NCBI GenBank assembly: GCA_964291285.2
Contig: OZ219785.1
Location: 448,001-512,000, forward strand
Length of the DNA stretch: 64,000 nucleotides
Source: Alphaproteobacteria bacterium
GTDB lineage: Bacteria; Pseudomonadota; Alphaproteobacteria; Bin95
Direction of reading: 5' to 3'
Shown: one piece after another, positions 1 through 64,000 of the stretch
How the letters are laid out: each line of letters opens with the position of its first letter
Position numbering within the stretch: the first letter of the stretch is position 1
Notes under the pieces: model-generated
Seen by the model: the letters and a program-made list of their open reading frames with translations, nothing else
Databases searched by the model: none
Told to the model about the DNA's origin: nothing
Translations under genes and position numbers: made by a program

Positions 1-373
1 GCGCGGGGCCGCCCTCCGGATCGGCGCTGACCGAGACCGCCTGCCAGCGCGCCGCCGCGCCGGGATCGGTCAGGCGGTCCAGGTCGCCCTCACGGGAGAG
101 CCAGGCATCCACGGCATCGCCGAGAGCGGCCCAGCGGTCCCCCAGGTCGAGATCCACCATGCGCTCCTGCTCCACCTTCGCCAGCACCAGCAGTTCGCGC
201 ACAGCGCGCCGCATGATGACGGCCGGCACGGCCTCCGCCATGATGGCCCGGTGAACGATGTAGCGCGAGATTTCCATGCCCGCCTCGTCGGCAAGCTCCC
301 TGATGCGCGCCCACTCGTTCGCCGTCGCCATCACCGCATGCTGCGTGCGGCGGCCCCCCGGAGCCCGGCTCAT
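1..373 (-). CDS. Ribbon-helix-helix / MobC-like protein (3' end runs off the window)
   Basis: Manual translation from ATG at 373: MSRAPGGRRTQHAVMATANEWARIRELADEAGMEISRYIVHRA..., open to base 1. The strand-'EW..I...A..AG..S.Y' pattern is typical of MobC/RHH proteins. Not in the ORF track because no stop lies in the window. Confidence 0.55.
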   Translation of the reverse strand, partial: MSRAPGGRRTQHAVMATANEWARIRELADEAGMEISRYIVHRAIMAEAVPAVIMRRAVRELLVLAKVEQERMVDLDLGDRWAALGDAVDAWLSREGDLDRLTDPGAAARWQAVSVSADPEGGPA

Positions 374-753
374 GACGACGCCCCCGGACCTGCCGCAACC
401 ATCAGAATTCCGTGCTTTACCGGCAATCTTGCCTGCGTTTCTCCTATATCAACTATCATATTTATCCTCTCACAGGTCGATTTGGTGCATCACCACGATG
501 GTCGTGACTTCCTTCTTACCAGAAGCGCATTCATGCATCAGGCTACCCTCAATGCCCCCCGGAAACAATGCGTTGTCACTGTTTTACTTCCCCCAGTGCC
601 ACTATCGCGTTCAGGACCTTCCTGTAGGTCAGTCGGATTTCGTGCCAATGCCTCTTGCCATGCCCGGAAATATCCTGTATTCAGGCCTCCTTCATGGGAG
701 GAATGCGACCCTCTGTCAGATAGTGCCCTAACTCGAAAAATCACGTTCGAGAT

Positions 754-1074
754 TTACACCCCTGAACGGCTCAGACGGTGAAAACGCCGCCATACCGTAT
801 TCCAGTGCCCGAACCGCTCCGGCAGCGCCCGCCAGGTGATGTTGTGAACCGCAAAGAAGTGCAGCGCCTCCAGAAACAGACGGTCGTCCTTCGCCTTCGC
901 ACCCCGCCTCGGAAGGCAAAGCCGGAAAACCTCCAGCGCAACCTCCCAGTCTCCATTCGTCATCTTCGTCGACATCAACGAAACCCCCGAATCGCCGACG
1001 CCTCATGATTCAGACAAATCCTCGCACGGGAATCCCTGAACACGCTCCTGAGTCAATACGTCCACAGGGCCTAG
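754..1074 (-). pseudogene. Truncated IS5-family transposase (N-terminal DUF4096-like domain) with one terminal repeat
   Basis: ORF 754..978 'MTNGDW...[44 protein letters not shown]' is an IS5 OrfA-like N-terminus with no DDE part. Minus-strand CTAGGCCCTGTGGAC at about 1060-1074 resembles an IS5 end. Confidence 0.75.
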
Positions 1075-1166
1075 CACCACAATCCGAACAGCCGCGACTG
1101 CCGCCGGGAGGCGGGGTCTGTTTTGCTGTCCTTGTCCCCGGCGGTCCGGGCGGGAAGGACAGGACC

Positions 1167-2372
1167 ATGACGACAATCGCAGAGCCGCAGGCGGAAAATG
1201 CGGCGCACGATCCCTACGGGGCGCTGATGGAAATTACCCGGCGGCCCCCGATCGCCTTCACCCACGGGCGCGGCGGGCTGCTCTGGGACAGCGAGGGCAA
1301 CCGCTATCTGGATTTCATCCAGGGCTGGGCGGTGAACTGCCTCGGGCACAGCCCGCCGGCCGTCGCCCGCGCGCTGGCCGAACAGTCCGCCAGGCTGCTG
1401 AACTGCAGCCCCGCCTATTACAACGAGCCGATGATGCGCTACGCGGACGCGCTGACGGCCGCTGCGGGCCTGGAGCGGGTGTTCTTCGCCAACAGCGGCG
1501 CGGAGGCCAATGAGGGGGCCATCAAGCTCGCGCGGAAATGGGGCGCCAAGCACCGGGGCGGCGCCTGGGAGATCGTCACCACCGTCGGCGGCTTCCACGG
1601 CCGGACCCTCGCCACCATGTCCGCGTCGGGCAAGGCGGCCTGGGACGGGCTGTTCGAACCCAGGGTGGCCGGGTTCCCGAAAGTGCCGTTGAACGACATC
1701 GGGGCCGTCGAAGCCGCGATTACGGACAGGACCGTGGCCGTCATGCTGGAGCCGATCCAGGGCGAGTCGGGCGTCCGGCCCGCCGGCGACGGTTATCTGA
1801 GGGCCCTGCGCGCCCTGGCCGACCGGCGGGGCATCCTGCTGATCCTCGACGAGATCCAGACCGGCATGGGGCGGACCGGCGCCCTGTTCTGCTTCGAGCA
1901 TGCCGGCGTCCGCCCGGACATCATGACCCTCGGCAAGGGGATCGGCGCCGGAACCCCGCTGGCGGCGCTGCTCGCACGGGAAGAGGTCTGCTGTTTCGAG
2001 CCCGGCGACCAGGGCGGCACCTATAACGGCAACGCGCTGATGGCCGCCGTCGGCCATGCGGTGCTCGAAGAGCTCACTGCCGAAGGCTTCCTCGAGCGCG
2101 TGTGCGAGGCGGGGGCGGTGCTGCGGCGCGGCCTGGAGAGCCTGAGCGGGAAATACGGCCTCGGCGGCGTGCGCGGCCGGGGGCTGCTCCTCGCCCTCGA
2201 CCTGAAGCCGCGGACGGACGGATTCGCGCTGGTGGAGAAGGCGCTGGCGGCGGGACTGCTGCTCAATGCCCCTGCCCCCGACGCGCTCCGCTTCGTGCCG
2301 GCGCTCAACGTCACCGACGAGGAGATCGCGGAGATGCTCGATCTGCTGGACGGGCTGCTGAAGCGCCCATAG
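1167..2372 (+). CDS. argD: Acetylornithine aminotransferase (class III PLP)
   Basis: Motifs [48 protein letters not shown]. Start chosen at MTTIAE after AGGA. Confidence 0.88.
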
Positions 2373-2475
2373 CCCGAGGCATGGCGCCGCGCCGGGGTCT
2401 GAGGCCTGCCTCGCCCCGGCTTCCCCTTCCGCGGATGCGAAAGTTCGAAGGGCAGGGCCGGCGGGGGAACGGGAC

Positions 2476-2730
2476 ATGGCCTTCGACCCGGTTATCGCCG
2501 ACGGCACGGTGGCGGCTCCGGCATGGCCGCCGACATCCCGGTGTTCGACGAGGCGGCGGTGAAACCCCGCCTGCCGACGGTGGAACACGGCCTGCCGGGC
2601 GGCGAGCGCAGGCCGGCGCAGAAGGCCGAGGCCATCGACGCCGCCATCGTCAAAGGCGAGGTCAGGCTGGAACGCGGCGAGAGCGCCAGCGCCGTTCCGG
2701 GAAGGGTCATCGGGGCCCGCTCGCGGCGTA
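2476..2730 (+). pseudogene. Internally deleted N-acyl-D-amino-acid deacylase (amidohydrolase) remnant
   Basis: N-terminal MAFDPVIADGTV..GSG..ADI is joined, with a frameshift, directly to C-terminal VFDEAAVKPRLPTVEHGLPGGERRPAQKAEAIDAAIVKGEV...PGRVI. Both resemble the termini of this family, and the catalytic core is missing. Confidence 0.55.
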
Positions 2731-2997
2731 ACGGCGGCCTCCCGTCCGGCTTCCGCCGCCGGCGAATGCCGCACGCCGCCGCGACACGGTATTTTCGCCG
2801 ACGGCATGCCCGCTTGCGCGGCGCCTCGATGTCCCGGTTCCAATCCCGGACCGGCGGGAATTGGCGGCCGAAAATTATAGAAAGCATTTGAAAATAATAT
2901 CGCCGCAAGCGGCATGATTCCGCCTGAACGACATCGTTCTTTATTGAAAGTCCAGTCTGCCGTTCCCACCTCGGAATTATCGCTACAGGAGGCAAAA

Positions 2998-3252
2998 ATG
3001 CTGAGGAAGATTGCCGGAATTCTGACGGTAGTCGCAATGTTCGCGGCGTCCGCAGCACACGCTCACTCTGTCCACTATGCGATGGCGGCCACCGATGCGA
3101 CGCTCGCCGTTCAGCCGCTTCCGGGCAAGGTTTACACCGCGCTCGCGGGCGATACCGCCTTGGCGAAGGCCGAGGCGCTGGCACAATGCCGCGATGCGGG
3201 CCACGACAGCTGCACTGTCGTCGGAAGCGGCGTGCTCCTGCACCGCCACTAA
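2998..3252 (+). CDS. Small secreted Cys-pair protein (DUF4189-like)
   Basis: RBS AGGAGG, signal peptide ending AHA, motif 'AEALAQC....C.VV'. Confidence 0.6.
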   Translation: MLRKIAGILTVVAMFAASAAHAHSVHYAMAATDATLAVQPLPGKVYTALAGDTALAKAEALAQCRDAGHDSCTVVGSGVLLHRH

Positions 3253-3319
3253 TCCGCAGACCCCGCGGAAGAGGCCCGTCCTCCTCGGGCCGAGAAGGCT
3301 CTCCCCAGGCCCCTTCGAC

Positions 3320-3358
3320 TGCCGCCGCCTCCACCTCCCGGGGCGGCGGCCCCTTTTT
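3320..3358 (+). terminator. Probable rho-independent terminator
   Basis: GCCGCCGCC...GGCGGCGGC stem followed by a T run, downstream of the small secreted protein. Confidence 0.45.
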
Positions 3359-3391
3359 CGGTTTCGTCGAACGGCCTAATGCCCGTCCCCC

Positions 3392-3450
3392 TCGGCGATA
3401 TCCGTCTTCAGCGCCCGTTTCACCCCCTCGCTGCGGCTGTGGATTGGGAC
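3392..3450 (-). repeat. Diverged duplicate of the enoyl-CoA hydratase 3' end (partner copy at 4443-4501)
   Basis: About 50/59 nt identical by eye. Encodes PIHSRSEGVKRALKTDIAE versus PIHSRSAGVKRALKSDIAD. Confidence 0.8.
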
Positions 3451-3655
3451 GCACCCGCCGTCCGGCCCAGGGCGCTGCGCGGCGTTGCCACAATTGAGGC
3501 GCATATGCCGGTTATCCTGGCCGTCCACCCGCCGGGAGGGGGAACGAATGCGCCAGGGCGACGGTATCGGAACGGGGAGTCCGGCGCGGCCGCCGGGGCC
3601 GGGGGCGTGGACCGACCGAAACCGGAAAAGAGCGCGCGCTCTCCGCGCTGGCGGG

Positions 3656-4402
3656 ATGCCGGCCGCCGTGAAATGGATTGGCCTGGGAGCCATCGCTGCG
3701 GTCTGTGCGGTCGCAGTTCAGGGTTGTGCGACATACACAACGCCGGCCGCCGGCGCCAATTTGAAGGCGCTGGCCGACGAGGATATCGGGGCGCTGATGG
3801 AGGTCGAACCGGCCAGCCCGTTTCCGGCACGGGTCGCCGTTGTGAGAATCCAGGCCCCCGGCTACGCCTCCAGGACCAACATCGGTTATGGCGCGGGCAG
3901 ATACAGCGTCGTAACGGCAAGAGACATAGAAGACGAAGACCTGTTCGCCAGGATTTCCGCCTTGCCGATGGTCGCAGGAGTCGCGCCCCTGAGCAGGATC
4001 ATCCTGCCTCGAAATCCGGAATCGATAAAGGACCTCAGGATTTCCGCAGCACGCCTCAGGACGGATCTCGTCCTCATCTACTCTGTCGATACGGTGTTCC
4101 ATATCGAAGGCACGCCGCTCGGACCCTTGTCCCCGATCACGCTGGGACTGCTTCCCGACAAGAAGGCGTTCGTTTCGTCGACGACATCGGGTGCCATGGT
4201 CGATGTCCGCACCGGCTTCGTGTACGGCGTTTCCGAGGCCACGGAAAGGGAGGAACAGCTTGCCACGATCTGGAATACGCAGGACGTAATCGACGGGGCG
4301 AGACTCAGGTCCGAGACGGCGAGCTTCCGGAGTTTCGCCGGAGAGTTCGGGAAATTATGGAAGAATATCCTGGCGCAATACGCATCCGGGGAAACCAGCT
4401 GA
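3656..4402 (+). CDS. Putative lipoprotein (rhombotarget-lipoprotein-like)
   Basis: Hydrophobic leader with lipobox VQG|C. 'PFPARVAVVR', 'AARLRTDLVLIY' and 'AMVDVRTG' motifs. Start uncertain. Confidence 0.65.
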   Translation: MPAAVKWIGLGAIAAVCAVAVQGCATYTTPAAGANLKALADEDIGALMEVEPASPFPARVAVVRIQAPGYASRTNIGYGAGRYSVVTARDIEDEDLFARISALPMVAGVAPLSRIILPRNPESIKDLRISAARLRTDLVLIYSVDTVFHIEGTPLGPLSPITLGLLPDKKAFVSSTTSGAMVDVRTGFVYGVSEATEREEQLATIWNTQDVIDGARLRSETASFRSFAGEFGKLWKNILAQYASGETS

Positions 4403-4432
4403 CATTTCCCTCGGACGCGCCGGGCTCAGGCC

Positions 4433-5233
4433 TTATCCGCCGTCTGCAATATCGCTCTTCAGCGCCCGTTTCACGCCCGCGCTGCGGCTGTGGATCGGCG
4501 CGAGCTGGCCGTTCAGGCGGAGGAGCTGGTTCAGCTGGTTGCCGAAATTGAGCGCACCGTGGAGCGCCATGTCCTCGGCGAGGCGGTAGGTCGTCTTGGT
4601 GCGCCGGACGGCCCAGGGCGCACGGTCGGTCAGCGTGCCGACGAAGTCCGCCACCGCCTCTGCCAGCCCGCCCGGCTCGGCCAGCCGGTTGACCAGGCCG
4701 AACTCGCGATACTGCTCGGCGGTGTAGAGGTCGCCGGTGATGGCGATCTCCAGCCCCCGCCGGCGCCCGATCTGTCGGGTCAGCAGCGCGATGTTCATGG
4801 CGGCGGGGAAGCCGTAGGCCATCTCCACATTGCCGAAGCGCGCGCCGCGTTCGGCCACCACGAAATCGCAGGCGAGCGACATCGCCTGCCCGCCGCCGAG
4901 CGCCATGCCGTGCACGGCGGCCACGGTCGGCTTCGGCGATTCGATCAGCAGCGAGAGCGCCTCCAGGAAGATGTCCACCGCCGCATCCACGGACATGTCC
5001 TGCAGGACGGCCGCCTGCTCGAACTCGGAGGCGTCGCGCCCGGAGGTGAAGCAGCCGCCCGCGCCCCGGACGACGATGGCGCGCACTTCGTCGTCGGCAT
5101 TGGCGCTGCGCACGGCCGCCACGAACGCCTCCAGCAGCGCGTCGTTCATCGCGTTCTTCTTCTCCGGCCGGTTCAGGGTCAGCACGGCGGCGCGGCCTTC
5201 CTGAGAGACGAGCACGAGCGGTCGGTCGGGCAT
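4433..5233 (-). CDS. Enoyl-CoA hydratase/isomerase family protein
   Basis: LTLNRPEKKNAM, FTSGRD, PKPTVAAVHGMALGGG crotonase motifs. Confidence 0.9.
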   Translation of the reverse strand: MPDRPLVLVSQEGRAAVLTLNRPEKKNAMNDALLEAFVAAVRSANADDEVRAIVVRGAGGCFTSGRDASEFEQAAVLQDMSVDAAVDIFLEALSLLIESPKPTVAAVHGMALGGGQAMSLACDFVVAERGARFGNVEMAYGFPAAMNIALLTRQIGRRRGLEIAITGDLYTAEQYREFGLVNRLAEPGGLAEAVADFVGTLTDRAPWAVRRTKTTYRLAEDMALHGALNFGNQLNQLLRLNGQLAPIHSRSAGVKRALKSDIADGG

Positions 5234-5285
5234 GGGACAGGCTCCTCGGGTTCCGGGCGATTCCGGCGGGCGGCGGGGCGACGCT

Positions 5286-5603
5286 TCAACCCGGCGCGCG
5301 CAGCCGGTCGTCGGTATCGAGAGCAGGCAGACGGGCAATCTCCGCGCCGCTCTTCCGCTCCGCCAACCGCAATTCGTAGAGCTTCTGGAGGTTGAGCCAG
5401 AACTCTCCCGACGTGCCGAAGAAGCGCCCCAGACGCAGCGCCGTGTCGCCGGTGACAGCGCGGCGCCCGTTCAGGATTTCGGTAATGCGGTTCACCGGAA
5501 CCTCGATCCGCCGGGCCAGTTCGGCTGCACTCATGCCCAGAGCGTCGAGGTCCTCCCGCAAGGTTTCGCCCGGATGGATGGGGTCACGCATCGCGATGAG
5601 CAT
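5286..5603 (-). CDS. higA: HigA-family antitoxin (XRE HTH), no adjacent toxin
   Basis: PIHPGETLREDL..LGMSAAELARRIEVPVNRITEILNGRRAVTGDTALRLGRFFGTSGEFWLNLQKLYEL. Start at 5603 or 5591. Confidence 0.88.
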   Translation of the reverse strand: MLIAMRDPIHPGETLREDLDALGMSAAELARRIEVPVNRITEILNGRRAVTGDTALRLGRFFGTSGEFWLNLQKLYELRLAERKSGAEIARLPALDTDDRLRAPG

Positions 5604-5737
5604 ACCTGGCACAGACAACCGCCCCTCGTTGCGTACCAGCATAGCGATTCCCAAGTCCTTGCTCCATCTATCCGGTTGCTCATGGGCAGGCCCCCGCCGG
5701 CGCGCGGGACTGGCGGGAGCCGGAACCTTGCGGGCGT

Positions 5738-6511
5738 TCAGGCGGTCCAGATATCCCGGCTCTGAAACACCCGCTTCAGGAGTTCCGCCTCGTCGGTCAT
5801 GATGCCGTCCACGCCGAGGTCGAGAAGGCGGTTCATGTCCGCCTCGTCGTTGATGGTCCATGCATGCACCGGCAGGCCGCGGGCGTGCGCCGCCGCCATG
5901 AATGCGCGGTCGATGACCGGGAGTCCGTAGCGGCGCGGCGGGACCTGCGCGCAATCGGCCGCAAATCCGCCGAGAGGCAGGACATGGCCGGCCAGCCAGA
6001 GACGGGCGGCTTCGGCCGTGCCCATCGACGTGCAGAGCCGGTCGCCGGCCGCGGCCCGGATGCGGCGAAGACGGCGGCCGGACTCCGATCCGACGCAGAC
6101 CCGCTCCCACGCATCGGTGTCCCGGAGCAGGTCGAGCAGGGGCCCGACGGCACTGTCCTGCTTCGGGTCTATGTTGACCCGCAGGCCGTCCCAGGTGGTC
6201 AGCAGGTCCTCGAGGCGCGGAATCGGTTCCCGTCCGCCGACGCGGGCGCGGCGCAGCTCCGGCCAGCTCCTCTCCGAGAGAAGGCCGCGCATGTCCGTGA
6301 GGCGGTCCAGGCGGCTGTCGTGAAACACGACGAGGACATTGTCGGCGGTGGCGTGAACGTCGGTCTCGACGACCCGGTAGCCGAGCTCGACCGCGGCGGC
6401 GAAGGCGGCCATCGTGTTCTCGGGATACCGGGCGGAATAGCCGCGGTGCGCGATCGCGGCCGGCAGGGGATGGCCGGGATGGCGGAGAAACGGATGCAGG
6501 TCGCGCGTCAT
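5738..6511 (-). CDS. Glycerophosphodiester phosphodiesterase
   Basis: IAHRG, PENT, ETDVH, HD, WTIND, GVDGIMTD GDPD motifs. Confidence 0.9.
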   Translation of the reverse strand: MTRDLHPFLRHPGHPLPAAIAHRGYSARYPENTMAAFAAAVELGYRVVETDVHATADNVLVVFHDSRLDRLTDMRGLLSERSWPELRRARVGGREPIPRLEDLLTTWDGLRVNIDPKQDSAVGPLLDLLRDTDAWERVCVGSESGRRLRRIRAAAGDRLCTSMGTAEAARLWLAGHVLPLGGFAADCAQVPPRRYGLPVIDRAFMAAAHARGLPVHAWTINDEADMNRLLDLGVDGIMTDEAELLKRVFQSRDIWTA

Positions 6512-6722
6512 GTCCTCGCCCCCGGATGGCTGAAGCGGCTCCTGCAAGGATAAGGCCCGAACCGGGTCCGGCGGAAATCGCGTAAGCTGGCGCGGACCCT
6601 GGCGCTGCGCCGGAGCCTTTGAGGGAGTGGAAGCCCTCTCGCAATCGAAACTGCAAGCCGTTTGAGCTATAACCGCGTCGACCGTGCCCGTGGCGAGGCC
6701 GGTGGACCGCCGGAGGCTTGAG

Positions 6723-7778
6723 ATGACCTTCCTTACCAGTTTCGAGGCCGTCCGCTATCGTGGCATAGACGGCTTGTCCTTCTCCCGCCTCGCACCGGCA
6801 AATCTCATCACCGGCGAGAACGGTGTCGGGAAGACGGCGGCCCTGGAGGCGATGTGGCTGTTCACCGGGCGGTATAACACCGGACTACTGTGGAACCAGC
6901 ATGTACAGCGCACCGACAAGCCTGTACTGGATCCCGTTGCAAGACTGGCGAAAGGCGCGCTGGAACTTCGGGGCGAGGAAAGAGGATCCTCCCATAGCAT
7001 GAAGGCTGTTTTCCGGAAATTGGCGGATATGGAAAGAACCAAGGAAACGCCAGCTGGACCTAGCCCAGGAAATCCCTTTATGACGCCGCCGGTGATCGCA
7101 CGCATCTATTCCGATTTAGACGGAAATCCCGCGACTCGGGAGACTACGGGGGCAAAGGTAACACCTTGGGGGTCTGTTGTATTCGATAGACAACAAATGC
7201 CACTGGAAAGACCGGACTCTATTATTTTCGGGACTAGATTCCAAGTTCAAACTCTTGACGAATACCTTCAAAGATATTCAGATATGGTTAGGGCGAATCT
7301 GAAGAAGAATTTCACGGAAGCAATCAACCTGATTCTGCCAAAAATCCAAGATGTGGAAATTCTAACGGACGAAATGGGTGGATCCTATCTTTCTGCCCTT
7401 ACGGATGCCGACGTGCAGTTACCGCTCCACGACTTGGGTGGCGGTGTTGAGCGGTTATATCAGTTATATTTGAGCTTTTTCGGCGCCCGCGGTGGCGCGC
7501 TTTATGCGGATGAAGTAGAAAACGGCCTGCATCATTCCGTTCTGGAGAATGTATGGTCCCATTCACGCAAGTGGATGCGGCAGTGGAATGTGCAGTTGGT
7601 GGCGACCACCCACAGTGACGAATGCATCCGGGCGGCGATGGCGGCCTTTGAGGACGCGCCAGACGACTTGGCGATCCACAAGCTCTACAGGAACGCAGAA
7701 ACAGGGAAAATTGAGGTAACAACCTTCAGTGGCGAGGCCCTGGAAGGCGCGCGAGACCTCAATCTGGAGACCCGGTGA
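6723..7778 (+). CDS. AAA_15/AAA_21-type ABC-like ATPase
   Basis: Walker A GENGVGKT, signature LGGG, Walker B DEVENGLH, H-loop ATTHS. The central part is lower in GC than the flanks. Confidence 0.85.
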   Translation: MTFLTSFEAVRYRGIDGLSFSRLAPANLITGENGVGKTAALEAMWLFTGRYNTGLLWNQHVQRTDKPVLDPVARLAKGALELRGEERGSSHSMKAVFRKLADMERTKETPAGPSPGNPFMTPPVIARIYSDLDGNPATRETTGAKVTPWGSVVFDRQQMPLERPDSIIFGTRFQVQTLDEYLQRYSDMVRANLKKNFTEAINLILPKIQDVEILTDEMGGSYLSALTDADVQLPLHDLGGGVERLYQLYLSFFGARGGALYADEVENGLHHSVLENVWSHSRKWMRQWNVQLVATTHSDECIRAAMAAFEDAPDDLAIHKLYRNAETGKIEVTTFSGEALEGARDLNLETR

Positions 7779-8431
7779 TGGCGGCCGCGGACGGCGGCGT
7801 GCCAAGGCTGGAAATTCGTTCTGACTGCCTGCTTCTGGTCGAAGGCCGGGACGAGGTGAACCTGTTCGAAGCGCTCCTGAAACATTGCTTCGGCGCCGCA
7901 GGGAAGCGGGACATACAGATTATCGACGCGGTAGGAAGGCACAGCTTCCGAAGAAATCTCACGGCAATCGCGGCTGCGGCCTGCGCGCGGCCGACACTCC
8001 GGGCAATCGGCGCGGTTCGGGATGCAGACGACAGCGCCCGGAGCGCATTCCAGAGCGTGTGCGATGCACTTCGCCATGCCGGCTACGAACCGCCTTCGGC
8101 CCATGGAGCGATCTCGGACAGCCACCCGCCGGTAGGCGTGTTCATCCTGCCGGACGGCGCGGGAACCGGCGCTGTCGAGACCCTCTGCCGACGGTCCGTC
8201 GCCGAGGACGAGGCAAGCCGCTGCGTCGAAGCTTTTATCGACTGCCTGAAGAAACAGGAAGCTTTGCAATCCCGGAATGAGGACAAGACCTTCGCCCATG
8301 CCTGGCTCGCCGCTGGGGATGATCCCGTGGCACGGGTGGGCGAAGGCGCGCAGCAGGGCGCGTGGGACTTCGACTCCGGCGCCTTCGCGGACCTGACCGA
8401 TTTCCTCCAGAGGCTCTTCGCCCTCGCCTAA
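7775..8431 (+). CDS. DUF3226-family protein (TOPRIM-like), coupled to the ATPase
   Basis: LLVEGRDE, 'GAVRDADD', 'VGVFILPD...GAVETL', 'K...HAWLA'. GTGA overlap with the ATPase stop. Confidence 0.75.
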   Translation: MMAAADGGVPRLEIRSDCLLLVEGRDEVNLFEALLKHCFGAAGKRDIQIIDAVGRHSFRRNLTAIAAAACARPTLRAIGAVRDADDSARSAFQSVCDALRHAGYEPPSAHGAISDSHPPVGVFILPDGAGTGAVETLCRRSVAEDEASRCVEAFIDCLKKQEALQSRNEDKTFAHAWLAAGDDPVARVGEGAQQGAWDFDSGAFADLTDFLQRLFALA

Positions 8432-9519
8432 CCCGGCCGGTGCGCCGCGAGCGCCTCCCAGTCGAACGTGATGCCGTGGCCGGGGCGGTCGGGGGCGCGG
8501 GCGTAGCCGTCCTCGACGGTCAGCGGGTCCGCCATGAACTTGTCGAGGCCGAAGGCGTGCCATTCCAGATAGGCCGCGTTCGGGGCCGCCGCCAGCAGGT
8601 GGATGTGCAGGTCGTGCGCGCCGTGGCTCATCACCGGCAGGCCGTGCGCCTCGGCGAGGTGCGCCACCTTCATGAAGGGCGTGATGCCGCCGCAGGTGGT
8701 GAGGTCGGGCTCCGGGAAATCGACCCCGCCGGCCCCGATCAGCGCCGCGAACTCCGCGAGCGTGTGGTGGTTCTCGCCCGCCGCCAGCGGCACCTTTCCG
8801 AGCGAGCGCAGATGCGCGTAGCCGGCCGTGTTGTCGGGCGCAATCGGCTCCTCCAGCCAAACCAGGTCGAAGGGCTGCAGCAGGGTCATGGCGCGCATCG
8901 CCTGCTCGACCCGCCAGGCTTCGTTGGCGTCCGCCATCAACTCGATCTCGTCCGGCAGATGGTTGCGCATCGCCTCGACGCGGGCGATGTCCTCCCGCAG
9001 GGTCGGGCGGCCGAGCCGCATCTTGACCGACCGGAAGCCCGCCTCGACGCTCGCCATGCCGCCTTCCAGCAGGCGGTCCACCGGGAAGTTCAGGTCGATA
9101 TTGCCGGCATAGGCCCGGACCGAGGGATTGGCCCCGCCGAGCAGCCGCCAGAGCGGCGCGCCCAGCCTGTTGCCCTTCAGGTCCCAGAGCGCGACATCGA
9201 CGGCCGCCATCGCGAAGCCGGTGGCCCCGCCCCGCCCGGCATAGTGGTGGCGCTTGTAGATGTCCCGCCAGATCGTCTCGATCAGGTCCGGGTCCCGGCC
9301 CTCGATGCCGGCGCGGAAGGAGCCGTCGCACATCGCCGCGATCGGGCCGCCCTGTCCCGCATGCATCACGGTATAGCCGACGCCCGCCGCGCCGTCGCTG
9401 TCGGTGATCCGCGCCGTCACCATGTCGAAGGCGGTCATCACGCCCGCGGCCGAAGCCTCCATCGCCACCGGCAGCGGCAGGCGGAACAGGTCGATTTCCA
9501 GCTTGTCGATTGTCGCCAC
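8428..9519 (-). CDS. Mandelate racemase/muconate lactonizing enzyme family (enolase superfamily)
   Basis: AVDVALWDLKG, KMR, MADAN, WLEEP, GEN, GGIT motifs. GTG start inferred. Confidence 0.88.
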   Translation of the reverse strand: MATIDKLEIDLFRLPLPVAMEASAAGVMTAFDMVTARITDSDGAAGVGYTVMHAGQGGPIAAMCDGSFRAGIEGRDPDLIETIWRDIYKRHHYAGRGGATGFAMAAVDVALWDLKGNRLGAPLWRLLGGANPSVRAYAGNIDLNFPVDRLLEGGMASVEAGFRSVKMRLGRPTLREDIARVEAMRNHLPDEIELMADANEAWRVEQAMRAMTLLQPFDLVWLEEPIAPDNTAGYAHLRSLGKVPLAAGENHHTLAEFAALIGAGGVDFPEPDLTTCGGITPFMKVAHLAEAHGLPVMSHGAHDLHIHLLAAAPNAAYLEWHAFGLDKFMADPLTVEDGYARAPDRPGHGITFDWEALAAHRPG

Positions 9520-9618
9520 GGTCCCGGTTCCCCCTCTTGCGCGTCCGGCGGTCCTGTTGGCGGGATAATTCACCATGCGCTATAGGGTGGCAACCGGAGG
9601 CCAAGCGGAGCGCGCCCC

Positions 9619-10698
9619 ATGCCCTACGACGCCGAACGCCTGCACGAGGTTCCCGACGACCCGCTCGCCGCCATCGACTATTGCTACGAGCAGGGCTGGA
9701 CGGACGGCCTGCCCGTGGTGCCGCCGGCGACCGGGCGCGTGGAAGAGATGCTCGGCTATGAGGGCCGCCCGCCCGAGACGCCCATCGCCCGCCACCCCGC
9801 GACCGGCCTCGAATGCACGGTCCACGCCGCGGCGGTGAACGCCGTCATGGCCGGCTGCCGGCCCGAATATTTCCCGGTGCTGGTCGCGGCCTTCGAGGCT
9901 ATGGACGAGCCCGGCTTCAACTTCCACGGCTCGACCGCCTCCACCGGCGGCTCGGCCCCGCTGCTGGTGGTCAGCGGCCCGGTCACCGACGACATCGCCA
10001 TGAACTCGGACGTGAACCTGTTCGGCCCCGGCAACCGCGCCAACGCCACCATCGGCCGCGCCGTGCGCCTCATCCTGATGAACGTCTTCCGGATGGTCCC
10101 CGGCATTTCCGACAAATCGACCCAGGGCCATCCCGGCAAATACGCCTTCTGCATCGCGGAGCGCAGCCGCGGCAATCCCTGGCCGCTGCTCTGCGAGGAG
10201 CAGGGCTATCCCGAGGGGGTCAGCAGCGTCACCGTGTTCGCCGGCGGCGGCTTCTGCAATATCGAGAACCATGGCGGCAACACGCCGGAGCAGATCCTCG
10301 GCACCTTCGCCGACGCGATGGCGAATTACGGCTGCATCACGCTCGGCCAGTCCGTGGTGGTGATGGCGCCGGAGCATATGCGCATCCTCGCCGGCGCCGG
10401 CTGGACGCGGAGACAGGCGCGGGAATACCTGTTCGCCCATGCGCGGCGCAGCGTCGAGGGCATGAAATCCGTCGGCAAGCACCGCGACGTCGAATACGGC
10501 AAGCAGCACGGCGAGGAGGGCGCGCACCCGCTGGCGGGAGACGGCCACTTCCACCGCGGCCTCGGCCCGGACGACATCCTGATCGTCATGGGCGGCGGCG
10601 ACGCCGGCGGCCACTCCAGCTTCATCCCCTCCTGGAGCCGCGGCCGCGGCTCCCTCATGCAGTCGAAACCCATCGGCGTGTGCATCGACTGCGAGTAG
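9619..10698 (+). CDS. Conserved partner protein of UGSC-family (seleno)proteins
   Basis: GWTDGLPVVPP, AVNAVMAGCRPEYFPV, RANATIGRA, QGHPGKY; C-terminal CIDCE. Confidence 0.7.
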   Translation: MPYDAERLHEVPDDPLAAIDYCYEQGWTDGLPVVPPATGRVEEMLGYEGRPPETPIARHPATGLECTVHAAAVNAVMAGCRPEYFPVLVAAFEAMDEPGFNFHGSTASTGGSAPLLVVSGPVTDDIAMNSDVNLFGPGNRANATIGRAVRLILMNVFRMVPGISDKSTQGHPGKYAFCIAERSRGNPWPLLCEEQGYPEGVSSVTVFAGGGFCNIENHGGNTPEQILGTFADAMANYGCITLGQSVVVMAPEHMRILAGAGWTRRQAREYLFAHARRSVEGMKSVGKHRDVEYGKQHGEEGAHPLAGDGHFHRGLGPDDILIVMGGGDAGGHSSFIPSWSRGRGSLMQSKPIGVCIDCE

Positions 10699-10731
10699 AC
10701 TGAAACCGACAACGGACGGGAGACGACAGGC

Positions 10732-11253
10732 ATGCTTCTTTGCGACCCCACGGTTCCGGGGCCGGAGCGGAACCTGAGCCGGGCGGCGGCGCTGGCCGGG
10801 CTGGAGGGCCGGACCATCGGCCTGCTGGAGAACGGCAAGCTCAACGCCACCGCCATGCTGCGGGAGACCGCCGCGCTCTTCGAGGAACGGCACGGCTGCA
10901 CGGTCGTTCCGGTCTGGTCCAAGTGGAACGCGAGCGCGCCCGCGCCCGAAGAGGTGCTGCAGGACGCGGCCGGGAAGGTCGATTTCCTGATAACGGGACT
11001 GGGCGACTGAGGCTCCTGTTCGACGTGCAGTTTGCATGACGGCATCAGCTTCGAGCAGCTCGGCAAGCGCGCGGCGGTCATCTGCACCGAACCCTTCGAG
11101 GTAACGGCGCGGAACATCGCCCGGACGCTCGGCCTCCCGGACTATCCCTTCATCATGGTCGAGCACCCGATCGGCAGCCGCCGGCCGGACGAGATCAGGG
11201 TCCTGGCCGAAGCGGCCTACCGGCAGGCGCTGCCGATCCTGACTGCGGCGTGA
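10732..11253 (+). CDS. UGSC-family selenoprotein (Sec at TGA 11008-11010)
   Basis: Track ORFs 10732..11010 and 11032..11253 are in one frame, separated only by TGA: ITGLGD-U-GSCSTCSLHDG. A small hairpin CGTGCA-GTT-TGCATG at 11024-11038 could be a SECIS. Confidence 0.85.
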
Positions 11254-11260
11254 CTGGGGC

Positions 11261-12907
11261 GTGACCGCCATCGTCTATCCTGCGGCCCGGATCGTCACCA
11301 TGAACCCGGCCCGGCCGCACGCCACCCATGTGGCGGTGCGGGAGGGCCGCATCCTCGGCGCCGGGACGCTGGAGGAGCTGGCCGGCTGGGGCGAGTACCG
11401 CCTCGACGGGCGCTTCGCGGACAAGGTGCTGATGCCGGGCCTCGTGGAAGGCCACAGCCATGTCATGGAAGGCTCGCTCTGGGCCTATGTCTATTGCGGC
11501 TTCTTCGACCGCATGGACCCCGAAGGCAGGGTCTGGGCGGGCCTGAAGTCCATCGACGAGGTGGTGGAGCGGCTCGCCGAAGCGGCGGGCGCGCTGGAGG
11601 ACCCGGCGGCGCCGCTCGCCGGCTGGTCGCTCGACGCGATCTACTATGGCGGCCGGCGCATCGACCGCCACGACCTCGACAGGGTCTCGACCGAACGCGC
11701 GGTCGGCGTGCTGAACGCCTCCGGCCATATCCTGAACGTCAACACGAAGGCGCTGGAGCTCGCCGGCCTGCTGCGCACCGGCGTCAACCATCCCGGCGTC
11801 CCGCTCGGCGCGGACGGCCTGCCGACCGGCGAGATGAAGGGGCCCGACGCCATGGCCCCGCTCGGCGTCCACACCGGCTTCGACCGCGACCTGCTGGCCT
11901 GCGACGAACCGGGCCTGCGCCGCTTTGCCAAGCTCTGCGTGCGCACCGGCGTCACCACGGCCGCAGACCTCGCCAACCTGCTGCCGGAAGAGGCCGTGGA
12001 AATGATGCTCAGGGTGACAAGCGAGCCGGACTACCCGGCGCGCATCGTCTCGCTGCGGCGCTTCTACGGCCTGACGCCCGAAGAGCTGATCGACCGGGCG
12101 CTCGAGCTCAGGGGCCGCAGCCGGGACAGGCTCCGCCTCGGCATCATCAAGGTGGTGGCGGACGGCTCGATCCAGGGCTTCTCCGCCCGGCTGCGCTGGC
12201 CCGGCTATTACAACGGCGCGCCGGAGGGGCTCTGGTACGTGCCGCCGGAGCACCTGCTGGAGATCTACGAACGCGCGCTCGCCGCCGGCCTCCAGGTGCA
12301 CACGCACACCAATGGCGACGAGGCGACGGAGCTGGCGCTCGACTGCATGGAATCCGCGCTCCGCAAGCATCCCGCGCCCGACCACCGCTTCACCCTCCAG
12401 CACTGCCAGCTTGCCGACGCCGCGCAGTTCCGCCGCATCCGCGCGCTCGGCCTCTGCGTCAACCTGTTCCCCAACCACCATTTTTACTGGGGCGACCAGC
12501 ACTACGCCGTGACCGTGGGCCCCGAGCGCGCCGAGCGCATGAACGCCTGCGCGACCGCGCTCCGCGAGGGCGTGCCGCTCGCCATCCACTCCGATGCGCC
12601 GGTGACGCCGCTCGGGCCGCTCTTCACCGCATGGTGCGCCGTCAACCGCCGGACCGCGTCGGGGCGCACCCTCGGCGGGCATGAGCGGATCGGCGTCGCC
12701 GACGCGCTCCGCACGATCACGCTCGGCGCCGCCTGGACGCTCGGCCTCGACGGCGAGGTCGGCTCCATCGAGACCGGCAAGCGCGCCGATTTCGCCGTGC
12801 TGGAGGACGACCCGGAGACCGTCGGCGGAGAGCGGCTGAAGGATGTCCGCGTCTGGGGCACGGTGCAGGGCGGCCGCATCTTCCGGGCCGCGGACCTCCA
12901 GCCATGA
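11261..12907 (+). CDS. Amidohydrolase (YtcJ-like, Amidohydro_3)
   Basis: PGLVEGHSH, IKVVADGSIQG, HTNGD, QHCQ, HSDAPV, GSIETGKRADFAVL. Confidence 0.88.
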   Translation: MTAIVYPAARIVTMNPARPHATHVAVREGRILGAGTLEELAGWGEYRLDGRFADKVLMPGLVEGHSHVMEGSLWAYVYCGFFDRMDPEGRVWAGLKSIDEVVERLAEAAGALEDPAAPLAGWSLDAIYYGGRRIDRHDLDRVSTERAVGVLNASGHILNVNTKALELAGLLRTGVNHPGVPLGADGLPTGEMKGPDAMAPLGVHTGFDRDLLACDEPGLRRFAKLCVRTGVTTAADLANLLPEEAVEMMLRVTSEPDYPARIVSLRRFYGLTPEELIDRALELRGRSRDRLRLGIIKVVADGSIQGFSARLRWPGYYNGAPEGLWYVPPEHLLEIYERALAAGLQVHTHTNGDEATELALDCMESALRKHPAPDHRFTLQHCQLADAAQFRRIRALGLCVNLFPNHHFYWGDQHYAVTVGPERAERMNACATALREGVPLAIHSDAPVTPLGPLFTAWCAVNRRTASGRTLGGHERIGVADALRTITLGAAWTLGLDGEVGSIETGKRADFAVLEDDPETVGGERLKDVRVWGTVQGGRIFRAADLQP

Positions 12908-13881
12908 CGCCCGCCGCCCCGCTGCCCGTCACCGTGGTCGGCGGCTATCTGGGCGCCGGCAAGACGACGCTGGTCAACAGCCTGCTCCGGCAGGCGAACG
13001 GCCGGCGGCTCGCAATCATGGTGAACGAATTCGGCGCGCTTCCCATAGACGCGAGCCTCGTCGAGGCTGCGGACGAGAGGATCGTCAGCCTTGTCGGCGG
13101 CTGCGTCTGTTGCAGCTACGGGGAGGACCTCGTGTCCTCGCTCACCATGCTGGAGGCGCTGGAGCCGAGGCCCGACCATGTGCTGCTGGAGGCGAGCGGC
13201 GTCGCCTTCCCCGGCGCCATCGCCGGCACGGTCGGCCTGCTGCAGGGCTTCGCGCTCGACGGGGCGGTGGTGCTGGCCGACGCCGAGACCGTGCGCGAGC
13301 GCGCCGGTGACCGCTATCTCGGCAGCACCGTCCGCCGGCAGCTTGCCGAAGCCGACCTCATCCTGCTCAACAAGTGCGACCTCGCGGGCGATGCGGACGA
13401 AGTGGAAGCCTGGCTCGGCGGGACCGCGCCCGAGGCCCGGCTTCTGCGCACGGTGCGCTCCGAGGCCCCCATCGACATCGTGCTCGGCGCCTGGACCGGC
13501 CGCGCGCCCCTGCCGGCCGCCGGCGGGCCGTTCGACCACACGCACGGCTACGCAACCGCCGCGCTCGACCCGCCCGAGGGCGCCGAACCGGAGGCGCTCG
13601 CCCGCACCCTCGCCGACCCCGCCCACGCCCTGTTGCGCGCCAAGGGCTTCATACGCCGGCCCGGCGGCGGCATGGCCGCCATCCAGACCGTCGGCAGCCG
13701 CTGGGCCGTCTCCGACGCACCCGCAGACGCCCCCGCCGGCCTCGTCTGCATCGGCCTCGAAGAACAGACGGACTTCGCCGCCCTCCGGCGGGCGTTTGGC
13801 CTGGCTGCCCCTGATGCCGACGGCCGCCGGTCCGGGGCTTTGCGGACGAGCCCGGTTCAGCCCGGCCGGACCGGCTTCTGA
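12904..13881 (+). CDS. CobW/COG0523-family metallochaperone GTPase
   Basis: GYLGAGKTT, NEFG, GGCVCC, EASG, NKCD, LRAKG. Confidence 0.88.
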   Translation: MTPAAPLPVTVVGGYLGAGKTTLVNSLLRQANGRRLAIMVNEFGALPIDASLVEAADERIVSLVGGCVCCSYGEDLVSSLTMLEALEPRPDHVLLEASGVAFPGAIAGTVGLLQGFALDGAVVLADAETVRERAGDRYLGSTVRRQLAEADLILLNKCDLAGDADEVEAWLGGTAPEARLLRTVRSEAPIDIVLGAWTGRAPLPAAGGPFDHTHGYATAALDPPEGAEPEALARTLADPAHALLRAKGFIRRPGGGMAAIQTVGSRWAVSDAPADAPAGLVCIGLEEQTDFAALRRAFGLAAPDADGRRSGALRTSPVQPGRTGF

Positions 13882-14333
13882 TTTTCCGCCGGAACGGCTG
13901 CGCGGGCTCGTTCAGCGACCGGGGTAAACGCGGCGGGTGTTCTGCGCTGCGCATCGGACGGGTTGTTTCGCGCCGTATCGAGAGCCAGTTCCAGAAGACT
14001 GCGCAGCATCGCAAGGCGGGTTTCACCGGCATTTTCGCCGCAGGGCCGGTCTTCGAACAACTCGTCATGCGCGCGCACGGCCCGGACCGCCTTCGGAAAA
14101 AATACGAGCCCGGCCTCGGTTAACTGCGTGCGCCCGACCTGGCGGGGCTCGCGCGGCCAGGATGTTTCGAGCAATTTCCGCCCGACGGATTTTTCCACTG
14201 CGAGGACATGCTGAGTCACGCTCTGGCGCGGAATTCCCAAGCGCCGGACGGCTCTTGCGCTGCTTCTTTCCTCCACCATCGCCAGGAAAGAACAAAGATG
14301 TTTCATATTAATGTTCGGATTTATATATGACAT
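13857..14333 (-). CDS. LysR-type HTH protein lacking the effector-binding domain
   Basis: NMKHLCSFLAMVEERSSARAVRRLGIPRQSVTQHVLAVEKSVGRKLLE...TQLTEAG is a LysR wHTH followed by a short tail. Start at 14333 or 14306. Confidence 0.65.
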   Translation of the reverse strand: MSYINPNINMKHLCSFLAMVEERSSARAVRRLGIPRQSVTQHVLAVEKSVGRKLLETSWPREPRQVGRTQLTEAGLVFFPKAVRAVRAHDELFEDRPCGENAGETRLAMLRSLLELALDTARNNPSDAQRRTPAAFTPVAERARAAVPAENQKPVRPG

Positions 14334-14360
14334 AATCGCAGAATTGGCATTATGAGAAAT
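14333..14360 (+). other. dif-like (XerC/XerD-type) recombination site, left; contains the porin ATG
   Basis: TAATCGCAGAA-TTGGCA-TTATGAGAAAT has 11-6-11 architecture. Right arm is 9/11 to the E. coli XerD arm TTATGTTAAAT; left arm is 6/11 to the XerC arm. Confidence 0.7.
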
Positions 14361-15752
14361 TGCCTTTTTGCGACCGCAGGTCTGGCGTTCGTTAGCAGCC
14401 CCGCAATGGCGGCCGACATGCTGTCGGTCGGCGTTGGCGGCTACATGCAGCAATGGTTCGGCTACGCCGACCGCGACGACGGCGCCGAAGGCGGCTTCGA
14501 CACCCAGTCGGACAGCGAGGTCTATTTCTCGGGCTCGCTCGAGTCGGATTCGGGCCTCAAGTTCGGCGTGGACGTTCAGCTGGAGGGCAATAACGGCCCG
14601 AAGGAGTACACCCATCCGGCCACCGGCACGAACAACAATCCGACGGGCTCGACCAACATCGACGAGTCCTTCGCCTGGGTGAGCGGCGATTTCGGACGGC
14701 TTGAGATCGGCGCGCGCGACTCGATCCATGCCCGTACGCATGTCGGCATCAGGGATGTCGGCGTCGGCATCAGCGGCGGCGACACGCACAAATGGATTCC
14801 GGGCGCCTACCACGACACCAATGGCTGGTGGGTCGGCATGGGCGACAACAAGAACGTGATCTACATCTCGCCGCGCGTGAACGGCGTGCAGCTCGGCGTG
14901 TCCTACGGGCCGGACGTCGCCAACGAAAGCAAGTGGCCGGGCGCCCCGACCGGAAGCGAGGACTCCGTCTGGGCCGCCGGCCTCAACTTCCAGCAGGACA
15001 TCGGCGACACCAGCTTCAGCTTCTCGGTCGGGCATCGCAGCCGCGAGAACAACGCCGACGCCACGTTCGACCTCGACATGGACGATGACAACATGCTGGT
15101 GACGGCGGCCGACAGGTCGATGGACAACAAGATGAAGGGGCGCGACAGCGACACCTTCACCAATGTCGGCCTCGGCGTGGGCTTCGGCGCGTTCACCTTC
15201 AATGTCGCTTACGCCATGCGCGACAGGGGCCAGGTTTCCAGCGAATGCCGCTTCGTCGGCAGCGACGACAGTAACGACGCAGAAACACTGGATGCAGTGG
15301 ATGCCACGGCGACCGCAGCCGCAATACCGGCTGTGAATGAGGGCGACACGGTGGCCTGCGACCGGGCCGGCGTGGTTCTCATGGGTAGCATGGTGACCGC
15401 TGGCGACGGGACCCAGAGCGACGCCCCCACCACCGGCAACGGCGCCGTCAACGCCACCCACATGTTCGTGGATAACAAGAGCGGCGCGTGGGACACCTGG
15501 GGCGCCAGCGTCACCTATACGGACGGCCCGATGGCGCTGAGCCTCGCCCATATGCAACTGGACGCCGATGACAACACCGGGCGCACCGCGACCATGGTTT
15601 CGGCCGCCTACACGCTCGCGCCGGGTGTCGCCTGGAGGAGCTCTATCTTCCAGGTCGAGGACGACACGACCCAGAACCTGGGCGGCGAGGAAGCCAGGCA
15701 GGACGTGAACGAGGGCACGGCCTTCGTAACCGGCATCACGCTCAGCTTCTAG
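14352..15752 (+). CDS. Outer-membrane porin (alphaproteobacterial general porin type)
   Basis: Signal peptide ending AMA|A; 'SVGVGGYMQQWFG', 'DSEVYFSG..E.DSGLKFGV.VQLEG', 'IDES', 'FGRLEIG', 'YISPR', 'YTLAPGV'; terminal F. No RBS immediately upstream. Confidence 0.88.
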   Translation: MRNCLFATAGLAFVSSPAMAADMLSVGVGGYMQQWFGYADRDDGAEGGFDTQSDSEVYFSGSLESDSGLKFGVDVQLEGNNGPKEYTHPATGTNNNPTGSTNIDESFAWVSGDFGRLEIGARDSIHARTHVGIRDVGVGISGGDTHKWIPGAYHDTNGWWVGMGDNKNVIYISPRVNGVQLGVSYGPDVANESKWPGAPTGSEDSVWAAGLNFQQDIGDTSFSFSVGHRSRENNADATFDLDMDDDNMLVTAADRSMDNKMKGRDSDTFTNVGLGVGFGAFTFNVAYAMRDRGQVSSECRFVGSDDSNDAETLDAVDATATAAAIPAVNEGDTVACDRAGVVLMGSMVTAGDGTQSDAPTTGNGAVNATHMFVDNKSGAWDTWGASVTYTDGPMALSLAHMQLDADDNTGRTATMVSAAYTLAPGVAWRSSIFQVEDDTTQNLGGEEARQDVNEGTAFVTGITLSF

Positions 15753-15824
15753 GCCGGGCTACCTGAAAGGGCGGCGGCGGCGTCACGGGTCGTATCCCCG
15801 ACCCTCCTTCTGCTGCGGCCGTCC

Positions 15825-15856
15825 GGGGTGGCGTTGGGTTGCAACGACGCCACCCC
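15825..15856. terminator. GC-rich hairpin after the porin (probable terminator)
   Basis: GGGGTGGCGT...ACGCCACCCC perfect 10-bp stem. Confidence 0.55.
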
Positions 15857-15864
15857 ACCCTTGC

Positions 15865-15940
15865 TTAAATGCAATAATTTCCCATAATGCCAATTCTGCG
15901 ACCGGCGTTCGGAGGTGCTTTTCTCATTCCGAATTCCTCC
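15865..15940 (-). promoter_or_regulatory. RBS plus short leader ORF (MRKAPPNAGRRIGIMGNYCI*) reading through the right dif-like site
   Basis: GGAGG-N8-ATG (ATG at 15927). The frame runs through the site and matches the frame of the porin ATG in the equivalent position of the left site. Confidence 0.6.
15877..15904 (-). other. dif-like (XerC/XerD-type) recombination site, right, inverted relative to the left site
   Basis: Minus strand CGGTCGCAGAA-TTGGCA-TTATGGGAAAT. 25/26 identity with the left site over 14336-14361 vs 15876-15901, and an identical 6-bp core. Confidence 0.7.
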
Positions 15941-16023
15941 GGTAACAGCCGTCCGGGATTGGACAGCGCGGCCATCCTGCCCTGCCCGGCCGGCGGCTGC
16001 AATCCGCCCGATGCCGATTTTCG

Positions 16024-16051
16024 AGCCCTGTTGCGAAAATGCAACAGGGCT
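16024..16051. promoter_or_regulatory. Perfect palindrome, putative operator upstream of the leader ORF
   Basis: AGCCCTGTTGC-GAAAAT-GCAACAGGGCT (11-6-11). Confidence 0.5.
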
Positions 16052-16140
16052 GCGCCCGGACGCAGGCACGGGCCGGTCCCGCCGCAGCGGTGTAAGCCGC
16101 GCCTGCCGTTGGATGAGAAGCGCGGCATGAGCCCCGTGAA

Positions 16141-17589
16141 GATCGTGCCCCCGCGGGTGGTGTAAGAGCCTGGCGTCCGTAGCGGTGTCCGGCGGGTAGG
16201 GCCGGAACGCTCAGGCTGCCACGGCGGGCAACTTGACGGTTGTATTGTCGCTCACGGGAGCGATGGATTCCAGCGTCATGTATCTGGCTCTCTGGACTGC
16301 CCATTCATCGTTCTGCTCGAGCAGGATTGCGCCGATCAGCCGGGTGATGGCGTCCTCGTTGGGGAAGATGCCGACGGTGTTTGTGCGCCGCTTGATCTCG
16401 CCGTGGAGGCGTTCGAGCGGGTTTGTCGAGTGCAGCTTGGCGCGGTGCGCGGCCGGGAAGGTCATGTAGGCGAGAACATCGTGCTCGGCCTCGTCCATGA
16501 TGGCGGCGAGCTTTGGCGCCTTGGGCCTGAGCTGGTCGGCGACCTGGCGCCACTGGGCGGAGGCGCTGTCTGCATCCTCCTGGGCGAAGGCGGTAGTGAC
16601 GAAGGCGGAGACGACGCGCCGGCCCTGCTTGCCGGCATGGGCGAGCAGGTTGCGCATGAAGTGGACGCGGCATCTCTGCCAGGTGGCGCCGAAGATGCGG
16701 GTGGCGGCGGCCTTCAGGCCCTTGTGGTCGTCGGAGATCACCAGCTTGACGCCGCGCAGGCCGCGGCGGGCGAGCGAGCGCAGGAAGTCGGTCCAGAAGG
16801 TCTCGGCCTCGGACGCGCCGATCGCCATGCCGAGCACCTCGCGCCGGCCCTGATCGTTGACCGCCACCGCGATGGTGACCGCGACCGAGACGACGCGCCC
16901 GGCCTCGCGCATCTTCACATAGGTCGCGTCAAGCCAGAGATACGGCCAGTCGCCCTCCAGCGGCCGGTCGAGGAAGTCGCGGATCTTGTCGTCGATCTCG
17001 CCGCACAGCCGCGACACCTGGCTCTTGGAGATGCCCGACATGCCCATCGCCTGCACCAGGTCGTCCACCGAGCGGGTCGATACGCCCTTGATGTAGGCCT
17101 CCTGGATCACCGCCGTCAGCGCCTTCTCCGCCATCCGCCGCGGTTCAAGGAAGCCCGGGAAGTAGCTCCCCTTGCGCAGCTTCGGGATCTTCAGTTCGAC
17201 CGTGCCGGCCCGCGTCTCCCAGACCCGGTCCCGGTAGCCGTTGCGCTGCGTGATCCGGTCCGGCGAGCGCTCGCCGTGCGCGGCGCCCGCAAGGCCCTCA
17301 ACCTCAAGCGCCATCAGACGCGCGGCCGTGAACCCGATCATCTCGCGAAGCAGGTCGGCGTCGGAACTCTTCTCCAACAGCGCCCGCAGGGTCATCATGT
17401 CGGTGGTGGTCATCGTGGTACTCCTCCGGTCAGGTGGACTGTGACAGCCCAACCCTAACCGGCACCGCGATGGCCTCCGCTGTGGGTAAGTGGCCCGCCG
17501 CCTGACTCCAGACGGTCGCGGCGGCGGGCCACTTACCCACAGCTACCACCGGAAGCTTCAGCTCCTACACCACCCCTGGGGACACGACC
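16141..17589 (-). mobile_element. Complete IS256-family insertion sequence (1449 bp)
   Basis: Imperfect 29-bp IRs (GATCGTGCCCCCGCGGGTGGTGTAAGAGC / GGTCGTGTCCCCAGGGGTGGTGTAGGAGC). 8-bp TSD CCCGTGAA at 16133-16140 and 17590-17597. Confidence 0.93.
16211..17413 (-). CDS. IS256-family transposase
   Basis: [53 protein letters not shown]. Confidence 0.95.
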
Positions 17590-17749
17590 CCCGTGAACGG
17601 CGATGTCCATGCGGCGCATGTTCGGTCAGAGCACGGTCCGTCCGGGTCCAAACGGGACGGCGGGCTTATTCACGAATTCAGAAATATTTCCTCATTAAAG
17701 CTTGATCGCGGAACATTGATACTGATATAGGTCGGGCGGAAGCGGCGTC

Positions 17750-18102
17750 CGGAGGCCGCTTCGGGTTGCGACGGCGCGAGCAAGGCCCCCGAGGGAGCAG
17801 GCGGGAGGGGTGCGCCCTGCGTCTCGCGCGCGGGCAATCAGGCGCGCGAACCGCGCCGGCGGCGACGCGCGGGCCCGCCCGCGCGCGATACGCGCGAAAC
17901 AGGGTCCCGCCGCACGGAGGAGCCGGCGGCGGGGAGAACGGAACGGAGGGGAACGAAACGGGATGCGAAGCGGCAGGCAGGATTGTGAAAGCGGGGGCCG
18001 CCAAGCCCCTCTCCGTCCCACCGGACGGCGCAGACTGGACCCGTGACAGACCATGACATTCCGCAGCCGGAACATGACAAAACATGACATTCCATGACAC
18101 TC
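17750..18102. repeat. Non-coding GC-rich element ending in tandem CATGACA repeats
   Basis: Four CATGACA copies (plus CGTGACA) at about 18042-18099, GAACGG repeats at about 17935-17960, and CGCGCG runs. No credible ORF. Confidence 0.45.
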
Positions 18103-18137
18103 CGCGCAGGGGTCCCGCCGGGCGGGGCGCGGGCCTG

Positions 18138-19583
18138 CTACTGCGCGCCCGCCGCGTGCCGACCGGCGCGGCGGCCGAACACGGCGCCGCGCATGACGGA
18201 GGTGGCGCCCGTATAGTCGCCGTAATAGAGCCCGGCGGTCTCGCCGGCGGCGTAGAGGCCCGGGATCGGGTCGCCGTCGAGGTCGATGACGCGCCCGCTC
18301 GCGTCGATGCGCAGGCCCCCGAAGGTGAAGCAGTTGGCGCAGATCACCGGCCAGGCCCGGAAGGGCGGCCTGAGGAGCGGCCGCGCCCAGTTGCTCTTCG
18401 GAGGCCGGAGGCCCCGCGTGGCGAGGCCGTCCGGCCCGTCCGGGCGGAAGGCCGATACGTCCTCCGGGCAGGCGGCGTTGTAGGCGGCAAGCGTGGCGGA
18501 GAGCGCCGCCGGGTCGAGGCCGGCCGCCTCCGCCAGCGCCCTGACCGTCGGCGCTTCCAGCGGTTCGCGGTCGCTGCGCACCGTCACCCGCCAGTGCGGC
18601 GCGTCGTCGAGCCCGGCGTCGAACACCGCCCAGGCAAGGCCCTGCGGCTGCTCCAGAACGGCGCGCGCGACCCGCTCATAGCCGGCATCGACCGGCCCGG
18701 CCGCCTCGTCGGTGAAGCGCCCGCCCTCGCGGTTCACCAGCACGCCGTAGCCGTAATGCAGCACCACCGGCTCGATGGCCCCGGAGCGCGGATCGACCGG
18801 CTGCGCGTGGAAGGCGCCGAACTCGCCCGCCGGCGCCGCACCCGCGGCAAGGCCCATCGCCACGCCCTCGCCCCGGTTGTAGTAGCCGCCGCGCGCGACG
18901 GGCCGCGTCCATTGCGCCTTCGGCCCGATATAGCGCGCGAGCATTTCGGGATTGCCCTCGAAGCCGCCCGAGGCCAGCACGACCCGGCCGAGGAAATGGC
19001 CGGGCCGGCCGCGCTGCACGGCCTCGACGCCGACGATTCCGCCCTCGTCGCTGAGCACGAGGCCGCGCGCGGCGGTCTCGTAGTAGATCGAGGCGGAGAG
19101 CCGCTCCGCCTCCGCCGCCAGCGCCTCCACCAGCGCCAGCCCGCCGCCCACCGGCGCAATCCGCGTCGTGGACTGGTAGGGGAAATATGTGGGCAGGAAG
19201 TCCCAGCGCACGCCGAAGCCCTCCAGCCAGCGCAGCGCCGGGCCGGCATCCTCGCCCCAGACGCGGATCAGCTCCGGGTCGGTGAAGCCGAAGGCGCGGA
19301 GCGGGCGCGGCCAGTCCTCGTAAGGCCGTCCCGCATCCTTTACGAACTCCGGGTCGAAATGCCCGCCGGCATTGCTTGCCAGCCTCTCGTCGAAATCCTC
19401 GGAGACCGTGTCGCGGTCCCGCATCCGCCAGAAGCTCTCCGTGTAGCGGGTGTTGCCGCCCCGCTCCTCGTGCGCCGCGCGCTCCAGCACCGCCACGGAC
19501 GCGCCCGCCTCCAGCGCCGAGACGGCCGCCGACAAGCCCGCAATGCCCGCCCCCACGACCACAACATCGAAAGATCCGCCCAT
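18138..19583 (-). CDS. tcuA: FAD-dependent oxidoreductase, tricarballylate dehydrogenase TcuA-like
   Basis: GAGIAG, ERGGNTRYT, LASGGFEGN, FTFGGL, PGLYAAGE, GATSV..GAVFGR. Substrate not certain. Confidence 0.75.
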   Translation of the reverse strand: MGGSFDVVVVGAGIAGLSAAVSALEAGASVAVLERAAHEERGGNTRYTESFWRMRDRDTVSEDFDERLASNAGGHFDPEFVKDAGRPYEDWPRPLRAFGFTDPELIRVWGEDAGPALRWLEGFGVRWDFLPTYFPYQSTTRIAPVGGGLALVEALAAEAERLSASIYYETAARGLVLSDEGGIVGVEAVQRGRPGHFLGRVVLASGGFEGNPEMLARYIGPKAQWTRPVARGGYYNRGEGVAMGLAAGAAPAGEFGAFHAQPVDPRSGAIEPVVLHYGYGVLVNREGGRFTDEAAGPVDAGYERVARAVLEQPQGLAWAVFDAGLDDAPHWRVTVRSDREPLEAPTVRALAEAAGLDPAALSATLAAYNAACPEDVSAFRPDGPDGLATRGLRPPKSNWARPLLRPPFRAWPVICANCFTFGGLRIDASGRVIDLDGDPIPGLYAAGETAGLYYGDYTGATSVMRGAVFGRRAGRHAAGAQ

Positions 19584-19595
19584 GGGCCGGACCAT

Positions 19596-19862
19596 AGCCC
19601 GCATTTCTCGCCAGGGTCACGGTCTGCGTCGCGTCCAGGCGCTCGATCCGCAAGGAGCGGGCCGAAAAGCGTAGCGGTGCCTACGCTTGAGGCCCGCGAC
19701 GCCGCGGGCGGGCGCTTGGGCGCGACCCGAAGGGCGGAGCTGTCGGGCCGTCAGGGTAGGAGGGCCGCGCAGCGCGATGCGGGGCATCGGGCAAGCGGCT
19801 CGACGCAGCCTGACGGCCCGACAGCGCCGCGCAGACCATGACCCTGGCGAGAAATGCGGGCT
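19596..19862. mobile_element. MITE-like element with 33-bp terminal inverted repeats and an internal hairpin
   Basis: AGCCCGCATTTCTCGCCAGGGTCACGGTCTGCG (19596-19628) is inverted at 19830-19862 with 1 mismatch. Internal IR GCTGTCGGGCCGTCAGG/CCTGACGGCCCGACAGC. Confidence 0.65.
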
Positions 19863-19930
19863 GGCCCGGACGGCGCCCGGCCGCACACCCGTCCTTGCCT
19901 CCTTCGCCCGCGGCGGCGAGAGTGCGGGCC

Positions 19931-20875
19931 ATGACGGCGCGCGACCCCCTTGCCGCAACCGATATCCGCATCCGCGGCGCCTGGGAGCGGGCGATCCCGC
20001 TGCGGCTGGTGCCCTATTCGCGCCTGGCGCGCTGGGACCGGCCCATCGGCGCCTGGCTGCTGCTGCTGCCCTGCTGGTGGGGCACAGCGCTGGCAGCAGC
20101 GGGCGCGCCCGGCTTCTCCGCGCTCGAAACCGCATGGCTGGTCGCGCTGTTCGCCGTCGGCGCCTTTGCGATGCGGGGTGCGGGCTGCACCTACAACGAC
20201 ATCGTGGACCGGGACTTCGACGCCCGCGTCTCGCGCACCGCGATCCGCCCCCTGCCGGCCGGCCACACGACCGTCTTCCGCGCCTGGGCGTTCATCGCGT
20301 TGCAGGGCGCGGTCGGGCTCGCCGTGCTGCTGGCGCTGGAGCCGGGCGCGGTCCTGGTGGGCCTCGGCTCGATCCCGCTGGTGCTCGCCTACCCCTTCAT
20401 GAAGCGCCTGAGCCACTGGCCGCAGGCCTGGCTCGGCCTCACCTTCAACTGGGGAGCGCTGGTCGGCTGGGCGGCGGTCCAGGGCGAGGTCTCGGGGCCG
20501 GCCTACGCCCTCTACGCCGCCGGCATCGCCTGGACGCTCGGCTACGACACGATCTACGCCCACCAGGACAAGGAGGACGATGCGCTGGTGGGCGTCAAAT
20601 CGACGGCGCTCCTGTTCGGCGCGCGCACCCGGCCCTGGGTCGCGGGCTTCTACGGGGCCGCGCTTGCCCTGCTGGCGCTCGCCGGCTGGCTGGCGGGCCT
20701 CGGCTGGCCGTTCTACGCCGGCCTCGCGGTCGTCGGCGCGCAGTTCGCCTGGCAGGTCCGCAGCCTCGACATCGACGACCCGGACCGCTGCCTCGCGCTC
20801 TTCAAGTCCAACCGCCCCGCCGGCCTGCTGGTCCTCGGAGCCATCGCGCTGGGCATGGCGGGGCCCGGCGTCTGA
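19931..20875 (+). CDS. ubiA: 4-hydroxybenzoate polyprenyltransferase
   Basis: RLARWDRPIG, GCTYNDIVDRDFD, YPFMKR, YDTIYAHQDKEDD, GVKSTA. Confidence 0.95.
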   Translation: MTARDPLAATDIRIRGAWERAIPLRLVPYSRLARWDRPIGAWLLLLPCWWGTALAAAGAPGFSALETAWLVALFAVGAFAMRGAGCTYNDIVDRDFDARVSRTAIRPLPAGHTTVFRAWAFIALQGAVGLAVLLALEPGAVLVGLGSIPLVLAYPFMKRLSHWPQAWLGLTFNWGALVGWAAVQGEVSGPAYALYAAGIAWTLGYDTIYAHQDKEDDALVGVKSTALLFGARTRPWVAGFYGAALALLALAGWLAGLGWPFYAGLAVVGAQFAWQVRSLDIDDPDRCLALFKSNRPAGLLVLGAIALGMAGPGV

Positions 20876-20904
20876 CGGGCGGCGGTTGGCCTTGGCCTTA
20901 TTCG

Positions 20905-21007
20905 TCGCCCCGGACCCCGATCCGGGGCCCATCTCCCGCCGGTTCGGATTGGCGCGAAAGTCGGAAGATGGGCCCCCGGCTCTCCCCCGGATCAAGTCCG
21001 GGGCAGG
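20905..21007. repeat. REP-like palindromic intergenic repeat between convergent genes
   Basis: CCCCGGACCCCGATCCGGGGCCCATCT ... AGATGGGCCCCCGG ... CCCCGGATCAAGTCCGGGG, a motif typical of alphaproteobacterial intergenic palindromes. Confidence 0.6.
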
Positions 21008-21079
21008 CTGCTTCGCTCCTGCCGGGGTGACGGTTGTGTGCTCGCTGCGAAACACGGTCCGGGGCGAATGGATTCCGTT

Positions 21080-21820
21080 CTAGCCCAGCGCCGCCGCGAG
21101 TGCGTCGCCGATGCGCCGGGCCCAGAGGGCGGCGCCGGCTCCGTCGCGGATCAGGTCGTTGCGGATCTCCAGGCCGAGATGCGGGATGCCGCGCGGCTCG
21201 GCATGGCGCCGGGTGGTGTAGCCGCGCCGGGACCGGCCGGAATAGGGAAGGTTGTCGCCGACGAGGATGCCCGGCTCCGCCAGCGCCGCCATGAACGGCC
21301 GGGCGAGCGCCTCGCTCTCGTTCCAGAAGGTGCCGACATGCCAGGGCCGCGGGTCGCCGCCGGCCAGCCGCGGCGTGAAGCTGTGGACCGACACGAACGC
21401 CCGGGGCGCGAGGCAGCCGTCCAGCATGTCCTCGACCGCGGCGTGGTAGGGCTCGAACAGCGCGTCCCGCCGCCAGGCGCGCGCGGCGGCGTCGAGGCCC
21501 CGGTTGCCGGGCACGGCCACGCCGTCGCTCTCCTCCAGGATCGAGGTCGGATCGCCGGGGTCGCGGTTGCAGTCGATGGCGAGGCGCGAATAGCCGGACC
21601 GGACGGCCGGGGCGTCGAAGCGCGCCGCCAGCAGTTCGAAGACAGCGGCCGCGCCCGGGTCCCAGCCGATATGGTCGCAAAGCTCGGCCCCGGATATGCC
21701 GAGGTCTCCGAGGCGGGCCGGCAGGGCATGGCTCGCATGGTCGCAGACGAAGACGACGGGCGACTCCGCCCGGCCGGGCCGGACGGCGAAGGGCGGCGGG
21801 TCTCCGGGGGCGAGCGTCAC
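21080..21820 (-). CDS. N-formylglutamate amidohydrolase family protein
   Basis: VCDHAS, HIGWDPG, YSRLAIDCNR, SVHSFTP, NLPY, LEIRNDLI. Confidence 0.9.
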   Translation of the reverse strand: MTLAPGDPPPFAVRPGRAESPVVFVCDHASHALPARLGDLGISGAELCDHIGWDPGAAAVFELLAARFDAPAVRSGYSRLAIDCNRDPGDPTSILEESDGVAVPGNRGLDAAARAWRRDALFEPYHAAVEDMLDGCLAPRAFVSVHSFTPRLAGGDPRPWHVGTFWNESEALARPFMAALAEPGILVGDNLPYSGRSRRGYTTRRHAEPRGIPHLGLEIRNDLIRDGAGAALWARRIGDALAAALG

Positions 21821-21888
21821 GGGCGCGGCCTGCCTTTCGCGCCGTCCGGGGACGCGGCAGGATGCGCCCCGCCAGCCGGGAGACCGCC

Positions 21889-22806
21889 ATGACCGACGCC
21901 GACCTGCCGATCGTCGATGCCCACCACCATCTCTGGGACCTGGGCGCGCTCCGCTATCCCTGGCTCCACGACCCGGAACCGCATGGCGGCTTCTTCCTCG
22001 GCGACTACGCGCCGCTCCGCCGGAACTACCTGCCGGCGGACTACCGCCGCGACGCCGCCGGCCACAATGTCGTCGCGACCGTCCATGTCGAGGCGGAATG
22101 CGACCGGAGCCTCCAGGTCGAGGAGACCCTCTGGGTGGACGGCATCGCCGAAGAGCACGGCATGCCGGCCGCCATCGTCGGCCATGCCTGGTTCCACCGG
22201 GAGGACTGCGCGGAAGTGCTGGAGCACCATATCGCCGCCTCCCGGCGCTTCCGGGGCGTGCGCTCGAAGCCGGTGACCGCGGACCGGCCCGGCCTTTCGG
22301 TGCGCGGCCAACCGGGCACGATGCAGGACGAGCGCTGGCTGGAAGGCTTCGCTCTGCTGGAGCGCTACGGCCTCTCCTGGGACCTGCGCGTGCCGGCCTG
22401 GCATCTGGAGGAGGCGGCGGAGGTCGCCCGCGCCTTCCCCGCCGTTCCCGTCGTGCTCAACCACACGGGCTTTCCCTGGGACCGCTCCGCGGCCGGGCTC
22501 GACCTCTGGCGGCAGGGCATGGCGGCGCTGGCCGGGTGCCCCAATGTCTCCGTCAAGCTCTCCTGCCTCTGCCTGCCGGACGGCCCCTGGCGCGAGGAGG
22601 AAAACGGCCCGCTGGTGCGCGAGACGATCCGGCTCTTCGGCGCGGAGCGCTGCATGTTCGCGAGCAACTTCCCCGTGGACGGGCTCAGGACCGGCTTCGG
22701 CGACATGATGAGCGCCTACAAGCGCATGGTCCGCGACCTGCCCGATGCGGACCGGCGCGCCCTCTTCCACGACACCGCCGCCCGCTTCTACCGGCTGGAC
22801 GGCTGA
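21889..22806 (+). CDS. Amidohydrolase_2 family (lactonase-like)
   Basis: IVDAHHHLWD, TVHVEA, VLNHTGFP, VKLS, RCMFASNFPVD. Confidence 0.88.
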   Translation: MTDADLPIVDAHHHLWDLGALRYPWLHDPEPHGGFFLGDYAPLRRNYLPADYRRDAAGHNVVATVHVEAECDRSLQVEETLWVDGIAEEHGMPAAIVGHAWFHREDCAEVLEHHIAASRRFRGVRSKPVTADRPGLSVRGQPGTMQDERWLEGFALLERYGLSWDLRVPAWHLEEAAEVARAFPAVPVVLNHTGFPWDRSAAGLDLWRQGMAALAGCPNVSVKLSCLCLPDGPWREEENGPLVRETIRLFGAERCMFASNFPVDGLRTGFGDMMSAYKRMVRDLPDADRRALFHDTAARFYRLDG

Positions 22807-23027
22807 TCCCCTGCGGTGGGGCGCGTTCTGCGTCCCGGTCTGGAACATTCTCATTCGCGGAACTGTATCCGGAGCCCGCCTGCGAGGCTCCCAAGAGCCC
22901 GACCGACGCCCCCGGCGGGCTGCGATACAGCGGCGGATGTTACACCATGTGTCCCCGGTCCCGCACCTTGCCGGACAGATACGATCGCCGGCGACCGGGA
23001 AGCCTTGCCTTTCCGCTTATGTCGGGC

Positions 23028-23061
23028 TTGACATGAATGTGCTTTTGATGCACATTCATGT
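23028..23061 (+). promoter_or_regulatory. Promoter (-35 TTGACA) overlapped by a perfect 12-bp inverted repeat (probable XRE operator)
   Basis: TTGACA at 23028-23033. ACATGAATGTGC-TTTTGAT-GCACATTCATGT at 23031-23061, 36 bp upstream of ATG 23098. Confidence 0.65.
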
Positions 23062-23097
23062 GTACAAGCACAAGTTTCCCGGAGCGGGGGTCGTCCA

Positions 23098-23161
23098 ATG
23101 AAGTCGGAAACGACATACCAAACGGTGCTCGGCCGCCTGATCGCATTGAAGCGCCGACAGA
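23098..23161 (+). pseudogene. 5' fragment of the XRE-HTH gene split by the IS21 element
   Basis: MKSETTYQTVLGRLIALKRRQ. Removing the IS and one TSD copy joins it in frame to KQMDQEELAQ... at 27216 onward. Confidence 0.85.
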
Positions 23162-23221
23162 TGTTAGCGACGGTTACAGAGCGCGCCTATTCGCTGACAT
23201 TTTTCGGCCGGTTGCGGTTTT

Positions 23222-24094
23222 TCAGTTGATCTGTTGGTCATCGGTTTCGATTGGTTCGCCGGCTCGGTCGCGGATGAGCATGTCGTTCCAGTCCCGGTTG
23301 TCGAGTGCGGGTCGCAGCCGGACGATTCTGGTGTCGTTGCGGGCGAGGCGCCTTGCGGCGTGATCGCCGTTTGTGGTGGCGTCGTATGCACAGAAGATGA
23401 GGCGCGGGTTCCATGCCTCGATCCATTTGGGGACTTTGGTGGCGACGGCGCCGGTGGAGACGGTGGCGCATTCGGTGCGTTTTACCGGGCCGAGGTGGAG
23501 GGAGAGGATGGAGAGTGCGTCGAGGGCGTTGCCGGCCAGGATGACGGCGTGTGGCCATTCGGTCTCCCAGGACATCCAGAAGCCGCCGCCCGCGGTCGTT
23601 TTGCGGTCAGCGGTGACGGTTTCGATGCCGGTAGCCTCGCCGGCGGCGTTTCGGCGGACGAACACGGGGTTGCCGTGAGGGTCGGCATGGACCAGGCCGA
23701 GGTCGCGGCACAGGGTGACGAGCGCGTCCGCGAGGCCGCGCCGCTCGACGAGGTATCGCCGGAGGTTGGGCCAGCGGGGGTCCTTGGCCGGCGCCTGCCG
23801 GCGGCCGCCTGGGGGCATTGAGAGGTCGGACAGTTCGGCGAGGAAGTCGATGGCGTCCGGCGGGGTGCATCCGAGCGCATGGACCGCCAGTTCGATAGCC
23901 CCGGCTCCCTCCTCTGCGCGCAGATGGTCGTAGAACATGAAGCGGTTGATGGAGAGGACCGATCCTGGCCGTCTCCAGCGCACGGCATTGTCGGGATCGC
24001 TGCGGTAGCCGAGGGCTCGGGCGACGGGTTCGAGGGGATAGCCCCGCAGGCTCTCGGCCCGCACCCGCCGCTCGCGGGGGCGGGAGGGATGCAT
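23222..24094 (-). CDS. DUF3991/TOPRIM primase-like passenger protein with degenerate acidic motifs
   Basis: 'GAGAIELAVHALG', 'RRYLVERRGL', 'GN.VF', 'ALDALS', 'CAYD...G..AA', 'RLRP...DWND.L'. Confidence 0.7.
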   Translation of the reverse strand: MHPSRPRERRVRAESLRGYPLEPVARALGYRSDPDNAVRWRRPGSVLSINRFMFYDHLRAEEGAGAIELAVHALGCTPPDAIDFLAELSDLSMPPGGRRQAPAKDPRWPNLRRYLVERRGLADALVTLCRDLGLVHADPHGNPVFVRRNAAGEATGIETVTADRKTTAGGGFWMSWETEWPHAVILAGNALDALSILSLHLGPVKRTECATVSTGAVATKVPKWIEAWNPRLIFCAYDATTNGDHAARRLARNDTRIVRLRPALDNRDWNDMLIRDRAGEPIETDDQQIN

Positions 24095-24096
24095 GG

Positions 24097-24891
24097 CTAT
24101 GGCGACGGGACCGGGTTCGCCTTTCCAGTGCTTTGCCCGGCTTTCGGTCCGCGCCGGCGGCGGCGTTCGGCGCTGCGCTGCTTCTGACGTTCCTCGGCTT
24201 CCTTGCGGCGCCAGGAGTCGCCGTCGATGGCGACGATCTCGGCGTTGTGGACGAGCCGGTCGACGAGGGCGACCAGGCAGGCGGCGTTTGGGAAGGCCTC
24301 GCTCCACTCGGCGAAGGGGCGGTTCGTGGTGATTATGGTTGAGTTCTGCTGGCTGCGGCTTGAGACGATGTTGAACAGCAGGTCGGCGTGGCGGTTGGAG
24401 TAGGAGAGATATCCGACTTCGTCGATGACCAGCAGGTGCTGTCGGGCGTAGAAGCGCAGCCTGCGCTGGAGCAGGGTGTCGGAGTCGATGGCGGCGAGTT
24501 CGCCGAGCAGGCTGGCGGCGGTTGCGAAGCGCACGATGTGGCCTTCGAGGACGGCGCGGTGGGCGATATTGGCGGCGATGGTGGACTTTCCGACGCCGTT
24601 GGGTCCGACCAGTACGAGGTTTGCGGCCTCCTTGAGGAAGTCGAGGGTCATGAGGTCCTCGACGGCCATGCGGTCGCAGCGCCTTGGCCAGTCCCAGTCG
24701 AAGTCTGCGAGCGGCTTGAACTGTCCGAGGCGGGCGTCGGCGAGGCGGCGTTTGAGGCTTCGGGCGCGCTTCTCATCTTCTTCCCACGCGATCAGGGAGG
24801 CGAGCCAGTCGCGCTCCGCGACTTCGCCCCAATGGGCGAGGAGGCCGTGCAGGCCCAGCGCGCGGGCGCGGTTCATGAGGGTGTCGGTCAT
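24097..24891 (-). CDS. istB: IS21 helper AAA+ ATPase
   Basis: DFDWDW, GPNGVGKS, LLVIDEVGY, IITTN, LVDRLVH. Overlaps the istA stop. Confidence 0.93.
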   Translation of the reverse strand: MTDTLMNRARALGLHGLLAHWGEVAERDWLASLIAWEEDEKRARSLKRRLADARLGQFKPLADFDWDWPRRCDRMAVEDLMTLDFLKEAANLVLVGPNGVGKSTIAANIAHRAVLEGHIVRFATAASLLGELAAIDSDTLLQRRLRFYARQHLLVIDEVGYLSYSNRHADLLFNIVSSRSQQNSTIITTNRPFAEWSEAFPNAACLVALVDRLVHNAEIVAIDGDSWRRKEAEERQKQRSAERRRRRGPKAGQSTGKANPVPSP

Positions 24892-26393
24892 TCTTCGCTG
24901 TCCTTTTCATGGTAGCCGGCCAGCCCGTCGTATCCGCCGAGATCGTGATCGCGCACGGCGATGTCGCGCACGCGCGGGTCCCTGGGCAGGTCGATGGGGA
25001 TCGGCGGCGGCCTGTCCTGCAGTTCGCGCCGCCGTGTGAGGCTGAGGCGCACGGCATTGGGATGGGGGACGCCGCGTTCGAGGGCCTCGTCGATGGCGGC
25101 TTCGAGCTCGGCGGCGCCGTATTGGTCGAGCAGGCGCAGCAGGGCGGCGACGGTGGCGCCGATATAAGCGCCGCGGGGGGCGGCCTCGGCGATCAGGCGC
25201 TCGCTGTTGGGCGCGGCCTGGAGCAGCCGGCTCTGCCCGCGCAGGCTGCGGGCGTGACGCTTGCGCCTGACCAGCTCCTCAATGTGTTCGGGGTTCTCGA
25301 TGCGGGCCGCCTTGTCGAAGCTGCGCGGATGGCGGGCGATGACCTCCATGCCGTCGAGGATGCGCACCTCTTCCAGCGTCGCGGCCACGGTGAGGGTGCG
25401 CCGGACATGGGTATGCGGGACGCTGTAGTCATTGAGGTCGAACCTGGCATAGGGGGTCTTGGCGATCCTGACCTCGACCCTCTCGTCGACGGGGGGACGG
25501 TCGTCGGGCAGCGCCATCAGGGAGCCGCGCTCGCGCTCGAAGGCCTCGCTCACGGTGAGGGAGCGGTCGTCCGGCCAGGGGCGGTCGGCGGCGACGCCCT
25601 CGCACCACTCCCGGGCCTGGGCGTTGAGATCGTCGAGGTCACGCCAGGCGCGGGCGGCGAAGAAGCTGTCGCGCACATAGCGTATGGCCCGCTCGACGCG
25701 GCCCTTCTCGTTGCCTCGGGCGACCGCGACCGGCTTCGGCAGGAAGCGGTAGGCGCCTGCGAAGTCGAGAAGCCGGGGATTGAAGCGGATGGCGTCGCCG
25801 CGCCGCTCCAGCACGACGCTCTTCAGATTGTCGTACCAGAGCTCGCGGGGCACGCCCTGCCAAGCCTCGAAGGCCTCGACATGGCCGCGCAGGAAGTTGT
25901 CCATCCCGGCGTTGAGGTAGAAGCGCAGGAAGAGGCGGCGCGAGTGGCCGAGCACCATCACGAAGGCCATCAGCGGGCGCTCCGCACGCCCGATCCTCAC
26001 CTTGCCGAAGTGGGCCCAGTCGACCTGGGCCTGCTCGCCGGGCAGGGCCTTGAGGCGCAGATAGGCCTCGGCCACCGGCCGCGGACGCTCGGGCGCGATC
26101 ATGCGCCGGAAGTGGCTCTCGCACCCCCGGTAACCGCGCTCGACCGCCATCCGGTAGAGCCGGCTGGAGGGCAACTTCGGCCAGACCGCCAGGGTCTGGC
26201 GGACGAAGGGCAGGAACGGATCGATCATCGAAGATCTGCGCCGCTTCTCAGGCGTGGGCGCCCCGGCGGCCGCCACCGCGCGCTCGACCGTGCCGTGGTG
26301 GACGCCGAGCTGGCGCGCGATCGTGCCGATCCGCCACTTCTCGGCAAAATACAGCCGCAGGATCTCGGCCCGGGTCTGCTGGTCGATCGCCAT
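24888..26393 (-). CDS. istA: IS21 DDE transposase
   Basis: N-terminal HTH, PGEQAQVDW, YDNLK, EKGRVER, FDLNDYSVP. Confidence 0.93.
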   Translation of the reverse strand: MAIDQQTRAEILRLYFAEKWRIGTIARQLGVHHGTVERAVAAAGAPTPEKRRRSSMIDPFLPFVRQTLAVWPKLPSSRLYRMAVERGYRGCESHFRRMIAPERPRPVAEAYLRLKALPGEQAQVDWAHFGKVRIGRAERPLMAFVMVLGHSRRLFLRFYLNAGMDNFLRGHVEAFEAWQGVPRELWYDNLKSVVLERRGDAIRFNPRLLDFAGAYRFLPKPVAVARGNEKGRVERAIRYVRDSFFAARAWRDLDDLNAQAREWCEGVAADRPWPDDRSLTVSEAFERERGSLMALPDDRPPVDERVEVRIAKTPYARFDLNDYSVPHTHVRRTLTVAATLEEVRILDGMEVIARHPRSFDKAARIENPEHIEELVRRKRHARSLRGQSRLLQAAPNSERLIAEAAPRGAYIGATVAALLRLLDQYGAAELEAAIDEALERGVPHPNAVRLSLTRRRELQDRPPPIPIDLPRDPRVRDIAVRDHDLGGYDGLAGYHEKDSEE

Positions 26394-26394
26394 C

Positions 26395-26829
26395 TCACTC
26401 CCTTCGCGCCGGGCGCAGGCCCGGATAGACCGCCCGGGCGCAGAACCGCCCGCAGTGATCGCAGCGGAACACTCCGGCGGGACGGTCGGGTCCGAAGGGC
26501 CTCCTTCCCGAGCGCCCCGCCGGCATGCCCGCCACAACAGGACGGCGCGGTGAACGGGTCAAAGGGTGATGCGTCACTTTCTGCGCACGGCGCCCCTCCT
26601 CAGGCGCACGGACGCGACGGCGCTCGCGGTAGCGCCGCTGGCGTTCGGCATGCTTGTGACGGCCCCGCCGGCTGTTCTGGTAGCGACGCCCGGCAAGGCG
26701 CAGCGAGCGCCGCCGCGCCCGGCCGCTGCACGGACGCGAGCAGTAGATGTTGCCGTGGTCGCACCGCCGGCACAGCACAACCTGGCGATGGCACGAAGCG
26801 CAGGTGAACAGGCGGGCGGCGTTCCTCAT
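26395..26829 (-). CDS. Cys-rich (Zn-finger-like), Arg-rich ORF upstream of istA
   Basis: CASC..VVLCRRCDHGNIYCSRPC, basic helix, C-terminal CDHC. Ends 1 nt before the istA start. Confidence 0.7.
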   Translation of the reverse strand: MRNAARLFTCASCHRQVVLCRRCDHGNIYCSRPCSGRARRRSLRLAGRRYQNSRRGRHKHAERQRRYRERRRVRAPEEGRRAQKVTHHPLTRSPRRPVVAGMPAGRSGRRPFGPDRPAGVFRCDHCGRFCARAVYPGLRPARRE

Positions 26830-27220
26830 CGCAAAGACCGATGAGAACGGGGTGGACCCACGCCCGAACGCCTACGATACTGCGCATACGGGCCGTGCCT
26901 TGCATGGCTCGGGGGGTGCGGCGCCGGTCGTTGCCACCTAGCAAACGGGGCCGGCGCCGCATCGTTCTCAGCAGCCCCAGTCTACCCCCTCGCGCAGCCC
27001 GGCGACCCCCGCCGACAGCGCCAGGACACCCTCCCCTCGGCAGGCGAAAATATCAACGCGACGGGGGCCGGCGACTCCAGTCGGGCTACGCCCTCCTTCC
27101 GTCCCAGGCCCCCGTCACAAACACCGCCGCACCACAATCACTGCGATCATCACGCCCCGCAAAAACGCGCAACGCCAGCAAATAAGCGCCTTTTACGACC
27201 GTCACCTACAACAGAAGCAA

Positions 27221-28309
27221 ATGGATCAGGAGGAGTTAGCGCAGCATGTGGGCGTTAACCGCTCCACCTGGTCGCGCATCGAGGCGGGGCTGTCGGCGCT
27301 GAGCATCGATCAATTGGCCAAGGCCGCATCGAAGCTCGACGTGTCCGTGAGCGAACTGACGACGGAAGCGGACGATGTCGTCCGGGCGTTGCGGCGAGAG
27401 AATGTCGAAGTCCACAACAGCCGCGACCGGGCCGACTCCAACACATCCGGCCCCACAGCCCCCGGAGAGTCTGCGGGGCCGATGGGCGTGTTTCTCAAGG
27501 GCGAGGTATTGACGGCTATGGTTTCAACAATCCTGGGCTCGCAAAAGGGACGAATCACCATGAGCTACGAGTACAGGCCCGATGAAGGTCTGGATTTCCT
27601 GGAGGGCGTTGCAAGCGAAGACCTTCACGGCCTCGTCGAGTTTCTGACCGGGCAGAGGAACCAGGGACTCACGCAGACGGAGCGCTACAAGTCCCATTCC
27701 CCCGACCACAACAGGTACTGGAGGGAGATTGCCACCGAAATCCAAACCTTCGGGGGCAACTCGGTCTCCAACCTCTACAGAGGCACGGGCACATATTACC
27801 GGGACATCCTCTATGACGTGTGCGACCGGTTGAAGGTCAACTACAACAAGGGGTCGAGCATTCTGTCGATCGAGGGGAATCTCCTGCAGAAGGCGCTGGC
27901 GGACACGTTTGAAGAGCTCGATTCGGAACAGCGCGCCGCGCTCCTCGAAGCGTTGGGCAAGGAAAACGCATCGAAACTCGGAGCCAATGCGGCGGTGGCC
28001 GCAGCCCAGATGCTGCTGCGAGCCGGTGGCTTTGCAACGTACAAATGGGCGCTCATCGTCGTTAACGGGATCATAGGCGGCATCGGAAAGCACACCGTTG
28101 GCAAAGGCCTGGCCCTGGGTGCCAACGCTTTGTTGGCGCGCAGTTTGTCAGTTGCCGTCGGGCCGGTGGGGCTGGCGCTTACGGCAGCCTGGACGACTTA
28201 CGATCTGGCCGGTCCCGCATATCGCGTGACCGTTCCGTCTGTGCTCTACATCGCCGCGCTGCGACTAAAGAAAATCCAGGACGAACACCCCGAAGACGAT
28301 TTGGCCTGA
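27221..28309 (+). CDS. XRE HTH (N-terminally truncated by IS21) in frame with a YaaW/DUF3944 (UPF0174) domain
   Basis: QEELAQHVGVNRSTWSRIEAG HTH. From M at 27560: DEGLDFL, EIQTFGGNS..N.YRG.G..YRDIL.DVCD.LKVNY, GPAYRVTVP..LYIA.LR. Confidence 0.8.
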   Translation: MDQEELAQHVGVNRSTWSRIEAGLSALSIDQLAKAASKLDVSVSELTTEADDVVRALRRENVEVHNSRDRADSNTSGPTAPGESAGPMGVFLKGEVLTAMVSTILGSQKGRITMSYEYRPDEGLDFLEGVASEDLHGLVEFLTGQRNQGLTQTERYKSHSPDHNRYWREIATEIQTFGGNSVSNLYRGTGTYYRDILYDVCDRLKVNYNKGSSILSIEGNLLQKALADTFEELDSEQRAALLEALGKENASKLGANAAVAAAQMLLRAGGFATYKWALIVVNGIIGGIGKHTVGKGLALGANALLARSLSVAVGPVGLALTAAWTTYDLAGPAYRVTVPSVLYIAALRLKKIQDEHPEDDLA

Positions 28310-28472
28310 GTGGCTTTCATCATCCTGATCGCGAGACGGAGAAAACCCGGGATGGCGGCTTCGGAGTTCGGCCGGCGGAAAAGGAGTGCATGGGCGGCGC
28401 TGCGCGGTTGCGCCGCCCATGCAGCGGCAGGGAAAGACGGAGGAGGCCTCCCTGCCGTTTCGCGATACGGCT

Positions 28473-29480
28473 TCAGCCGTCGTAATCGACGCGGTCCACC
28501 ATCCGGCCGGCTTCCTCGCGCAGCTCGGCCACGCGGGCGAGCGGCAGGTCGTCCGCCTTGAAGGCCGCGAGCCTTTCGGGGCCTTCGACACCGGGCTTGA
28601 CCGGATATTCGCCGTTCACCCTGGCGTAGATGTTCTGGCCTTCCTCGCCGGACGCGAATTCGAGCAGCGCTACCGCGTTGTCGCGATTGGGCGCGCCCTT
28701 CACCAGCGAGGCGCCGGAAATGTTGACATGCGCGCCGCGCCCGGCCTGGTTCGGGAAGACGACCCTGACCGAGTCGGCCCAGGCCTTCTGCTTCGGGTCG
28801 TCCAGCATCTTGTGGTAGTAGTAGTGGTTGCCGATGGAGACATCGCACTCGCCGGCATGGATGGCCTTGACCTGCGCGCGGTCATTGCCCTGGGGCCGGC
28901 GCGCCAGGTTCGCTTTCAGACCGGCCAGCCAGTCCTCCGCCTTCTCCTTGCCGTGATGCGCGATCATCGAGGCGATCAGCGCGATCATGTACACATGCTT
29001 TCCGCTGCGCGTGCAGATGCGCCCCTTCCACTCCGGCTCGACAAGCTGCTCATAGGTCTCGATGCCCCCCTCCGGCACGCGGTCATGCGAGGCGTAGATG
29101 AGGCGCGTGCGGGTCGTGAGCCCGTACCAGTTGCCGTCCGGGTCGCGCAGCGAAGCCGGGATGTTGGCCGACAGCGTGTCGGTCTTGACGGGCTCGACGA
29201 CGCCGGCCTTCACCGCGTCGTGCAGCCGGCCGATATCCACGGTGAAGATCAGGTCCGCCGGGCTTGCCGTCCCCTCGGTCTTGAGCCGTTCGATCAACCC
29301 CTTCTTCGCGAAGACCACGTTCACCTTGATGCCGGTCTTGTCCATGAACGCCTTGAATAGCGGTTTGACGAGGAAGGGCTGGCGGTAGGAATAGACATTG
29401 ACGTCCGTCGCCTGCGCCGACGCGGCCGCGATGACCGCGATTCCGGCAACCGCAGCGATTTCAACAATCCGGCTACGCAT
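28473..29480 (-). CDS. Fe(III) ABC transporter substrate-binding protein (FutA/FbpA-like)
   Basis: Signal peptide, VNVYSYRQ, SPAD, TVDIGRL, RSGKHVY, PQGNDRAQ, NHYY, HVNISG, NGEYP. Confidence 0.9.
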   Translation of the reverse strand: MRSRIVEIAAVAGIAVIAAASAQATDVNVYSYRQPFLVKPLFKAFMDKTGIKVNVVFAKKGLIERLKTEGTASPADLIFTVDIGRLHDAVKAGVVEPVKTDTLSANIPASLRDPDGNWYGLTTRTRLIYASHDRVPEGGIETYEQLVEPEWKGRICTRSGKHVYMIALIASMIAHHGKEKAEDWLAGLKANLARRPQGNDRAQVKAIHAGECDVSIGNHYYYHKMLDDPKQKAWADSVRVVFPNQAGRGAHVNISGASLVKGAPNRDNAVALLEFASGEEGQNIYARVNGEYPVKPGVEGPERLAAFKADDLPLARVAELREEAGRMVDRVDYDG

Positions 29481-29501
29481 TGCTTCCTCCGCGCAATACC
29501 A

Positions 29502-29572
29502 TGCGATTGATAGTCATTCGCAAATATACAGCGCTGCCAGACGCGCGCAAGATGCGAATACTTCTCATTATC
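29502..29572 (-). promoter_or_regulatory. Two Fur-box-like iron-regulatory sites
   Basis: TGCGATTGA-TAG-TCATTCGCA near-palindrome (29502-29522) and minus-strand GATAATGAGAAGTATTCGC (29554-29572, 14/19 to the E. coli Fur consensus), upstream of the Fe-binding protein. Confidence 0.65.
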
Positions 29573-29728
29573 GCGACAAAGTGGCACAGTTGCCGGACTG
29601 CCGGAGGAATGTCCCGGCCGGGCCCGCCCCTGTCGTCCTGCTAACGGTCAGGCGCGGCCGAACTCGTCGGCCGGATTGCAAAGAGGCCGGCCGGCGGCTC
29701 GCCGCCCGCCCGAAGGCCGGGACTGCCT

Positions 29729-30829
29729 TTATGCTGCGGCGGCGGCCTCGGGCTTGAGGTGGCTTACCCTCGGCAGCACCTCGTTCATCAGCAGGCCCAT
29801 GGAGGTGTGCCAGGCTTCCGGCTTGTCGGCGTAGTCGAAGCAGAACAGGAGGAGCTGCCCGAAGCCGCCGACATCGTCATAGACCGCCTCCAGCTTTTCG
29901 GCGACGGTCGCCGGCGAGCCGACCAGCCAGTTGTGCTTCGCGCAGTATTCCGGCGTCACGTCGCTGTCCGCCACGTCCTGGTCGTGCTTCAGGAACTCCA
30001 GGAAGCCGAAATTGGCGAGCAGCGGCAGGAAATAGTCTCCCATCATCCGCCCCATCATGTCGCCGACCGACAGCCGCCAGGCCTCCTCGTCGGTCTCGGC
30101 GACGAACACCTCGCGCACCATGCGCCACTCGCCGCGGCTGGCGGTGCGCCCGGCCCTCGCCGCGCCCTCCTCGACCGCATCCCAGTGGCTGCCGACATAG
30201 GCCGGATTCAGGTTCAGGCTCATCGGCAGGAAGCCGCGCTCGCCGGCGAGCTTGAGCGTGTCGGAGTTCTTGGAGAGGCCGGCCACGCCGATGGGCGGAT
30301 GCGGCTTCTGCAGGGGGAACAGGTGCGGGCGCAGGAAGCCGAACATTTCCGCGCCCTTGGTCACATGCCAGAACCGGCCCTTGTAGTCGAACTCCGGCTC
30401 GTCGGACCAGAGCCGCAGGATGATGTCGAGCGCCTCGCGCGTCATGTCGCGGTTCTCGCCGGACATGCCGTCCACGTTGAACATCTGCCAGTCGCTCGGC
30501 AGCCCGCTCGCGGCGACGCCGAAATTGAGCCGCCCCTGGCTCAACCGGTCCATCATCGCAATCCGGTTGGCGAGCTCGGCCGGGTGATGGTAGGGCAGCA
30601 GGAAGCCGCCCGGGCCGAGCCGGATGGTCTCCGTCTGCCGGAGGCCCTCGACCACCAGGAAATCGGGCGCGGGATGCGGCTCCCAGGGCGCGGTGTGGTG
30701 CTCCCCGATCCAGCCTTCGGTAAAGCCGAGCTCGTCGGCCCAGCGGATATGCTGGAGGTCCCATTCGTGGCCCTCGCGCAGGTCGCGCTCAGGCGGGTGG
30801 GAAGGCATGCTGAAAAAGCCGATTTCCAT
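29729..30829 (-). CDS. LLM-class flavin-dependent monooxygenase (luciferase-like)
   Basis: ADELGF..GWIGEHH, LLPYHHP, GRLNFG, PLQKPHPP, VGSP.TV. Confidence 0.9.
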   Translation of the reverse strand: MEIGFFSMPSHPPERDLREGHEWDLQHIRWADELGFTEGWIGEHHTAPWEPHPAPDFLVVEGLRQTETIRLGPGGFLLPYHHPAELANRIAMMDRLSQGRLNFGVAASGLPSDWQMFNVDGMSGENRDMTREALDIILRLWSDEPEFDYKGRFWHVTKGAEMFGFLRPHLFPLQKPHPPIGVAGLSKNSDTLKLAGERGFLPMSLNLNPAYVGSHWDAVEEGAARAGRTASRGEWRMVREVFVAETDEEAWRLSVGDMMGRMMGDYFLPLLANFGFLEFLKHDQDVADSDVTPEYCAKHNWLVGSPATVAEKLEAVYDDVGGFGQLLLFCFDYADKPEAWHTSMGLLMNEVLPRVSHLKPEAAAAA

Positions 30830-30905
30830 CGGGGCGTATCCTCTCGTCACCGCTCTGCCGGCGCCCGGCAGACGAAGGAAACTTTCGGGGGCCGGGCGCG
30901 TGGAG

Positions 30906-32078
30906 TCAATCGGCCTTCGGCACCAGCCAGCGATGGGCGGAGAAGGACACGAGCCCGCAGACCGCGACCGTGAGTGCGAGCGGCAGCGCCGTGCCGTCAT
31001 GGAACTGGCCGACCGCGAGGCCCGACAGTGTGCCGAGGGCGAAATGCCCCGCGCCGATGAGCGCGATGACGGTGCCGGCGAGCTCCGCCTTGTCGGCCGT
31101 CGCGATCACGATGGTGTTGGCGGCGATCAGGTTGAGCGCGAACATGAAACAGAGAAGCGCGGCGACAATGGCGGCGAGGCTCCCGGGAAGCAGCAGGACG
31201 ACGAGAACCAGCGCAAGGCCCGCCGCCAGCAGCAGCCATGTGCCCGCCGTCATCATACCGGCAGGCCCGGCGCGGCCGACCAGCCGGCGGTTGGTCCAGG
31301 CGCCTGCCATGATCGCCAGGATATGGACCGCGAACAGCAGCCCGTAGGTTTGCGGCGAGACGCCGAACACCTCCATGAACACGAAGGGCGTGCCGGAGAT
31401 GTAGGCGAACATGCCGGCAAAGGCGCCGCCGCTTGCGAGCGCGCAGCCGAGCGTCCGCCGCTCCGAGACGAGGCGGGCGTAGTTCACGAAGATCGAGCCG
31501 AGGCCCGCGCGGATGCGCGTTTCGGGAGGCCGCGTTTCAGGCAGCAGGAAGAGGACCGCCAGCAGCGCCAGCGCGCCCCAGCCGGCCAGGATCAGGAAGA
31601 TCGCGCGCCAGTCGGCGAAATGCAGCACCTGCGCGCCGAGCGAGGGCGCCAGCAGGGGCGCGGCCGCCATGATGAGCATGAGGGTGGAGAGCATCCGCGC
31701 GGCTTCCGCACCCGAATGGCGGTCGCGCACCGAGGCCCGCGCGATCACCGTCGCCGCCCCGCCGCCGAGCGCCTGGAAGAAGCGCGCCGCGGTCAGCGCC
31801 CCGATATCCGGCGCGAACGCCGCGCCTGCGCTCGCCGCCAGATAGACCGAGACGCCGATGAGCAGCATCGGCCGGCGCCCGTAGCGGTCCGAGAGCGGGC
31901 CGTAGAGAAGCTGCCCGATGCCGAAGCCGACGAAGAAGGCGGACAGCGTGAACTGCACATCGCCGGCGGACGCACCGAATTCGCGCCCGATGGCCGGCAG
32001 GCTCGGCAGATACATGTCGATGGAAAGCGGCCCGAACGCCGCCAGCATGGCAAGCACGGGCAGGAAGAAGATGGCCAA
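30906..32078 (-). CDS. Bcr/CflA-family MFS drug efflux transporter
   Basis: IDMYLPSLP, GQLLYGPLSDRYGRRP, LPET, many hydrophobic segments. Start uncertain. Confidence 0.9.
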   Translation of the reverse strand: MAIFFLPVLAMLAAFGPLSIDMYLPSLPAIGREFGASAGDVQFTLSAFFVGFGIGQLLYGPLSDRYGRRPMLLIGVSVYLAASAGAAFAPDIGALTAARFFQALGGGAATVIARASVRDRHSGAEAARMLSTLMLIMAAAPLLAPSLGAQVLHFADWRAIFLILAGWGALALLAVLFLLPETRPPETRIRAGLGSIFVNYARLVSERRTLGCALASGGAFAGMFAYISGTPFVFMEVFGVSPQTYGLLFAVHILAIMAGAWTNRRLVGRAGPAGMMTAGTWLLLAAGLALVLVVLLLPGSLAAIVAALLCFMFALNLIAANTIVIATADKAELAGTVIALIGAGHFALGTLSGLAVGQFHDGTALPLALTVAVCGLVSFSAHRWLVPKAD

Positions 32079-32219
32079 GGCGATCCGGGAGAGCTGCGGA
32101 AGACCGGGAAATTAGGCGGTGTGGGCGCGGGGGCAAGCAGCGGCGGCAACATTGGAGGCCGGCCGCTGCAGGCGGTGGGCTGCGGAGATCGGCCGCCCCG
32201 CAAGGAGCGGCCGCCGCGC

Positions 32220-33596
32220 CTACAGTTCGCCGTCGGCTTTCAGCATGTCGAGGGAGCGGGCGAAGGCCGTAACGGTGGCATCGATCTCGGCGTCGCCGTG
32301 GGTGGCGGAGATGGTGCCGCCCGGCCAGCCGGTCAGGTCCACGCCGTTCACGTTCATCGCCAGCCTCAGCTTGTGCGCCGCGCCGGGCGCATTGCCCCGG
32401 AGCTCCTCATAGCCGCAGGCGAACGGGTCGAAACTGTCCGGCGAGACGTCCGCCCGCCCGGCGGGGTTGGTGAAGATGTGGAACACCGAGAAGGTGCCGT
32501 AGGCCGCCCAGGGGACGCCGGCTTCCCGGATGGCGTCGTTCAGGCCCGCGCGCAGCCGCTCGCCCGTCGCGTTGGCGCGCTCGCAGGCGCCTGTCGCCTC
32601 CAGCTTGGTCAGCGCCGCAAGGCCCGCGGCCGCGGCCACCGGGTTGGCGTTGTAGGTGCCCTGGTGGCCGACCTTCTCGATGCCCTTCTCGCGGGTGATG
32701 TCGAAATCCAGCCGCTCGAAGAAGTCCGCGCGGCCTGCCAGCGCCCCGCCCGGCACGCCGCCCGAGACGATCTTGGCGAACGCGGTCAGGTCCGGGCGGA
32801 TGCCGTAATGGCCCTGCGCGCCGCCGGGCGAGACGCGGAAGCCGGTCACCACCTCGTCGAAGATGAGCGCCGTGCCGTTCTCCGCCGTCGCCTCGCGCAG
32901 CCCTTCGAGGAAGGCCGGGGAGGTCGGCACCATGCCCGTCGAGGAGCCGGTCGGCTCCAGGATGGCGGCGGCGATGTCGCCCTTGGCCAGCGCCGCCCGC
33001 GCGCCCTCCAGGTCCTCGGGATCGACCAGCACCGTGCTCTCGGCGATGCCGGGCACGAGGCCGATGGCCGAGGAGCCGTCGAAATGCGAGTTCTGGCCGG
33101 ACGCCATATGGTCGTGCCAACCGTGGAAGTGGGTGCGCACCCGCATGATCTTCGTGCGTCCGGTCGCCGTCCGCGCGAGACGGAGCGCGAGCAGCGTCGC
33201 TTCGGTGCCGGACGACGTGAAGCGCACCTTCTCCGCCGAGGGCACAAGGTCCTGGATCTTCTGCGCCCAGCGCAGCTCGCCCGCATGGCTGGCGCCGAAA
33301 TGCGTGCCGCAGGCGAGCGCGTCGGAGATCGCCGCGCCGACATCGGGGTCGTTGTGGCCGAGCAGCAGCGCGCCGTGGCCGCCGAAATAGTCGACATATT
33401 CGTTGCCGTCGACATCCCACTTTCGCGGCCCCTGGGCGCGCTCGACATAGATGCCGTAGGGCTCGATCCGGCGGCTGTCATGGGTGATGCCGGAGGGGAA
33501 GGTGCGGCAGGCCTCTTCGAACAGCTTCGCGCTGGTCGGCGTCTTGTCCCGGTAGGCGGCCAGGATGCCGGAATTGCTGAGCGGGGCTTCGGGCAT
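32220..33596 (-). CDS. Class III aminotransferase (glutamate-1-semialdehyde aminomutase-like)
   Basis: WDVDGNEYVD, SSGTEA, FHGWHD, LIFDEVVTGFR, FAKIVSGG, GTYNANP. Confidence 0.85.
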   Translation of the reverse strand: MPEAPLSNSGILAAYRDKTPTSAKLFEEACRTFPSGITHDSRRIEPYGIYVERAQGPRKWDVDGNEYVDYFGGHGALLLGHNDPDVGAAISDALACGTHFGASHAGELRWAQKIQDLVPSAEKVRFTSSGTEATLLALRLARTATGRTKIMRVRTHFHGWHDHMASGQNSHFDGSSAIGLVPGIAESTVLVDPEDLEGARAALAKGDIAAAILEPTGSSTGMVPTSPAFLEGLREATAENGTALIFDEVVTGFRVSPGGAQGHYGIRPDLTAFAKIVSGGVPGGALAGRADFFERLDFDITREKGIEKVGHQGTYNANPVAAAAGLAALTKLEATGACERANATGERLRAGLNDAIREAGVPWAAYGTFSVFHIFTNPAGRADVSPDSFDPFACGYEELRGNAPGAAHKLRLAMNVNGVDLTGWPGGTISATHGDAEIDATVTAFARSLDMLKADGEL

Positions 33597-33601
33597 GGAT
33601 G

Positions 33602-34642
33602 TCACACTCCGTCGAGTTTGTAGAAGCGCCGCGCGGTGCCGGCGAACAGGTCGGCTTTCTCGCCGTCCGACGCGCCGGAGGCAAGCTTCTTGAAGGCGTT
33701 CCACATGACAGCATAGCTGCACGACGCCTTGTCCACGGGAAAATTGCTCTCGAACATGCAGCGCGAGGGGCCGAACGCCTCGATGCAGGTCTCGATATAG
33801 GGCCGCCAGACGGCGGCGAGCCTGTCGGAGTCGGGGGCCCGGTCCTGCTTGTGGAAGTCGAACCCGTAAACCTTCATGCCGAGGCCGCCGAGCTTGACAT
33901 ACACGTTCTCGCATTTCGCGATTTCGCGGATGCCGTCGCGCCAGCCGGGAAAAATCTCGTCATGGCGCCCGGCATAGGGGCCGATGCCGAGCGGCCCGCC
34001 GACATGGTCCAGCACGATGCGCGCCTCCGGGAAGGCGCCGGCGAGGCCGACGACGTCCGCGAGCTGCGTGTGGTAGAGCCACGCCTCGAAGGTGAGGTCG
34101 AGCGCGGCCAGCCGGGCGAAGCCCTCGCGGAAGGCCGCGTCGTTGAAGAGGCCCGGCGGCGGGTTGGTGTGGCTGTTGCGCACGTCCGGGCTCGGGTCGT
34201 ATCCGGCGGCGTGGCGGATGCCCCGGAAGCGCCCGTTGCCGGCGGCGATTTCGGCCTGCAGCACGTCTTCGGCCGCCGCGCCCAGGGTGAGGTCCGCGAA
34301 GCCGACAATGCCGGCGCAGGTCTGGGTCTCGCCATAGCGCCCGGATGCGCTCATCGCGGCCGTGCCGTTGACGAACTCGACCTCGCCGACGGGGGCTTCC
34401 GCCTCCGGCCCCGCCGCCCGGTACATCGAGCCGCATTCGACGAACACGGTCGCGCGGACATTGTGGCCGCTGCCGGTGTCTTCCAGCAGCTCATCCAGCA
34501 GGTAGCGGTGGAAGGGGAAGTCCCAGAGATGGTGGTGCGGATCGACGATCGGCAGGTCCGGCTCCAGGATCTCCTCCTCCGTCGTGGCGAGCCAGGCGTC
34601 GTCTATGGCGGTCATCCGCGACTCGACGGAGTTTGCAGTCAT
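33602..34642 (-). CDS. Amidohydrolase_2 family protein
   Basis: IVDPHHHLWD, TVFVEC, VLDHVGGP, VKLGGLGM, RCMFESNFPVD. Confidence 0.88.
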   Translation of the reverse strand: MTANSVESRMTAIDDAWLATTEEEILEPDLPIVDPHHHLWDFPFHRYLLDELLEDTGSGHNVRATVFVECGSMYRAAGPEAEAPVGEVEFVNGTAAMSASGRYGETQTCAGIVGFADLTLGAAAEDVLQAEIAAGNGRFRGIRHAAGYDPSPDVRNSHTNPPPGLFNDAAFREGFARLAALDLTFEAWLYHTQLADVVGLAGAFPEARIVLDHVGGPLGIGPYAGRHDEIFPGWRDGIREIAKCENVYVKLGGLGMKVYGFDFHKQDRAPDSDRLAAVWRPYIETCIEAFGPSRCMFESNFPVDKASCSYAVMWNAFKKLASGASDGEKADLFAGTARRFYKLDGV

Positions 34643-35610
34643 TCCAGTCCGATCTCCTCTCTCACCCCCGGCTCCAGCGCCGCATGGAGCTTGACCAGCC
34701 GATCGTAGCATTTGGCCTGGTAGCGGAAATGCGGCTGACGGAAGCGGTGTCCCGCCAGCATGACATCAACATCGCCCGCCGCATTGGCCTTCAGGAACGG
34801 CCAGTAGATTTCCCGCGCCATTTCCAGCAGCGCGGCGACGGCGGGCCCCGGCTCCTCCCACTCGCCCTCGACGCCGGACAGGTCGTCCGCGCGCCGGACC
34901 CAGGCGTCGGTGCGCGGGGCGCGGGCGCGCATGATGGCCATCGGCGTCGGATCGGTGCCGAGCGTCTTCAGCTGCCCGAACAGCGCGAGGTCGGCGACCG
35001 AGGGGCGCGTGCCGAACAGGAAGCGCTCGTTGGCGACCGTGCTTTCCAGCGCATCGAGAACGCGCAGATAGCTCGCTTCGAGGAGCGGCGCGGCCTCCGG
35101 TGTGGCGCCCACCAGGCTCATGCGCCCCGTCTGGCGCTCCACGAAGGGCGCGACGGCTGCGGCGTATTGCTCCGCGGAGAGGTCCTCCCGCGCGTCGTCC
35201 ATCACCCAGCGCGCCGCGAATTCGCCGTCTTCCGGCGCATTGAAGCGGTAGAAGAACAGGCATTTGGTCAGCCACTCGTCGGCCATGTCCTCGATCAACC
35301 GGGCGAGGAAGCGGTCGCGCGGGCGCTCCGGCAGCAGCGAGCGGCAGGCCCCGTGGCGCCCTTCCAGCTCCTCCAGGATGGGCGTGCTGTCGGTCCGGAG
35401 TTCGCCGTCGGGAAACCGGAGCACCGGCATCAATTGCGGGCGCACATGGGCGAGCGGCTCATACATCCGCACGGAGCGGCAGACCCAGCGGTAGGGCAGC
35501 CGCCGGTAGCGCAGCGCCGCCCGGAGCTTGACCGTATAAGGCGAGGCCTCCACGCCGTAGAGGATGTAGGGGCGCTCCTGCCCGCCCGGCTCGCCGTCGG
35601 CGCGGGTCAA
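34639..35610 (-). CDS. Glutathione S-transferase-like protein
   Basis: [51 protein letters not shown] start overlapping the aapP stop is inferred. Confidence 0.8.
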
Positions 35611-36395
35611 TGGAGTATCTGGCTGAGGAACAGTTTCGTGCGCTCCGACTGCGGATTGTTGAAGAAGGCCTCCGGCTCGTTCTGCTCCACGATCTGGCCC
35701 TCGTCCATGAAGATGATGCGGTGGGCGACCTGGCGCGCGAAGCCCATCTCGTGCGACACGACCAGCATGGTCATGCCGCTCTCCGCCAGATCGACCATCA
35801 CGTCCAGCACTTCCTTGATCATTTCCGGGTCGAGGGCCGAGGTCGGCTCGTCGAACAGCATGATGCGCGGCTGCATGCACAGCGAGCGCGCGATCGCGAC
35901 GCGCTGCTGCTGGCCGCCGGAGAGCTGACCCGGATATTTCAGCGCCTGGTCGCCGATCTTCACCCGCTCCAGGAAATAGCGCGCACGGTCCTCCGCTTCC
36001 TTCTTCGGCTCGCGCCGGACCCAGATCGGCGCCAGCGTGCAGTTCTCGATGACCGAGAGATGGGGGAAGAGGTTGAAATGCTGGAAGCACATGCCGACCT
36101 CGGACCGGATCCGGTCGATGTTCTTGATGTCGGAAGACAGCTCCGTGCCTTCGACGACGATCCGGCCGGCCTGGTGGTTCTCCAGCGCGTTGATGCAGCG
36201 GATAAGCGTGGACTTGCCGGACCCGGACGGCCCGCAAACGACGATCCGCTCGCCGCGATAGACGGTCAGGTTTATGTCCCGGAGGACGTGGAATTCCCCG
36301 AACCACTTGTTCATGCCGGCGATGTCGATCGCAACCTCGCCGGAGGCCGTCATGGCGCGGCGTTCTTCGTCCCGTTCGGTAGCGGCGGCGGTCAT
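35607..36395 (-). CDS. aapP: General L-amino acid ABC transporter ATPase
   Basis: [27 protein letters not shown]; operon context. Confidence 0.92.
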
Positions 36396-36404
36396 GGCGC
36401 CTCC

Positions 36405-37718
36405 CTATCGGTGTCCGACATCGAGGTTGCGTTCCAGATACATGGAATAGCGCGACATGGCGAAACAGAAGATGAAGAAGAACAGCGCGATGAAGCCGTA
36501 GAGTTCCCACACGATGCCGTTCCAGTTCTGGTCGGCGCGGATCGGCTGGAGCAGGCCCACCGGGTCCAGCAGCCCGATGATGATGACCAGGGTCGTGTCC
36601 TTGAACAGGCCGATGAAGGTGTTGACGATTCCCGGAATGGAAATCTTGAGCGCCTGCGGCAGGATTATCAGGCGCATCGACTTCCAGTAGTCCAGCCCGA
36701 GCGAGTCGGCGGCCTCGTACTGCCCTGCCGGCAACCCTGCGAGCCCGCCGCGGATGACCTCCGCCATGTAGGCGGAGGCGAAGGCGGTCACCATGATGAC
36801 CACCCGCAGTATCAGGTCGAACTCCGTGCCGGGCGGCAGGAAGTAGGAGAGCAGCAGCCAGGCGACGAACAGCAGCGTGATGAGCGGCACGCCGCGGATG
36901 AACTCGATGAACCCGACGCAGACCGCCTTGATGAGGATGAGGTTCGACTGCCGCCCGAGCGCGAGCACGATGCCGATGGGCAGCGAGCCGGCAATGCCGG
37001 AGACGCCGATGATGGTGGACAGCAGGAATCCGCCGAGCCTGGCGGACTCCACCGGCTCGAGGCCGATTGCCAGCACGGCGCCCAGCGCGTCCTCGAAGGC
37101 AATGACGCCGAACAGCCACCAGAGCGCCGTCGCGAGAATTCCCGCGCCGACCGCCGCCAGGAAGGCGATCCCCTCATCCAGCCTTCCCCGCGCAAGCGGC
37201 GGCAGGAAGCGGATGCAGGCCCAGCCGATGGCGATACCGACGACGGCGCCCACCGGTCCCCAGAGCGAGCCGCCCCAGATAAGCCAGTAAGCGAGAAGCG
37301 GGTAGAGCGCGCTGAAGATGAGCAGCTTGCGCGGGGCGGAGCTGAAGAGCGCGGGCCAGATTGCGACGAACAGCAGCACGAACGCCAGGATCGGCCGCCA
37401 GCGCAGTTCCTCCGGATAGAACCCGAACACGAACTGCAGGAAGCGTTCGTTGATGACGGCGAGACAGGCGCCGTCGTCCACTTCGCGGCACCCCTGCAGA
37501 GAGGAGGCGTTCCAGACCGAGTCGAGGAACAGCCAGGGCACGACCATGGCGAGGATATAGGCGACGAACGCGAGCGACAGCAGGGTCGCGACGGTGTTGA
37601 AGACGCCGGAGAACAGGTTGTCCCGCGCCCAGCCGAGCGCGCCGCCCGTCCTGACCGGCGGCGGCGACGCCGGGATCTGCCGCTCGGCGACGAATGCGAC
37701 GGGTTTTTCGCCGGCCAC
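36405..37718 (-). CDS. aapM: General L-amino acid ABC transporter permease
   Basis: W.R.NLF, IEFIRGVPLI, AYMAEVIRGG, FKDTTL. Confidence 0.9.
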   Translation of the reverse strand: MAGEKPVAFVAERQIPASPPPVRTGGALGWARDNLFSGVFNTVATLLSLAFVAYILAMVVPWLFLDSVWNASSLQGCREVDDGACLAVINERFLQFVFGFYPEELRWRPILAFVLLFVAIWPALFSSAPRKLLIFSALYPLLAYWLIWGGSLWGPVGAVVGIAIGWACIRFLPPLARGRLDEGIAFLAAVGAGILATALWWLFGVIAFEDALGAVLAIGLEPVESARLGGFLLSTIIGVSGIAGSLPIGIVLALGRQSNLILIKAVCVGFIEFIRGVPLITLLFVAWLLLSYFLPPGTEFDLILRVVIMVTAFASAYMAEVIRGGLAGLPAGQYEAADSLGLDYWKSMRLIILPQALKISIPGIVNTFIGLFKDTTLVIIIGLLDPVGLLQPIRADQNWNGIVWELYGFIALFFFIFCFAMSRYSMYLERNLDVGHR

Positions 37719-37719
37719 C

Positions 37720-38934
37720 TCAGCGCTCCTTCAGCCTGACGCTTCTGTTGTAGGCGTTCATGCCTGCGGAGATCGTCAGCGAGGCCGCCAGGTAGAACGC
37801 CATCAGGAGCAGGATGCACTCCATCTCGCGGCCGGTCTGGTTCAGCGTGATGCCGCCGAGCGTGCCGGTGGCGTCCATGTATCCCACGGCAATGGCGAGC
37901 GAGGAGTTCTTGGTGAGATTGAGGAACTGGCTGATGAGCGGCGGCACGATGACGCGAAGCGCCTGGGGCAGCACGACGAGGCTCATGGTGCGCCCGGGCC
38001 GGAGGCCGAGCGCATAGGCGGCTTCCGTCTGGCCCCTGCTGATGGCGAGGATGCCGGCGCGCACGATCTCGGCGATGAAGGCGCCGGTATAGACCGAGAG
38101 CGCCAACCACAGGCCGATCAGGCTGTCGCGCATGTAGATTCCGCCCTTGAAGTTGAAGCCCTTCAAGGCCGGAACTTCCAGCGAGACCGGGGACCCCATG
38201 GCGAAGAACGCAAGCAGGGCCGGAACGATGAGAATTGCGAGCCGCGCCCAGAATACCGGCAATATCCGGCCGGTCGTTGCCTGCCGGGCCCTGGCCCAGC
38301 GGCCGAAATACCAGGCTGCGGCAATCGACAGCAGCAGCACGACCCCGACCGCGGTCGAACCCGCTTCGAAGACGGGCGCCGGGATGTAGAAGCCCCTGTT
38401 GGTGATGAAGACGCTGTCGAAGAAGAGGCCGCTCATCGCATCTTCGCCCCGGAACGACCTCACGCCCGGCAGGACTTCGTTGACGATGGCGACCGTGAAC
38501 AGGATCCAGATAAGGACCGGAATGTTGCGGACCGTCTCGATATAGACCGTCATCAGCCGCGCAACGACCCAGTTCCGGGAAAGCCGCAGCACGCCTGCGA
38601 GGACGCCGATGATCGTGGCCGTGATGCAGCCCATGATCGCGACGAGGATCGTGTTGATAATGCCGACCAAGGCGGCGCGCCCGTGTGTGGACGTCGAATC
38701 GTAATCCAGCAGGTGCTGGTTGATGTCGTAGGCGGAGGTCTCGAAGATGAACCCGAAATCGATGTCCTTGCCGAGCGCCTCCAGGTTTCGGACCGCGTTG
38801 TCTATCGCCCAGGCGAACGCCAGCATGATGACGAACAGGGCAAAGATCTGAATCGTGTAGGAGCGGTATCGGGTGTCGTAGAGAAGCTGGCTGACGCGAA
38901 ACGGTTCCGCGTGTGGCTGCCCTGTCGTGGACAT
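37720..38934 (-). CDS. aapQ: General L-amino acid ABC transporter permease
   Basis: RLSRNW, RNIP, AFIAEIVRAGI, LNLTKNSSLAIAVGY, NQTGR. Confidence 0.9.
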   Translation of the reverse strand: MSTTGQPHAEPFRVSQLLYDTRYRSYTIQIFALFVIMLAFAWAIDNAVRNLEALGKDIDFGFIFETSAYDINQHLLDYDSTSTHGRAALVGIINTILVAIMGCITATIIGVLAGVLRLSRNWVVARLMTVYIETVRNIPVLIWILFTVAIVNEVLPGVRSFRGEDAMSGLFFDSVFITNRGFYIPAPVFEAGSTAVGVVLLLSIAAAWYFGRWARARQATTGRILPVFWARLAILIVPALLAFFAMGSPVSLEVPALKGFNFKGGIYMRDSLIGLWLALSVYTGAFIAEIVRAGILAISRGQTEAAYALGLRPGRTMSLVVLPQALRVIVPPLISQFLNLTKNSSLAIAVGYMDATGTLGGITLNQTGREMECILLLMAFYLAASLTISAGMNAYNRSVRLKER

Positions 38935-39003
38935 GGCGTCACAGCTCCCCGTCAAAACGGGCCGACGGCTTCGCCGCGCGACGGCCTCCGGCCCGGACAA
39001 AGA

Positions 39004-39031
39004 GAGGGCGCTTCCCTCGGGAAGCGCCCTC
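39004..39031 (-). terminator. Hairpin between aapJ and aapQ (mRNA stabiliser/partial terminator)
   Basis: GAGGGCGCTTCC...GGAAGCGCCCTC perfect 12-bp stem. Confidence 0.6.
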
Positions 39032-39044
39032 GATCACACAGTGC

Positions 39045-40064
39045 TTACCGGAACGGCGGGGCGTAGAGGATGCCGCCCTTGGTCCAGAGCTGGTTCAGGC
39101 CTCGGGCGAGGCCGATGGCGGTGTTCTCGCCGATATGCTTCTCGAAGATCTCGCCGTAGTTGCCGCCGGTCTTGATGGCGTGGACGGCCCAGTCGGCAGA
39201 GAGGCCCAGCATCTCGCCGTAATTGCCCTCGACGCCCAGCAGGCGCTTGATCTCCGGGTCCTTGGTGTCGGCGGACGCCATGCTGTCCACGTTCGCCGCC
39301 GTGATGCCCTTCTCCTCGGCGATGATGAGCGCGTTCAGCACCCAGCGCACGATGTCGCCCCAGGCATTGTCGCCGTGGCGGACCAGCGGTCCGAGCGGCT
39401 CCTTGGAGATGATTTCCGGCAGGATGACGTGGTTTTCGGGATCCTCGAAGGTGGCGCGGGTCGCGGCCAGGCCGGAAGCGTCCGTGGTGTAAACGTCGCA
39501 GGCGTTCGCCAGATATTTCTGCTGCGCCTCGGCGTTGGTCTCGATCGGCACCGGCTCGTAGTTCATGTTGTTGGCGCGGAAGAAGTCGGCCAGGTTGAGC
39601 TCGGTGGTGGTGCCGGTCTGGATGCACACGGTCGCGCCGTCGAGCTCGGAGGCCGACGAAACGCCCATGTCCTTGCGGATCATGAAGCCCTGGCCGTCAT
39701 AGTAGTTGACGCCCAGGAAGGAGAATTTCAGGTCCACGTCCCGGCTCAGCGTCCAGGTCGTGTTCCGGTAGAGCAGGTCGATTTCACCGGAGGCAAGCGC
39801 CGTGAAGCGCGTCTTGCCGGTCGTCGGCGTGAACTTGATCGCATTCGGGTCGCCGAACACGGCCGCCGCCGTCGCGCGGCAGAAGACAACGTCGAAGCCG
39901 TCCCAATTGCCGCCGGAGTCCGTGAACGCGAAACCGGCGAGGCCGGTCGAAACGCCGCACTGGATGAAGCCCTTGGCTTTCACGTCATCCAGCGTCGCTC
40001 CGTGGGCCCCGACGGAGAACGCCGCGGCCGCAGCGGCGGCAACCAATGTGGTTTTGAGTCTCAT
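39045..40064 (-). CDS. aapJ: General L-amino acid ABC transporter substrate-binding protein
   Basis: Signal peptide, CGV..GL.GF, RNTTWT, YYDGQGF, GTTTE, ISKEPLGP, GNYGE, YAPPFR. Confidence 0.93.
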   Translation of the reverse strand: MRLKTTLVAAAAAAAFSVGAHGATLDDVKAKGFIQCGVSTGLAGFAFTDSGGNWDGFDVVFCRATAAAVFGDPNAIKFTPTTGKTRFTALASGEIDLLYRNTTWTLSRDVDLKFSFLGVNYYDGQGFMIRKDMGVSSASELDGATVCIQTGTTTELNLADFFRANNMNYEPVPIETNAEAQQKYLANACDVYTTDASGLAATRATFEDPENHVILPEIISKEPLGPLVRHGDNAWGDIVRWVLNALIIAEEKGITAANVDSMASADTKDPEIKRLLGVEGNYGEMLGLSADWAVHAIKTGGNYGEIFEKHIGENTAIGLARGLNQLWTKGGILYAPPFR

Positions 40065-40260
40065 GGGCTTTCGCTCTCCCGTTCGAGTGCTTCGCACAGC
40101 CGCGCGGAGTCCTGCTGCGTCCCCGCTCGTCAAGGCCGCCCCTGAACTGCCGACGCGGAATGCGCCCGCATGTTACCGACCGGCGCGCGCGTCGGCAACC
40201 GGATGTCCCCGCCCGGACAGGAGTTTCCGGAGAGTTTCCCTGTGACAGCGCGATCAAATT

Positions 40261-41058
40261 TCAGAGAGCGGCGAATTCCCGGAAGGCCTGCGCGCCCTCC
40301 GCGGCATGGCTGAGCGCAATGCCGTGACGGGCGCCGGGGAAGACCTGGAGCCGCGCATCGGGCAGCACCGTGAGCAGGTCCGCGGCTACGGTCATCGGCA
40401 GGAACGGGCTCGAATCGGGATGCAGCAGCAGCACCGGACAGGCGATTCGCCGGAATGTGTCGGACAGCTCCGCCCCCATCAGCAGGTCTGCGGCATCGAG
40501 CAGCGAGGCGGCGGCCGTCCGGCTCTGGACCTCGTGCATCCACTGCCGTTCGGCGGCCCCCACCTTGCCGTCTGCAAACCGGCGCGGAACCATCTCCTCC
40601 GACCAGCGCTCCATGCCGGCGGCCTCTACCGCCGCCCGCCAGGCGGCCACGTTTTGAATTGCAGGCCCGTAATGCCCGGTGGAGCAAGCGCAGACGCTCG
40701 CGATCCGCTCCGGTTCCCGGGCCGCGGTGAACAGGCAGGCAGTGCCGCCGAGCGACTCGCCGACGAGGTGGAAACGCCCGAAGCCCGCCGCGTCCGCGAC
40801 CGCCATGATGTCGTCCGCGAGCCCGTCGAAGGACCAGCGGTGCTCCGGCCCCGGCAGGGTCGAGCGGCCGAAGCCGCAAAGATCGAAGCGGGCGACGCGG
40901 AACCGGTCGATCAGGCCGGGCAGCCAGCCGGACCAGATGTGGCAATCGACCGCAACGCCGTGGCAGAACAGCACCGCTTCGCCGGGCGCGTTCCATGGCG
41001 GCACGAGGTCCACCGTTTCCATGTGGAGCGCGTAGCCGGGTCGCTGGAGCATGGTCAT
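40261..41058 (-). CDS. Alpha/beta hydrolase
   Basis: HG, D..GFGRS, GESLGG nucleophile elbow, C-terminal His (ARH). Confidence 0.85.
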   Translation of the reverse strand: MTMLQRPGYALHMETVDLVPPWNAPGEAVLFCHGVAVDCHIWSGWLPGLIDRFRVARFDLCGFGRSTLPGPEHRWSFDGLADDIMAVADAAGFGRFHLVGESLGGTACLFTAAREPERIASVCACSTGHYGPAIQNVAAWRAAVEAAGMERWSEEMVPRRFADGKVGAAERQWMHEVQSRTAAASLLDAADLLMGAELSDTFRRIACPVLLLHPDSSPFLPMTVAADLLTVLPDARLQVFPGARHGIALSHAAEGAQAFREFAAL

Positions 41059-41064
41059 GGGCGC

Positions 41065-41102
41065 GCATGAAACGCACTTGCCCCCGGCTTGTCAAAACCG
41101 GC
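41065..41102 (+). repeat. 38-bp direct repeat, left copy
   Basis: GCATGAAACGCACTTGCCCCCGGCTTGTCAAAACCGGC; 37/38 identical to 42350-42387. Confidence 0.9.
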
Positions 41103-41191
41103 CGCCATCGCCGCGCGGCCGCCCTGCTCAAGAGCAGGCAATCGCTTCATTTAACCTTGCATTTCTGGAATTGCACTCCATAATTGCAAGG

Positions 41192-42355
41192 ATGTTGCCG
41201 CGCCAGAAATCGCAAGTCGTTCGCGCCCGGCTGGACCGGTTCCCGGCTGTGGCGCTGCTCGGTCCGCGCCAGGCGGGCAAAACCACGCTGGCCGAACTTA
41301 TCGCCGAAGAGCGACCGAGCGTCTATCTCGATCTTGAGGACGCGGCCGACCGGGCGAAGCTGGGCGACGCCGCGCTTTACCTTGCCGGGCACGAAGACAA
41401 GCTGGTCGTCCTGGACGAAGTGCAGCGGGCGCCGGAACTGTTCCAGACGCTCCGGGGCCTCATCGACAGGGGCCGCCGCCGCGGCGTCCGGGCGGGCCGC
41501 TTCCTGCTTCTGGGTCCGGCGTCCATCGACCTGCTCAAACAGTCGGGAGAATCCCTTGCCGGCCGCATCTCCTATGTCGAACTGGGGCCGCTCGACCTTC
41601 TCGAAGTCGATGCCGGTGCGCGCGACAGGCTCTGGGTGCGGGGCGGGTTCCCGGACAGTTTCCTCGCCGGCAGCGGGAAAGACAGCGCCGTCTGGCGGGA
41701 GAATTTCATCCGCACCTACCTGGAGCGCGACATTCCGCAACTCGGGCCGCGCGTGCCGGCGGAAACCCTGCGCCGTTTCTGGACCATGCTGGCGCATATG
41801 CAGGGCGCCACGCTCAACGCGGCCCAGCTTGCGCGCGGGCTGGCAGTCGACGGCAAGACGGTCGCCGGCTATCTCGACCTGCTGGTCGACCTCCTGCTCG
41901 TGAGGCGGCTGCCGCCCTTCCGCGCCAATGTCGGCAAGCGCCTGGTGAAATCGCCGAAGGTCTATGTGCGCGACAGCGGCATCGTCCACACGCTGCTCGG
42001 CCTCGACGACCGCGAAGCGGTGCTGGGTCATCCGGTCGTCGGCGGAAGCTGGGAAGGGTTCGTGCTGGAAAACCTGCTCGGCGCGGTGCCCGAAAGGGCG
42101 AAAGCATGGTTCTACCGGACGGCTGCCGGTGCCGAAATCGACCTGGTGCTGGAGATGCCGGGCGGAAGGCTGTGGGCGGTGGAAATCAAGCGCAGCCTCG
42201 CGCCGAAGCTCGACAGGGGATTCCACCACGCGCGGGAAGACCTCGAACCGGAGCGCTCGTTCATCGTCTATTCCGGCGATGACCGTTACCCGAAGAGCGA
42301 AGGGATCGAGGTAATCGGCTTGCGTGAGCTGCTGGGGATGCTGGCGGCGGCATGA
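41192..42355 (+). CDS. AAA_14 ATPase with DUF4143 (C-terminal PD-(D/E)xK-like) domain
   Basis: GPRQAGKT, LDEVQ, ESLAGR, RGGFP, KSPKVY.RDSG, EIDL...AVEIK. Confidence 0.9.
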   Translation: MLPRQKSQVVRARLDRFPAVALLGPRQAGKTTLAELIAEERPSVYLDLEDAADRAKLGDAALYLAGHEDKLVVLDEVQRAPELFQTLRGLIDRGRRRGVRAGRFLLLGPASIDLLKQSGESLAGRISYVELGPLDLLEVDAGARDRLWVRGGFPDSFLAGSGKDSAVWRENFIRTYLERDIPQLGPRVPAETLRRFWTMLAHMQGATLNAAQLARGLAVDGKTVAGYLDLLVDLLLVRRLPPFRANVGKRLVKSPKVYVRDSGIVHTLLGLDDREAVLGHPVVGGSWEGFVLENLLGAVPERAKAWFYRTAAGAEIDLVLEMPGGRLWAVEIKRSLAPKLDRGFHHAREDLEPERSFIVYSGDDRYPKSEGIEVIGLRELLGMLAAA

Positions 42356-42387
42356 AACGCGCTTGCCCCCGGCTTGTCAAAACCGGC
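42350..42387 (+). repeat. 38-bp direct repeat, right copy (contains the ATPase stop codon)
   Basis: GCATGAAACGCGCTTGCCCCCGGCTTGTCAAAACCGGC. Confidence 0.9.
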
Positions 42388-42402
42388 TACGATGGCCCCG
42401 TC

Positions 42403-43122
42403 ATGGCGATGCTCGAAGTCGAAATCTGGCGCGGGGAGGGCGGCGGCGGCGCCTGGCGGCGCTACGCCGTGCCGCACGAGGCCAACCAGACCGTGCTCGA
42501 CGTGGTGACGCATGTGCAGCGCTATCTGGACCCCTCACTCGCCTACCGTTTCGCCTGCCGGGTGGGCATGTGCGGCTCCTGCGCGATGACCGTCAACGGC
42601 CGCCCGCGCTGGACCTGCCGCACCCATGTCTCGCAGGCCGCGCGCAAGGGCCGGGTGCGGATCGGGCCGCTGCGCAACCTGCCGGTCATCAGGGACCTCG
42701 CGGTGGACATGGCGCCCTTCTTCGAGAAATGGCGCGACGCGGAGGCGCGGTTCGTGCCGCCGCCCGCGCCTGCCGAAGAAGCCGTCCGGCCGGACGAGCC
42801 GGGACGCATGGCCGCCGACGCCGGCATCGAGTGCATCAACTGCGCCGTCTGCTACGCCGCCTGCGACAGCGTGGCCTGGAACCCGGACTATCCGGGCCCG
42901 GCCGTGCTGAACCGCCTCTGGACGCTGGTGAACGACCGGCGCGACGGCGACCGCGACGGCCACCTGGACGCAGCCGGGGCGGGCTGCCACCTCTGCCGCA
43001 GCCACCAGGAATGCGCCGACGCCTGCCCGACCGGCCTCAACCCGACGGCCGCCATCGCCGGCCTGAAGCGCGAGGTCTTCCGCCGCGCGCTCGGCGGCGG
43101 CGCGCGGGGTCCGCGCCGATGA
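42403..43122 (+). CDS. Succinate dehydrogenase/fumarate reductase-like Fe-S subunit
   Basis: CRVGMCGSC..C, CINCAVCYAAC, CRSHQECADACP; LPVIRDL.VD. Confidence 0.88.
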   Translation: MAMLEVEIWRGEGGGGAWRRYAVPHEANQTVLDVVTHVQRYLDPSLAYRFACRVGMCGSCAMTVNGRPRWTCRTHVSQAARKGRVRIGPLRNLPVIRDLAVDMAPFFEKWRDAEARFVPPPAPAEEAVRPDEPGRMAADAGIECINCAVCYAACDSVAWNPDYPGPAVLNRLWTLVNDRRDGDRDGHLDAAGAGCHLCRSHQECADACPTGLNPTAAIAGLKREVFRRALGGGARGPRR

Positions 43123-43445
43123 ACGAGGCCTGGCTGTTCGCGGCGCAGCGCCTCTCGGCAATGGTGATGGCGCCGCTGGTGCTGCTGCATCTGGGGGTCA
43201 TCCTCTATGCCGTCCGGGACGGGCTTTCCGCCGAGGAAATCCTGGCGCGCACCGAGGGCAGCCTGTTCTGGGGCGCGGTCTACGGGCTGTTCGTGCTGGC
43301 CGCCGCCGTGCATGCGCCCATCGGGCTGCGGGCCGTACTGAGGGAGTGGGGGCGCTGGCGGGGCGCAGGCCTGGACATCGCCATGACGATGTTCGGCCTC
43401 GTGCTGCTCGCGCTCGGCCTGCGCGCCGTGGCGGCCGTGCTGTGA
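43119..43445 (+). CDS. Complex II-like membrane anchor subunit
   Basis: QRLSA..M..LVLLH, H..IGLR, three hydrophobic helices; ATGA overlap. Confidence 0.78.
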   Translation: MNEAWLFAAQRLSAMVMAPLVLLHLGVILYAVRDGLSAEEILARTEGSLFWGAVYGLFVLAAAVHAPIGLRAVLREWGRWRGAGLDIAMTMFGLVLLALGLRAVAAVL

Positions 43446-43768
43446 AGCGCGGACCCTGGTGGGCCTTCCTGCTGCACCGGCTTTCGGGCGTGGCGCTGGC
43501 GGTCTTCCTGCCGGTCCACTTCCTCGTGCTCGGCCTCGCGGTGGAGCGCGCGGCGCTTGATCGCGTGCTCGACTGGACGGACAATCCGTGGGTCAAGCTC
43601 GCCGAGGCGGGGCTGGTCGTGTTGCTGGCGCTCCACCTGACGGGGGGCCTGCGCGTGCTGCTGCTCGAGTTCGGGCGCTGGTCCGACCGCCAGCGGTCGC
43701 GGATTGCGGTGGCGGGCGGGCTGGCGCTGCTCGCGGGCTTCGGCTTCCTGGCGGCGGCCTTCGCATGA
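43442..43768 (+). CDS. Complex II-like cytochrome b556 membrane subunit
   Basis: LHRLSG, FLPVH, H..GGLR.L; GTG start overlapping the previous stop. Confidence 0.78.
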   Translation: MKRGPWWAFLLHRLSGVALAVFLPVHFLVLGLAVERAALDRVLDWTDNPWVKLAEAGLVVLLALHLTGGLRVLLLEFGRWSDRQRSRIAVAGGLALLAGFGFLAAAFA

Positions 43769-45525
43769 TCGAGCGCCTCGACCGGGACATACTGATCCTC
43801 GGCTCCGGCGGGGCCGGGCTGTTCGCCGCGCTGCACGCCTACCGCGCCGACCCCGCGCTCGACATCGCCGTCGCAGCCAAGGGCCTGCTCGGCAAGAGCG
43901 GCTGCACCCGCATGGTGCAGGGCGGCTACAATGTGGCGCTCGCGCCCGGCGACAGCCTCGAACGCCATTTCATGGACACGATCGAAGGCGGGGCCTGGAT
44001 CAACCACCAGGAGCTGGCCTGGACGCTGATCGAGGGCGCGGTGGCGCGCATCCGCGAACTGGAAGACGAGATCGGCTGCTATTTCGACCGCAATCCCGAC
44101 GGCAGCATCCACCAGAAGGCGTTCGCCGGCCAGACCTTCGACCGCACCGTCCACAAGGGAGACCTCACCGGCATCGAGATCGTCAACCGGCTGATGGAGC
44201 AGGTCTGGGCGCGGGCGGTGACGCGGCTGGAGGAGCACCGGGCGGCGGCGCTGGTCCCCTCGCGCGACGGCTCCAGGCTCGCCGGCGTGCTGCTGATCGA
44301 CATTCGCACGGGCGTCCTGCGCTTCGTGCGGGCGAAGGCCGTGCTGCTCGCCACCGGCGGCGGCCCGACCATGTACCGCTACCACACCCCCTCCGGCGAC
44401 AAGACCTGCGACGGCATGGCGATGGCGCTGGAGGCGGGCCTGGCGCTGCGCGACATGGAGATGGTCCAGTTCCACCCGACGGGGCTCTATGCCGGCCCCG
44501 GCACGAGGATGACCGGCACCGTGCTGGAAGAGGGCTTGCGCGGCGCCGGCGGCCACCTGCTCGGCGGCGACGGCGCGCGCTTCATGGAGCGCTACGACGA
44601 CCGGCTGGAGCGCGCCACCCGCGACATCGTCAGCCGCGCCATGGCGAGCGAGATGCGTGCCGGGAACGTGACCGAAAACGGCGGGCTCTACATCTCGATG
44701 GCCCATCTCGGCCCCGCCTCGGTGGCCGAGCGCTTCAAGGGCATGGTCGAGCGCTGCCGGGACTGCGGCTTCGACCTCGCCGGCGGGCTGGTCGAGGTGG
44801 TGCCGACCGCGCATTACATGATGGGCGGCGTCGCCTTCGAGCCGGACACGACGACCGCCCTGCCCGGCCTCTACGCCGCCGGCGAGGACACGGGCGGCGT
44901 CCACGGCGCGAACCGGCTCGGCGGCAACGGCGTCGCCAACTCCACCGTCTATGGCGGCATTGCCGGCGACCGGATGGCGGCGGACGCGGCCCGCGAGCGC
45001 GCCTTCCCCGACCCGGACGAGGCGGTGCTGGAGGCCGCCGCCGCGCGCTGCCTGAGGGTCTTCGACCGGCCGCCCGGCGACCTCGCCGGCATCCGCGACC
45101 GGCTCGCGGACCTGATGTGGGACGAGGTCGGCATATTGCGCTCGGCCGGGAGCCTCGAGCGCGCCGAAGCCGGGCTCGCCGCGCTCGCGGCGGAGGTGGA
45201 GGCGGCCGGCGCGCCCGGCGGCCCTACCTTCAACCTCGCCTGGCACGACCGGCTGAACCTGGAAAGCCTCGTGACCGTCTCGCGCGCGATCACGGCGGCG
45301 GCCCGCGCCCGCGAGGACTCGCGCGGCGCACACTACCGCGAGGACTTCCCCGAGACCGGAGACCTCGCCGCCACGCGCTATACCGCCGTGCGTCTGGAGG
45401 ACGGCGAATTCGCCTCCGCTTCGGAACCCGTCGCCTTCACCCGCGTCAGGCCCGGCGAGTCGCTGCTGGACCAGGCCCCGGGACAGGCCGCAGGTCCACC
45501 GGCGGAGCATGATCGTTCAGGTTGA
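43765..45525 (+). CDS. SdhA/FrdA/NadB-family flavoprotein (non-canonical)
   Basis: GSGGAG, DMEMVQFHPT, EGLRG.GG, RDIVSRA, HYMMGG, HGANRLGGN, R.DSRGAH.R.DFP. Confidence 0.88.
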   Translation: MIERLDRDILILGSGGAGLFAALHAYRADPALDIAVAAKGLLGKSGCTRMVQGGYNVALAPGDSLERHFMDTIEGGAWINHQELAWTLIEGAVARIRELEDEIGCYFDRNPDGSIHQKAFAGQTFDRTVHKGDLTGIEIVNRLMEQVWARAVTRLEEHRAAALVPSRDGSRLAGVLLIDIRTGVLRFVRAKAVLLATGGGPTMYRYHTPSGDKTCDGMAMALEAGLALRDMEMVQFHPTGLYAGPGTRMTGTVLEEGLRGAGGHLLGGDGARFMERYDDRLERATRDIVSRAMASEMRAGNVTENGGLYISMAHLGPASVAERFKGMVERCRDCGFDLAGGLVEVVPTAHYMMGGVAFEPDTTTALPGLYAAGEDTGGVHGANRLGGNGVANSTVYGGIAGDRMAADAARERAFPDPDEAVLEAAAARCLRVFDRPPGDLAGIRDRLADLMWDEVGILRSAGSLERAEAGLAALAAEVEAAGAPGGPTFNLAWHDRLNLESLVTVSRAITAAARAREDSRGAHYREDFPETGDLAATRYTAVRLEDGEFASASEPVAFTRVRPGESLLDQAPGQAAGPPAEHDRSG

Positions 45526-45675
45526 AACAGCAGGGGCACGCCCCCGCATCTCCGCCCGGAAGCCCGGACTCGCACCCGGCCGGGACATGACATCGTACGG
45601 CCCGCCCCACGGTCGGTCCTGTCTTGCCGCCTTTCCGGTCTTGGGGAAACCGCCCGCCTCTGTCACAATGTTCCG

Positions 45676-46707
45676 ATGACCCGTTCTTCCGCCAAGCGGT
45701 CGAGTTCCCGTTCTCTCGCCAATCTCGCTCCGGACGAAGTGAAATCCGTGGTGGACGGTTACACGGCGATTTACGACGCCGGAGAGCAGGGCAGAAGAGA
45801 GCAATACCGCTCGCTCGTAAATCACTATTACGACCTGGTTACCGACTTCTACGAATTCGGCTGGGGCCAGTCCTTTCACTTCGCGCCAAGGCGCCGGGGC
45901 GAGAGCTTCAAGGCTTCGATGGTCAGGCACCAGCATTATCTCGCCGACCGGCTGGTCCTGAAGCCGGGCATGCAGGTGCTCGATGTGGGATGCGGGGTCG
46001 GCGGACCGATGGGCAACCTGGCGCGCTATTCCGGCGCCGGCTTCGTCGGCATCAACAACAACACCTACCAGATCGAACGCGCGAAACATCACACCCGGGA
46101 TGTCGGGTCGCGGTGCCGCTTCATCCACGGCGACTACATGCGGATTCCCGAAGGCGAGGATTGCTACGACGCCGCGTTCGCCATCGAGTCCATGCCCCAC
46201 GCGCCGGACAAGGCAGGCGCGTTCCGCGAAATCCTGCGCGTCCTGCGCCCCGGCGCCTGTTTCGCGGGTTACGAGTGGTGCCTCACCGATGATTTCGACC
46301 CCGAAAACGCGGAGCACCAGCGGATCAAGAACGAGATCATGGTTGGGGATGCGCTGCCGGAAATCGCGTCCATGCCGGAGATTTGCGACGCATTGCGCAC
46401 CGCCGGGTTCGAGCTGCTGGAAGCCAGGGACCGCGCCCCCGAGTCGGATCCGCAAACGCCCTGGTACCGCGCCCTGCAGGGCCGCGACTTCACGCTTTCG
46501 AGCATCCCGCGCACGCCTTTCGGCCGCGCCCTCACCAATCAGACGCTGCGGGTCGGAGAGAGGCTGCGGCTGTTTCCTGAGGGCTCCCGCGCGGTCAGCA
46601 CGCTGCTGAACGCGGCGGCCGACGCGCTGATCGAAGGCGGCAGGTCCGGCATCTTCACGCCGATGTTCTTTTTCCTGGCCCGCAAGCCTCCGCGCTCCGG
46701 CGACTGA
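45676..46707 (+). CDS. smt: Sterol C24-methyltransferase (ERG6/SMT family)
   Basis: YYDLVTDFYEFGWGQSFHFA (SMT region I), LDVGCGVGGP, IESMPHAP, LRPG, YEW, PWY, GIFTPMF. Confidence 0.9.
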   Translation: MTRSSAKRSSSRSLANLAPDEVKSVVDGYTAIYDAGEQGRREQYRSLVNHYYDLVTDFYEFGWGQSFHFAPRRRGESFKASMVRHQHYLADRLVLKPGMQVLDVGCGVGGPMGNLARYSGAGFVGINNNTYQIERAKHHTRDVGSRCRFIHGDYMRIPEGEDCYDAAFAIESMPHAPDKAGAFREILRVLRPGACFAGYEWCLTDDFDPENAEHQRIKNEIMVGDALPEIASMPEICDALRTAGFELLEARDRAPESDPQTPWYRALQGRDFTLSSIPRTPFGRALTNQTLRVGERLRLFPEGSRAVSTLLNAAADALIEGGRSGIFTPMFFFLARKPPRSGD

Positions 46708-46742
46708 ACGCCGCGCGTCCTCGGCCGCAGGGCCGCCGGCGC

Positions 46743-49700
46743 TCAGGACAGGGAACGGGCGGAAGCCGCTTCCGGCAGGGGCGGCACCGACGCGCCGGCG
46801 CAGGCAGCAGGGGCGGCGAGGTTCAACCGGTCCCGGCGGCGGCGCTCATAGAGGCTGAGCGCATGCAGCGGGAAATACTGCCGGTAGAGCACGTAATCCA
46901 GGAGCGCCGTCCGGAAGAACACGCCGGCCATGTTCTGTTTGGGCCACCCCCCTTCGGCGTCCTGCGTGTCGAGCAGGAACCGGGCGCCGCGCGACACCGC
47001 GGCCCAGTTCGAGTCGCCCGCCTCGAGGAGCGCGATCAGCGCCCACGCGGTCTGGATGACCTGGCTCTCGCCGTGCGGGACATAGCGGCCGGTCAGGCAG
47101 CCGCTGTGGTGCTCGCCCCATCCTCCGTCTTCCCGCTGGCGTTCCAGCAGCCAGCGGCAGGCCGAGCGCAGCGCCGGGTCGCCGGGACGGGACCCGGCGG
47201 CAAGAAGGCCCCTGATGCCGAACAGGGTGCCGTAAATGAACTGGACGCCCCATACGCCGCGCCAGGAGCCGTCCATCGCCTGCGTCCGGCGCAGCCAGGA
47301 TTCGGCCCGGGAGACGGCGCCCGCCGCGCCGTCCGCGATCTCCGGAAACCGCTCCCTGCACGCGGCGAGCGCGGCGAGGCAGGATGCCGTGCATTCCACA
47401 AAGGAATGCTCCGTCATCGAGTCGCCGAACATCTCGGCCGGATTCAGCCACTCCAGGCCGAAAGCCGAACGCCGCGCCTCATAGCTGCCGAAGCCGCCGT
47501 CGCGGTTCTGGCCGCGCAGCATGAAGGCGACCGCATCGCCGAGCGCCGCCCTGTCGGCGTCGCCGCCCCGTGCCGCGATGAGTCCGAGCACCGCCTCCGC
47601 CGTGCAATCGCTCACCGGCCAGCCATGCCACCCGCCCGCAAAGCACCAGCCGCCCCTGGGGTCGGTTCGATAGGCTTCGCGAAACCCTTCGAAGCTCGTA
47701 TCGATCTGCTCGCCCAGCAGGAAACCGGCGCCGCGCGCGAGCGCGTCCCCGACCCCGGCGGGCTCGGGCAGCGCCGCCAGCGCCTGCAGCGCGAACCCCG
47801 TGTCCCAGGAGGCGCTTCTCGCTCCGGTGACGCGCGCGCCCTCTTCCTCGTCTTCCCAGATCCAGCCGTCCAGCTGCGCGAGCGCCTGCCGGCAGTCGGC
47901 GTCGTCCGGATCGTGCAGCCACAGCGCAAGGATGTTGAGAAGGCCGCTGACCGGGGAGATGCTTGTGTGGCTGGTGGTCTGCAGCTCCCACCTGATGCGC
48001 CCGACAATCGCATCCGTGCATCGCGCGCGGAGGCGCCTGCCGTGAACCCGCTCGAACAGCCGCGCCAGCCCGTATCCGGCCCTGAGCCAGAGGCCCGGCC
48101 TCGCATACAGGTCGGCATCCCGCAGGCGACCCCGGGCAGCGGAGAAGTCAACGCCGGCAAAGCCCTGCGGGAACAGCTCCTCCCGCAGCGATTCGATCAG
48201 CGGCGTGACGGGCGCCTGGAACCGGCGCGCGTAAATCGCCGCCATCGCCATGTAGATGAGCCGCGTGTGGCAGTACCAGTTCGAGGGGTGCAGCGGTATC
48301 CGGCGCGGCAGGCTCCACAGTTCCGGCAGAACCGCGTTCACCCCGCGCCAGTCATAGAGGTTGAGGAGCGCCAGCCAGAATTTTCCCCAGCTCGGAATGC
48401 CGAGAACCCCCTCGGCCTGCAGGAACCGCCGGGCCGGCTCGACCAGGGGATCCTCCCGCCCGACGCCCAGCAGCCTCGCCGCGACATAGACGAGTGCGGT
48501 GACGAACAGGTGAGGCGGCGAGTGCTCGTGCAGGCCCCATGCGCCGCCCTCGAGCCGGGTCCGCTCGAAGGAGCGCAGCACACGCCGGCGGCGGCCCGGT
48601 TCCAGCGGCCGTCCGATTAGATGGTGCAGCAGCGCATATTGCGCGGTGAGCATGGGGCACCAGACCATCTCGCCTTCCCACGCGCCGTCCTCTCTCTGGA
48701 GGCTCAACAGGCGCGCGGCCGCGCTCTTCAATGCCGGACCGGCATCGGGCGATTCGACCTCCTTCGAGCGGGCGGGCCTGGAGGCCTCGCCTCCGGAAGG
48801 CATGGAGTACAGGAACGCGCGGGCCAGGCTGTCCCGGGTTTGCCTGCTTTCTTCCCGGCCCTCGCGACTCGCCTGCCGGAGCTGCCGGACACCGCGCTGG
48901 AGCCACCAGAGGCGAACGGCGAGCGCATTGAAGATGGTCCGGGTCCGATGCGAAGCGAACCGGCGGAAGGAGAACGGAATCTCCCGGGTCAGCGCCCGGG
49001 CCACCGTTCCGCAGAATGCGAGGGTCATGCCGGTCGCGGACCGGTCCTCGCAGGCGAGTATCCGCGTGGTCCGGTCCCGGTACGCGGAATTCGCCCGCCA
49101 GCCCCGGTAGATCGCGGATCTGAGGACCACCGCTTCCACGCGATGATCGGCGAAGACCTCGTAGAGCCCCATTGCGAGGAACTCGGGAATGCGGGTCGCC
49201 CGGAAGCGTTCGGCGGCGAAGTCCCGAAAGCGCTCGTTCTCGGCGAGCGTCAGCGCATCGCCGAACCCGAGTGTCATGCCGACCGCCGTCATGGGATGAT
49301 AGTGCCCGGCGGCGTCGCCGATCAGCACCCGGCGCGGGCTCAGCTGATTGGCCGCCGCATGGAATTGGCCCGCCCGCAACGCCTCGACGAAGGCCGGCCC
49401 GAGAGCCCCCGGCAGCAGCCCGGCGCAGGATTCCGACAGGAAGGCAATCCGGTCCCGGGGCGTCCAGCGGTCCAGCGGAAGATCGACGATGACCCGGACG
49501 CAGCCGTCCGCCAGGCCGTATATGAGGATCGGACCCGGCCCGCCCAGCACCACATGCCCGTAGCCTTCGAAGGGCAGGTCCGCCCCGCCTATGGTGACCC
49601 CCAGCATCCGCGAGCAGAGCATCGGGTCCGTGGAGAGACCCAGCGACTGGCGCACGATCGAGGCCCGGCCGTCGGCGCCGACGACGCGCGCGGCGGTTAT

Positions 49701-50144
49701 GGAGCGCTCATCGCCGCCAACGGAAAAGGCGACCCGCCCGTCATCGACCGCATTGACCCGCGCGTGGGAAATGAAATCGACGCCGGCTTCGTCCGCGATG
49801 GCGTCGCGGAGGCTCGAGACGAGCAGCGCATGGTCGCATGCCAGGCCCCGGGACCCGTCCGGATAGGGAAGCAGGATCGGCTCCGAGCCGTCCTCCGGAA
49901 ACACCACGAATCCCTTGCCCGGCGTGGCTCCGGGCAGCCGGTCCGTGTCTATCCCGATGTCGCGCAATATCCTGACGGCCGGCGGATGCAGCCACTCGCC
50001 GGCCAGGCGCGCCGATGCCCTGGGATTGGCTTCGAGCAGGGCCACCCGGGCGCCCTTGCGCGCATGGGCGAGCGCGCAGAGGCTCCCCACCGGGCCCGCG
50101 CCGACAATGGCTGCGTCGTAAGGCCGCCCGGCGGCACCGCTCAT
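46743..50144 (-). CDS. Squalene epoxidase-oxidosqualene cyclase fusion protein (1133 aa)
   Basis: N-terminal GAGPVG, GEWLHP, GADG..S.VR, GDAAGHYHPMTAVGMT (SQE-like). C-terminal QW repeats, IPSWGKFWL, WYCHTRLIY, HGWPVSDCTAE, WGVQFIYGT (OSC). ATGA overlap with the P450 stop fixes the start. Confidence 0.9.
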   Translation of the reverse strand: MSGAAGRPYDAAIVGAGPVGSLCALAHARKGARVALLEANPRASARLAGEWLHPPAVRILRDIGIDTDRLPGATPGKGFVVFPEDGSEPILLPYPDGSRGLACDHALLVSSLRDAIADEAGVDFISHARVNAVDDGRVAFSVGGDERSITAARVVGADGRASIVRQSLGLSTDPMLCSRMLGVTIGGADLPFEGYGHVVLGGPGPILIYGLADGCVRVIVDLPLDRWTPRDRIAFLSESCAGLLPGALGPAFVEALRAGQFHAAANQLSPRRVLIGDAAGHYHPMTAVGMTLGFGDALTLAENERFRDFAAERFRATRIPEFLAMGLYEVFADHRVEAVVLRSAIYRGWRANSAYRDRTTRILACEDRSATGMTLAFCGTVARALTREIPFSFRRFASHRTRTIFNALAVRLWWLQRGVRQLRQASREGREESRQTRDSLARAFLYSMPSGGEASRPARSKEVESPDAGPALKSAAARLLSLQREDGAWEGEMVWCPMLTAQYALLHHLIGRPLEPGRRRRVLRSFERTRLEGGAWGLHEHSPPHLFVTALVYVAARLLGVGREDPLVEPARRFLQAEGVLGIPSWGKFWLALLNLYDWRGVNAVLPELWSLPRRIPLHPSNWYCHTRLIYMAMAAIYARRFQAPVTPLIESLREELFPQGFAGVDFSAARGRLRDADLYARPGLWLRAGYGLARLFERVHGRRLRARCTDAIVGRIRWELQTTSHTSISPVSGLLNILALWLHDPDDADCRQALAQLDGWIWEDEEEGARVTGARSASWDTGFALQALAALPEPAGVGDALARGAGFLLGEQIDTSFEGFREAYRTDPRGGWCFAGGWHGWPVSDCTAEAVLGLIAARGGDADRAALGDAVAFMLRGQNRDGGFGSYEARRSAFGLEWLNPAEMFGDSMTEHSFVECTASCLAALAACRERFPEIADGAAGAVSRAESWLRRTQAMDGSWRGVWGVQFIYGTLFGIRGLLAAGSRPGDPALRSACRWLLERQREDGGWGEHHSGCLTGRYVPHGESQVIQTAWALIALLEAGDSNWAAVSRGARFLLDTQDAEGGWPKQNMAGVFFRTALLDYVLYRQYFPLHALSLYERRRRDRLNLAAPAACAGASVPPLPEAASARSLS

Positions 50145-51550
50145 CGGAAAACGCTCGGCTCCACGCGGCGGCGGTAGCGGACCCGGCACGGCGTCTCGGG
50201 CCCCGTCACCCAGCTGCCGTAATTCGGGCGTGGAAACTTCGGCCCGGCGACGAAGTCGAAGCGGTCGAGCAGAACCGTCCAGATCGCCTTGAGCTGCATA
50301 TAGGCGAAATTCTTGCCCATGCACGCATGTTTGCCGCCGCCGAAGCCGATCAGGGCGTAATGATGTTGCCTGTCCTCGCTGGCGGGCGGCGCGAAACGGT
50401 CCGGGAAGAACCGCTCCGGATCGGCGAAAACCCGGGGCAGGCGGTGGGAAACCGCCGGCGACACCATGGCCATGGTGCCGGCGGGCACGACACTGCCCCC
50501 GTAACGGAGCGGTTCGAGCACCTTCCGGATCAGCAATATCAGCGGCGGGTGCAATCGCTCGCATTCGCGCACGGCGTTTTCCATCGCCGGCTGGCGCTGA
50601 AGGCTGTCGAGGCTCATCGACCCCGCTTCGCGGTAAACCTCCCGCGCCTCCTCCCTCAACCGTGCCAGGTAGGAGGGCGTCCTGAAGAGCTCCAGGCCGG
50701 TCCAGGTCGCGAGCACCGCGCTGGTGTGCTGGCCGGCGAACAGCACGGTCAGCAGGATCCCCGTGATCTCGTCGTTGCTGAGCGCACGGCCGTTCTTGTA
50801 GCGCGCATTCATGAGCGTTTGCATGAAGTCGTCGGGACCGGCCCCGGCATTGCGGCGCGCCGCCATGATTCCACCGAAGAGCTCCGCCACCTTCCGGCGG
50901 GCCCGGTCGCGGCTTCGATGCGCCGGGGTGGGAAGTCTGGGAAGGAAGAATCCGAGCGTGTTGATGCCCTTCTGCAGGTCGTGGTAGGCCTCGGCGAAGC
51001 CGGTATCCACCCGGTCGCGAACCTCCTGCCCGATCAGGCAGCGGCTGGCGATCCTGACGGTGAGCTCGTTCATCGCGTGCGGCAGGTCGATTTCGCCCTC
51101 CCCGCCGAGGGCGTCGGCGAAAGCGCTCGCCTCCTCGAACATGATGAGGGCGAATTTCCGCATGGCGGCTTCGCGGAGCGCGGGAAACAGGAACCCCAGC
51201 TGCTCCGCCATGATTTCCGGCGAGGTGTCATAGGCCACGCCGCGCCCGAAGACGGGCACGGTGAAGCGATAGACCGCCTTGGCGTTCAACTGGGTCTCGG
51301 GCGCCCTGAAATAGAAGTCGTGGGCTTCCGGCCCGGTGAAGAGAACGAAGTCGCGAAGTCCCAGCCTGAAGCGGAAAAGGTCGCCATGCCGGCGCCAGCC
51401 GCGGCTCAGCATGGCGACCGGGTCCCGCTGAAATTCCCTGAGATGGCCGATCAGCGGCCAGCTGCCCGCCAGTTCCGGAACGGGCGCCTCCGACGGCGGC
51501 GGGAGGTCCGCGGACTGCAGCGTCGCCATGCTGTGAGACCGGTTCGCCAT
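50141..51550 (-). CDS. cyp51: Sterol 14-alpha-demethylase (cytochrome P450 CYP51)
   Basis: Y.F..PVFGRGVAYD, AGQHTS I-helix, ECERLHPP, FGGGKHACMG heme motif. Confidence 0.9.
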   Translation of the reverse strand: MANRSHSMATLQSADLPPPSEAPVPELAGSWPLIGHLREFQRDPVAMLSRGWRRHGDLFRFRLGLRDFVLFTGPEAHDFYFRAPETQLNAKAVYRFTVPVFGRGVAYDTSPEIMAEQLGFLFPALREAAMRKFALIMFEEASAFADALGGEGEIDLPHAMNELTVRIASRCLIGQEVRDRVDTGFAEAYHDLQKGINTLGFFLPRLPTPAHRSRDRARRKVAELFGGIMAARRNAGAGPDDFMQTLMNARYKNGRALSNDEITGILLTVLFAGQHTSAVLATWTGLELFRTPSYLARLREEAREVYREAGSMSLDSLQRQPAMENAVRECERLHPPLILLIRKVLEPLRYGGSVVPAGTMAMVSPAVSHRLPRVFADPERFFPDRFAPPASEDRQHHYALIGFGGGKHACMGKNFAYMQLKAIWTVLLDRFDFVAGPKFPRPNYGSWVTGPETPCRVRYRRRVEPSVFR

Positions 51551-51558
51551 CCCCGTCC

Positions 51559-52659
51559 TCAATGGATGAACGGCAGCATCGAGAAGCGCGCCCGCTGCGT
51601 GTAGCGCTCCCACAGCTCGCCATATTTGGCGCGGCAGCGGCGCTCATCGCGTCTCGAGCGGTGCCACAGGAGACCCGCCAGCCACGCGGGCAGCAGGTAG
51701 GGCCCCCAGGATGCGAGCCCGGTGGTCAGCGCGAAAGCGAGATAGATACAGATCTCGCCGGTATAGTTGAGGTGCCGTCCGATACCCCAGAATCCGGAGA
51801 CCAGGAGGCGCCCGTCCAGGGTCCGGGCGGGTTGCCCCCAGATCCTGATATCGGGGTCGCGCTTGAAGCGGTGCTTCTGCTGGTTGGCGCCGCGGAAGAG
51901 CCAGAAGCCGAAGGCGAACAACAGGACGATGGCCGCCGCGGCGGCCGGAGACAACGGGTCCGGCGCGTGAACCAGCCACCAGCCGGGAAGGCAGTAGAAG
52001 AACGGCACCAGCACGTAGTCGCCCCAGACCAGCATCCATCCGAAGCGCTCGCTGATGATGTCCCAAGTGTGGATCATGCCGTGCTCGAACTGGAAGTAGT
52101 TGAGCACGTAGAGGAAGGTGAACGCCTGATAGAGCGCCATCGCCAGGGTAAGCTCGCCATAGGTTTCCCACTGCACGACGGCGAAGGAGGCGTTGACGAG
52201 CGCCAGACCGATGAGCGAGGGGCGGTAGCTGAAGAGCTTCAGGTCGATCCCGAACCAGACCGGGCCGGCATCGACGCCGCCGAAATAGCCCCGCCAGAAT
52301 CCCGGCGCCGCGCCGGGCGCCCGCATCCCCCGCCAATACAGCCAGCCGGCAAGGGCGAAGGCGAAGGCGTTCGCCGCCACGAACAGGGCGGCGAAGTGGG
52401 TGTAGAGCACCGAAAGGGAGAACCAGCCGAGGAACTGGGCGAGGCCCGCCGCGAGCGCGGCGATCAGGAAGAGCGCGAGGCCGTTCAGCTTGTAGATGCG
52501 CTCATTGCCCTCGGCGTCCGGCCCCGCGATGCGGCGGCCGGGAAGGAGCATCGAACCCAGGAACAGCAACGCGACGAACGCCAGCGCCATTGCCGCCGCT
52601 TCGAGCAGCGCTCCGCCCGACAGCGCGGACGACAGGAGGAACGCTTCAGGCGGGGACAC
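51559..52659 (-). CDS. Sterol reductase, ERG24/ERG4/DHCR7 family (probably C14-reductase)
   Basis: YKLNGL, DLKLF..RP, TWDIISERFGWMLVWGD, FRGANQQK..FK, LLVSGFWG.GRHLNY.GE, HR..RDE.RC..KYG..W. Confidence 0.9.
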   Translation of the reverse strand: MSPPEAFLLSSALSGGALLEAAAMALAFVALLFLGSMLLPGRRIAGPDAEGNERIYKLNGLALFLIAALAAGLAQFLGWFSLSVLYTHFAALFVAANAFAFALAGWLYWRGMRAPGAAPGFWRGYFGGVDAGPVWFGIDLKLFSYRPSLIGLALVNASFAVVQWETYGELTLAMALYQAFTFLYVLNYFQFEHGMIHTWDIISERFGWMLVWGDYVLVPFFYCLPGWWLVHAPDPLSPAAAAAIVLLFAFGFWLFRGANQQKHRFKRDPDIRIWGQPARTLDGRLLVSGFWGIGRHLNYTGEICIYLAFALTTGLASWGPYLLPAWLAGLLWHRSRRDERRCRAKYGELWERYTQRARFSMLPFIH

Positions 52660-53731
52660 CGCCGTCCCCGGACCCGCGGGCCAGAGTTTCCCGCCACTTG
52701 CGCACCGTCACTTCCTGAAAGGCCCTGACCACGGGATTGAACTCGACGGGGCGGGCGTCCCAGTGTTTCTCGTAACCCTCTTGCTCCGCTTCGAGCGCGA
52801 ACCGGTCCTGGTCGAGCAGGGGGGCGATCAGCATACGGTTGGAGATCTTCATGACCGCGGTCATGGCGAAACGCGGAATGCGCACCGGCAGGAACGGAAT
52901 TTTCAGAGACTTGAAATAGAACAGGAAGAACACCCGGGTGGTGCGCTCGTCCATGGGCAGCACGAACAGCCAGTGCTTGATTGCGTCATCGGTGTTCGAC
53001 CACTGGTAGGGATATTCGTAGCAGAGCTCCATGCGGTTGGTGTTGAGCCGCTCGTGGTCCACGAACAGTCCTGAAATGCGCCCGCGCCCGACCCGGGTAT
53101 CGTAAGCGAGATGCACATTGTCCCCGACGGTTTCGCAGGAGGCGAGCGTGGCTCCGTCGAAGGGCCGGTAGCGGCGGTGCAGATGCGCGTGGGTGAAGTC
53201 GCTCACATTGTCGATCACCATCGAGTGGTGCGCCGACCACGTGAAGCGCAGCGGCACGCAGGTCCAGCGCCCGGGCCCCTCCAGTTCGGGAATCTCCGGG
53301 ATCCGGTGCTGTTCCGCCTGCTCCGGGTCGCCGGGGAAGAGCCACACCAGCCCGTAGCGGACCTTTACCGGGTAGGTCTTGAGCGCAAGCCGCGGAAAGC
53401 TCCGCCCGTTGCCGTCATAGGGAACCCCGGCGGGCCGTTCCCTGCCGCCATATTCCCAGCCGTGATAGGCGCACACCAGCCGGCATCCCTCCACATGGCC
53501 GATGGAGAGCTTGAGCTGGCGGTGCGCGCAGCGGTTCTCGATCGCCTGGAACGAGCCGTCCGTTCCCCGGAACAACGCAATCGAATGTTTCCAGAAGACG
53601 ACCTCGACCACCGTCCCCGGCTTGACCCGGCGCACTTCCTCGACCGCATACCAGTAATTCGGGTCCATGCCCGCGGCGCGCGCCTGCTGGCGGAGCGTGC
53701 CGGCCTCCTCGAAGCAGGGCGGCGGCCTCAT
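52646..53731 (-). CDS. Rieske non-heme iron oxygenase (SdmA-like, candidate sterol C4 oxidase)
   Basis: CAHR...CAYHGW Rieske cluster, NVSDFTHAHLH Fe site; located inside the sterol operon. Confidence 0.8.
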   Translation of the reverse strand: MRPPPCFEEAGTLRQQARAAGMDPNYWYAVEEVRRVKPGTVVEVVFWKHSIALFRGTDGSFQAIENRCAHRQLKLSIGHVEGCRLVCAYHGWEYGGRERPAGVPYDGNGRSFPRLALKTYPVKVRYGLVWLFPGDPEQAEQHRIPEIPELEGPGRWTCVPLRFTWSAHHSMVIDNVSDFTHAHLHRRYRPFDGATLASCETVGDNVHLAYDTRVGRGRISGLFVDHERLNTNRMELCYEYPYQWSNTDDAIKHWLFVLPMDERTTRVFFLFYFKSLKIPFLPVRIPRFAMTAVMKISNRMLIAPLLDQDRFALEAEQEGYEKHWDARPVEFNPVVRAFQEVTVRKWRETLARGSGDGGVPA

Positions 53732-54888
53732 GTCGCGCTCCCGCCGGGCACCGCATGCAAGCCCTGGCGCGGCGCGGGAGGTTCCGCCTCTCTCGCCGCG
53801 CGTTGCTCCGGGGCGTCGGCGCGCGGCGGTTTCGCGGACGGATTTACGATCGCGTTGCGGCCGTGGTGGAACGCGTAGGCTTCGTGAACCGCGTCGCGGA
53901 TGCCGGTCGGCCGGTAGCCGAGCTCGCGCTGCGCCTTGCCGGTGTCGGCATGGCGGCGCTTTTTCAGCAGGCGTATGGCGCCGGGGGTGAAACGCTGGGG
54001 AAAGTCCGGGTGGAAGCGGCTCAGGTAGGAGCTCGCCACTTCCGAAAAGGCGAGCATCAGGGGCGCCGGAATCCGCCGGCGCGGCCTCGGGACGCCCGAG
54101 ACCTCCTCATACAGGCCCACGATCTCCGAGATGGTCTTGTACTCGCTGCTGAAGATGTATTTCTCGCCCGAGCGGCCATGATGCATGCACAGCAGGTGCC
54201 CCTCGACAATGTCGCGCGCCGCGACGAACTCGAACCCGCCATCGATATAGGCATGAAGCTTGCCGTTGGTGTAGTCGCACAGGGTCCTTCCCAGCCGCGA
54301 GGGCAGATAGTCGGCGCCTCCCACCACCGCGCAACAGGTCGCGACCACGACATCCTGCCCCGTGGCCGCCGCGCGCCAGCATTCCTGCTCAACCAGCGAC
54401 TTGCTGCGCTCGTAGGGCATCGTGCGCTCCATGGGATAGAACGGCATCGTCTCGTCGCTGGGCGCGGACGGATCGTCCGGATCGTAACCGACCGCGCTGA
54501 AGGAGCCGGTTACGACCACGCGCCCGGCCTCGGCCTCCCGCGCCGCCTGCAGCACGTTGCGGGTGCCGCGAACATTGCACTCGAACAGCTCCCGGCGATG
54601 GGCGCGGTTGCCCCCGACGGTCGAGATCTTGGCCGCGACATGATAGACGCCCTGACATCCGGCGAGCGCCTGCCTGGTGGCATTCAGGTCCCGGATGTCG
54701 CCGAACACGCGCTCCACATCGAGGCCTTCCAGCGCCTCATTATTGTCCTCATGCCTCAGCAACACCCGGACCCGCACGCCGTCGTCGAGCAGCCGGCGCA
54801 CGAGATTGGCGCCGACATGTCCGGCCGAACCGGTAACGAAAACGGGCGGCATCGACGAACCCGCCGGCATGCTCGACCGGGACGTCAT
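53728..54888 (-). CDS. Extended SDR / 3-beta-HSD-like (SdmB-like, candidate C4 decarboxylase/reductase)
   Basis: VTGSAGHVG, YHVAA, NVRGT.NVL, YERSK; first gene of the sterol operon. Confidence 0.78.
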   Translation of the reverse strand: MTSRSSMPAGSSMPPVFVTGSAGHVGANLVRRLLDDGVRVRVLLRHEDNNEALEGLDVERVFGDIRDLNATRQALAGCQGVYHVAAKISTVGGNRAHRRELFECNVRGTRNVLQAAREAEAGRVVVTGSFSAVGYDPDDPSAPSDETMPFYPMERTMPYERSKSLVEQECWRAAATGQDVVVATCCAVVGGADYLPSRLGRTLCDYTNGKLHAYIDGGFEFVAARDIVEGHLLCMHHGRSGEKYIFSSEYKTISEIVGLYEEVSGVPRPRRRIPAPLMLAFSEVASSYLSRFHPDFPQRFTPGAIRLLKKRRHADTGKAQRELGYRPTGIRDAVHEAYAFHHGRNAIVNPSAKPPRADAPEQRAAREAEPPAPRQGLHAVPGGSAT

Positions 54889-55320
54889 CGCAGCCGCGTT
54901 CCGCTAAAGGGAACGGTGAGCCAGTCTAGTTCCGCGAGACGGGGACGGAGTCTTGCCGACAATGCCGCTCACTCACCGGCCGGTATCGCAACGGCAAGCA
55001 TATCGATTCGAATCCGCGCCTGTTTGCACTCTGAAATATCGCGGGTTCTTCATGCCTATACCTCACATCTTCGAGAAGACCACGGTATCGGCCGACCAAT
55101 ATGAAACCAGACGCCACAAAGCGTATCGAAATTTACCTGATTGTCAAATGCAACATGCCTATAACGCTCACCATTCGCCCGGAAAGCGAACGCCCGACCC
55201 GGGAAACCCCCTTGCGTCATCCCGGCCTCAGTCCGCCCCGGCGCCCGGAGCGGCCCGGGCGCCATGCCGAGCACATGAAAAAGCCCTCGAAAACTTCAAT
55301 GTTTCCAATGGCTTTCAGTA

Positions 55321-55363
55321 GTTTCGGGGGCAGGATTTGAACCTGCGACCTTCAGGTTATGAG
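55321..55363 (-). other. 3' half of tRNA-fMet (att-site remnant, not an intact tRNA)
   Basis: Minus strand CTCATAACCTGAAGGTCGCAGGTTCAAATCCTGCCCCCGAAAC: anticodon loop, T-arm and a degenerate acceptor strand. The 5' half is absent. Confidence 0.85.
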
Positions 55364-55459
55364 ACCCGTCTTTATCTTGCGGCCACGCGCGGCCACCGAG
55401 TTCTTTTCTCGTGTTGATCGTTGTGTCGACGGATTTTCCGGCGATCTTACAATGGCGGC

Positions 55460-56600
55460 ATGCCAGAAAAACCCGGAAAACGCGTCGCCAGGGTGCGCAC
55501 GACGATTACCAGGCGGGCCGTCGAGGCGTTCCAGCCGGGCACAAGCCCTGGATCTCCTAGGACGACAAGCTGACCGGTTTCGGCGTTCGCATCCAGCCAA
55601 CGGGGACCAAGGTCTTCCTCGTCAACTACCGCGCCGGCGACGGTGGGCGGAAGCGCCCAACAAGCGGGTCGCGATCGGTTACTACGGCAAGGTCACCGTC
55701 GAGCAGGCCCGGAAGCTGGCCCAGAACCTGCTCGGCCAGGTCGCCGGCGGCGCCGGTCCCGCCTATGAACGTGCCAAGGCGCGCGCGATGCCCACCCTCG
55801 GCGAGGCCTTCGAAGAGTACATGGCGGTCAATCCCAACCGTTCGAAACGGACCGGCGAGCTCTACCGTTACGAGGCGAACCGCTACCTGGGCGACTGGCT
55901 CACGCGCACTCTCGACTCCATTGCCCGCCGGGATGTCGAGATGAGGTTCAACAGCATCACCGCGGACCATGGATGGTCACCGGCCAACCGGGCAATTTCA
56001 TTGCTGCGCTCCGTCTATCGCCGGCCCTGCGTCGACTACGAAGGGCTGCGTCCCCCTGGAGCTTCCGACCACCCGGCAACTCGCGGTCATTCTCGAGCGC
56101 CGGCAGGCCGAGGCCGGCGACTACCCGGTCGAGGCCCGCGGCTGGGCGTTCCCCTCGCGCACCGCCGCCACCGGCCATGTTCAGGACCCGGATCACCTCT
56201 AATACCAACGGTCGTTGATTGGAACCTATAGCAGAGCCTCCCTCCGCAGCTCGCCCCCTGAGCCGAGGCCTCCTACTGCAAGAGGTAATCTCCGCCGAGA
56301 GAGGCTAATCGGTTCTTATCTGTGGCCGGTGGTATAAGCCCGCATCGGCAAGACCGGCGGCACCAAGTTCTGGTTCCACGGGCTGCGGAACAGTTTCATC
56401 ACCGTGGCCGAGCGCGAGCTGATGCTGCCGCCCTCACTGGCCAAGCGGCTGGTCAACCACGCCCGGCCCAACGATGTCACCGAGGGCTATGCGGCCGACT
56501 GGACCATCGCGCAGCTTCGGGAGCCGGCTCAGAAGATCGCCGACCGGATCGAGGTCTTGACCCGAGAGCCGCAAGCTCCCTGGCCAGTGCCCGCGGCAAC
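55460..56600 (+). pseudogene. Decayed tyrosine integrase (arm-binding domain type)
   Basis: Fragments across frames: TITRRAVEA, DDKLTGFGVRIQPTGTKVFLVNYR, VEQARKLA, PTLGEAF, GWAFPS, FHGLRNSF, LVNHA..DVTEGY. In-frame TAG, frameshifts and an internal insertion. Confidence 0.85.
56202..56335. mobile_element. About 134-bp MITE-like insertion inside the integrase
   Basis: Short imperfect IRs ATACCAACGGTCG / TGGCCGGTGGTAT. Removal brings 'DPDHL' next to 'ARIGKTGGTKFWFHGLR'. Confidence 0.55.
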
Positions 56601-56659
56601 TCGGCTGAGGCTGTCGGAACTCTCGAACCGTACCGCGAGCCATCGCTGCGGCCGTGCCC

Positions 56660-59600
56660 CTACCACCGCACCGAGCCCCTGAGCGTCGCGCCGTGCTCGG
56701 CCGGATCGGCGGCGCTCTTGCTCCGCGTGCCTTCGAGACCCAGGCTCACATTGGGCGCGAGGTTCCAGCGCGCGCCCGCGCGCCACGTGCGCGCGTCGTC
56801 CCCGGCCAGCCCGAGCGCCGCATAGGGCGTCAACACCCCGAGGCCCGCCGGGCCGCCGAGCCCGTAGCCGACCTCCGCGTCCAGGCGGCTCGACAGCTCC
56901 GCATTGTCGTTCGCGGCCAGCGCGTAAGCGTCCGGCATCGTCCACAGCCGCTCCGAGCCGCCCGCGTCCGCCCCCCAGGACGGCGTGAGCGACAGCGTCA
57001 GGCCGCGCCCCTCGCCGCCCGGCTCGAGCCTGAACGAGCCCGACACGCCCCATTCGCGGTAGCCGTCCCCGGCGTGCCCCGCAAGACCGTGCACGCGAAG
57101 CGCCATGTCCAGGCCCCGCGACGGGTCCGCGTAGCCGACACCGGCGCCGAGCTCCATGCCCCTCCCGGTCTCCGCGTCGCCCCCGTCATGGCGCACACCG
57201 AGCGCCACCGACGGCGTCAGGGTGCCGCCCGCGAGCGCGAACGTCCGCGAGCCGTCGAGCACCGCCCGCACCCGGCTCGCATCGGCACGCGCGCCCGCGA
57301 GGTTCCCCGCGCCCGGCGCAGACACCGCCTCCGACTCCGTGCGCACCCAGAACGCATCCGCCTTCAAGGCCAGCGCGAACCCGCCCGCCTCGGCGGGCGT
57401 CACCAGCTCGCCCCGCACGCCCGCCGCCGCCAGCGTCATCGACAGGTCGGCGGCGTAGCGCTCCGCCGCGCCGCCGTCGAGGTCCAGCGTCAGTTCGCCG
57501 GAGCCCGTGCCCGCCAGACCCCACGCCGACACCCGCTCCGAGAGCGCGAGCCGCGCATAGGGAAGCATCGTCGTGACCGAACTCCCCATCAGGTAGCTCC
57601 GCTCCGCTCCATGCGCCGTGCCCTCGGCGAGGCTGTGCGTCATCGCGAACCCGGTCAGCAGGCGGCCATACTCGTAGTCCATGCCCATCGCCCCGGTCGC
57701 CGACTCGCCGCTCAGACTGAGCCCGGGAACGGCGCCCGAGAACCGCGACACCGACGCGCTCTGGCCCCAGCTCGTGAACTGCGACCCCGCGCCCTGCCCG
57801 AGCACCGCGCGGAACGACGTCCCCATCAGCAACGCGCGCGCGTCCATCGTCCGCGACGTGCCCGCGTCCGGGTCCTCCGACCAGGCCAGCCAGTCCGCGC
57901 TACCCGCCGGCGTCGGCGGCAGTCCGGCGCCGGAGCCGTCCAGCGACAGGCGATGTCCGCCCAGCGTCACGTGCGAGCCCGCCTCGCGCGGCGTCTCCAG
58001 GCGCGCCGTCACCGCCGCGACGGTGTCGGACGCCACCGTGCGCCCGAAGCGCGCGAGCCACGCAGCCGGTATCGGGTCGCTGTTCTGGATCGTGCCCGTC
58101 GCCTGGGCCCGGCCGATGTCGATGGTCTTCGATGCGTCGTTGCACAGCTCCGCGTTGCTGATCTTGACCTTCACCGTCTCCCCGGGGTCGTTGATAGCGT
58201 CATCCAGGATGTATACAAACTCGGTCCACTCGGTCACCCCGGCCTGCTGCCACAGCGTCGACTTCGGGCGCGCCAGGAAGTCCTCCCCCTCGGTCGCCGT
58301 GCCCGTGGTGAGCGTCTCGAAGTCGTAGCAGACATTGTCTTCGAGCGGCCGCGACAGCGTGACGGTGAAGTGCATGAAGCCGTTGCGCTCCCGCATGCTC
58401 GTGTCCTCGATGCGGAGGTTCACGTTCGGCACCGCCGTCGTGCTGGTCGTCGGCGCATCGATCGTCCCCGTCGCTTCGGCCGTGGTGATCGTCAGCGGCC
58501 CGAACGCCGTCCCGCGGTCGGTGACGACCCGCGCATTGCTTATCTCCACCTTCACCGTCTCGCCCGCGTCGCTCGCGGTATCCTCGATCAGCCCTACCGG
58601 GGCCGCCACGGTCGTCTCCCCCGGCCGGATGAACTTCGTCGTATCGACGACCGGGCGGTAATCGGCGTTTGCGGTGGCGGTGCCGCCCGCAATGGTCCTG
58701 TAGTCAAACGCGATGCGCGACTGCGTGGCCCGCGACAGGGTGACGTCGAAATTGAGAACGCTGGTGTCCTCGGTTGCGCTCGCGTTTGCGATCGAGAGGC
58801 TCGGCAGGTTGCTGCCGTCGAACGGGGCCGTATCGGGGGTCAGGGTCAGCACCGGCGGGCTGGTGAGCTGAACCGTCCCGTCGCACAATGCGCCCTGCTC
58901 GCTGCAGGGGCGGTTGCCCCGCAGCGTGACGGTGACGGGCTTCGTCTCGTCGTCGGCGACCGCCGTCATGCGCCAGTGGTTGCTGTAGAGGCGCTGCTGC
59001 CCCCCCTCGGTCCTGCGGTCCTTGTGGATGCGCTTCGCCTCGGCCATGTACCCGTTCGTCACGCTGAAGGCATGATCGCGCATATCCTGGAACGGAATCG
59101 CCACGGCCTCGGACAAGGTGAGCTCGAACCGGTAGAACAGGTTCCGCCCGACGAAGGATTCGGGAGAGGCGAGCGTCGCCGTGAAGTGCGACAGGACGCT
59201 GCCCTTCACGTTCATCCTGATGGAATTAGGGCCGGACCTGTTTCCGCTAAGCCGGTAAGAGTCTTCGATCGACCATCCTTCGGCGCCCGTCTGGGCATCG
59301 CTGCCAAGAATACCTAGTTGCAAATCGGCCCCGTCGTTGCCTGTGCTAACGAAATTCACCAAATACCTGGTATTCGGAAGTAATAAGGCGCCCTGAAGTT
59401 TCTTACTCCATTCCCATTCAGCGGAGACGGAGTGCTCAGCGTGGCCACCAGATCTCCCACTTTGTTGGGAGCGCTGTTGTCGAACCTGTGAATCGACACC
59501 GTAACCGTCTCGCCACTCGAAAAGTAGTTCCGGTGAATGTGGAGCCCAACGGAACTCACCTCGTAGCCCGCGGCGTTCCCGGTGTTGAATCCCTGCGTCA

Positions 59601-59790
59601 GTCTGCCGGACGACAGGACTCCAGCCGTCACAGCGTTGGTGCGAGATTGGCCTGTATTGCTGACGAGCGTCGTCTGCGCATGGGCCTCCTGGGGCAGGGC
59701 CCACAGCGCGGCGAGCAGCACGAGCGCAAGGCCGGCGCCCGCGCGCGGCGCAGCGCCCAAATGCAGCTTCCCGACAGGGATCGCGGCCAT
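56660..59790 (-). pseudogene. Autotransporter adhesin with Calx-beta-like domains, frameshifted near 59390
   Basis: Signal peptide and 'AHA|QTTLVSNTGQ' domain in ORF 59356..59790. Continues in another frame (LLPNTRY...) with two Calx-beta-like repeats, 'AWLARFGRTVA' linker and a beta-barrel ending in W. Confidence 0.8.
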
Positions 59791-59958
59791 CGATCCACTC
59801 CCCCGCTGCGCCGCGCGGGCCCGGAACCGGCCGGTCCCTGGACCGCGACGGATTCCTGACAGTGGAAGCGTAAACCGCCCCGAACGCCTATAGAATCCTC
59901 CAATAGTGGAGGTAACGGGACCGCGCCCGGAGAGCCAGCGCCGGCTGCCGGCGGCCCC

Positions 59959-61107
59959 TCAGCGCCGCGGCAGGGCGTCCACCGCCAGGACCCGCCGCAC
60001 CAGCTCGACCTGCTGCCCCGATATGCCGAGCTTCCGGTAGACCCGCTTGACCAGCCAGCGCACATACTCCTCCGACCAGCCCTGGTCCGCGGCGATCTCC
60101 TGCACCCGCAGGCCCTCGGCCAGCCGCGCCGCCATCCGGCTCTCGGACGGCGTCAGGCCGAGCGCCGCCGCCACCCGCGCCGGGTCGATGCGCGCGCGCC
60201 GCGCCGGGTCGACCACCAGCACCAGCGCCGCCACCCGGCGCCCGCCGAAGTCCGCTTCCGCGTCGCCCACCGGCATGACGTGCAGCGCCAGCCGCGACTG
60301 GCCCGAGGGGCGCTCGACCGTCATCGAGCCGCCGCCCGGGGGGACGCCCCGCCAGTCCGGCAGCGCGCGTGCCAGCAGTTCGCGCAGGCGGCGGCTGTCC
60401 GCCGGCAGCCGGGCGTCCAGCACGTCGTGGCGGTCCACCAGCCCGTCGCCGCGGCGCAGAATCTCCAGCGCCGGCGCGTTGGCCTCCACAACGCGCCCGC
60501 CGCGGTCGAGCTGCACCGCGCCGATGCGCTCGCTGTCCAGCAGGCCCGCCAGGCCGGCGCCCAGCGCCCCGGCCGCCGCCAGCGCCTGGCGCATGCGGAC
60601 GAACTGACGGACATGCGGCAGCAGGCGCTCGATCAGCCCCATCCGGGCAGGCTCCCAGCCGTCGCCGCCGACGGGATCGGCGAGGCTCCACACGAGGCGC
60701 AGGCCATCCGGGTCGCTGAAATGCGCGTTCAGGCCGTTCTGCGCGCCCAGCCGGCGCCATCCCTCGTTGTATACCGGCGACGTCCTGCGCTCCTCCTCGG
60801 TCCAGAGGTCGGGGAGATGCACCAGCCGGCCTTCGGGACGGCCCATGAGGCGGTGCATGCCCGCGTCGTGGGGGTAGTAGGCCTCGAAATACTCGCGCGC
60901 CAGCTCCTGCCGGCACTCGCCACGGTAGAGCAGGCGGGCGAAATGGATGCGGTCCCCGCCGCCGGTCCCTTCGCCGACGGTCAGGGCGTTGCCCGCGGCG
61001 CCGCAGGCCTCGTCGATCACGGCCGAGGCGGCGGGCCAGCGGGCGTCGTCGAGGGTGGCCTCGTGCAACGACGCGAGGATGCGCTCGAAGGCATCGTCCG
61101 GGTTCAT
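59959..61107 (-). CDS. PAS-like plus LuxR-type HTH transcriptional regulator
   Basis: 'LHEATLDDARW', 'LLPHVRQ', 'LDRGGRVVEAN', 'LGLTPSESRMAARLAEG...VYRKLG'. Confidence 0.85.
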   Translation of the reverse strand: MNPDDAFERILASLHEATLDDARWPAASAVIDEACGAAGNALTVGEGTGGGDRIHFARLLYRGECRQELAREYFEAYYPHDAGMHRLMGRPEGRLVHLPDLWTEEERRTSPVYNEGWRRLGAQNGLNAHFSDPDGLRLVWSLADPVGGDGWEPARMGLIERLLPHVRQFVRMRQALAAAGALGAGLAGLLDSERIGAVQLDRGGRVVEANAPALEILRRGDGLVDRHDVLDARLPADSRRLRELLARALPDWRGVPPGGGSMTVERPSGQSRLALHVMPVGDAEADFGGRRVAALVLVVDPARRARIDPARVAAALGLTPSESRMAARLAEGLRVQEIAADQGWSEEYVRWLVKRVYRKLGISGQQVELVRRVLAVDALPRR

Positions 61108-62131
61108 GGCGCGTCGTTCCCTTGCCCGGCGCTCCGATCCAAGCGAATCGCAAACCGGGCCCGGCGCAGCCGGCCGGGGAAGGGGGCACGCTGGCGCGTC
61201 CCGCGGCCAAGATTGCGTCTGGCTGTCCGGCTGTCGTCGCTTCGCGCGGTCATCGCCCGGTTCCCGCGTATCCCGGCAAGGGCACGGCCGAAGGGGTCGC
61301 GCCACGGAGTCAGGTGGGAGCGCGGGCCTGCCGCCGCTAATTGGATTTGCCGATCGACACGATTTGAAATCCTTATCTCGTGCCGCAAGCCGCCACTGCG
61401 CCGGCCCGTCCGGCCTGCCTCCTCGCCTTTCCGATTCTCCCCGTTAGCCGCCCAGCGCGGAAAATGAAAATGCCGATTCGTTCAGGCTTCATGCCCACGA
61501 GGTATAGGGTGGGGCGCCGGTGATTTCGCCGACCGACCCTTTCCCGTTCCGCCGCCGCGCATTCCGGGCAGTTCCGAACCGGCCCGGCTCCACACGCTCG
61601 GACAGGCCGCCTCGTCAAGATCGGTTACGGCCTGTATGCCCGCACCGCCATTTCGCTCATAGCGCTCGAGTTTCAGGAGCGCGCAACGAGCTCGGCATGG
61701 GCGCGCAAATTGGTGAATATTTCCGCGCAGAGCGCGGGCATTTCGACACGGTGTCCCATTTACTGCCGCTGCGAGCTGCAGCTTCACGAAGACCCCCGTA
61801 AGGACGATCACACCGAATGGGGCCCCGACCGATCAGCGCCCATTTCACGCGGCCGAACGGCTCTGACCTTTAGGTTCTTCCCCTGACGGTGTTGATCCCT
61901 GCGAGGCGCTTCACGCGTGACGGTTTGCTCGGGGAGCGGAGCGGCCATACACTGCCAACCGGGGTCACATGTATGAAAATACAACGTTATTTCAACACGG
62001 TACGATATTTCGACCTGTGCCCGCTGCTCTGCTGAAGCACTCCCTGGCGGAGCCAGGCGCGGCCATTTGTGGACAAAAGATGTATCCCGCGAGCTGCCTC
62101 GTGTGTTGATACAAAGCCGATGCTCGACGGA

Positions 62132-62196
62132 GCAGCACATGAGAAACCCCCGAAAACATCAATGTTTTCAGGGGTCTAAGTGGTTGCGGGGGCAGG
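62132..62196 (-). other. Second tRNA-fMet 3'-end remnant with flanking hairpin, homologous to 55270-55335
   Basis: TGGTTGCGGGGGCAGG (reverse complement of CCTGCCCCCGCAACCA) at 62181-62196, preceded by GCACATGAGAAACCCCCGAAAACATCAATGTTTTCAGGGGT. Confidence 0.7.
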
Positions 62197-62474
62197 CAAC
62201 CACCGAGACCGACATTTGATCGAAGTCCTAGTCTGATCCGCCGCAACCCTTTGATCCACAAGAGGTATATATCCTAAATCCGGCAGTTGAGGATGCGGCG
62301 ACGGCGGCGCCTGCGCGACTGCAGGCAGCGGTAAGAGACCGTTTGAGAATGCCTTCAACGGATGACTACAGTCCGATCGAGAAGCCCAAAGTGCTGGAAA
62401 TCGTGGCTTTGGGGATGCAGCGGCGAGAAAAATGGGCAACGCGCCGAACCTCGATTCTATTCTCAAACGGACTG

Positions 62475-64000
62475 TCAGAATTCCATTCGCATATGCGTCG
62501 AGATTGCGCGGTCATCGCTTTCGTCCTCATATTCCAGGCCGAAGGCGAGAGCTGCGTTTTCCCCGAGCGGCATGGCGTAGCCAAGGCTGTAATTCCTGGT
62601 CGCCGGGGCGCTCAGCCGGACTGTCGCCGGCTGCCGTTCCAGCACCTGGGGCTCACCGCGGTAGAACGCATCGGCGAAACCCGCCCCGGTCGCCACGACC
62701 CGGTCGATCCGCGCCTGTCCGCCGCGCACCCGCGTTTTCTGGCGAACGGCAAGCCGGAGCACACCGCCGTCCGCGAATATGTCGCGACCCCGCAGTCCGG
62801 CCGACCACCCCTCCGCCCGAAGCCCCGATATCCCGGACAGCATGCCGCCGGCAACGGAGACGTCTGCGGAATTGCGCTCGTAATCGGCGAAACCCCGCCA
62901 TTTCGCGTCCAGCCGGGCGGAAAGGAACAGCCGGTTCCGCCAGGTCCCGGTCCGGGTCTTTGCAAAAGAACCGAAGTCGGATCCCCAGACATTGCGATGC
63001 TCGTCGATACGCGACAACTCGGCTGCCAGCTCGAAACCCTCGGCCGTGCGCCGCCACTGCAGCCCGTACTGGCTCCAGGGCGCATGCCGGGTCTCATGAC
63101 CGCTGTCCCCGAACGCCGCGAACGGGAGTACGCCCTCCCCCTGCATCTGCGCCGTGAGGGTGCCCCCGGACCGGTCGAAGAACGGGGCTGCGACGGTGTC
63201 CGGCGCGGACCGTTCGCTGCCGCCGCGAACGTCGTAGCGCAGCTGCAGGAGGCCGAATGCGCCCGCAGGTATGCTCAACCCGGCGCCCTCGAGCGCGCCG
63301 GTATTCGGGTCGATTTCGGCCGACGGGCCCATGGTGCTGAGGCGGTAGCCGTTCGCAGGCTCGAGCATGTCCCTGGCAAGATACCCGAGCGGCGGGCGGT
63401 CTTCGGCCTCGGCGCGGACGATATCCGACAGCGCCATGTTGTAGTATGCGTCGCCGACCCCCGCGACGGCCGTTTGTACCCGTTGCAAACGCGGAACCGC
63501 ATGGGTGAAGGCGGAAGACATGGTTGCGCGCATCCGGCTCAGCGGAACGGACCGCGTGGTCGTGACGGTCGAGAACGGCAGCGACACCGTGCCCTGCATC
63601 GCGATCGCGCCTGCAAGGTTCAGGCGTCCCCACCCGTAAACCGGGTCCGGTACCCGCAGATTTTTCTCCCGCTCACCCACCGGGGTCGCCGACCAGAGCA
63701 GCACCGCCTGGACGACGTCCATCGGCATGGAAGGCAACCGGCTCTTGAGCACCGCCAGGGACCCGCTCACCATCGGCGCGGCGAAGGATGTGCCGCCCAT
63801 CCCCGACCCGTCGGCCAGAATGCGGAAATCTCCGCCGGGCGCCGTCAGGCACCAGTTTCTCGCCACGCCGCATCCGTTGGACCACGGGGCGATCCGGCCG
63901 TCCGGCAGCGTCGCCGAGACCGTCAGCCATTTTCCGAGCAGTTCCGGCTCGAACAGGGGAGCGAGTTTCCATCCGCCCGGGTCGTTGTAGTCGACACAGT
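62475..64000 (-). CDS. S8 subtilisin-like serine protease with C-terminal beta-barrel (5' end outside the window)
   Basis: SNGCG.A.NWCLTAPG, GTSFAAPMVSG catalytic Ser motif, DPVYGWG.LNL, terminal F. The frame is open to base 64000. Confidence 0.85.
   Translation of the reverse strand, partial: CVDYNDPGGWKLAPLFEPELLGKWLTVSATLPDGRIAPWSNGCGVARNWCLTAPGGDFRILADGSGMGGTSFAAPMVSGSLAVLKSRLPSMPMDVVQAVLLWSATPVGEREKNLRVPDPVYGWGRLNLAGAIAMQGTVSLPFSTVTTTRSVPLSRMRATMSSAFTHAVPRLQRVQTAVAGVGDAYYNMALSDIVRAEAEDRPPLGYLARDMLEPANGYRLSTMGPSAEIDPNTGALEGAGLSIPAGAFGLLQLRYDVRGGSERSAPDTVAAPFFDRSGGTLTAQMQGEGVLPFAAFGDSGHETRHAPWSQYGLQWRRTAEGFELAAELSRIDEHRNVWGSDFGSFAKTRTGTWRNRLFLSARLDAKWRGFADYERNSADVSVAGGMLSGISGLRAEGWSAGLRGRDIFADGGVLRLAVRQKTRVRGGQARIDRVVATGAGFADAFYRGEPQVLERQPATVRLSAPATRNYSLGYAMPLGENAALAFGLEYEDESDDRAISTHMRMEF

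Follow-up and report, generated by a model that had tools for sequence, protein, structure and literature searches.

The locus analyzed in this study raises the question whether a porin gene located between two inverted dif-like sites can be flipped by the recombinases of its host and thereby be connected to fixed expression signals. The window, i.e. the whole stretch of DNA that was analyzed, comprises 64,000 nucleotides (C1:448001-512000). In the original prediction, the locus had been interpreted as an XerCD-driven phase switch of the porin, and this interpretation is partly supported. We regard it as reasonably probable that the locus is a chromosomal Xer-type invertible porin module, in which XerC/XerD of the host or close paralogues would flip the porin onto a fixed platform.

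The porin gene (14352-15752, plus strand) encodes a protein of 466 amino acids with a Porin_4 domain (Pfam PF13609; E 4.1e-34) and forms the body of the putative invertible segment. The proximal dif-like site on the plus strand (14333-14360; TAATCGCAGAA-TTGGCA-TTATGAGAAAT) consists of a XerC-like arm (14333-14343; TAATCGCAGAA), a core (14344-14349; TTGGCA) and a XerD-like arm (14350-14360; TTATGAGAAAT), and the porin ATG (14352) is located inside the latter. The distal site on the minus strand (15877-15904; CGGTCGCAGAA-TTGGCA-TTATGGGAAAT) is inverted and has its XerD-like arm towards the porin. Re-reading of the sequence agreed with the initial description of 28-bp inverted sites with identical 6-bp cores on both sides of the porin, and the observation of a bracketed porin gene is real. 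By repeat search, inverted repeat arms of 26 nt with 96% complementarity and 1514 nt between them were obtained (14336-14361 and 15876-15901). A 25-mer search allowing up to three mismatches returned the two sites as sole matches in the window, and the mean in 100 dinucleotide-preserving shuffles used as chance control was 0.00. In the 6.1-Mb genome, the strict arm pattern matched four sites, namely the true dif, both module sites and one paralogous porin start, and the reversed arm pattern used as control had no match.

All 17 genomes of the genus contain one canonical dif copy, TCGCATAA-TGTATA-TTATGGGAAA(T) or a near variant; in the source genome, dif reads TCGCATAA-TGTATA-TTATGGGAAAT and lies where the cumulative GC skew of contig C2 reaches its maximum. 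Comparison of the module sites with the true dif of the genome revealed arms copying it: the XerD-like arm was identical at 11/11 positions in the distal and at 10/11 positions in the proximal site, and the whole proximal site differed at 3 of 22 arm positions. The inner XerC-like arm agreed with the genus dif at 7/8 positions (8/8 in genome G008), and the spacing was exactly 6 nt throughout the 32 sites belonging to the 16 modules described below. The sites are thus 28-bp, 11-6-11 elements resembling the host dif, as expected for Xer/dif-type sites, and the first description of them as dif-like holds relative to the dif of the genus itself. Also, the left arm matched the XerD arm of Acinetobacter pdif sites, as given in Table 1 of PMC13141974 (TTATGTTAAAT), at 9/11 positions. 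The remaining arm-pattern matches in the 17 genomes were linked to porins, except for a few one-mismatch matches and two solitary sites, the reversed pattern had no match in any of these genomes, and in two sister genera the arm pattern was found in 0 of 10 genomes each.

Concerning the enzymes, Xer-like genes are present in the genome; their best scores with the XerD model were 296.8 and 218.9 bits, and neither reached the curated cut-off of TIGR02225 (329.6). Profile searches found no tyrosine recombinase within the window and no serine recombinase on contig C1, in line with the earlier statement that no recombinase is encoded nearby; a dedicated recombinase beside the switch, which is usual for invertons if not universal, is thus missing here. 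In G008, modules are located at 0.55, 1.42, 1.89 and 3.07 Mb, far from dif at 2.70 Mb. This speaks against the switch, as FtsK-activated Xer recombination is generally described as confined to the terminus.

Sixteen complete modules were found in eight genomes, with the order small LysR-HTH gene, site, porin, hairpin, inverted site and 150-nt flank. The sites are therefore kept around porin orthologues, as the original prediction presupposed, and also around paralogues. Identical cores were present at both ends in 15 of the 16 modules, with seven different cores overall. Mismatches between partner sites occurred at 1/96 core positions, 4/128 positions of the inner XerC-like arm, 26/176 positions of the XerD-like arm and 36/48 positions of the outer 3 nt; for strand exchange at Xer sites, partner sites need a common central region. 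When the distal cores were shuffled among modules, 15 matches were reached in 0 of 20,000 trials. Since the modules are related to one another, the number of independent concerted core changes is about 5-6 and not 15. No match to the module was found in PLSDB plasmids, and the pattern of site plus flank had no match in metagenomes. The porin reading frame was intact in all 16 modules (462-571 amino acids), an observation counted, as a sign of selection, in favor of the invertible module.

A duplicated porin 5' end left by chance or as a neutral remnant, with no present function, might also produce two similar sequences. Much of the leader TCGCA.A..GGGGATTATGAGAAA also occurs in porin paralogues that lack a partner site, and part of the left site is therefore a family trait of porin starts. 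We consider a remnant highly improbable, however, as zero matches were expected by chance, the reversed control was empty in all 17 genomes, and 16 modules have kept both copies with sharply delimited borders along with covarying cores. Very recent copying is contradicted by the modules of relatives, which are only 64-82% identical.

If the module is an invertible one, the region beyond the distal site would provide the expression signals. On the minus strand, an ORF starting with ATG at 15927 (15865-15927; 20 amino acids, MRKAPPNAGRRIGIMGNYCI*) crosses the distal site, and its first 14 codons are in frame with the distal-site ATG; it is preceded at a distance of 8 nt by the Shine-Dalgarno (SD) sequence GGAGG (15936-15940). 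This SD sequence and the ATG belong to a conserved right flank, termed expression platform (15905-16049, minus strand), which contains in this order a palindrome, a -35-like and a -10-like element, a 5' UTR, the SD sequence and the ATG. The palindrome CCCTGTTGC-N6-GCAACAGGG (16026-16049, minus-strand reading) forms the upstream end of the platform, and the promoter-like pair consists of GGATTGCA, a 17-nt spacer and CAGGAT. The right flank is 82-87% conserved in eight other genomes of the genus, and homology stops just beyond the palindrome. In 16/16 distal and 0/16 proximal flanks, an SD sequence was followed by an ATG whose frame reaches the site ATG after exactly 14 codons. A pair GGATTGC-N16-17-(C/T)AGGAT with freely varying spacer sequence was present behind the porin-linked palindrome in 15 of the 16 modules. 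A consensus scan of 13800-16250 detected no sigma-70 promoter, which counts against the switch; the promoter-like pair of the platform is proposed from its conservation.

The palindrome occurs three times in the genome, once between the porin paralogues A and B; this count is not above simple controls (direct repeats 3, everted 1), and its placement alone is telling. Its presence in the promoter region of non-invertible porin paralogues was counted in favor of a platform role. The region upstream of paralogue A was considered as a homologue of the right flank and rejected, as local alignment against shuffles gave a z of 0.5 and the palindrome was the only common part. Outside the module, an insertion sequence of the IS256/Mutator family follows on the minus strand (16141 to at least 17452; transposase 16211-17452; Transposase_mut, E 1.6e-121). 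From 16141-16157 onward, the depth of the contigs is about 60-fold higher. The other modules lack this element at the corresponding place.

From this anatomy, the following mechanism can be proposed. Two inverted mimics of the host dif would bracket the porin with their XerD-like arms inward, and XerC/XerD or close paralogues would recombine them through the identical 6-nt cores, thereby inverting the 1.5-kb segment. The fixed platform beyond the distal site would supply a palindromic operator, the -35/-10-like pair, the 5' UTR, the SD sequence, the ATG and 14 codons. In the present orientation, the platform would read only the 20-amino-acid ORF, whose stop lies just inside the segment, and the porin would have to start at an SD-less ATG, with a small LysR-type gene diverging at a distance of 45 nt. 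Inversion would bring the platform leader in frame with the porin (MRKAPPNAGRRIGI-MRNCLF...). The equal offset of the ATG in both sites together with the 14-codon leader means that inversion at the cores would be in frame. The anatomy thus would couple the gene to fixed expression signals upon inversion, as in an inverton, on the level of anatomy. Two elements of the original prediction, the 20-amino-acid ORF opened by GGAGG-N8-ATG across the right site and the common frame in which inversion at the cores would join this leader to the porin, were borne out, the SD sequence, the ATG and the 14-codon frame of the leader being kept in all 16 modules. Its third element, a porin without ribosome binding site, applies to this module, where the TTGGCA preceding the ATG is not SD-like; it is not general to the module family, as some sister modules have the SD-like cores GGGGGA and TGGGGA. 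We infer that the inversion is performed by Xer proteins and recurs in the strain, and that the orientation seen corresponds to an OFF or low state.

The LysR-type gene, designated lysS (13857-14306, minus strand), encodes 149 amino acids with an HTH_1 domain at residues 2-66 (E 2.8e-09), and Pfam gave no match for a substrate-binding domain in its product. It is divergent from the porin gene, with an ATG-to-ATG distance of 45 nt. By tblastn, homologues with 62-65% identity were found beside the proximal site in the four modules of G008 and by the porin at locus L010 of G011, and none at module L062 of G011. DNA matches running from the LysR part into the porin were obtained in G009, G004, G014 and G002. 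At the other end, a G+C-rich hairpin of 12 bp (15825-15856, plus strand), which is kept in relatives, lies within the conserved stretch that separates the porin stop from the distal site, and the fold of 15750-15910 has -76.8 kcal/mol (z -3.88). Rfam detected no relevant family over the region, the lone weak match being CRISPR-DR20 (E 0.08) inside the porin.

These features could also point to a repeat acting on the level of RNA or of a regulator. The distal copy would then either be transcribed from the platform as a mimic of the porin translation-initiation region or, as read-through 3' UTR, be antisense to this region. Its pairing partner would be the lysS leader or the porin mRNA, unless it titrates a factor binding to both; the covariation would be due to base pairing or to a common binder specific for the module, e.g. 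LysS. Compensatory changes in an inverted repeat are predicted by RNA pairing as well, the promoter-like platform points into the distal copy, and the 3' region is strongly structured. Also, lysS starts 17-45 nt from the proximal site, and its 5' UTR therefore probably contains the antisense of this site. RNA pairing leaves unexplained, however, why the arms copy dif (11/11; 7-8/8; 6-nt spacing in 32/32 sites), and an RNA duplex makes no distinction between tolerated arm mismatches (26/176) and a nearly invariant pairing of cores (1/96). In addition, no Rfam family matched, no LysR T-N11-A dyad common to both arms was seen by eye, and the protein P0030 described below would not be accounted for. 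We therefore judge this explanation to be rather improbable.

For the invertible module, the orientation found in genomes and sequencing runs is of particular importance. All 16 complete modules had the same orientation, and of 12 right-flank copies whose inner side could be read, none was located beside a porin start, 11 by the 3' UTR side and one by foreign DNA; hence, the search for the flipped arrangement in related genomes was negative. Logan contigs from three runs of the source organism were collinear with the window (X1 13700-16168, X2 13700-16169, X3 14118-16065) and showed only the present orientation. No strand-changing joint at the sites was found in these contigs, the six listed joints being skips attributable to paralogues. 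Since contigs drop rare variants, their single orientation is weak evidence. Five sponge-metagenome runs contained small shares of the words of the region, with X4 contigs providing only related, diverged pieces; no RNA run was listed among those containing the region. The original prediction regarded the locus as captured OFF; with no flip in the contigs of three runs, 16 modules and 12 right-flank copies, the present orientation is not a chance snapshot and is standard in every assembly seen.

A search of proteins for the leader-porin junction identified P0030, a protein of 548 amino acids on an 86.9-kb ENA contig, which begins with MRKAIPDAGRRIGI+MRNCLFATASLAFVSSPAMA. Its start is identical to the distal leader of G014 and is followed by a porin signal peptide of the module type, which is exactly the fusion foreseen in the original prediction. 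Judged by its protein sequence, P0030 is the predicted flipped leader-porin junction. The fused leader was present in only one of 249 family proteins examined, and in one of the 34 among them with a module-type signal peptide, which counts against the switch. P0030, known as a protein sequence, could also represent a stable arrangement that was never inverted. For its mature part, the nearest match (81%) is a porin whose signal peptide is not of the module type, which indicates that the porin family is mosaic. Two loci related to P0030 were found in metagenomes, neither of which has the module organization: L078 consists of two divergent porins, and at L079 the porin start lies in a dif-like site.

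The uniform orientation and the mosaic family raise the alternative that there is no programmed switch. The sites would then be true Xer-type sites and a relic of one ancient inversion or of Xer-mediated reshuffling between porin paralogues. Occasional abortive strand exchange together with gene conversion would preserve the match of the cores, and the small ORF would have its own function, for instance as leader peptide or small protein. The single orientation in all 16 modules, the three runs with no inverted contig and the mature part of P0030 fit this explanation, as do the four modules of G008. These are 93-100% identical over two stretches, one leading from lysS across the proximal site as far as the signal peptide and including part of it, the other beginning about 10 nt past the stop codon and extending across the distal site up to the palindrome; they differ in the mature porin part alone, the mature parts being 30-75% identical to the porin of the window. 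This pattern points to exchange or homogenization not bounded by the sites. As identity passes through both sites, the sites were rejected as borders of a mobile cassette. The four modules also share one core, and cores are therefore not always private to a module. Against a relic, the SD sequence, the ATG and the open frame of 14 codons are kept in 16/16 modules despite a flank identity of 64-72%, and concerted core changes that arose several times independently require the two sites to have interacted repeatedly. The tail of the small ORF past the distal site, 4-8 codons, is conserved neither in length nor in sequence, which argues against a conserved small protein, and P0030 shows the platform heading a porin gene in nature. 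Overall, we consider a relic unlikely.

An invertible porin module can be compared with several known systems. Classical invertons such as fimS/FimBE, Hin/hix and those of Bacteroides and Clostridioides usually flip a promoter, with a dedicated recombinase nearby or in trans. The porin module shares with them the short inverted repeats flanking a segment whose orientation would couple or uncouple a gene and its expression signals, with bet-hedging over a surface structure. Unlike in these systems, the whole coding gene would be flipped against a promoter and start that stay in place, the sites mimic dif, no dedicated recombinase is located nearby, and only one orientation occurred in the contigs of three runs. 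In the vpma/vsp loci of Mycoplasma, the gene for the Xer1 recombinase lies in the locus itself, and the sites are not known to copy the chromosomal dif. Surface proteins are switched there through inversions by an Xer-family tyrosine recombinase, as would be the case here; the porin sites, in contrast, copy dif, which makes the housekeeping enzymes candidates. IMEX integrate and excise via directly repeated sites at dif itself. As in IMEX, dif-imitating sites would recruit XerC/XerD of the host for a purpose other than dimer resolution, whereas the two sites found here are inverted and far from dif, with inversion as the sole productive outcome. CTX and TLC phages and the gonococcal island are IMEX exploiting host Xer (PMC9226527, PMC5357621, as far as the parts consulted describe).

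The closest structural similarity was found to the dif (pdif) modules of Acinetobacter, which are described, in the portions of the reports considered, for Rep_3 plasmids and chromosomal dif-module islands (PMC13141974, PMC9947245, PMC11705084, PMC12907356). According to the same portions, Xer sites in Acinetobacter have arms that are constant from module to module yet tolerate differences between partners, and cores that vary freely among modules but agree between partners (PMC13141974, PMC9947245); similarly, the arms found here tolerate partner mismatches, and the cores vary across modules and are matched between partners. In both cases, as far as described there, genes are located between inverted 28-bp XerC/XerD-type sites with 11-6-11 architecture and the module encodes no recombinase, and the internal XerD arms correspond to the D-module geometry (PMC13141974). 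Unlike the pdif modules in these descriptions, the porin modules are solitary units on contigs of chromosomal size (a single contig of 3.9 Mb in G008) and form no plasmid-borne (Rep_3/OrfX) arrays in which C and D modules alternate, and their cargo is a porin with its start codon inside the site. Also, homology between copies continues past the sites, unlike in the discrete cassettes described there, and the modules are therefore not Acinetobacter-type dif cassettes. The in-frame fusion to a fixed promoter-SD-ATG platform by inversion is a logic absent from the dif-module descriptions examined. In the open-access main texts searched, no Xer- or dif-based porin switch was found, which is no proof of absence in print.

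As a wider and more tentative possibility, to which we give somewhat less than an even chance, this sponge-associated alphaproteobacterial genus may use XerCD as an engine of phase variation. From one to at least four porins per genome would lie between dif mimics, each flippable onto a fixed platform without a dedicated invertase, and lysS would be an accessory or feedback factor; the cores would be private to the module in several genomes. If so, subpopulations would show different porins and might thereby escape phages or alter host recognition. The pattern of matched cores and tolerant arms in 16 natural modules provides comparative data on the positions of Xer sites that need partner identity. 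If inversion is confirmed, the module would represent a programmed expression switch built from dif mimics and operated by the universal XerCD system or borrowed from it. It would extend Xer biology past dimer resolution, IMEX integration and plasmid module shuffling, and would indicate that invertons can evade detection methods relying on a neighboring invertase. Furthermore, it would offer a testable account of surface variation in symbionts with many porin paralogues.

The porin gene (14352-15752, + strand), encoding 466 aa with a Porin_4 domain (Pfam E 4.1e-34), is bracketed by two inverted 28-bp dif-like sites, a proximal one at 14333-14360 (+) and a distal one at 15877-15904 (−). Direct reading gave the same sequences for these sites as the original prediction, which had proposed a XerCD/dif-driven invertible ON/OFF switch captured OFF. 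A repeat search recovered them as a 26-nt inverted repeat whose arms are 96% complementary and separated by 1514 nt, and in a 25-mer search allowing up to 3 mismatches they were the sole matches in the window (mean 0.00 in 100 shuffles). Left of the proximal site and divergent from the porin lies lysS (13857-14306, −), encoding 149 aa with a LysR-type HTH only. To the right of the module, a transposase gene of the IS256/Mutator family was assigned by Pfam (16211-17452, −). No tyrosine recombinase was found in the window and no serine recombinase on contig C1, in agreement with the earlier statement that none is encoded near the module. The sequencing runs X2 and X3 of this organism differ from the window at 15875 (T>C), the base adjoining the distal site; the C is also present in several relatives.

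By a whole-genome scan, dif of this organism (genome G000) was located at C2:122984-123011 (TTATCGCATAA-TGTATA-TTATGGGAAAT), where the cumulative GC skew of C2 peaks (120 kb). Using the pattern TCGCA.AA-N6-TTATG..AAA with at most one mismatch, one dif-type site per genome, its core being TGTATA or a close variant of it, was detected in all 17 genomes of the genus. The reversed pattern, used as control, was found in none of them, and the dif pattern itself in none of ten genomes of each of two sister genera. The remaining matches in the 17 genomes were linked to porins, except for a few one-mismatch matches and two solitary sites. Comparison with the true dif upheld the proposed likeness of the module sites: the XerD-like arm agrees at 11 of 11 positions for the distal and 10 of 11 for the proximal site, and the inner XerC-like arm, TCGCAGAA, has one mismatch to the dif arm TCGCATAA. 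In genome G008, both module arms equal TCGCATAA. Across the 6.1 Mb of G000 (5 contigs, 68% G+C, with the window at C1:448001-512000), a strict arm pattern matched four sites, namely dif, the two module sites and the start of a porin paralogue, A; reversed, it matched none.

Paralogue A and its divergent, non-bracketed partner B (G000:C1:176486-179000, L003) share the start GGGGATTATGAGAAA, and the start of A forms a full dif-like site, ATGTCGCAGAA-CGGGGA-TTATGAGAAAT, which has no inverted partner. A similar pair is present on the metagenome contig L078. On the contig LXNI01022366.1 (L079), which is too short to reveal any partner site, a porin start lies at 85-108 within a site, TCGCATAA-CGTGTA-TTATGAGAAA, whose XerC arm matches the dif type perfectly. 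The two solitary sites are TCGCAGAA-CTGCGG-TTATGGGAAA in G007 (C3:4496240, L070) and TCGCAGAA-TTGCGG-TAATGGGAAA in G012 (C5:5755, L071). Since neither porin, lysS nor right flank was matched in the 5.5-kb loci around them, not all non-dif pattern matches are porin-linked.

A DNA search with positions 13700-16200 matched 26 of 41 related genomes, including all 16 other genomes of the genus. Sixteen complete modules were described, four each in G008 and G009, three in G004 and one each in G000, G002, G011, G014 and the MAG contig L046. Thirteen of them show the full architecture of lysS (−), proximal site, porin (+), hairpin region, inverted distal site and right flank, a count that covers lysS and flank in the modules other than L046; tblastn detected no lysS in the G011 module. 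The conserved flank comprises about 150 nt and ends just past a palindrome, CTGTTGC-N5-6-GCAACAG, the pattern of which was not found in the modules of G009:C10 and L046. Parts of the stretch are also present in sponge metagenome runs. A neutral remnant is contradicted by this conservation and is hardly probable at all.

The partner sites have an identical 6-nt core in 15 of the 16 modules, the sole exception being G014 (TGGGCA vs TTGGCA). Seven cores occur (TTGGCA, TGGGCA, TCGGCA, TAGGCA, GGGGGA, TGGGGA and AGTGCA): the four modules of G009 have four different cores and the three of G004 three, and AGTGCA is common to all four modules of G008. Mismatches between partners amount to 1/96 in the core, 4/128 in the inner XerC-like arm, 26/176 in the XerD-like arm and 36/48 in the outer three bases. 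When distal cores were shuffled among the modules, 15 matches were reached in 0 of 20000 trials. Because the modules are kin, independent concerted core changes are fewer than the modules, perhaps about five or six. Thus, comparison from module to module shows constant arms and variable cores, whereas between partners it is the core that is matched and the arms that may differ. For Acinetobacter Xer sites, constant arms that tolerate differences between partners and a free but matched core have been reported (PMC13141974, PMC9947245). Core and arms would be treated alike by an RNA duplex or a protein operator. A duplicated translation-initiation region acting at the RNA level or as an operator is therefore quite unlikely, as it leaves both this asymmetry and the likeness to dif unexplained.

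Outside the distal site, the right flank contains what we call the expression platform, read on the minus strand. In all 16 modules, a Shine-Dalgarno (SD) sequence (GGAGG, GGAAGG or AGGAG) is located 6-8 nt ahead of an ATG, which itself lies exactly 14 codons upstream of the site ATG, in frame and stop-free; an equivalent of SD and in-frame ATG was found on none of the 16 proximal flanks. Past the site, the leader ORF extends for merely 4-8 non-conserved codons, and in the window it runs from 15927 down to 15865 (minus strand), encoding MRKAPPNAGRRIGIMGNYCI followed by a stop. The motif GGATTGC-N16-17-(C/T)AGGAT, with conserved promoter-like hexamers and a freely variable spacer, is found 72-76 nt upstream of the platform ATG in 15 of the 16 modules; G014 has CATTAT in place of the (C/T)AGGAT hexamer. 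As a simple consensus scan called no promoter in the module region, we regard this motif as a candidate promoter on the basis of its conservation. Transcription from the platform is predicted to start about 45 nt ahead of the ATG at 15927, on the minus strand. In the 12 modules matched by the pattern, the position of the palindrome is −116 to −128. It has just three copies in the G000 genome, one of them between the paralogues A and B, 160-174 nt ahead of their starts.

We favor, with moderate confidence, an Xer-type invertible porin module as the likeliest mechanism. In it, the two dif mimics would serve as recombination partners for XerC and XerD, and inversion would be the sole productive outcome since the sites are inverted. 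In the state of the assembly, the platform would drive translation of the short ORF, which stops at the hairpin region; the porin, uncoupled from the platform, would be silent. In the inverted state, platform promoter, SD and 14-codon leader would head the porin with the predicted junction MRKAPPNAGRRIGI-MRN, the leader giving the signal peptide an extended n-region with positive charge. In this state, lysS would follow downstream of the porin on the same strand; it may also have a role in the system.

A leader-porin junction of the kind predicted for the flipped state, which had been suggested as detectable at the protein level, was found in the metagenomic protein P0030. A search of 5.8 billion proteins with residues 1-140 of the window porin, 1-60 of P0030 and 1-120 of a GGGGGA-type module porin yielded 249 proteins for the three queries together. 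P0030 (548 aa; ENA, from an 86.9-kb contig) has the N-terminus MRKAIPDAGRRIGIMRNCLFATASLAFVSSPAMAADML, in which a leader identical to the distal-flank leader of G014 (14/14 residues) is followed by a module-type porin signal peptide. The upstream extension in the present orientation reads ...ILHGRRMGIM (L008), unlike P0030, so that P0030 does not result from faulty ORF calling in the usual orientation. Of 34 proteins with a module-type signal peptide, P0030 alone carries the fused leader; the others start with MRN..., MGIMRN... or a lysS-side extension. When compared with the 17 genomes, P0030 matched the G014 module porin best (77% identity, beginning at residue 9 of P0030), and no match begins at residue 1.

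The flipped arrangement, which had been suggested as a check in related genomes, was seen in none of the 16 modules, all of which have the same orientation. Among 12 right-flank copies with readable inner side, 11 adjoin the 3′-UTR side and one, in G006, foreign DNA, while none adjoins a porin start; 14 loci from genome contigs agree with this result. Nor did the opposite orientation appear in this organism: contigs of three runs (X1-X3) cover the region collinearly without a strand-changing joint, which rules out a large flipped fraction only, as contigs mask rare variants. Both orientations were not seen within one population. Real Xer sites without a programmed switch, attributable to an inversion long ago or to gene conversion between porin loci, are an unlikely explanation of the module. 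Under the favored reading, inversion would recur in this strain. The G008 modules are 0.4-2.1 Mb away from dif and FtsK-dependent Xer action is confined to the terminus, so that recombination at the modules would call for a route independent of FtsK or for some accessory factor. The OFF state of the present orientation is putative. SD-like cores (GGGGGA, TGGGGA) occur in sister modules, and initiation without an SD is common among Alphaproteobacteria of high G+C content.

Contig depth jumps about 60-fold from the IS start at ~16141-16157 onward, showing that the IS256/Mutator-family element is highly multi-copy in G000; it lies about 95 nt past the platform palindrome and is absent at this position in other modules. 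In G006, foreign, IS-like DNA adjoins both outer flanks of the module, that of lysS and that of the platform, with the junctions inside the sites, on the last ~150 nt of C104 (L040) and the first ~131 nt of C144 (L039). One junction follows core+TT and the other the first core base, and a copy of TTGA..TGAGCCGCG is terminal in one foreign end and subterminal in the other. Both contigs stop within the insert, which we take to resemble an IS1111/IS110-type element targeting the dif-like site. G000 is unusually rich in mobile elements. The XerD (tyrosine recombinase) model matched it 104 times, with many repeated copies and with clusters of three adjacent genes (e.g., C3:749177-751885 and C5:443768-446510). 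Two porin genes with identical 50-nt leaders are inverted about 28 kb apart at C4:371365 (+) and C4:399296 (−) and may represent a large inverted duplication. Eleven loci (e.g., C1:60006, C1:800710, C3:404279 and C5:310407) contain an N-terminal porin-like fragment that has 45-50% identity to the window porin and nearly identical upstream sequence; the fragment probably resides on a repeated element.

Among described systems, the Acinetobacter dif/pdif module comes closest. Site geometry and the identical-spacer rule are shared with it, as would be the reliance on host XerCD (PMC13141974, PMC9947245). Two defining features of pdif modules, plasmid arrays and homology that stops at the sites, are not seen in the porin modules, and no plasmid in PLSDB matched the module. 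A pdif-type cassette was rejected because homology in G008 runs through both sites, the unit thus not being site-bounded. Functionally, the porin module is similar to an inverton; in contrast, promoter and start would stay fixed and the entire gene would flip, no gene for an invertase lies nearby, and two states were not seen within one population. No Xer- or dif-based porin switch was found in the literature searched, supplementary files excepted.

In the four modules of G008, 93-100% identity begins at the lysS 3′ end, spans the proximal site and reaches into the signal peptide; it resumes about 10 nt past the porin stop and continues through the distal site to the palindrome, whereas the mature porins share 30-75% identity with the window porin. 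Their frames (L057, L058, L059 and L005), including a 190-nt 3′-UTR and the platform, are near-identical, and their mature porins are very different from each other. Since this identity spans both sites but not the mature porin, the module combines a conserved regulatory frame with a variable porin, and the pattern in G008 suggests that porin bodies have been exchanged between frames or that the frames have been homogenised.

Follow-up and report, generated by a model that had tools for sequence, protein, structure and literature searches.

The 64,000-nucleotide stretch of DNA analysed here (the window) quite probably carries a mobile sponge-symbiont sterol cluster of the msb/CSG type in an alphaproteobacterium, with an epoxidase that is likely to be impaired in this strain. 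The cluster itself is known; the present analysis refines it by a deletion in the squalene epoxidase (SQE) domain, an aspartate at position 249 of the sterol C24-methyltransferase (SMT), and lesions across the genus. The original prediction had taken the host to be a probable alphaproteobacterium, and this holds; the GcrA marker was positive in this genome (G000) but also in the Sulfolobus control, and is thus a weak marker of the class.

Gene content and layout

All six sterol genes were found where they had been predicted, and the coordinates and junctions of the proposed operon of overlapping or abutting genes, and of the convergent SMT, were confirmed (Table 1). ATGA overlaps are present at two junctions (sdmB/sdmA and cyp51/SQE-OSC), sdmA and erg24 overlap by 14 nt, erg24 and cyp51 are separated by an 8-nt gap, and the convergent stops of SQE-OSC and SMT lie 35 nt apart. 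The co-oriented ERG24-CYP51-SQE-OSC core (52659-46743) measures 5917 bp. The start of cyp51 is probably the ATG at 51550, which lies 3' of a GAGGA motif; an alternative ATG is present at 51529. In the fused gene, SQE covers approximately aa 1-450 and OSC approximately aa 470-1105, and erg24, cyp51, sdmA, sdmB and SMT are all without a stop or gap. Scans for regulatory sites produced no usable signal: a single promoter-like site (0.9 expected) and 9 terminator-like ones (6.4 +/- 2.7 expected).

Table 1. Features of the sterol cluster and its flank (window positions).
Feature	Position	Strand	Details
Sterol C24-methyltransferase (SMT), convergent	45676..46707	+	PF08498, E 1.3e-21
Fused SQE-OSC, 1133 aa, one ORF	46743..50144	-	Human LSS E 3.6e-130; human SQLE E 3e-24
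21-bp in-frame deletion (7 residues) in SQE	49331..49341	-	Falls between residues 268 and 269, directly ahead of the GD motif
CYP51 sterol 14alpha-demethylase	50141..51550	-	Best PDB matches CYP51s; 6mcw bacterial CYP51, E 3.4e-105
ERG24-type sterol Delta14-reductase	51559..52659	-	PF01222, E 5.6e-69; 4quv Delta14-sterol reductase, E 3.6e-64
Rieske oxygenase, sdmA-type (C4-methyl oxidase)	52646..53731	-	NF052579, E 1.7e-120, below cut-off
SDR, sdmB-type (C4 decarboxylase / 3-ketoreductase)	53728..54888	-	NF052578 SdmB, E 1.7e-87, below cut-off
39-bp copy of 3' part of tRNA-Met (att-like remnant), upstream of sdmB	55325..55363	-	100% identical to C1:746138-746176, which lies within a tRNA-Met
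Integrase fragment beyond tRNA-Met remnant	55359-56231		PF13356 Arm-DNA-bind_3, E 4.4e-6

A contig of 11,169 nt from run X1, which is possibly the source sample, spans 45500-55329 with 0 differences and continues to the left of that span. The cluster contig is therefore not chimeric as far as tested, and the chimerism against which the original prediction had cautioned was not seen. The five operon genes are all present in 63 of 80 fetched loci from several phyla (with the SMT in 49), so that the cluster is no chance arrangement.

The gene families and the pathway logic first proposed hold by comparison with Pfam, NCBIfam and PDB. The best NCBIfam models for the SDR and the Rieske oxygenase are equivalog models named for methanotroph proteins, SdmB (294 bits vs a cut-off of 600) and SdmA (4beta-methylsterol monooxygenase; 402 bits vs a cut-off of 600). 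The sdmB product carries TGxxGxxG at 19 and YxxxK at 159, and the sdmA product has Rieske ligands (CxH...CxxH at 68) and mononuclear-iron ligands (DxxHxxxxH at 174-185). The ligands, SDR motifs and best models are those of SdmA/SdmB C4 demethylases, with scores below the equivalog cut-offs. One sdmB-like gene only is present in this genome. The cytochrome P450 has the signature motifs YxxxxPxFGxGV, AGQHTS, ExxR and FGGGKHAC (patterns checked on the alignment to the PDB match) and CYP51s as its closest solved structures, which places it in CYP51.

Epoxidase and cyclase domains

The residues missing from SQE read RPRVTYG in the closest relatives, and the deletion is flanked by short direct repeats. 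It was seen in 0 of 80 related loci, in all of which the segment is full-length and its Y and G are invariant. The segment length is kept in eight of the nine fused 50%-cluster representatives in which the motif was found, the ninth being longer, and the window protein is 7 residues short against human SQLE as well. The X1 contig carries the deletion (depth 141.7) and no X1 contig contains the 21 letters, whereas near-identical strains in runs X2 and X3 keep them. The original prediction had overlooked the 7-residue loss.

The FAD motifs GxGxxG, DG and GD are all intact. In the AlphaFold2 model of the window SQE, the strand before the GD motif is lost and pLDDT is 36 over aa 271-280; in an intact homologue (L029) the same region has a pLDDT of 66 and the strand (E279-281) is present, with mean pLDDT values of 73.0 and 77.8, respectively. 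The structural contrast is modest, because the intact L029 model is itself weak nearby (pLDDT <50 at 268-272 and 285-291). The window model fits 6c6n with a TM score of 0.78, and the top three Foldseek matches are human SQLE. The domain thus has the FAD motifs and fold of SQLE/ERG1, but the stretch that runs up to the GD motif is incomplete. No second SQE was found in the genome. On balance, we judge it likely that the deletion is recent and weakens or abolishes the epoxidase. As it is private and adjacent to the GD motif, de novo sterol synthesis in this strain is doubtful; the proposal that the organism makes sterols from squalene is upheld for the genes and the synthase, but the capacity of this strain is uncertain.

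In the OSC domain, the lanosterol-type residues D455 (in the DCTAE motif), H232, Y503, F444 and V453 are kept. V453 is present in the window and in all 80 loci, and is an indicator of a lanosterol product in the accessible part of Wei (2016). F444, H232 and Y503 are retained, unlike in the parkeol and arborinol synthases. Arborinol/eudoraenol cyclases are marked by S230, Y232, V or C503, and Y697 (PMC12324236), where the window enzyme has Y230, H232, Y503 and F697. The TIGR03463 model gave 735.5 bits, under its cut-off of 851, and the SHC model only 264.6. Taken as a signature, the residues predict lanosterol as the product. Seven cavity sites differ from human LSS (M98, Y230, A381, R382, H449, S524 and F697) and are invariant or nearly so across the 80 loci. 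A cavity unique to sponge symbionts was considered and dropped: Y230, A381 and F697 are each shared by 28-29 of the 50 representatives that aligned in full, myxobacterial ones among them, and are therefore markers of a broad bacterial OSC group. The OSC tree has short branches between phyla (a quick method with midpoint root and no clade test, which is no formal test of transfer). A literature search found no published assay of this fused SQE-OSC enzyme, for which the deleted and intact alleles would be a convenient first pair.

Later steps, distribution and decay

The SMT keeps 25 of the 25 residues conserved among working SMTs, by the criteria in the accessible part of a preprint (Brown and Welander 2025). 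Residues were mapped by the motif spacings of that paper rather than by alignment to the yeast sequence, with anchors 217 and 268 at the same offset; a PDB search for an SMT structure to map them returned none. In yeast numbering, the enzyme has Y81, F83 and D249. Propylating (24-isopropyl) SMTs have Gly249 with Phe81 and/or Phe83, and a G249D change removed the C30 products in both enzymes tested. With Asp, not Gly, at 249, the window SMT falls outside this class, and its predicted product is a 24-methyl, perhaps ethyl, sterol and not the 24-isopropyl sponge biomarker. Of the 55 close homologues, a single one has G249; the Gly249 rule predicts that the other 54, too, do not make 24-isopropyl sterols. 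That bacterial 24-alkyl sterol genes blur the sterane biomarkers is important, but was argued in 2020-2023 on this cluster type. The window copy is rather a caution that gene presence overstates sterol-making capacity.

No squalene synthesis genes lie in the window, as originally reported, and the genome search found a squalene synthase-family gene on another contig (G000:C2:1270945-1272078; best model TIGR01559, 118 bits, under cut-off). The search was extended to the downstream isomerase and desaturases that had been proposed. ERG2 was not found in the 6 genomes searched, where the control gave no signal either; EBP was not found in this genome (weak controls), and nor was a DHCR24-like gene (one query). 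The genome has one ERG4/24 paralogue, two PF04116 genes, considered as C5 desaturase or alternative epoxidase, whose best match is OlsE, below cut-off, and at least 6 MMPL-family transporter homologues (tblastn).

Where the genes, their order, motifs, deletion and distribution are observed, the activities and products in the following scheme come from homology and published work. The unlinked FDFT1-like synthase would provide squalene, which the fused enzyme would epoxidise (with FAD and O2) and then cyclise to lanosterol. CYP51 would take off the 14-methyl, ERG24 would reduce the 14(15) bond, SdmA/SdmB would take off one or both C4 methyls, and the SMT would add one carbon, perhaps two, at C24. 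As the searches returned no isomerase, the pathway would stop at a Delta8 24-methylene sterol, either fecosterol or its 4-methyl counterpart, which would serve the membrane of the bacterium itself.

The cluster is absent from 4 of 10 near-complete assemblies of the genus, and lesions are present in 5 of the 6 that have the cluster or part of it left. Two members have independent SQE lesions, the deletion in G000 and an inserted element in G007, with the other genes intact; other lesions affect the SMT (G010), erg24/cyp51/SMT (G008) or most genes (G011). In 12 of the 80 loci, SQE-OSC is the sole remaining gene. As the SQE deletion probably impairs the epoxidase, the window cluster may just be entering the decay that the genus shows.

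Homology with a related locus (L019) stops at 55363, and the tRNA-Met remnant with the integrase fragment is likely the edge of a transferred unit. Of the 80 loci, just one has the remnant, and an ARAGORN scan of the 64-kb window detected no complete tRNA. A common tRNA integration site was rejected, since tRNAs were found in just 2 of 23 loci. Sequencing runs that bear the label sponge metagenome contain relatives (shares 0.23-0.32, 3 studies; runs with a share <0.2, X19-X21 and X23, do not count towards habitat), and several loci have sponge-symbiont names. Contigs of relatives from the RNA library of run X22 cover all six genes, which attests presence in the library and not transcription; the read depth cannot rank the genes.

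Alternative readings and known clusters

It is possible, though less probable, that every step encoded by the cluster still works in this strain, the deletion being a shortened, tolerant loop, with de novo synthesis of 24-alkyl sterols as in the original prediction. The in-frame deletion with intact FAD motifs, the fit of the SQE model to SQLE, the intact remaining genes, the presence of a squalene synthase-family gene and the depth of the long X1 contig are all consistent with this. However, the segment is unchanged in length in all 80 relatives and shorter in 0 of 9 representatives, its Y and G never vary, sister strains retain it, and the inserted element in G007 is an example of SQE being disrupted within the genus. 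An assembly error in an intact gene is the most improbable explanation. The site does lie between short direct repeats and X1 may be the window's own sample, but the separately assembled X1 contig matches with 0 gaps over 9.8 kb, and the 21 letters, absent from every X1 contig, occur in those of X2 and X3. Since rare variants are lost from contigs, an intact allele may still exist as a minority. Below-cut-off NCBIfam scores for SdmA, SdmB, OSC and squalene synthase alike are a counterpoint to an impaired msb/CSG-type cluster, the explanation we prefer.

An unlikely reading is a sterol-remodelling module, in which the downstream enzymes use sterols or oxidosqualene of the host or other symbionts and the epoxidase is dispensable. 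The two independent SQE lesions, the MMPL-family homologues and the same cluster in many co-occurring taxa would fit, but the lesions elsewhere and the loci left with SQE-OSC alone look like untargeted decay. Most host sterols are without C4 and C14 methyls and so would not be substrates. Slightly less remote, if speculative, is that the strain is a natural epoxidase-null mutant beside near-isogenic intact strains, with the cluster a shared, dispensable function of the genus that is repeatedly lost because oxidosqualene or early sterols come from neighbours or from the host; if true, the X1 vs X2/X3 trio would be a natural test of what a sponge symbiont gains from sterol synthesis and of how metabolites are shared within the holobiont. 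A cyclase product other than lanosterol is distinctly unlikely: the seven divergent cavity sites are conserved, the four positions that determine arborinol formation include 230 and 697 (PMC12324236), and the literature holds no assay that we could find, but three of those residues are widespread in a broad bacterial OSC group, H232, Y503, F444 and V453 are lanosterol-type residues, and the linked CYP51 and ERG24 would suit a Delta8, 14-methyl substrate. Provisioning of the sponge host with sterols, including the 24-isopropyl type, is very unlikely, and the analysis gave no support to the host provisioning suggested originally. Brown et al. (2023, PMC10070321) raise a symbiont contribution and a propylating SMT in such a cluster, and the X22 contigs cover the genes in relatives; D249, the loss of C30 products on G249D, the rarity of G249, the searches (with weak controls) that found no ERG2, EBP or DHCR24-like gene, and the absence of the cluster from four assemblies argue against it. 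The accessible part of the same paper deems it unlikely that symbionts make 24-isopropyl sterols to a significant extent in A. aerophoba.

The preferred reading, an msb/CSG-type cluster with an impaired epoxidase, places the window among known systems. For the C4 step, the SdmAB of Methylococcus capsulatus, Calothrix NIES-4105 and Enhygromyxa salina are the same Rieske and SDR pair, and the sponge-cluster SdmBs resemble that of Calothrix (52-54%) more than that of Methylococcus (43-45%). In the accessible text of Lee et al. (2023, PMC10202945), organisms vary in what is removed: one methyl, both or, without SdmC, none. E. salina SdmAB alone gave no demethylation there, and homology therefore does not fix the C4 outcome here.

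The cluster type is already published, and the window carries another copy of it, with the co-oriented ~5.9 kb core, the upstream SDR then Rieske genes, the opposite-strand downstream SMT (a place taken by SMT or FDFT1 in this cluster type) and SQE-OSC as one polypeptide. The msbA-F cluster of a gammaproteobacterial symbiont of Melophlus sarasinorum, as described in the available part of Mohanty et al. (2020, PMC7074536), shares the SDR (msbA, sdmB here), Rieske oxygenase (msbB, sdmA), sterol reductase (msbC, ERG24), lanosterol demethylase (msbD, CYP51), bifunctional epoxidase/cyclase (msbE, SQE-OSC) and SMT (msbF). Its bifunctional enzyme has the same lanosterol-type valine, and its squalene synthase likewise lies elsewhere in the genome; the window differs in its alphaproteobacterial host and in an SQE lacking 7 residues. 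The Ircinia CSGs, in the text available from Kelly et al. (2022, PMC9531527), were found in 115 of 537 MAGs from 10 phyla, Alphaproteobacteria included, with gene trees that conflict with species trees and a mean core length of 5910 +/- 74. As in the window, they have an ERG24-CYP51-LSS core, an upstream 'DFR' (the counterpart of sdmB) and hypothetical gene, and an opposite-strand SMT. Purifying selection was reported overall (omega 0.13-0.26), whereas the window's genus shows lesions in most carriers. The clusters in the accessible part of Brown et al. (2023) have consecutive sdmB, sdmA, ERG24, ERG11, SMO/OSC (one id) and SMT, the fused SMO/OSC being named in the methods. The window SMT is 69% identical to that of locus L102, and has D249 where the propylating SMT of the Brown et al. 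clusters has G249.

Cluster architecture, host and spread

All six sterol genes proposed in the original prediction were confirmed at their positions in the window. The minus-strand order is SdmB-like SDR, SdmA-like Rieske oxygenase, ERG24-type reductase, CYP51 and a fused squalene epoxidase and oxidosqualene cyclase (SQE-OSC), a single ORF of 1133 amino acids that matched both human SQLE (E 3e-24) and human lanosterol synthase (E 3.6e-130). The gene junctions overlap or are 8 nt apart, and the sterol C24-methyltransferase (SMT) is convergent to this five-gene operon. The expected motifs of CYP51, ERG24, SdmA and SdmB were all present. The source genome (G000) comprises 6.1 Mb in five contigs (100% complete, 4.77% contamination); the contig that holds the cluster also carries a 16S gene. 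Chimerism, raised as a possible refutation, is argued against by a contig from sequencing run X1 (which may be the source sample) that matched positions 45500-55329 with 0 differences.

In the genome collection, 592 stretches fitted the search pattern and 396 encoded a relative, of which the best 80 (69-95% identity) were kept, with gene presence scored at ≥60% identity and ≥80% cover. The titles of the best 80 covered Alpha- and Gammaproteobacteria, Nitrospirales, Binatia, Acidobacteriota and Gemmatimonadota; the closest titled loci were labelled Alphaproteobacteria, in agreement with the proposed host. The five operon genes were complete in 63 of the best 80, and accompanied by SMT in 49; the fused gene stood alone in 12, in two cases where a contig begins. 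A single Paracoccaceae-titled assembly contains two identical OSC domains (L077 and L078), neither of them accompanied by the other operon genes. The fused gene, whole or in pieces, was found in 10/17 genus genomes versus 0/20 from the family's other genera, the genus loci and the best 80 not being independent of each other.

Homology to 12 compared loci was limited to the cluster and its immediate edges, GC3 was 0.82-0.89 in the cluster versus 0.90-0.93 in two housekeeping genes of the flanks, and the cluster is bordered by a tRNA-Met remnant and an integrase fragment. Given these unshared flanks, lower GC3 and border remnants, the locus fits horizontal spread, as in Kelly 2022; a quick, midpoint-rooted OSC tree was consistent with this. 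A blastn search of positions 55364-56700 against G000 returned 35 matches, about 25 of them to a short repeat that is probably a miniature mobile element breaking the integrase remnant.

Coordinates of features in the window, elsewhere in G000 and in loci fetched from relatives
Location	Strand	Feature
42352-45525	+	Succinate dehydrogenase/fumarate reductase-like operon directly left of SMT (Fe-S subunit, two small membrane ORFs, flavoprotein); not common to cluster loci compared
56199-56337		~135-bp element; many near-identical copies on all five G000 contigs
56660-59790	-	Large Calx-beta protein, autotransporter-like C-terminus
59959-61305		LuxR-type regulator
62475-64000	-	Subtilase-family ORF
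C2:1270945-1272078 (G000)		Squalene/phytoene synthase-family gene
L113:6558-7757 (G000, contig C4)		Stand-alone ERG4/ERG24-family reductase
L114:5156-8747 (G000, contig C3, ~414-419 kb)		MMPL fragment, LolA-like gene, GPP34-P450 fusion (appears split), TPR gene
L098:14900-15634		244-aa membrane protein (example)
L094:13519-14538		SMT of Nitrospira-titled locus
L025:9224-11136 (G007)		1.9-kb insertion, inverted ends, 566-aa ORF

Predicted sterol route and product

A squalene source, which the original prediction had not seen in the window, was sought in the genome, and a candidate synthase-family gene was found on contig C2 (best model squalene synthase); this gene is present in 14/17 genus genomes, and contig C4 holds a second, partial, HpnD-like match. 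The other part of that search was negative: the isomerases ERG2 and EBP gave no match in G000 (the ERG2 search control gave no signal), nor did DHCR24-like and desaturase-like neighbours of other clusters used as queries. A candidate for the missing isomerase is a 244-aa membrane protein without a Pfam or NCBIfam match, which adjoins the cluster in 30 of the best 80 loci; it is present in 2/17 genus genomes and had no match in G000. G000 also holds a single ERG4/24 paralogue and a pair of PF04116 genes. Its stand-alone reductase shares 73% identity with one adjoining the sterol cluster in a Palauibacter-titled locus (L071). MMPL, LolA-like, GPP34-P450 and TPR genes are grouped on contig C3; these families also adjoin the sterol cluster in other loci (29, 8, 31 and 11 of the best 80, respectively) and possibly form a sterol transport and modification module.

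The window cyclase retains D455, H232, Y503, W387, W581, F444 and F696, with V at 453. In the available part of Wei 2016, V453 went with lanosterol in every bacterium tested; parkeol synthases are reportedly marked by L444, and arborinol synthases by S230, Y232, V/C503 and Y697 (PMC12324236, in part). The cavity differs from that of human LSS at M98, Y230, A381, R382, H449, S524 and F697, differences shared by 77-80 of the best 80 loci. Since Y230, A381 and F697 are each shared by 28-29 of the 50 representatives that aligned fully (from the top 64 of 150 listed), these residues mark a wide bacterial group including myxobacterial members. The route would run from squalene through oxidosqualene to lanosterol, followed by 14-demethylation and reduction, removal of one or two C4 methyls and C24 methylation, with a Δ8 24-methylene sterol as the putative end product. 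SdmAB outcomes differ between bacteria (Lee 2023, PMC10202945, in part), so the C4 state of the product may vary.

The window SMT has 25/25 residues conserved in working SMTs according to the accessible portion of the Brown and Welander 2025 preprint, with Y81, F83 and D249. In the same portion, Gly249 is necessary for C30 products, and the G249D change left neither of the two tested enzymes able to form C30, one of them losing C29 as well. With D249, the window enzyme lacks this mark of a propylating SMT. Of 55 close homologues from the loci, 31 have D at position 249 and 22 have N, while T and G occur once each; 11 distant paralogues were tallied separately. The likely product, judged from these residues, is a 24-methylene sterol and not the 24-isopropyl sponge biomarker, perhaps with some ethyl product. 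The sole G249 among the close homologues belongs to the SMT of L094, which also has F81 and F83, giving it the complete signature predicted for a 24-isopropyl-forming enzyme.

Epoxidase deletion and decay in the genus

The fused gene was the sole cyclase and sole epoxidase recovered from G000 with the queries used. Its SQE domain lacks seven residues between amino acids 268 and 269, immediately before the strand leading into the FAD-binding GD motif, and so departs from an intact epoxidase segment. The segment is full in 80/80 of the best loci, with its Y and G invariant. Of nine fused representatives (one close, the rest at ~50-60% identity), eight have it in full and one has a longer version; an intact homologue aligned to human SQLE here without gaps. 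The lost 21 bp are flanked by short direct repeats, as expected of slippage, by which the deletion may have arisen. Run X1 carries the deleted form, whereas the 21 letters are present in X2 and X3, two runs with listed pieces 0-1 letters off the window; the deletion is therefore a recent, strain-level change, in contig-level data that hide rare alleles. In the AlphaFold2 model of the G000 domain, mean pLDDT was 73.0, amino acids 271-280 scored 36 and the GD motif had no preceding strand; the intact control had the strand, with values of 77.8 and 66, respectively. As the control was likewise weak near the segment, this contrast offers modest support. Overall, we lean towards impaired epoxidation in the G000 strain.

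Of ten genus assemblies in ≤5 contigs, four were without the cluster and six had the cluster or a remnant; seven further assemblies were fragmented. Some frameshifts in the genus may be assembly errors, and related genomes are not independent. Because the lesions hit different genes, the pattern resembles the usual erosion of a mobile unit that can be spared more than it resembles a selective loss of the pathway's opening step.

State of the sterol cluster in genomes of the genus
Genome	Cluster	Assembly
G016	Intact	≤5 contigs
G000	SQE deletion	≤5 contigs
G007	Inserted element dividing SQE domain	≤5 contigs
G008	erg24 gone, plus most of cyp51 and SMT	≤5 contigs
G010	Stop in SMT	≤5 contigs
G011	Broken remnants without cyclase	≤5 contigs
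G006	Six genes intact	Fragmented
G002, G009, G014	Intact to limits of their contigs	Fragmented
G001, G004, G005	Pieces or nothing	Fragmented

Comparison with known clusters

The cluster is real and well supported, and its kind is already known. New here are the strain-private epoxidase deletion beside intact sister alleles, the sequence-based prediction against isopropyl products and the frequent lesions within the genus. Alphaproteobacteria as a whole carry almost no steroid genes (Hoshino and Gaucher 2021, in part), so an alphaproteobacterial sterol host is unusual only outside sponges. In the parts of the sources available, activity of such SMTs in vitro and the biomarker argument have already been reported (Brown 2023, PMC10070321), with the same gene order and SMO and OSC under one identifier; Kelly 2022 (PMC9531527) found the same cluster in 115/537 MAGs and drew it on the alphaproteobacterial clade; and msbA-F (Mohanty 2020, PMC7074536) has the same six functions, its MsbE being bifunctional and its squalene synthase unlinked. 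On every architectural feature tested, the locus is of this published sponge-symbiont (msb/CSG) kind.

Follow-up and report, generated by a model that had tools for sequence, protein, structure and literature searches.

A squalene monooxygenase-oxidosqualene cyclase fusion, probably of the MsbE type, in the sterol operon of a sponge-associated alphaproteobacterium-like genome

Fusions of a squalene epoxidase with an oxidosqualene cyclase have been in print since 2020. Mohanty et al. (2020, Mar Drugs 18:124, PMC7074536) described one of them, MsbE, encoded by the msb locus of a gammaproteobacterium that lives as a symbiont in the sponge Melophlus sarasinorum. The genes of that locus are arranged as msbA (NAD(P) oxidoreductase), msbB (Rieske), msbC (sterol reductase), msbD (demethylase), msbE (the fusion), and msbF (methyltransferase), and MsbE was termed a lanosterol cyclase from a key valine. 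Kelly et al. (2022, Microbiome 10:164, PMC9531527) reported ‘clusters of steroid genes’ (CSGs) in Ircinia sponge symbionts belonging to 10 phyla, and described horizontal transfer and purifying selection for them. Brown et al. (2023, Nat Commun 14:1859, PMC10070321) referred to ‘fused SMO/OSC homologs’ of uncultured bacteria, which in sponge metagenomes lie in clusters with sdmAB and functional sterol methyltransferases. In Hoshino & Gaucher (2021), ‘fusion’ or ‘fused’ occurs only in a vector reference; in the 2025 MBE cyclase paper, such words concern that reference and an unrelated drimenol synthase. No assay of any fused epoxidase-cyclase was found in the mostly open-access literature searched; we therefore infer activity, product, and channelling alike for the enzyme described here.

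The window, a stretch of 64,000 nucleotides, contains a fused gene of this kind. Its six-gene order is the same as that of the msb locus, and in both genomes squalene synthase is found elsewhere. The msb host is gammaproteobacterial, whereas the record titles of the nearest relatives of the window gene read Alphaproteobacteria. The window copy also differs from MsbE, compared by its published description, in a deletion of seven residues. The CSG layout agrees with that of the window as well, having DFR-like, hypothetical, ERG24, CYP51, and LSS genes on one strand and SMT or FDFT1 convergent; the last gene is named LSS/ERG7 in the main text of PMC9531527, which does not mention an epoxidase half, whereas in the window it is fused. 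The spread of CSGs over 10 phyla with horizontal transfer fits the 80 related loci considered below. The fusions of Brown et al. have the architecture seen in the window; in the text of that paper they are named only as trimmed before tree building. The sequence-only reading of the window had implied that the fusion was novel. It is already published and common, and the window adds another member, not a new kind. Very probably, the gene encodes an MsbE-type bifunctional squalene monooxygenase/lanosterol-type oxidosqualene cyclase (OSC), the last gene of an sdmB-sdmA-erg24-cyp51-fusion unit that represents a horizontally mobile sterol cassette known in sponge symbionts. Counting against this reading, as detailed below, are the family scores of the cyclase (TIGR03463), SdmA, and SdmB under their cut-offs, the residues at two product-related positions of the cyclase, the loss of seven residues with a local fall in model confidence, and a search that yielded no dedicated reductase partner.

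The fused reading frame and its junction

The fused ORF occupies 46743..50144 on the minus strand and translates into 1133 amino acids with no internal stop, so that the single-polypeptide epoxidase-cyclase first read from the letters alone was borne out. Along the protein, an FAD squalene monooxygenase is followed by a variable linker of ~20 residues, and then by an oxidosqualene cyclase with the DCTAE motif. When the first ATG was taken as the start, the ORF extended over 46743..50564 (minus strand). The gene actually begins with the ATG at 50144, which forms an ATGA overlap with the stop codon (TGA) of the preceding P450 gene; the third-position GC is ~0.85 from this ATG on and 0.43–0.58 upstream of it. 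The longer form starting at 50564 was ruled out by codon-position GC and by its overlap with the CYP51 gene. Four Pfam domains were detected, all above their cut-offs: FAD_binding_3 (residues 10–301), SE (PF08491, 154–345), SQHop_cyclase_N (473–766), and SQHop_cyclase_C (777–1100).

The linker, GGEASRPARSKEVESPDAGP, occupies residues 451–470 (48735..48794, minus strand). Conservation at residues 451–465 was 0.44, the lowest of any stretch inside both domains, and the AlphaFold2 pLDDT was below 50 at residues 451–461. In 51 of the 63 sequences compared, W414 and G487, on either side of the linker, are separated by 72 residues.

A single ORF of this length could in principle arise by an error of assembly or gene calling from two neighbouring genes. 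The junction was checked at contig level: contigs from independent runs, among them those of samples X2 (2448 nt) and X3 (661 nt), spanned it with 0–1 differences, and one contig of an RNA library also spanned it. The third-position GC is unbroken across the junction. A stop or frame change at this place was found in none of the 80 related loci (the best 80 of 396 genome matches), and the same fused ORF was present at full length in all 119 other protein clusters listed (71–96% identity, 95–100% coverage). Nothing was found that supports two separate genes; an artefact, to which we give practically no credence, is already refuted at the assembly level. In the RNA library (X22), 7 of 30 bins were without cover, which says nothing about transcription.

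The sterol operon and its relatives

The fusion closes a tightly packed operon, sdmB-sdmA-erg24-cyp51-fusion, whose genes all lie on the minus strand, with ATGA overlaps among them. The operon begins with an SdmB-like NAD(P)-dependent reductase for C-4 demethylation (53728..54888; Pfam Epimerase and 3Beta_HSD; NCBIfam NF052578 at 294 bits, under the equivalog cut-off of 600). It is followed by an SdmA-like Rieske oxygenase, also for C-4 demethylation (52646..53731; Pfam Rieske and VanA_C; NCBIfam NF052579 at 402 bits, under the equivalog cut-off of 600), and by an ERG4/ERG24-family sterol reductase, taken as the C-14 reductase by its pathway position (51559..52659; PF01222, 233.4 bits). The gene directly ahead of the fusion encodes the sterol 14-alpha-demethylase CYP51 (50141..51613; Pfam p450), whose best solved relatives are all CYP51, 6mcw being the top one (E 4e-105). 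Convergent to the operon, on the plus strand and 35 nt from the fusion stop, lies a sterol C-24 methyltransferase (45676..46707; Pfam Sterol_MT_C, 76.9 bits, and a methyltransferase domain), the sole copy in the genome. The fusion itself is the sole squalene epoxidase (SE) and the sole cyclase of this 6.1-Mb genome, which scored 100% complete; squalene-synthase-like genes are located elsewhere in it. No tRNA gene was present in the window as an integration site, and a promoter/terminator scan of 45400–55600 gave sites no more numerous than in shuffles.

The best 80 of the 396 genome matches carry the fused ORF and, by their record titles, come from many phyla. Among these 80 loci, SdmB, SdmA, and ERG24 were neighbours in 63 each, CYP51 in 65, and the methyltransferase in 55; the operon gene order was kept in ~63, and the flanking frdAB genes recurred in none. 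Similarity to homologues from sponge-associated MAGs was 68–95%. The host genome resembles those of Alphaproteobacteria and belongs to a sponge-associated lineage. For the deeper fused and the nearest unfused clusters, almost no names were found: a single ‘lanosterol synthase’ and a single Myxococcota MAG.

The two halves and the predicted product

Group A flavoprotein monooxygenases are marked by three FAD-binding motifs, GxGxxG, DG, and GD. In the squalene monooxygenase half (residues 1–450; 48795..50144, minus strand), these are found at residues 15–20 (GAGPVG at 15), 156–162 (GADGRAS at 156), and 276–280 (GDAAG at 276), respectively; the seven residues ahead of the last motif, however, are deleted, and the pLDDT there is 40–57 (see below). 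PF08491 scored 66.4 bits here against a cut-off of 20.1, and FAD_binding_3 71.4 against 22. The closest solved relative by sequence is human SQLE (6C6N, E 7e-25), with a Foldseek TM of 0.75 normalised to the target. The C-terminal helices of this half reach to about residue 443 in the AlphaFold2 model. No dedicated reductase partner was identified.

The oxidosqualene cyclase half (residues 471–1110; 46815..48734, minus strand) has five QW-type motifs. It scored 494.6 bits with TIGR01787 (cut-off 322.7), and 735.9 bits with TIGR03463 (osq_cycl), under the NCBIfam cut-off of 851. It aligned with human OSC (1W6K) at E 1.5e-130; by Foldseek, the target-normalised TM was 0.82, with an rmsd of 2.9 over 667 columns, in agreement with the two alpha-alpha barrel domains of sterol-type class II triterpene cyclases. 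Human 6C6N and 1W6K are the best solved relatives of the respective halves both by sequence and by fold. The eukaryotic enzymes, however, are separate proteins whereas the window encodes a single chain, and no solved chain that covers both halves was found by Foldseek.

The segment HGWPV-S-DCTAE lies at 47595..47627 (minus strand), with HGWPV at residues 840–844 and DCTAE at 846–850. HMMER alignment with 1W6K placed His840 at C449, Val844 at V453, and the catalytic Asp846 at D455 of the human enzyme. The cyclase is accordingly of the OSC type and not of the SHC type with DxDD, and both the placement of HGWPV, made earlier by eye, and the lanosterol-type valine in it were right. The second segment, TGARSASWD (residues 773–781; 47802..47828, minus strand), corresponds to the human G380–D388 region and is one residue shorter. 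The motif is present as first read; HMMER introduces a one-residue gap (G-A-R-gap-S against G-T-N-G-S) and so puts an alanine at T381, in place of the residue that results from the ungapped alignment made by eye. The window cyclase therefore keeps the catalytic Asp and V453 of human lanosterol synthase, and differs from it by His at 449, Ala at 381, and the shorter loop. By alignment to human OSC, the T381 and C449 equivalents fit neither of the two eukaryotic patterns, lanosterol or cycloartenol.

The two segments had at first been taken as an unusual product-determining region. That description did not hold, as HxWPVSDCTAE together with GAR-SxxWDT is the norm in the bacterial OSC clade, fused or not. 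HGWPV[ST]DCT[AG]E was found in 118 of 120 clusters and GA[RK]SxSWDT in 110 of 120. The short GAR-S type of loop was present in 35 of 84 near-full-length cyclase domains (counted from the printed alignment), and the description was dropped.

According to Wei et al. (2016, PMC4919349), the bacteria tested make lanosterol when residue 453 is Val and cycloartenol when it is Ile; the other two positions are not conserved, and only position 453 tracks the product in bacteria. With Val844 at the place of human V453, lanosterol is the expected product, and the sequence predicts it for this cyclase half. A different product (cycloartenol, parkeol, or an atypical tetracycle), as suggested earlier, appears unlikely to us. 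His at the human 449 position is the cycloartenol-type residue of eukaryotes (Wei 2016, PMC4919349), Ala stands at 381 in a loop shorter than that of human OSC, and one metagenomic bacterial OSC gave lanosterol along with parkeol (2025 MBE paper), all of which would favour such an outcome. Against it, Wei et al. saw no exception to the pairing of residue 453 with the product among the bacteria that they tested, the entire clade has the same His/Val and GAR-S patterns, and MsbE was annotated as a lanosterol cyclase from the same residue (PMC7074536).

In the proposed reaction, the N-terminal flavoprotein half would use FAD, O2, and a reductant to form 2,3-oxidosqualene at the membrane surface. 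Asp846 of the DCTAE motif in the C-terminal half would then protonate the epoxide, and cyclisation would follow, with lanosterol as the expected product. CYP51, ERG24, SdmAB, and the methyltransferase would act next on the cyclised product. Fusion would ensure a 1:1 stoichiometry and the co-location of two membrane-surface enzymes. For the two-domain chain (450 + 680 residues), AlphaFold2 returned pTM values of 0.84 and 0.87 with the models of the window allele and of a control, and from these values we infer a low predicted inter-domain error. A defined arrangement of the halves is thus predicted by the models, and it would allow the intermediate to be handed over; these pTM values are the one, indirect, support for the substrate channelling suggested earlier.

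A seven-codon deletion in the epoxidase half

Contigs of the samples and related sequences located an in-frame deletion of 21 nt (seven codons) at 49331..49332 (minus strand), after residue 268, with the direct repeat GCCCGCGC on both sides. By contig comparison, an extra 21 nt is present behind 49331 in samples X2, X3, and X22, but not in X1. X2 and X3, which bear the same organism label, otherwise show a single-letter difference. The deleted segment is kept in all 62 other aligned homologues. Of 78 related loci, 76 matched the search pattern for it, which missed the remaining two. Seven near-invariant residues directly ahead of the FAD GD motif are removed, and three of them (R, Y, G) reach a conservation of 90% or more. 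This seven-residue epoxidase deletion is the only detail of the present copy that appears new. A recent slippage event probably deleted the 21 nt in this copy, with the loss of the seven residues before the GD motif.

It is possible that the fused gene is real and the deletion leaves its epoxidase half dead or crippled in this strain, the protein then being a cyclase only; we hold this to be somewhat improbable. The strain would in that case be sterol-less, or reliant on oxidosqualene from the host or from neighbouring cells. The near-universal presence of the segment among relatives, and in the identically labelled samples X2 and X3, speaks for such a loss, as do the position of the deletion against the GD motif and a genome without a second SE-family gene. 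AlphaFold2 confidence, which does not measure activity, also collapsed locally in the model of the window allele, with pLDDT values of 50/40/57 at residues 261–290 and 63/61 at 161–180, whereas a 96%-identical control gave 84/93/89 and 92/84 in the same regions. On the other side, the deletion is in frame, GxGxxG, DG, and GDAAG are all intact, and there is no decay elsewhere in the ORF, each half being 95% identical to the related sequence L001. The deletion allele is moreover dominant in its own sample, where it lies on one contig at a depth of 141.7.

A more speculative reading, which we regard as improbable, joins the two questions. A fixed, co-evolved interface would deliver the 2,3-oxidosqualene made at the flavin site directly to the channel of the cyclase, so that the cassette works without a host-specific partner, and the window allele would be a natural epoxidase-dead, cyclase-only variant living on oxidosqualene of the sponge or of neighbouring symbionts. 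If such an interface existed, the free movement of the cassette among the phyla present in sponges would be explained by there being no need of a host-specific partner.

In the reading that we prefer, that of an MsbE-type bifunctional enzyme in a mobile cassette, the fused epoxidase-cyclase catalyses the committing steps of the cassette. Sterol synthesis by bacteria in sponges is relevant to the origin of sponge sterols and to the trust placed in sterane ‘sponge biomarkers’ (Brown et al. 2023, PMC10070321). The near-identical natural pair of alleles, with and without the seven epoxidase residues, is a ready-made test of the separability of the two activities.

The fused gene and its two halves

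The ORF listing contained a minus-strand frame at 46743..50564 with no stop on translation. Third-position GC was 0.43–0.58 in its first 140 codons; starting with the Met at 50144 it was about 0.85, a level sustained over the whole ORF including the junction. The ATG at 50144 also shares an ATGA overlap with the stop codon that ends the P450 gene upstream. On these grounds the first 140 codons were excluded from the gene, and the start was set at 50144, giving a protein of 1133 aa. The sequence-only reading had described an uninterrupted 1133-aa ORF (46743–50144) joining a flavin monooxygenase to a cyclase, and both points were confirmed: Pfam placed FAD_binding_3 (residues 10–301) and SE (154–345) ahead of SQHop_cyclase_N (473–766) and SQHop_cyclase_C (777–1100). 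The NCBIfam model TIGR01787 passed its cut-off; the oxidosqualene cyclase model TIGR03463 reached 735.9 bits, under its cut-off of 851. The linker covers residues 451–470, TGARSASWD 773–781, HGWPV 840–844, and DCTAE 846–850; five QW-type motifs were found.

Nearly the whole stretch was present in three sequencing runs of one study; several 'sponge metagenome' runs contained 0.2–0.34 of its words. Contigs of these runs were aligned over 46700–50200. A single 11,169-nt contig crossed the whole region with zero differences in run X1, from which the window's DNA may come. The linker was bridged in other samples by a 2448-nt contig of run X2 (47522–49948, one changed letter) and a 661-nt contig of run X3 (48642–49302, zero changed letters). 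A 333-nt contig from the RNA library X22 (48625–48957), where DNA carry-over is possible, also spanned the linker; as it carries 12 differences, it was assigned to a relative. One X22 contig, from a relative, joins 49328 to 49651 and omits 322 nt in the epoxidase half, the shorter side of the joint being 47 letters.

The cyclase half matched human lanosterol synthase (1W6K, E 1.5e-130), and the best solved match of the epoxidase half was human squalene epoxidase (6C6N, E 7e-25). A Foldseek search with the AlphaFold2 model recovered both of these folds (target-normalised TM 0.82 for the OSC and 0.75 for the epoxidase); no solved chain among its matches covered both halves. Within the two domains, conservation is lowest in the linker (0.44). 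The spacing between W414 and G487 was 72 residues in 51 of 63 aligned sequences, a constancy that may reflect mere relatedness, since the spacing ranged from 43 to 90 in deeper fused clusters. A pTM of 0.84–0.87 for a chain whose larger domain makes up only 60% of the length suggests that the two halves may take up a fixed arrangement. The protein would make oxidosqualene and then lanosterol, and the joining of the halves could serve stoichiometry and co-location at the membrane.

Genomic context and distribution

Four genes lie upstream on the same (minus) strand, neighbours overlapping by a few bases: an NAD-dependent epimerase/3-beta-HSD-type protein (53728–54888; best NCBIfam match SdmB, 294 bits, below cut-off), a Rieske/VanA_C oxygenase (52646–53731; best match SdmA, 402 bits, below cut-off), an ERG4/ERG24 reductase (51559–52659), and a P450 (50141–51613) whose top solved relatives were all CYP51 (6mcw, E 4e-105). 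A convergent sterol methyltransferase gene with a Sterol_MT_C domain (45676–46707), single copy in the genome, ends 35 nt from the stop of the fusion. Directly upstream of it, on its strand, are frdAB-like genes for succinate dehydrogenase/fumarate reductase iron-sulfur and flavoprotein subunits (42328–45525, plus strand).

The genome (6.1 Mb in 5 contigs, completeness score 100%) contained no second SE-family gene and no second cyclase gene; squalene-hopene cyclase is therefore absent from it. Two SQS_PSY-family genes were found elsewhere, one of them a squalene-synthase-like gene far from the cluster (G000:C2:1271083–1271955; best NCBIfam match squal_synth, 118 bits, below cut-off). A second ERG4/ERG24-family gene (G000:C4:575560–576615, 138.9 bits) is likewise far from it. 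For the fusion, the identities of its domains, its catalytic motifs, and its setting in the pathway are shown.

Upstream of the operon, 54889–56300 has a lower GC (0.63) and no convincing gene; an ORF within it (55359–56231, plus strand) matched a phage-integrase Arm DNA-binding domain weakly (27.2 bits, at cut-off). This stretch could be a mobile-element remnant beside the cassette. The window also holds a Mutator-family transposase (16211–17542, minus strand; 405.8 bits), an ORF with a Mu-transposase C-terminal domain (24888–26558, minus strand), and an ORF of about 1014–1075 aa with Calx-beta domains (56660–59704, minus strand), which has no relation to the sterol cluster.

A homologue search scored 8000 candidate proteins, and 1221 passed E ≤ 1e-3. 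The best 120 of these were 1098–1184 aa long, with query coverage of 95–100%, and all carried SE and cyclase Pfam domains; one was the window's own protein and the other 119 were 71–96% identical. Contigs from one genome per species gave 396 stretches encoding a relative, the best 80 at 68–95% identity. By record title, these 80 came from MAGs of Alphaproteobacteria (Rhodospirillales, Paracoccaceae), Gammaproteobacteria (Thiotrichales, Chromatiales, Ca. Porisulfidus, Ca. Rariloculaceae, Ca. Poriferihabitaceae), Nitrospirales, Ca. Binatia, Thermodesulfobacteriota, Acidimicrobiales, Opitutales, Vicinamibacterales, and Bryobacterales.

Both halves shared one frame in 80/80 loci, and no break at the SE–OSC junction was seen in any of them. 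A script scored 78/80 as free of stops between the first residue of the epoxidase match and the last residue of the cyclase match. For locus L056 the flagged stop was the natural end of the gene. In locus L043 (10001–13450), codon 650, in the cyclase half, is an in-frame TAG where relatives have Gln, and CYP51 was the sole upstream gene found; the copy may be decaying, or the TAG may be a sequencing error. In L016, a MAG locus counted among the 78, an insertion element breaks the fused gene in its epoxidase half: at 9000–10100 a transposase-like ORF replaces the first ~168 codons, with 91% identity from residue 169.

By tblastn, the window's neighbours recurred in the 80 loci at mostly fixed spacing (SdmB 63, SdmA 63, ERG24 63, CYP51 65, methyltransferase 55). 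The frdAB-like flank was found in 0/80, which places the cassette in differing genomic surroundings. Fourteen loci (L020, L024, L026, L027, L029, L031, L047, L053, L054, L056, L057, L060, L064, L069) had the fused gene without SdmB, SdmA, ERG24, or CYP51 in the DNA fetched, L060 being too short to tell. L033, L042, L044, L046, and L080 (Binatia or Thermodesulfobacteriota titles) carry a rearranged form of the cassette, with SdmA and SdmB downstream on the opposite strand and not upstream.

After clustering at 50%, an N-terminal SE domain was present in 13 of the 150 top-ranking cyclase representatives; these SE domains were 39–72% identical to that of the window's protein. In a midpoint-rooted FastTree tree of 84 near-full-length cyclase domains (support values not printed; 67 partial representatives excluded), one clade took in all ten full-length fused sequences together with four unfused ones.

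The gene order equals that of the msb locus, as far as the available part of Mohanty et al. 2020 (PMC7074536) describes it; its last minus-strand counterpart, msbE, is likewise a fusion and was annotated there as a lanosterol cyclase from the key valine. Brown et al. 2023 (PMC10070321) also mention 'fused SMO/OSC homologs', which were trimmed before their tree was built. Kelly et al. 2022 (PMC9531527) reported the cluster in 115/537 Ircinia MAGs spread over 10 phyla and described horizontal transfer and a low omega; the available portion of that paper names the last gene LSS/ERG7 and leaves the epoxidase part unmentioned. Supplementary files of earlier papers may list the same or near-identical clusters. 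Our literature search, which covered few subscription journals, found no published assay of such a fusion. The fusion is genuine and had been read correctly, but it has been described before and is very frequent among bacteria associated with sponges.

The product-determining region

In the 1W6K alignment, His840 corresponds to human C449, Val844 to V453, and Asp846 to D455, so the by-eye placement of HGWPV had been correct. G-A-R-gap-S lies opposite human G380-T381-N382-G383-S384: the T381 position is Ala, and relative to the human OSC the loop lacks one residue.

The sequence-only reading had also called this region unusual, a view that the counts contradict. HGWPV[ST]DCT[AG]E occurred in 118/120 and GA[RK]SxSWDT in 110/120 of the closest clusters. 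The shorter G-A-R-S type loop was present in 35/84 diverse cyclase domains by our own count, including unfused bacterial-type sequences, and the G(Y/T)NGSQLWD form belonged to the other half of the cyclase tree. In the portion of Wei et al. 2016 (PMC4919349) available to us, 453 alone of three product-linked positions is conserved in bacterial cyclases, and all bacteria tested had V453 with lanosterol and I453 with cycloartenol. From these motif counts and the V453 rule, the region is ordinary for its clade and the predicted product is lanosterol.

A seven-residue deletion in the epoxidase half

Contigs of X2, X3, and X22 carry 21 nt extra behind 49331, absent from X1. The window protein accordingly lacks seven residues after residue 268, right before the GDAAG motif. 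This segment is present in each of the other 62 aligned sequences, and its R, Y, and G are at least 90% conserved. It was found in 76/78 related loci, the remaining two being unmatched by the search pattern. Among the 120 clusters the short form was confined to the window's own protein; one further cluster had an even shorter match. A direct repeat, GCCCGCGC, flanks the deletion site on both sides, and deletion by replication slippage would fit this arrangement.

For AlphaFold2, a 96%-identical relative with the segment served as control, with the same alignment reordered. Mean pLDDT was 82.8 for the window protein and 86.9 for the control, and pTM was 0.84 and 0.87, respectively. In blocks of 10, pLDDT over residues 261–290 was 50/40/57 against 84/93/89 in the control, and over 161–180 it was 63/61 against 92/84. 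Segments below 50 were 1–5, 265–283, 451–461, 908–911, and 1114–1133 in the window protein, and only both ends and the linker in the control. The models hint at, but do not prove, a disturbed flavin-binding core in this allele. The novelty of the window's fusion is apparently limited to this 7-residue deletion allele in the epoxidase half.
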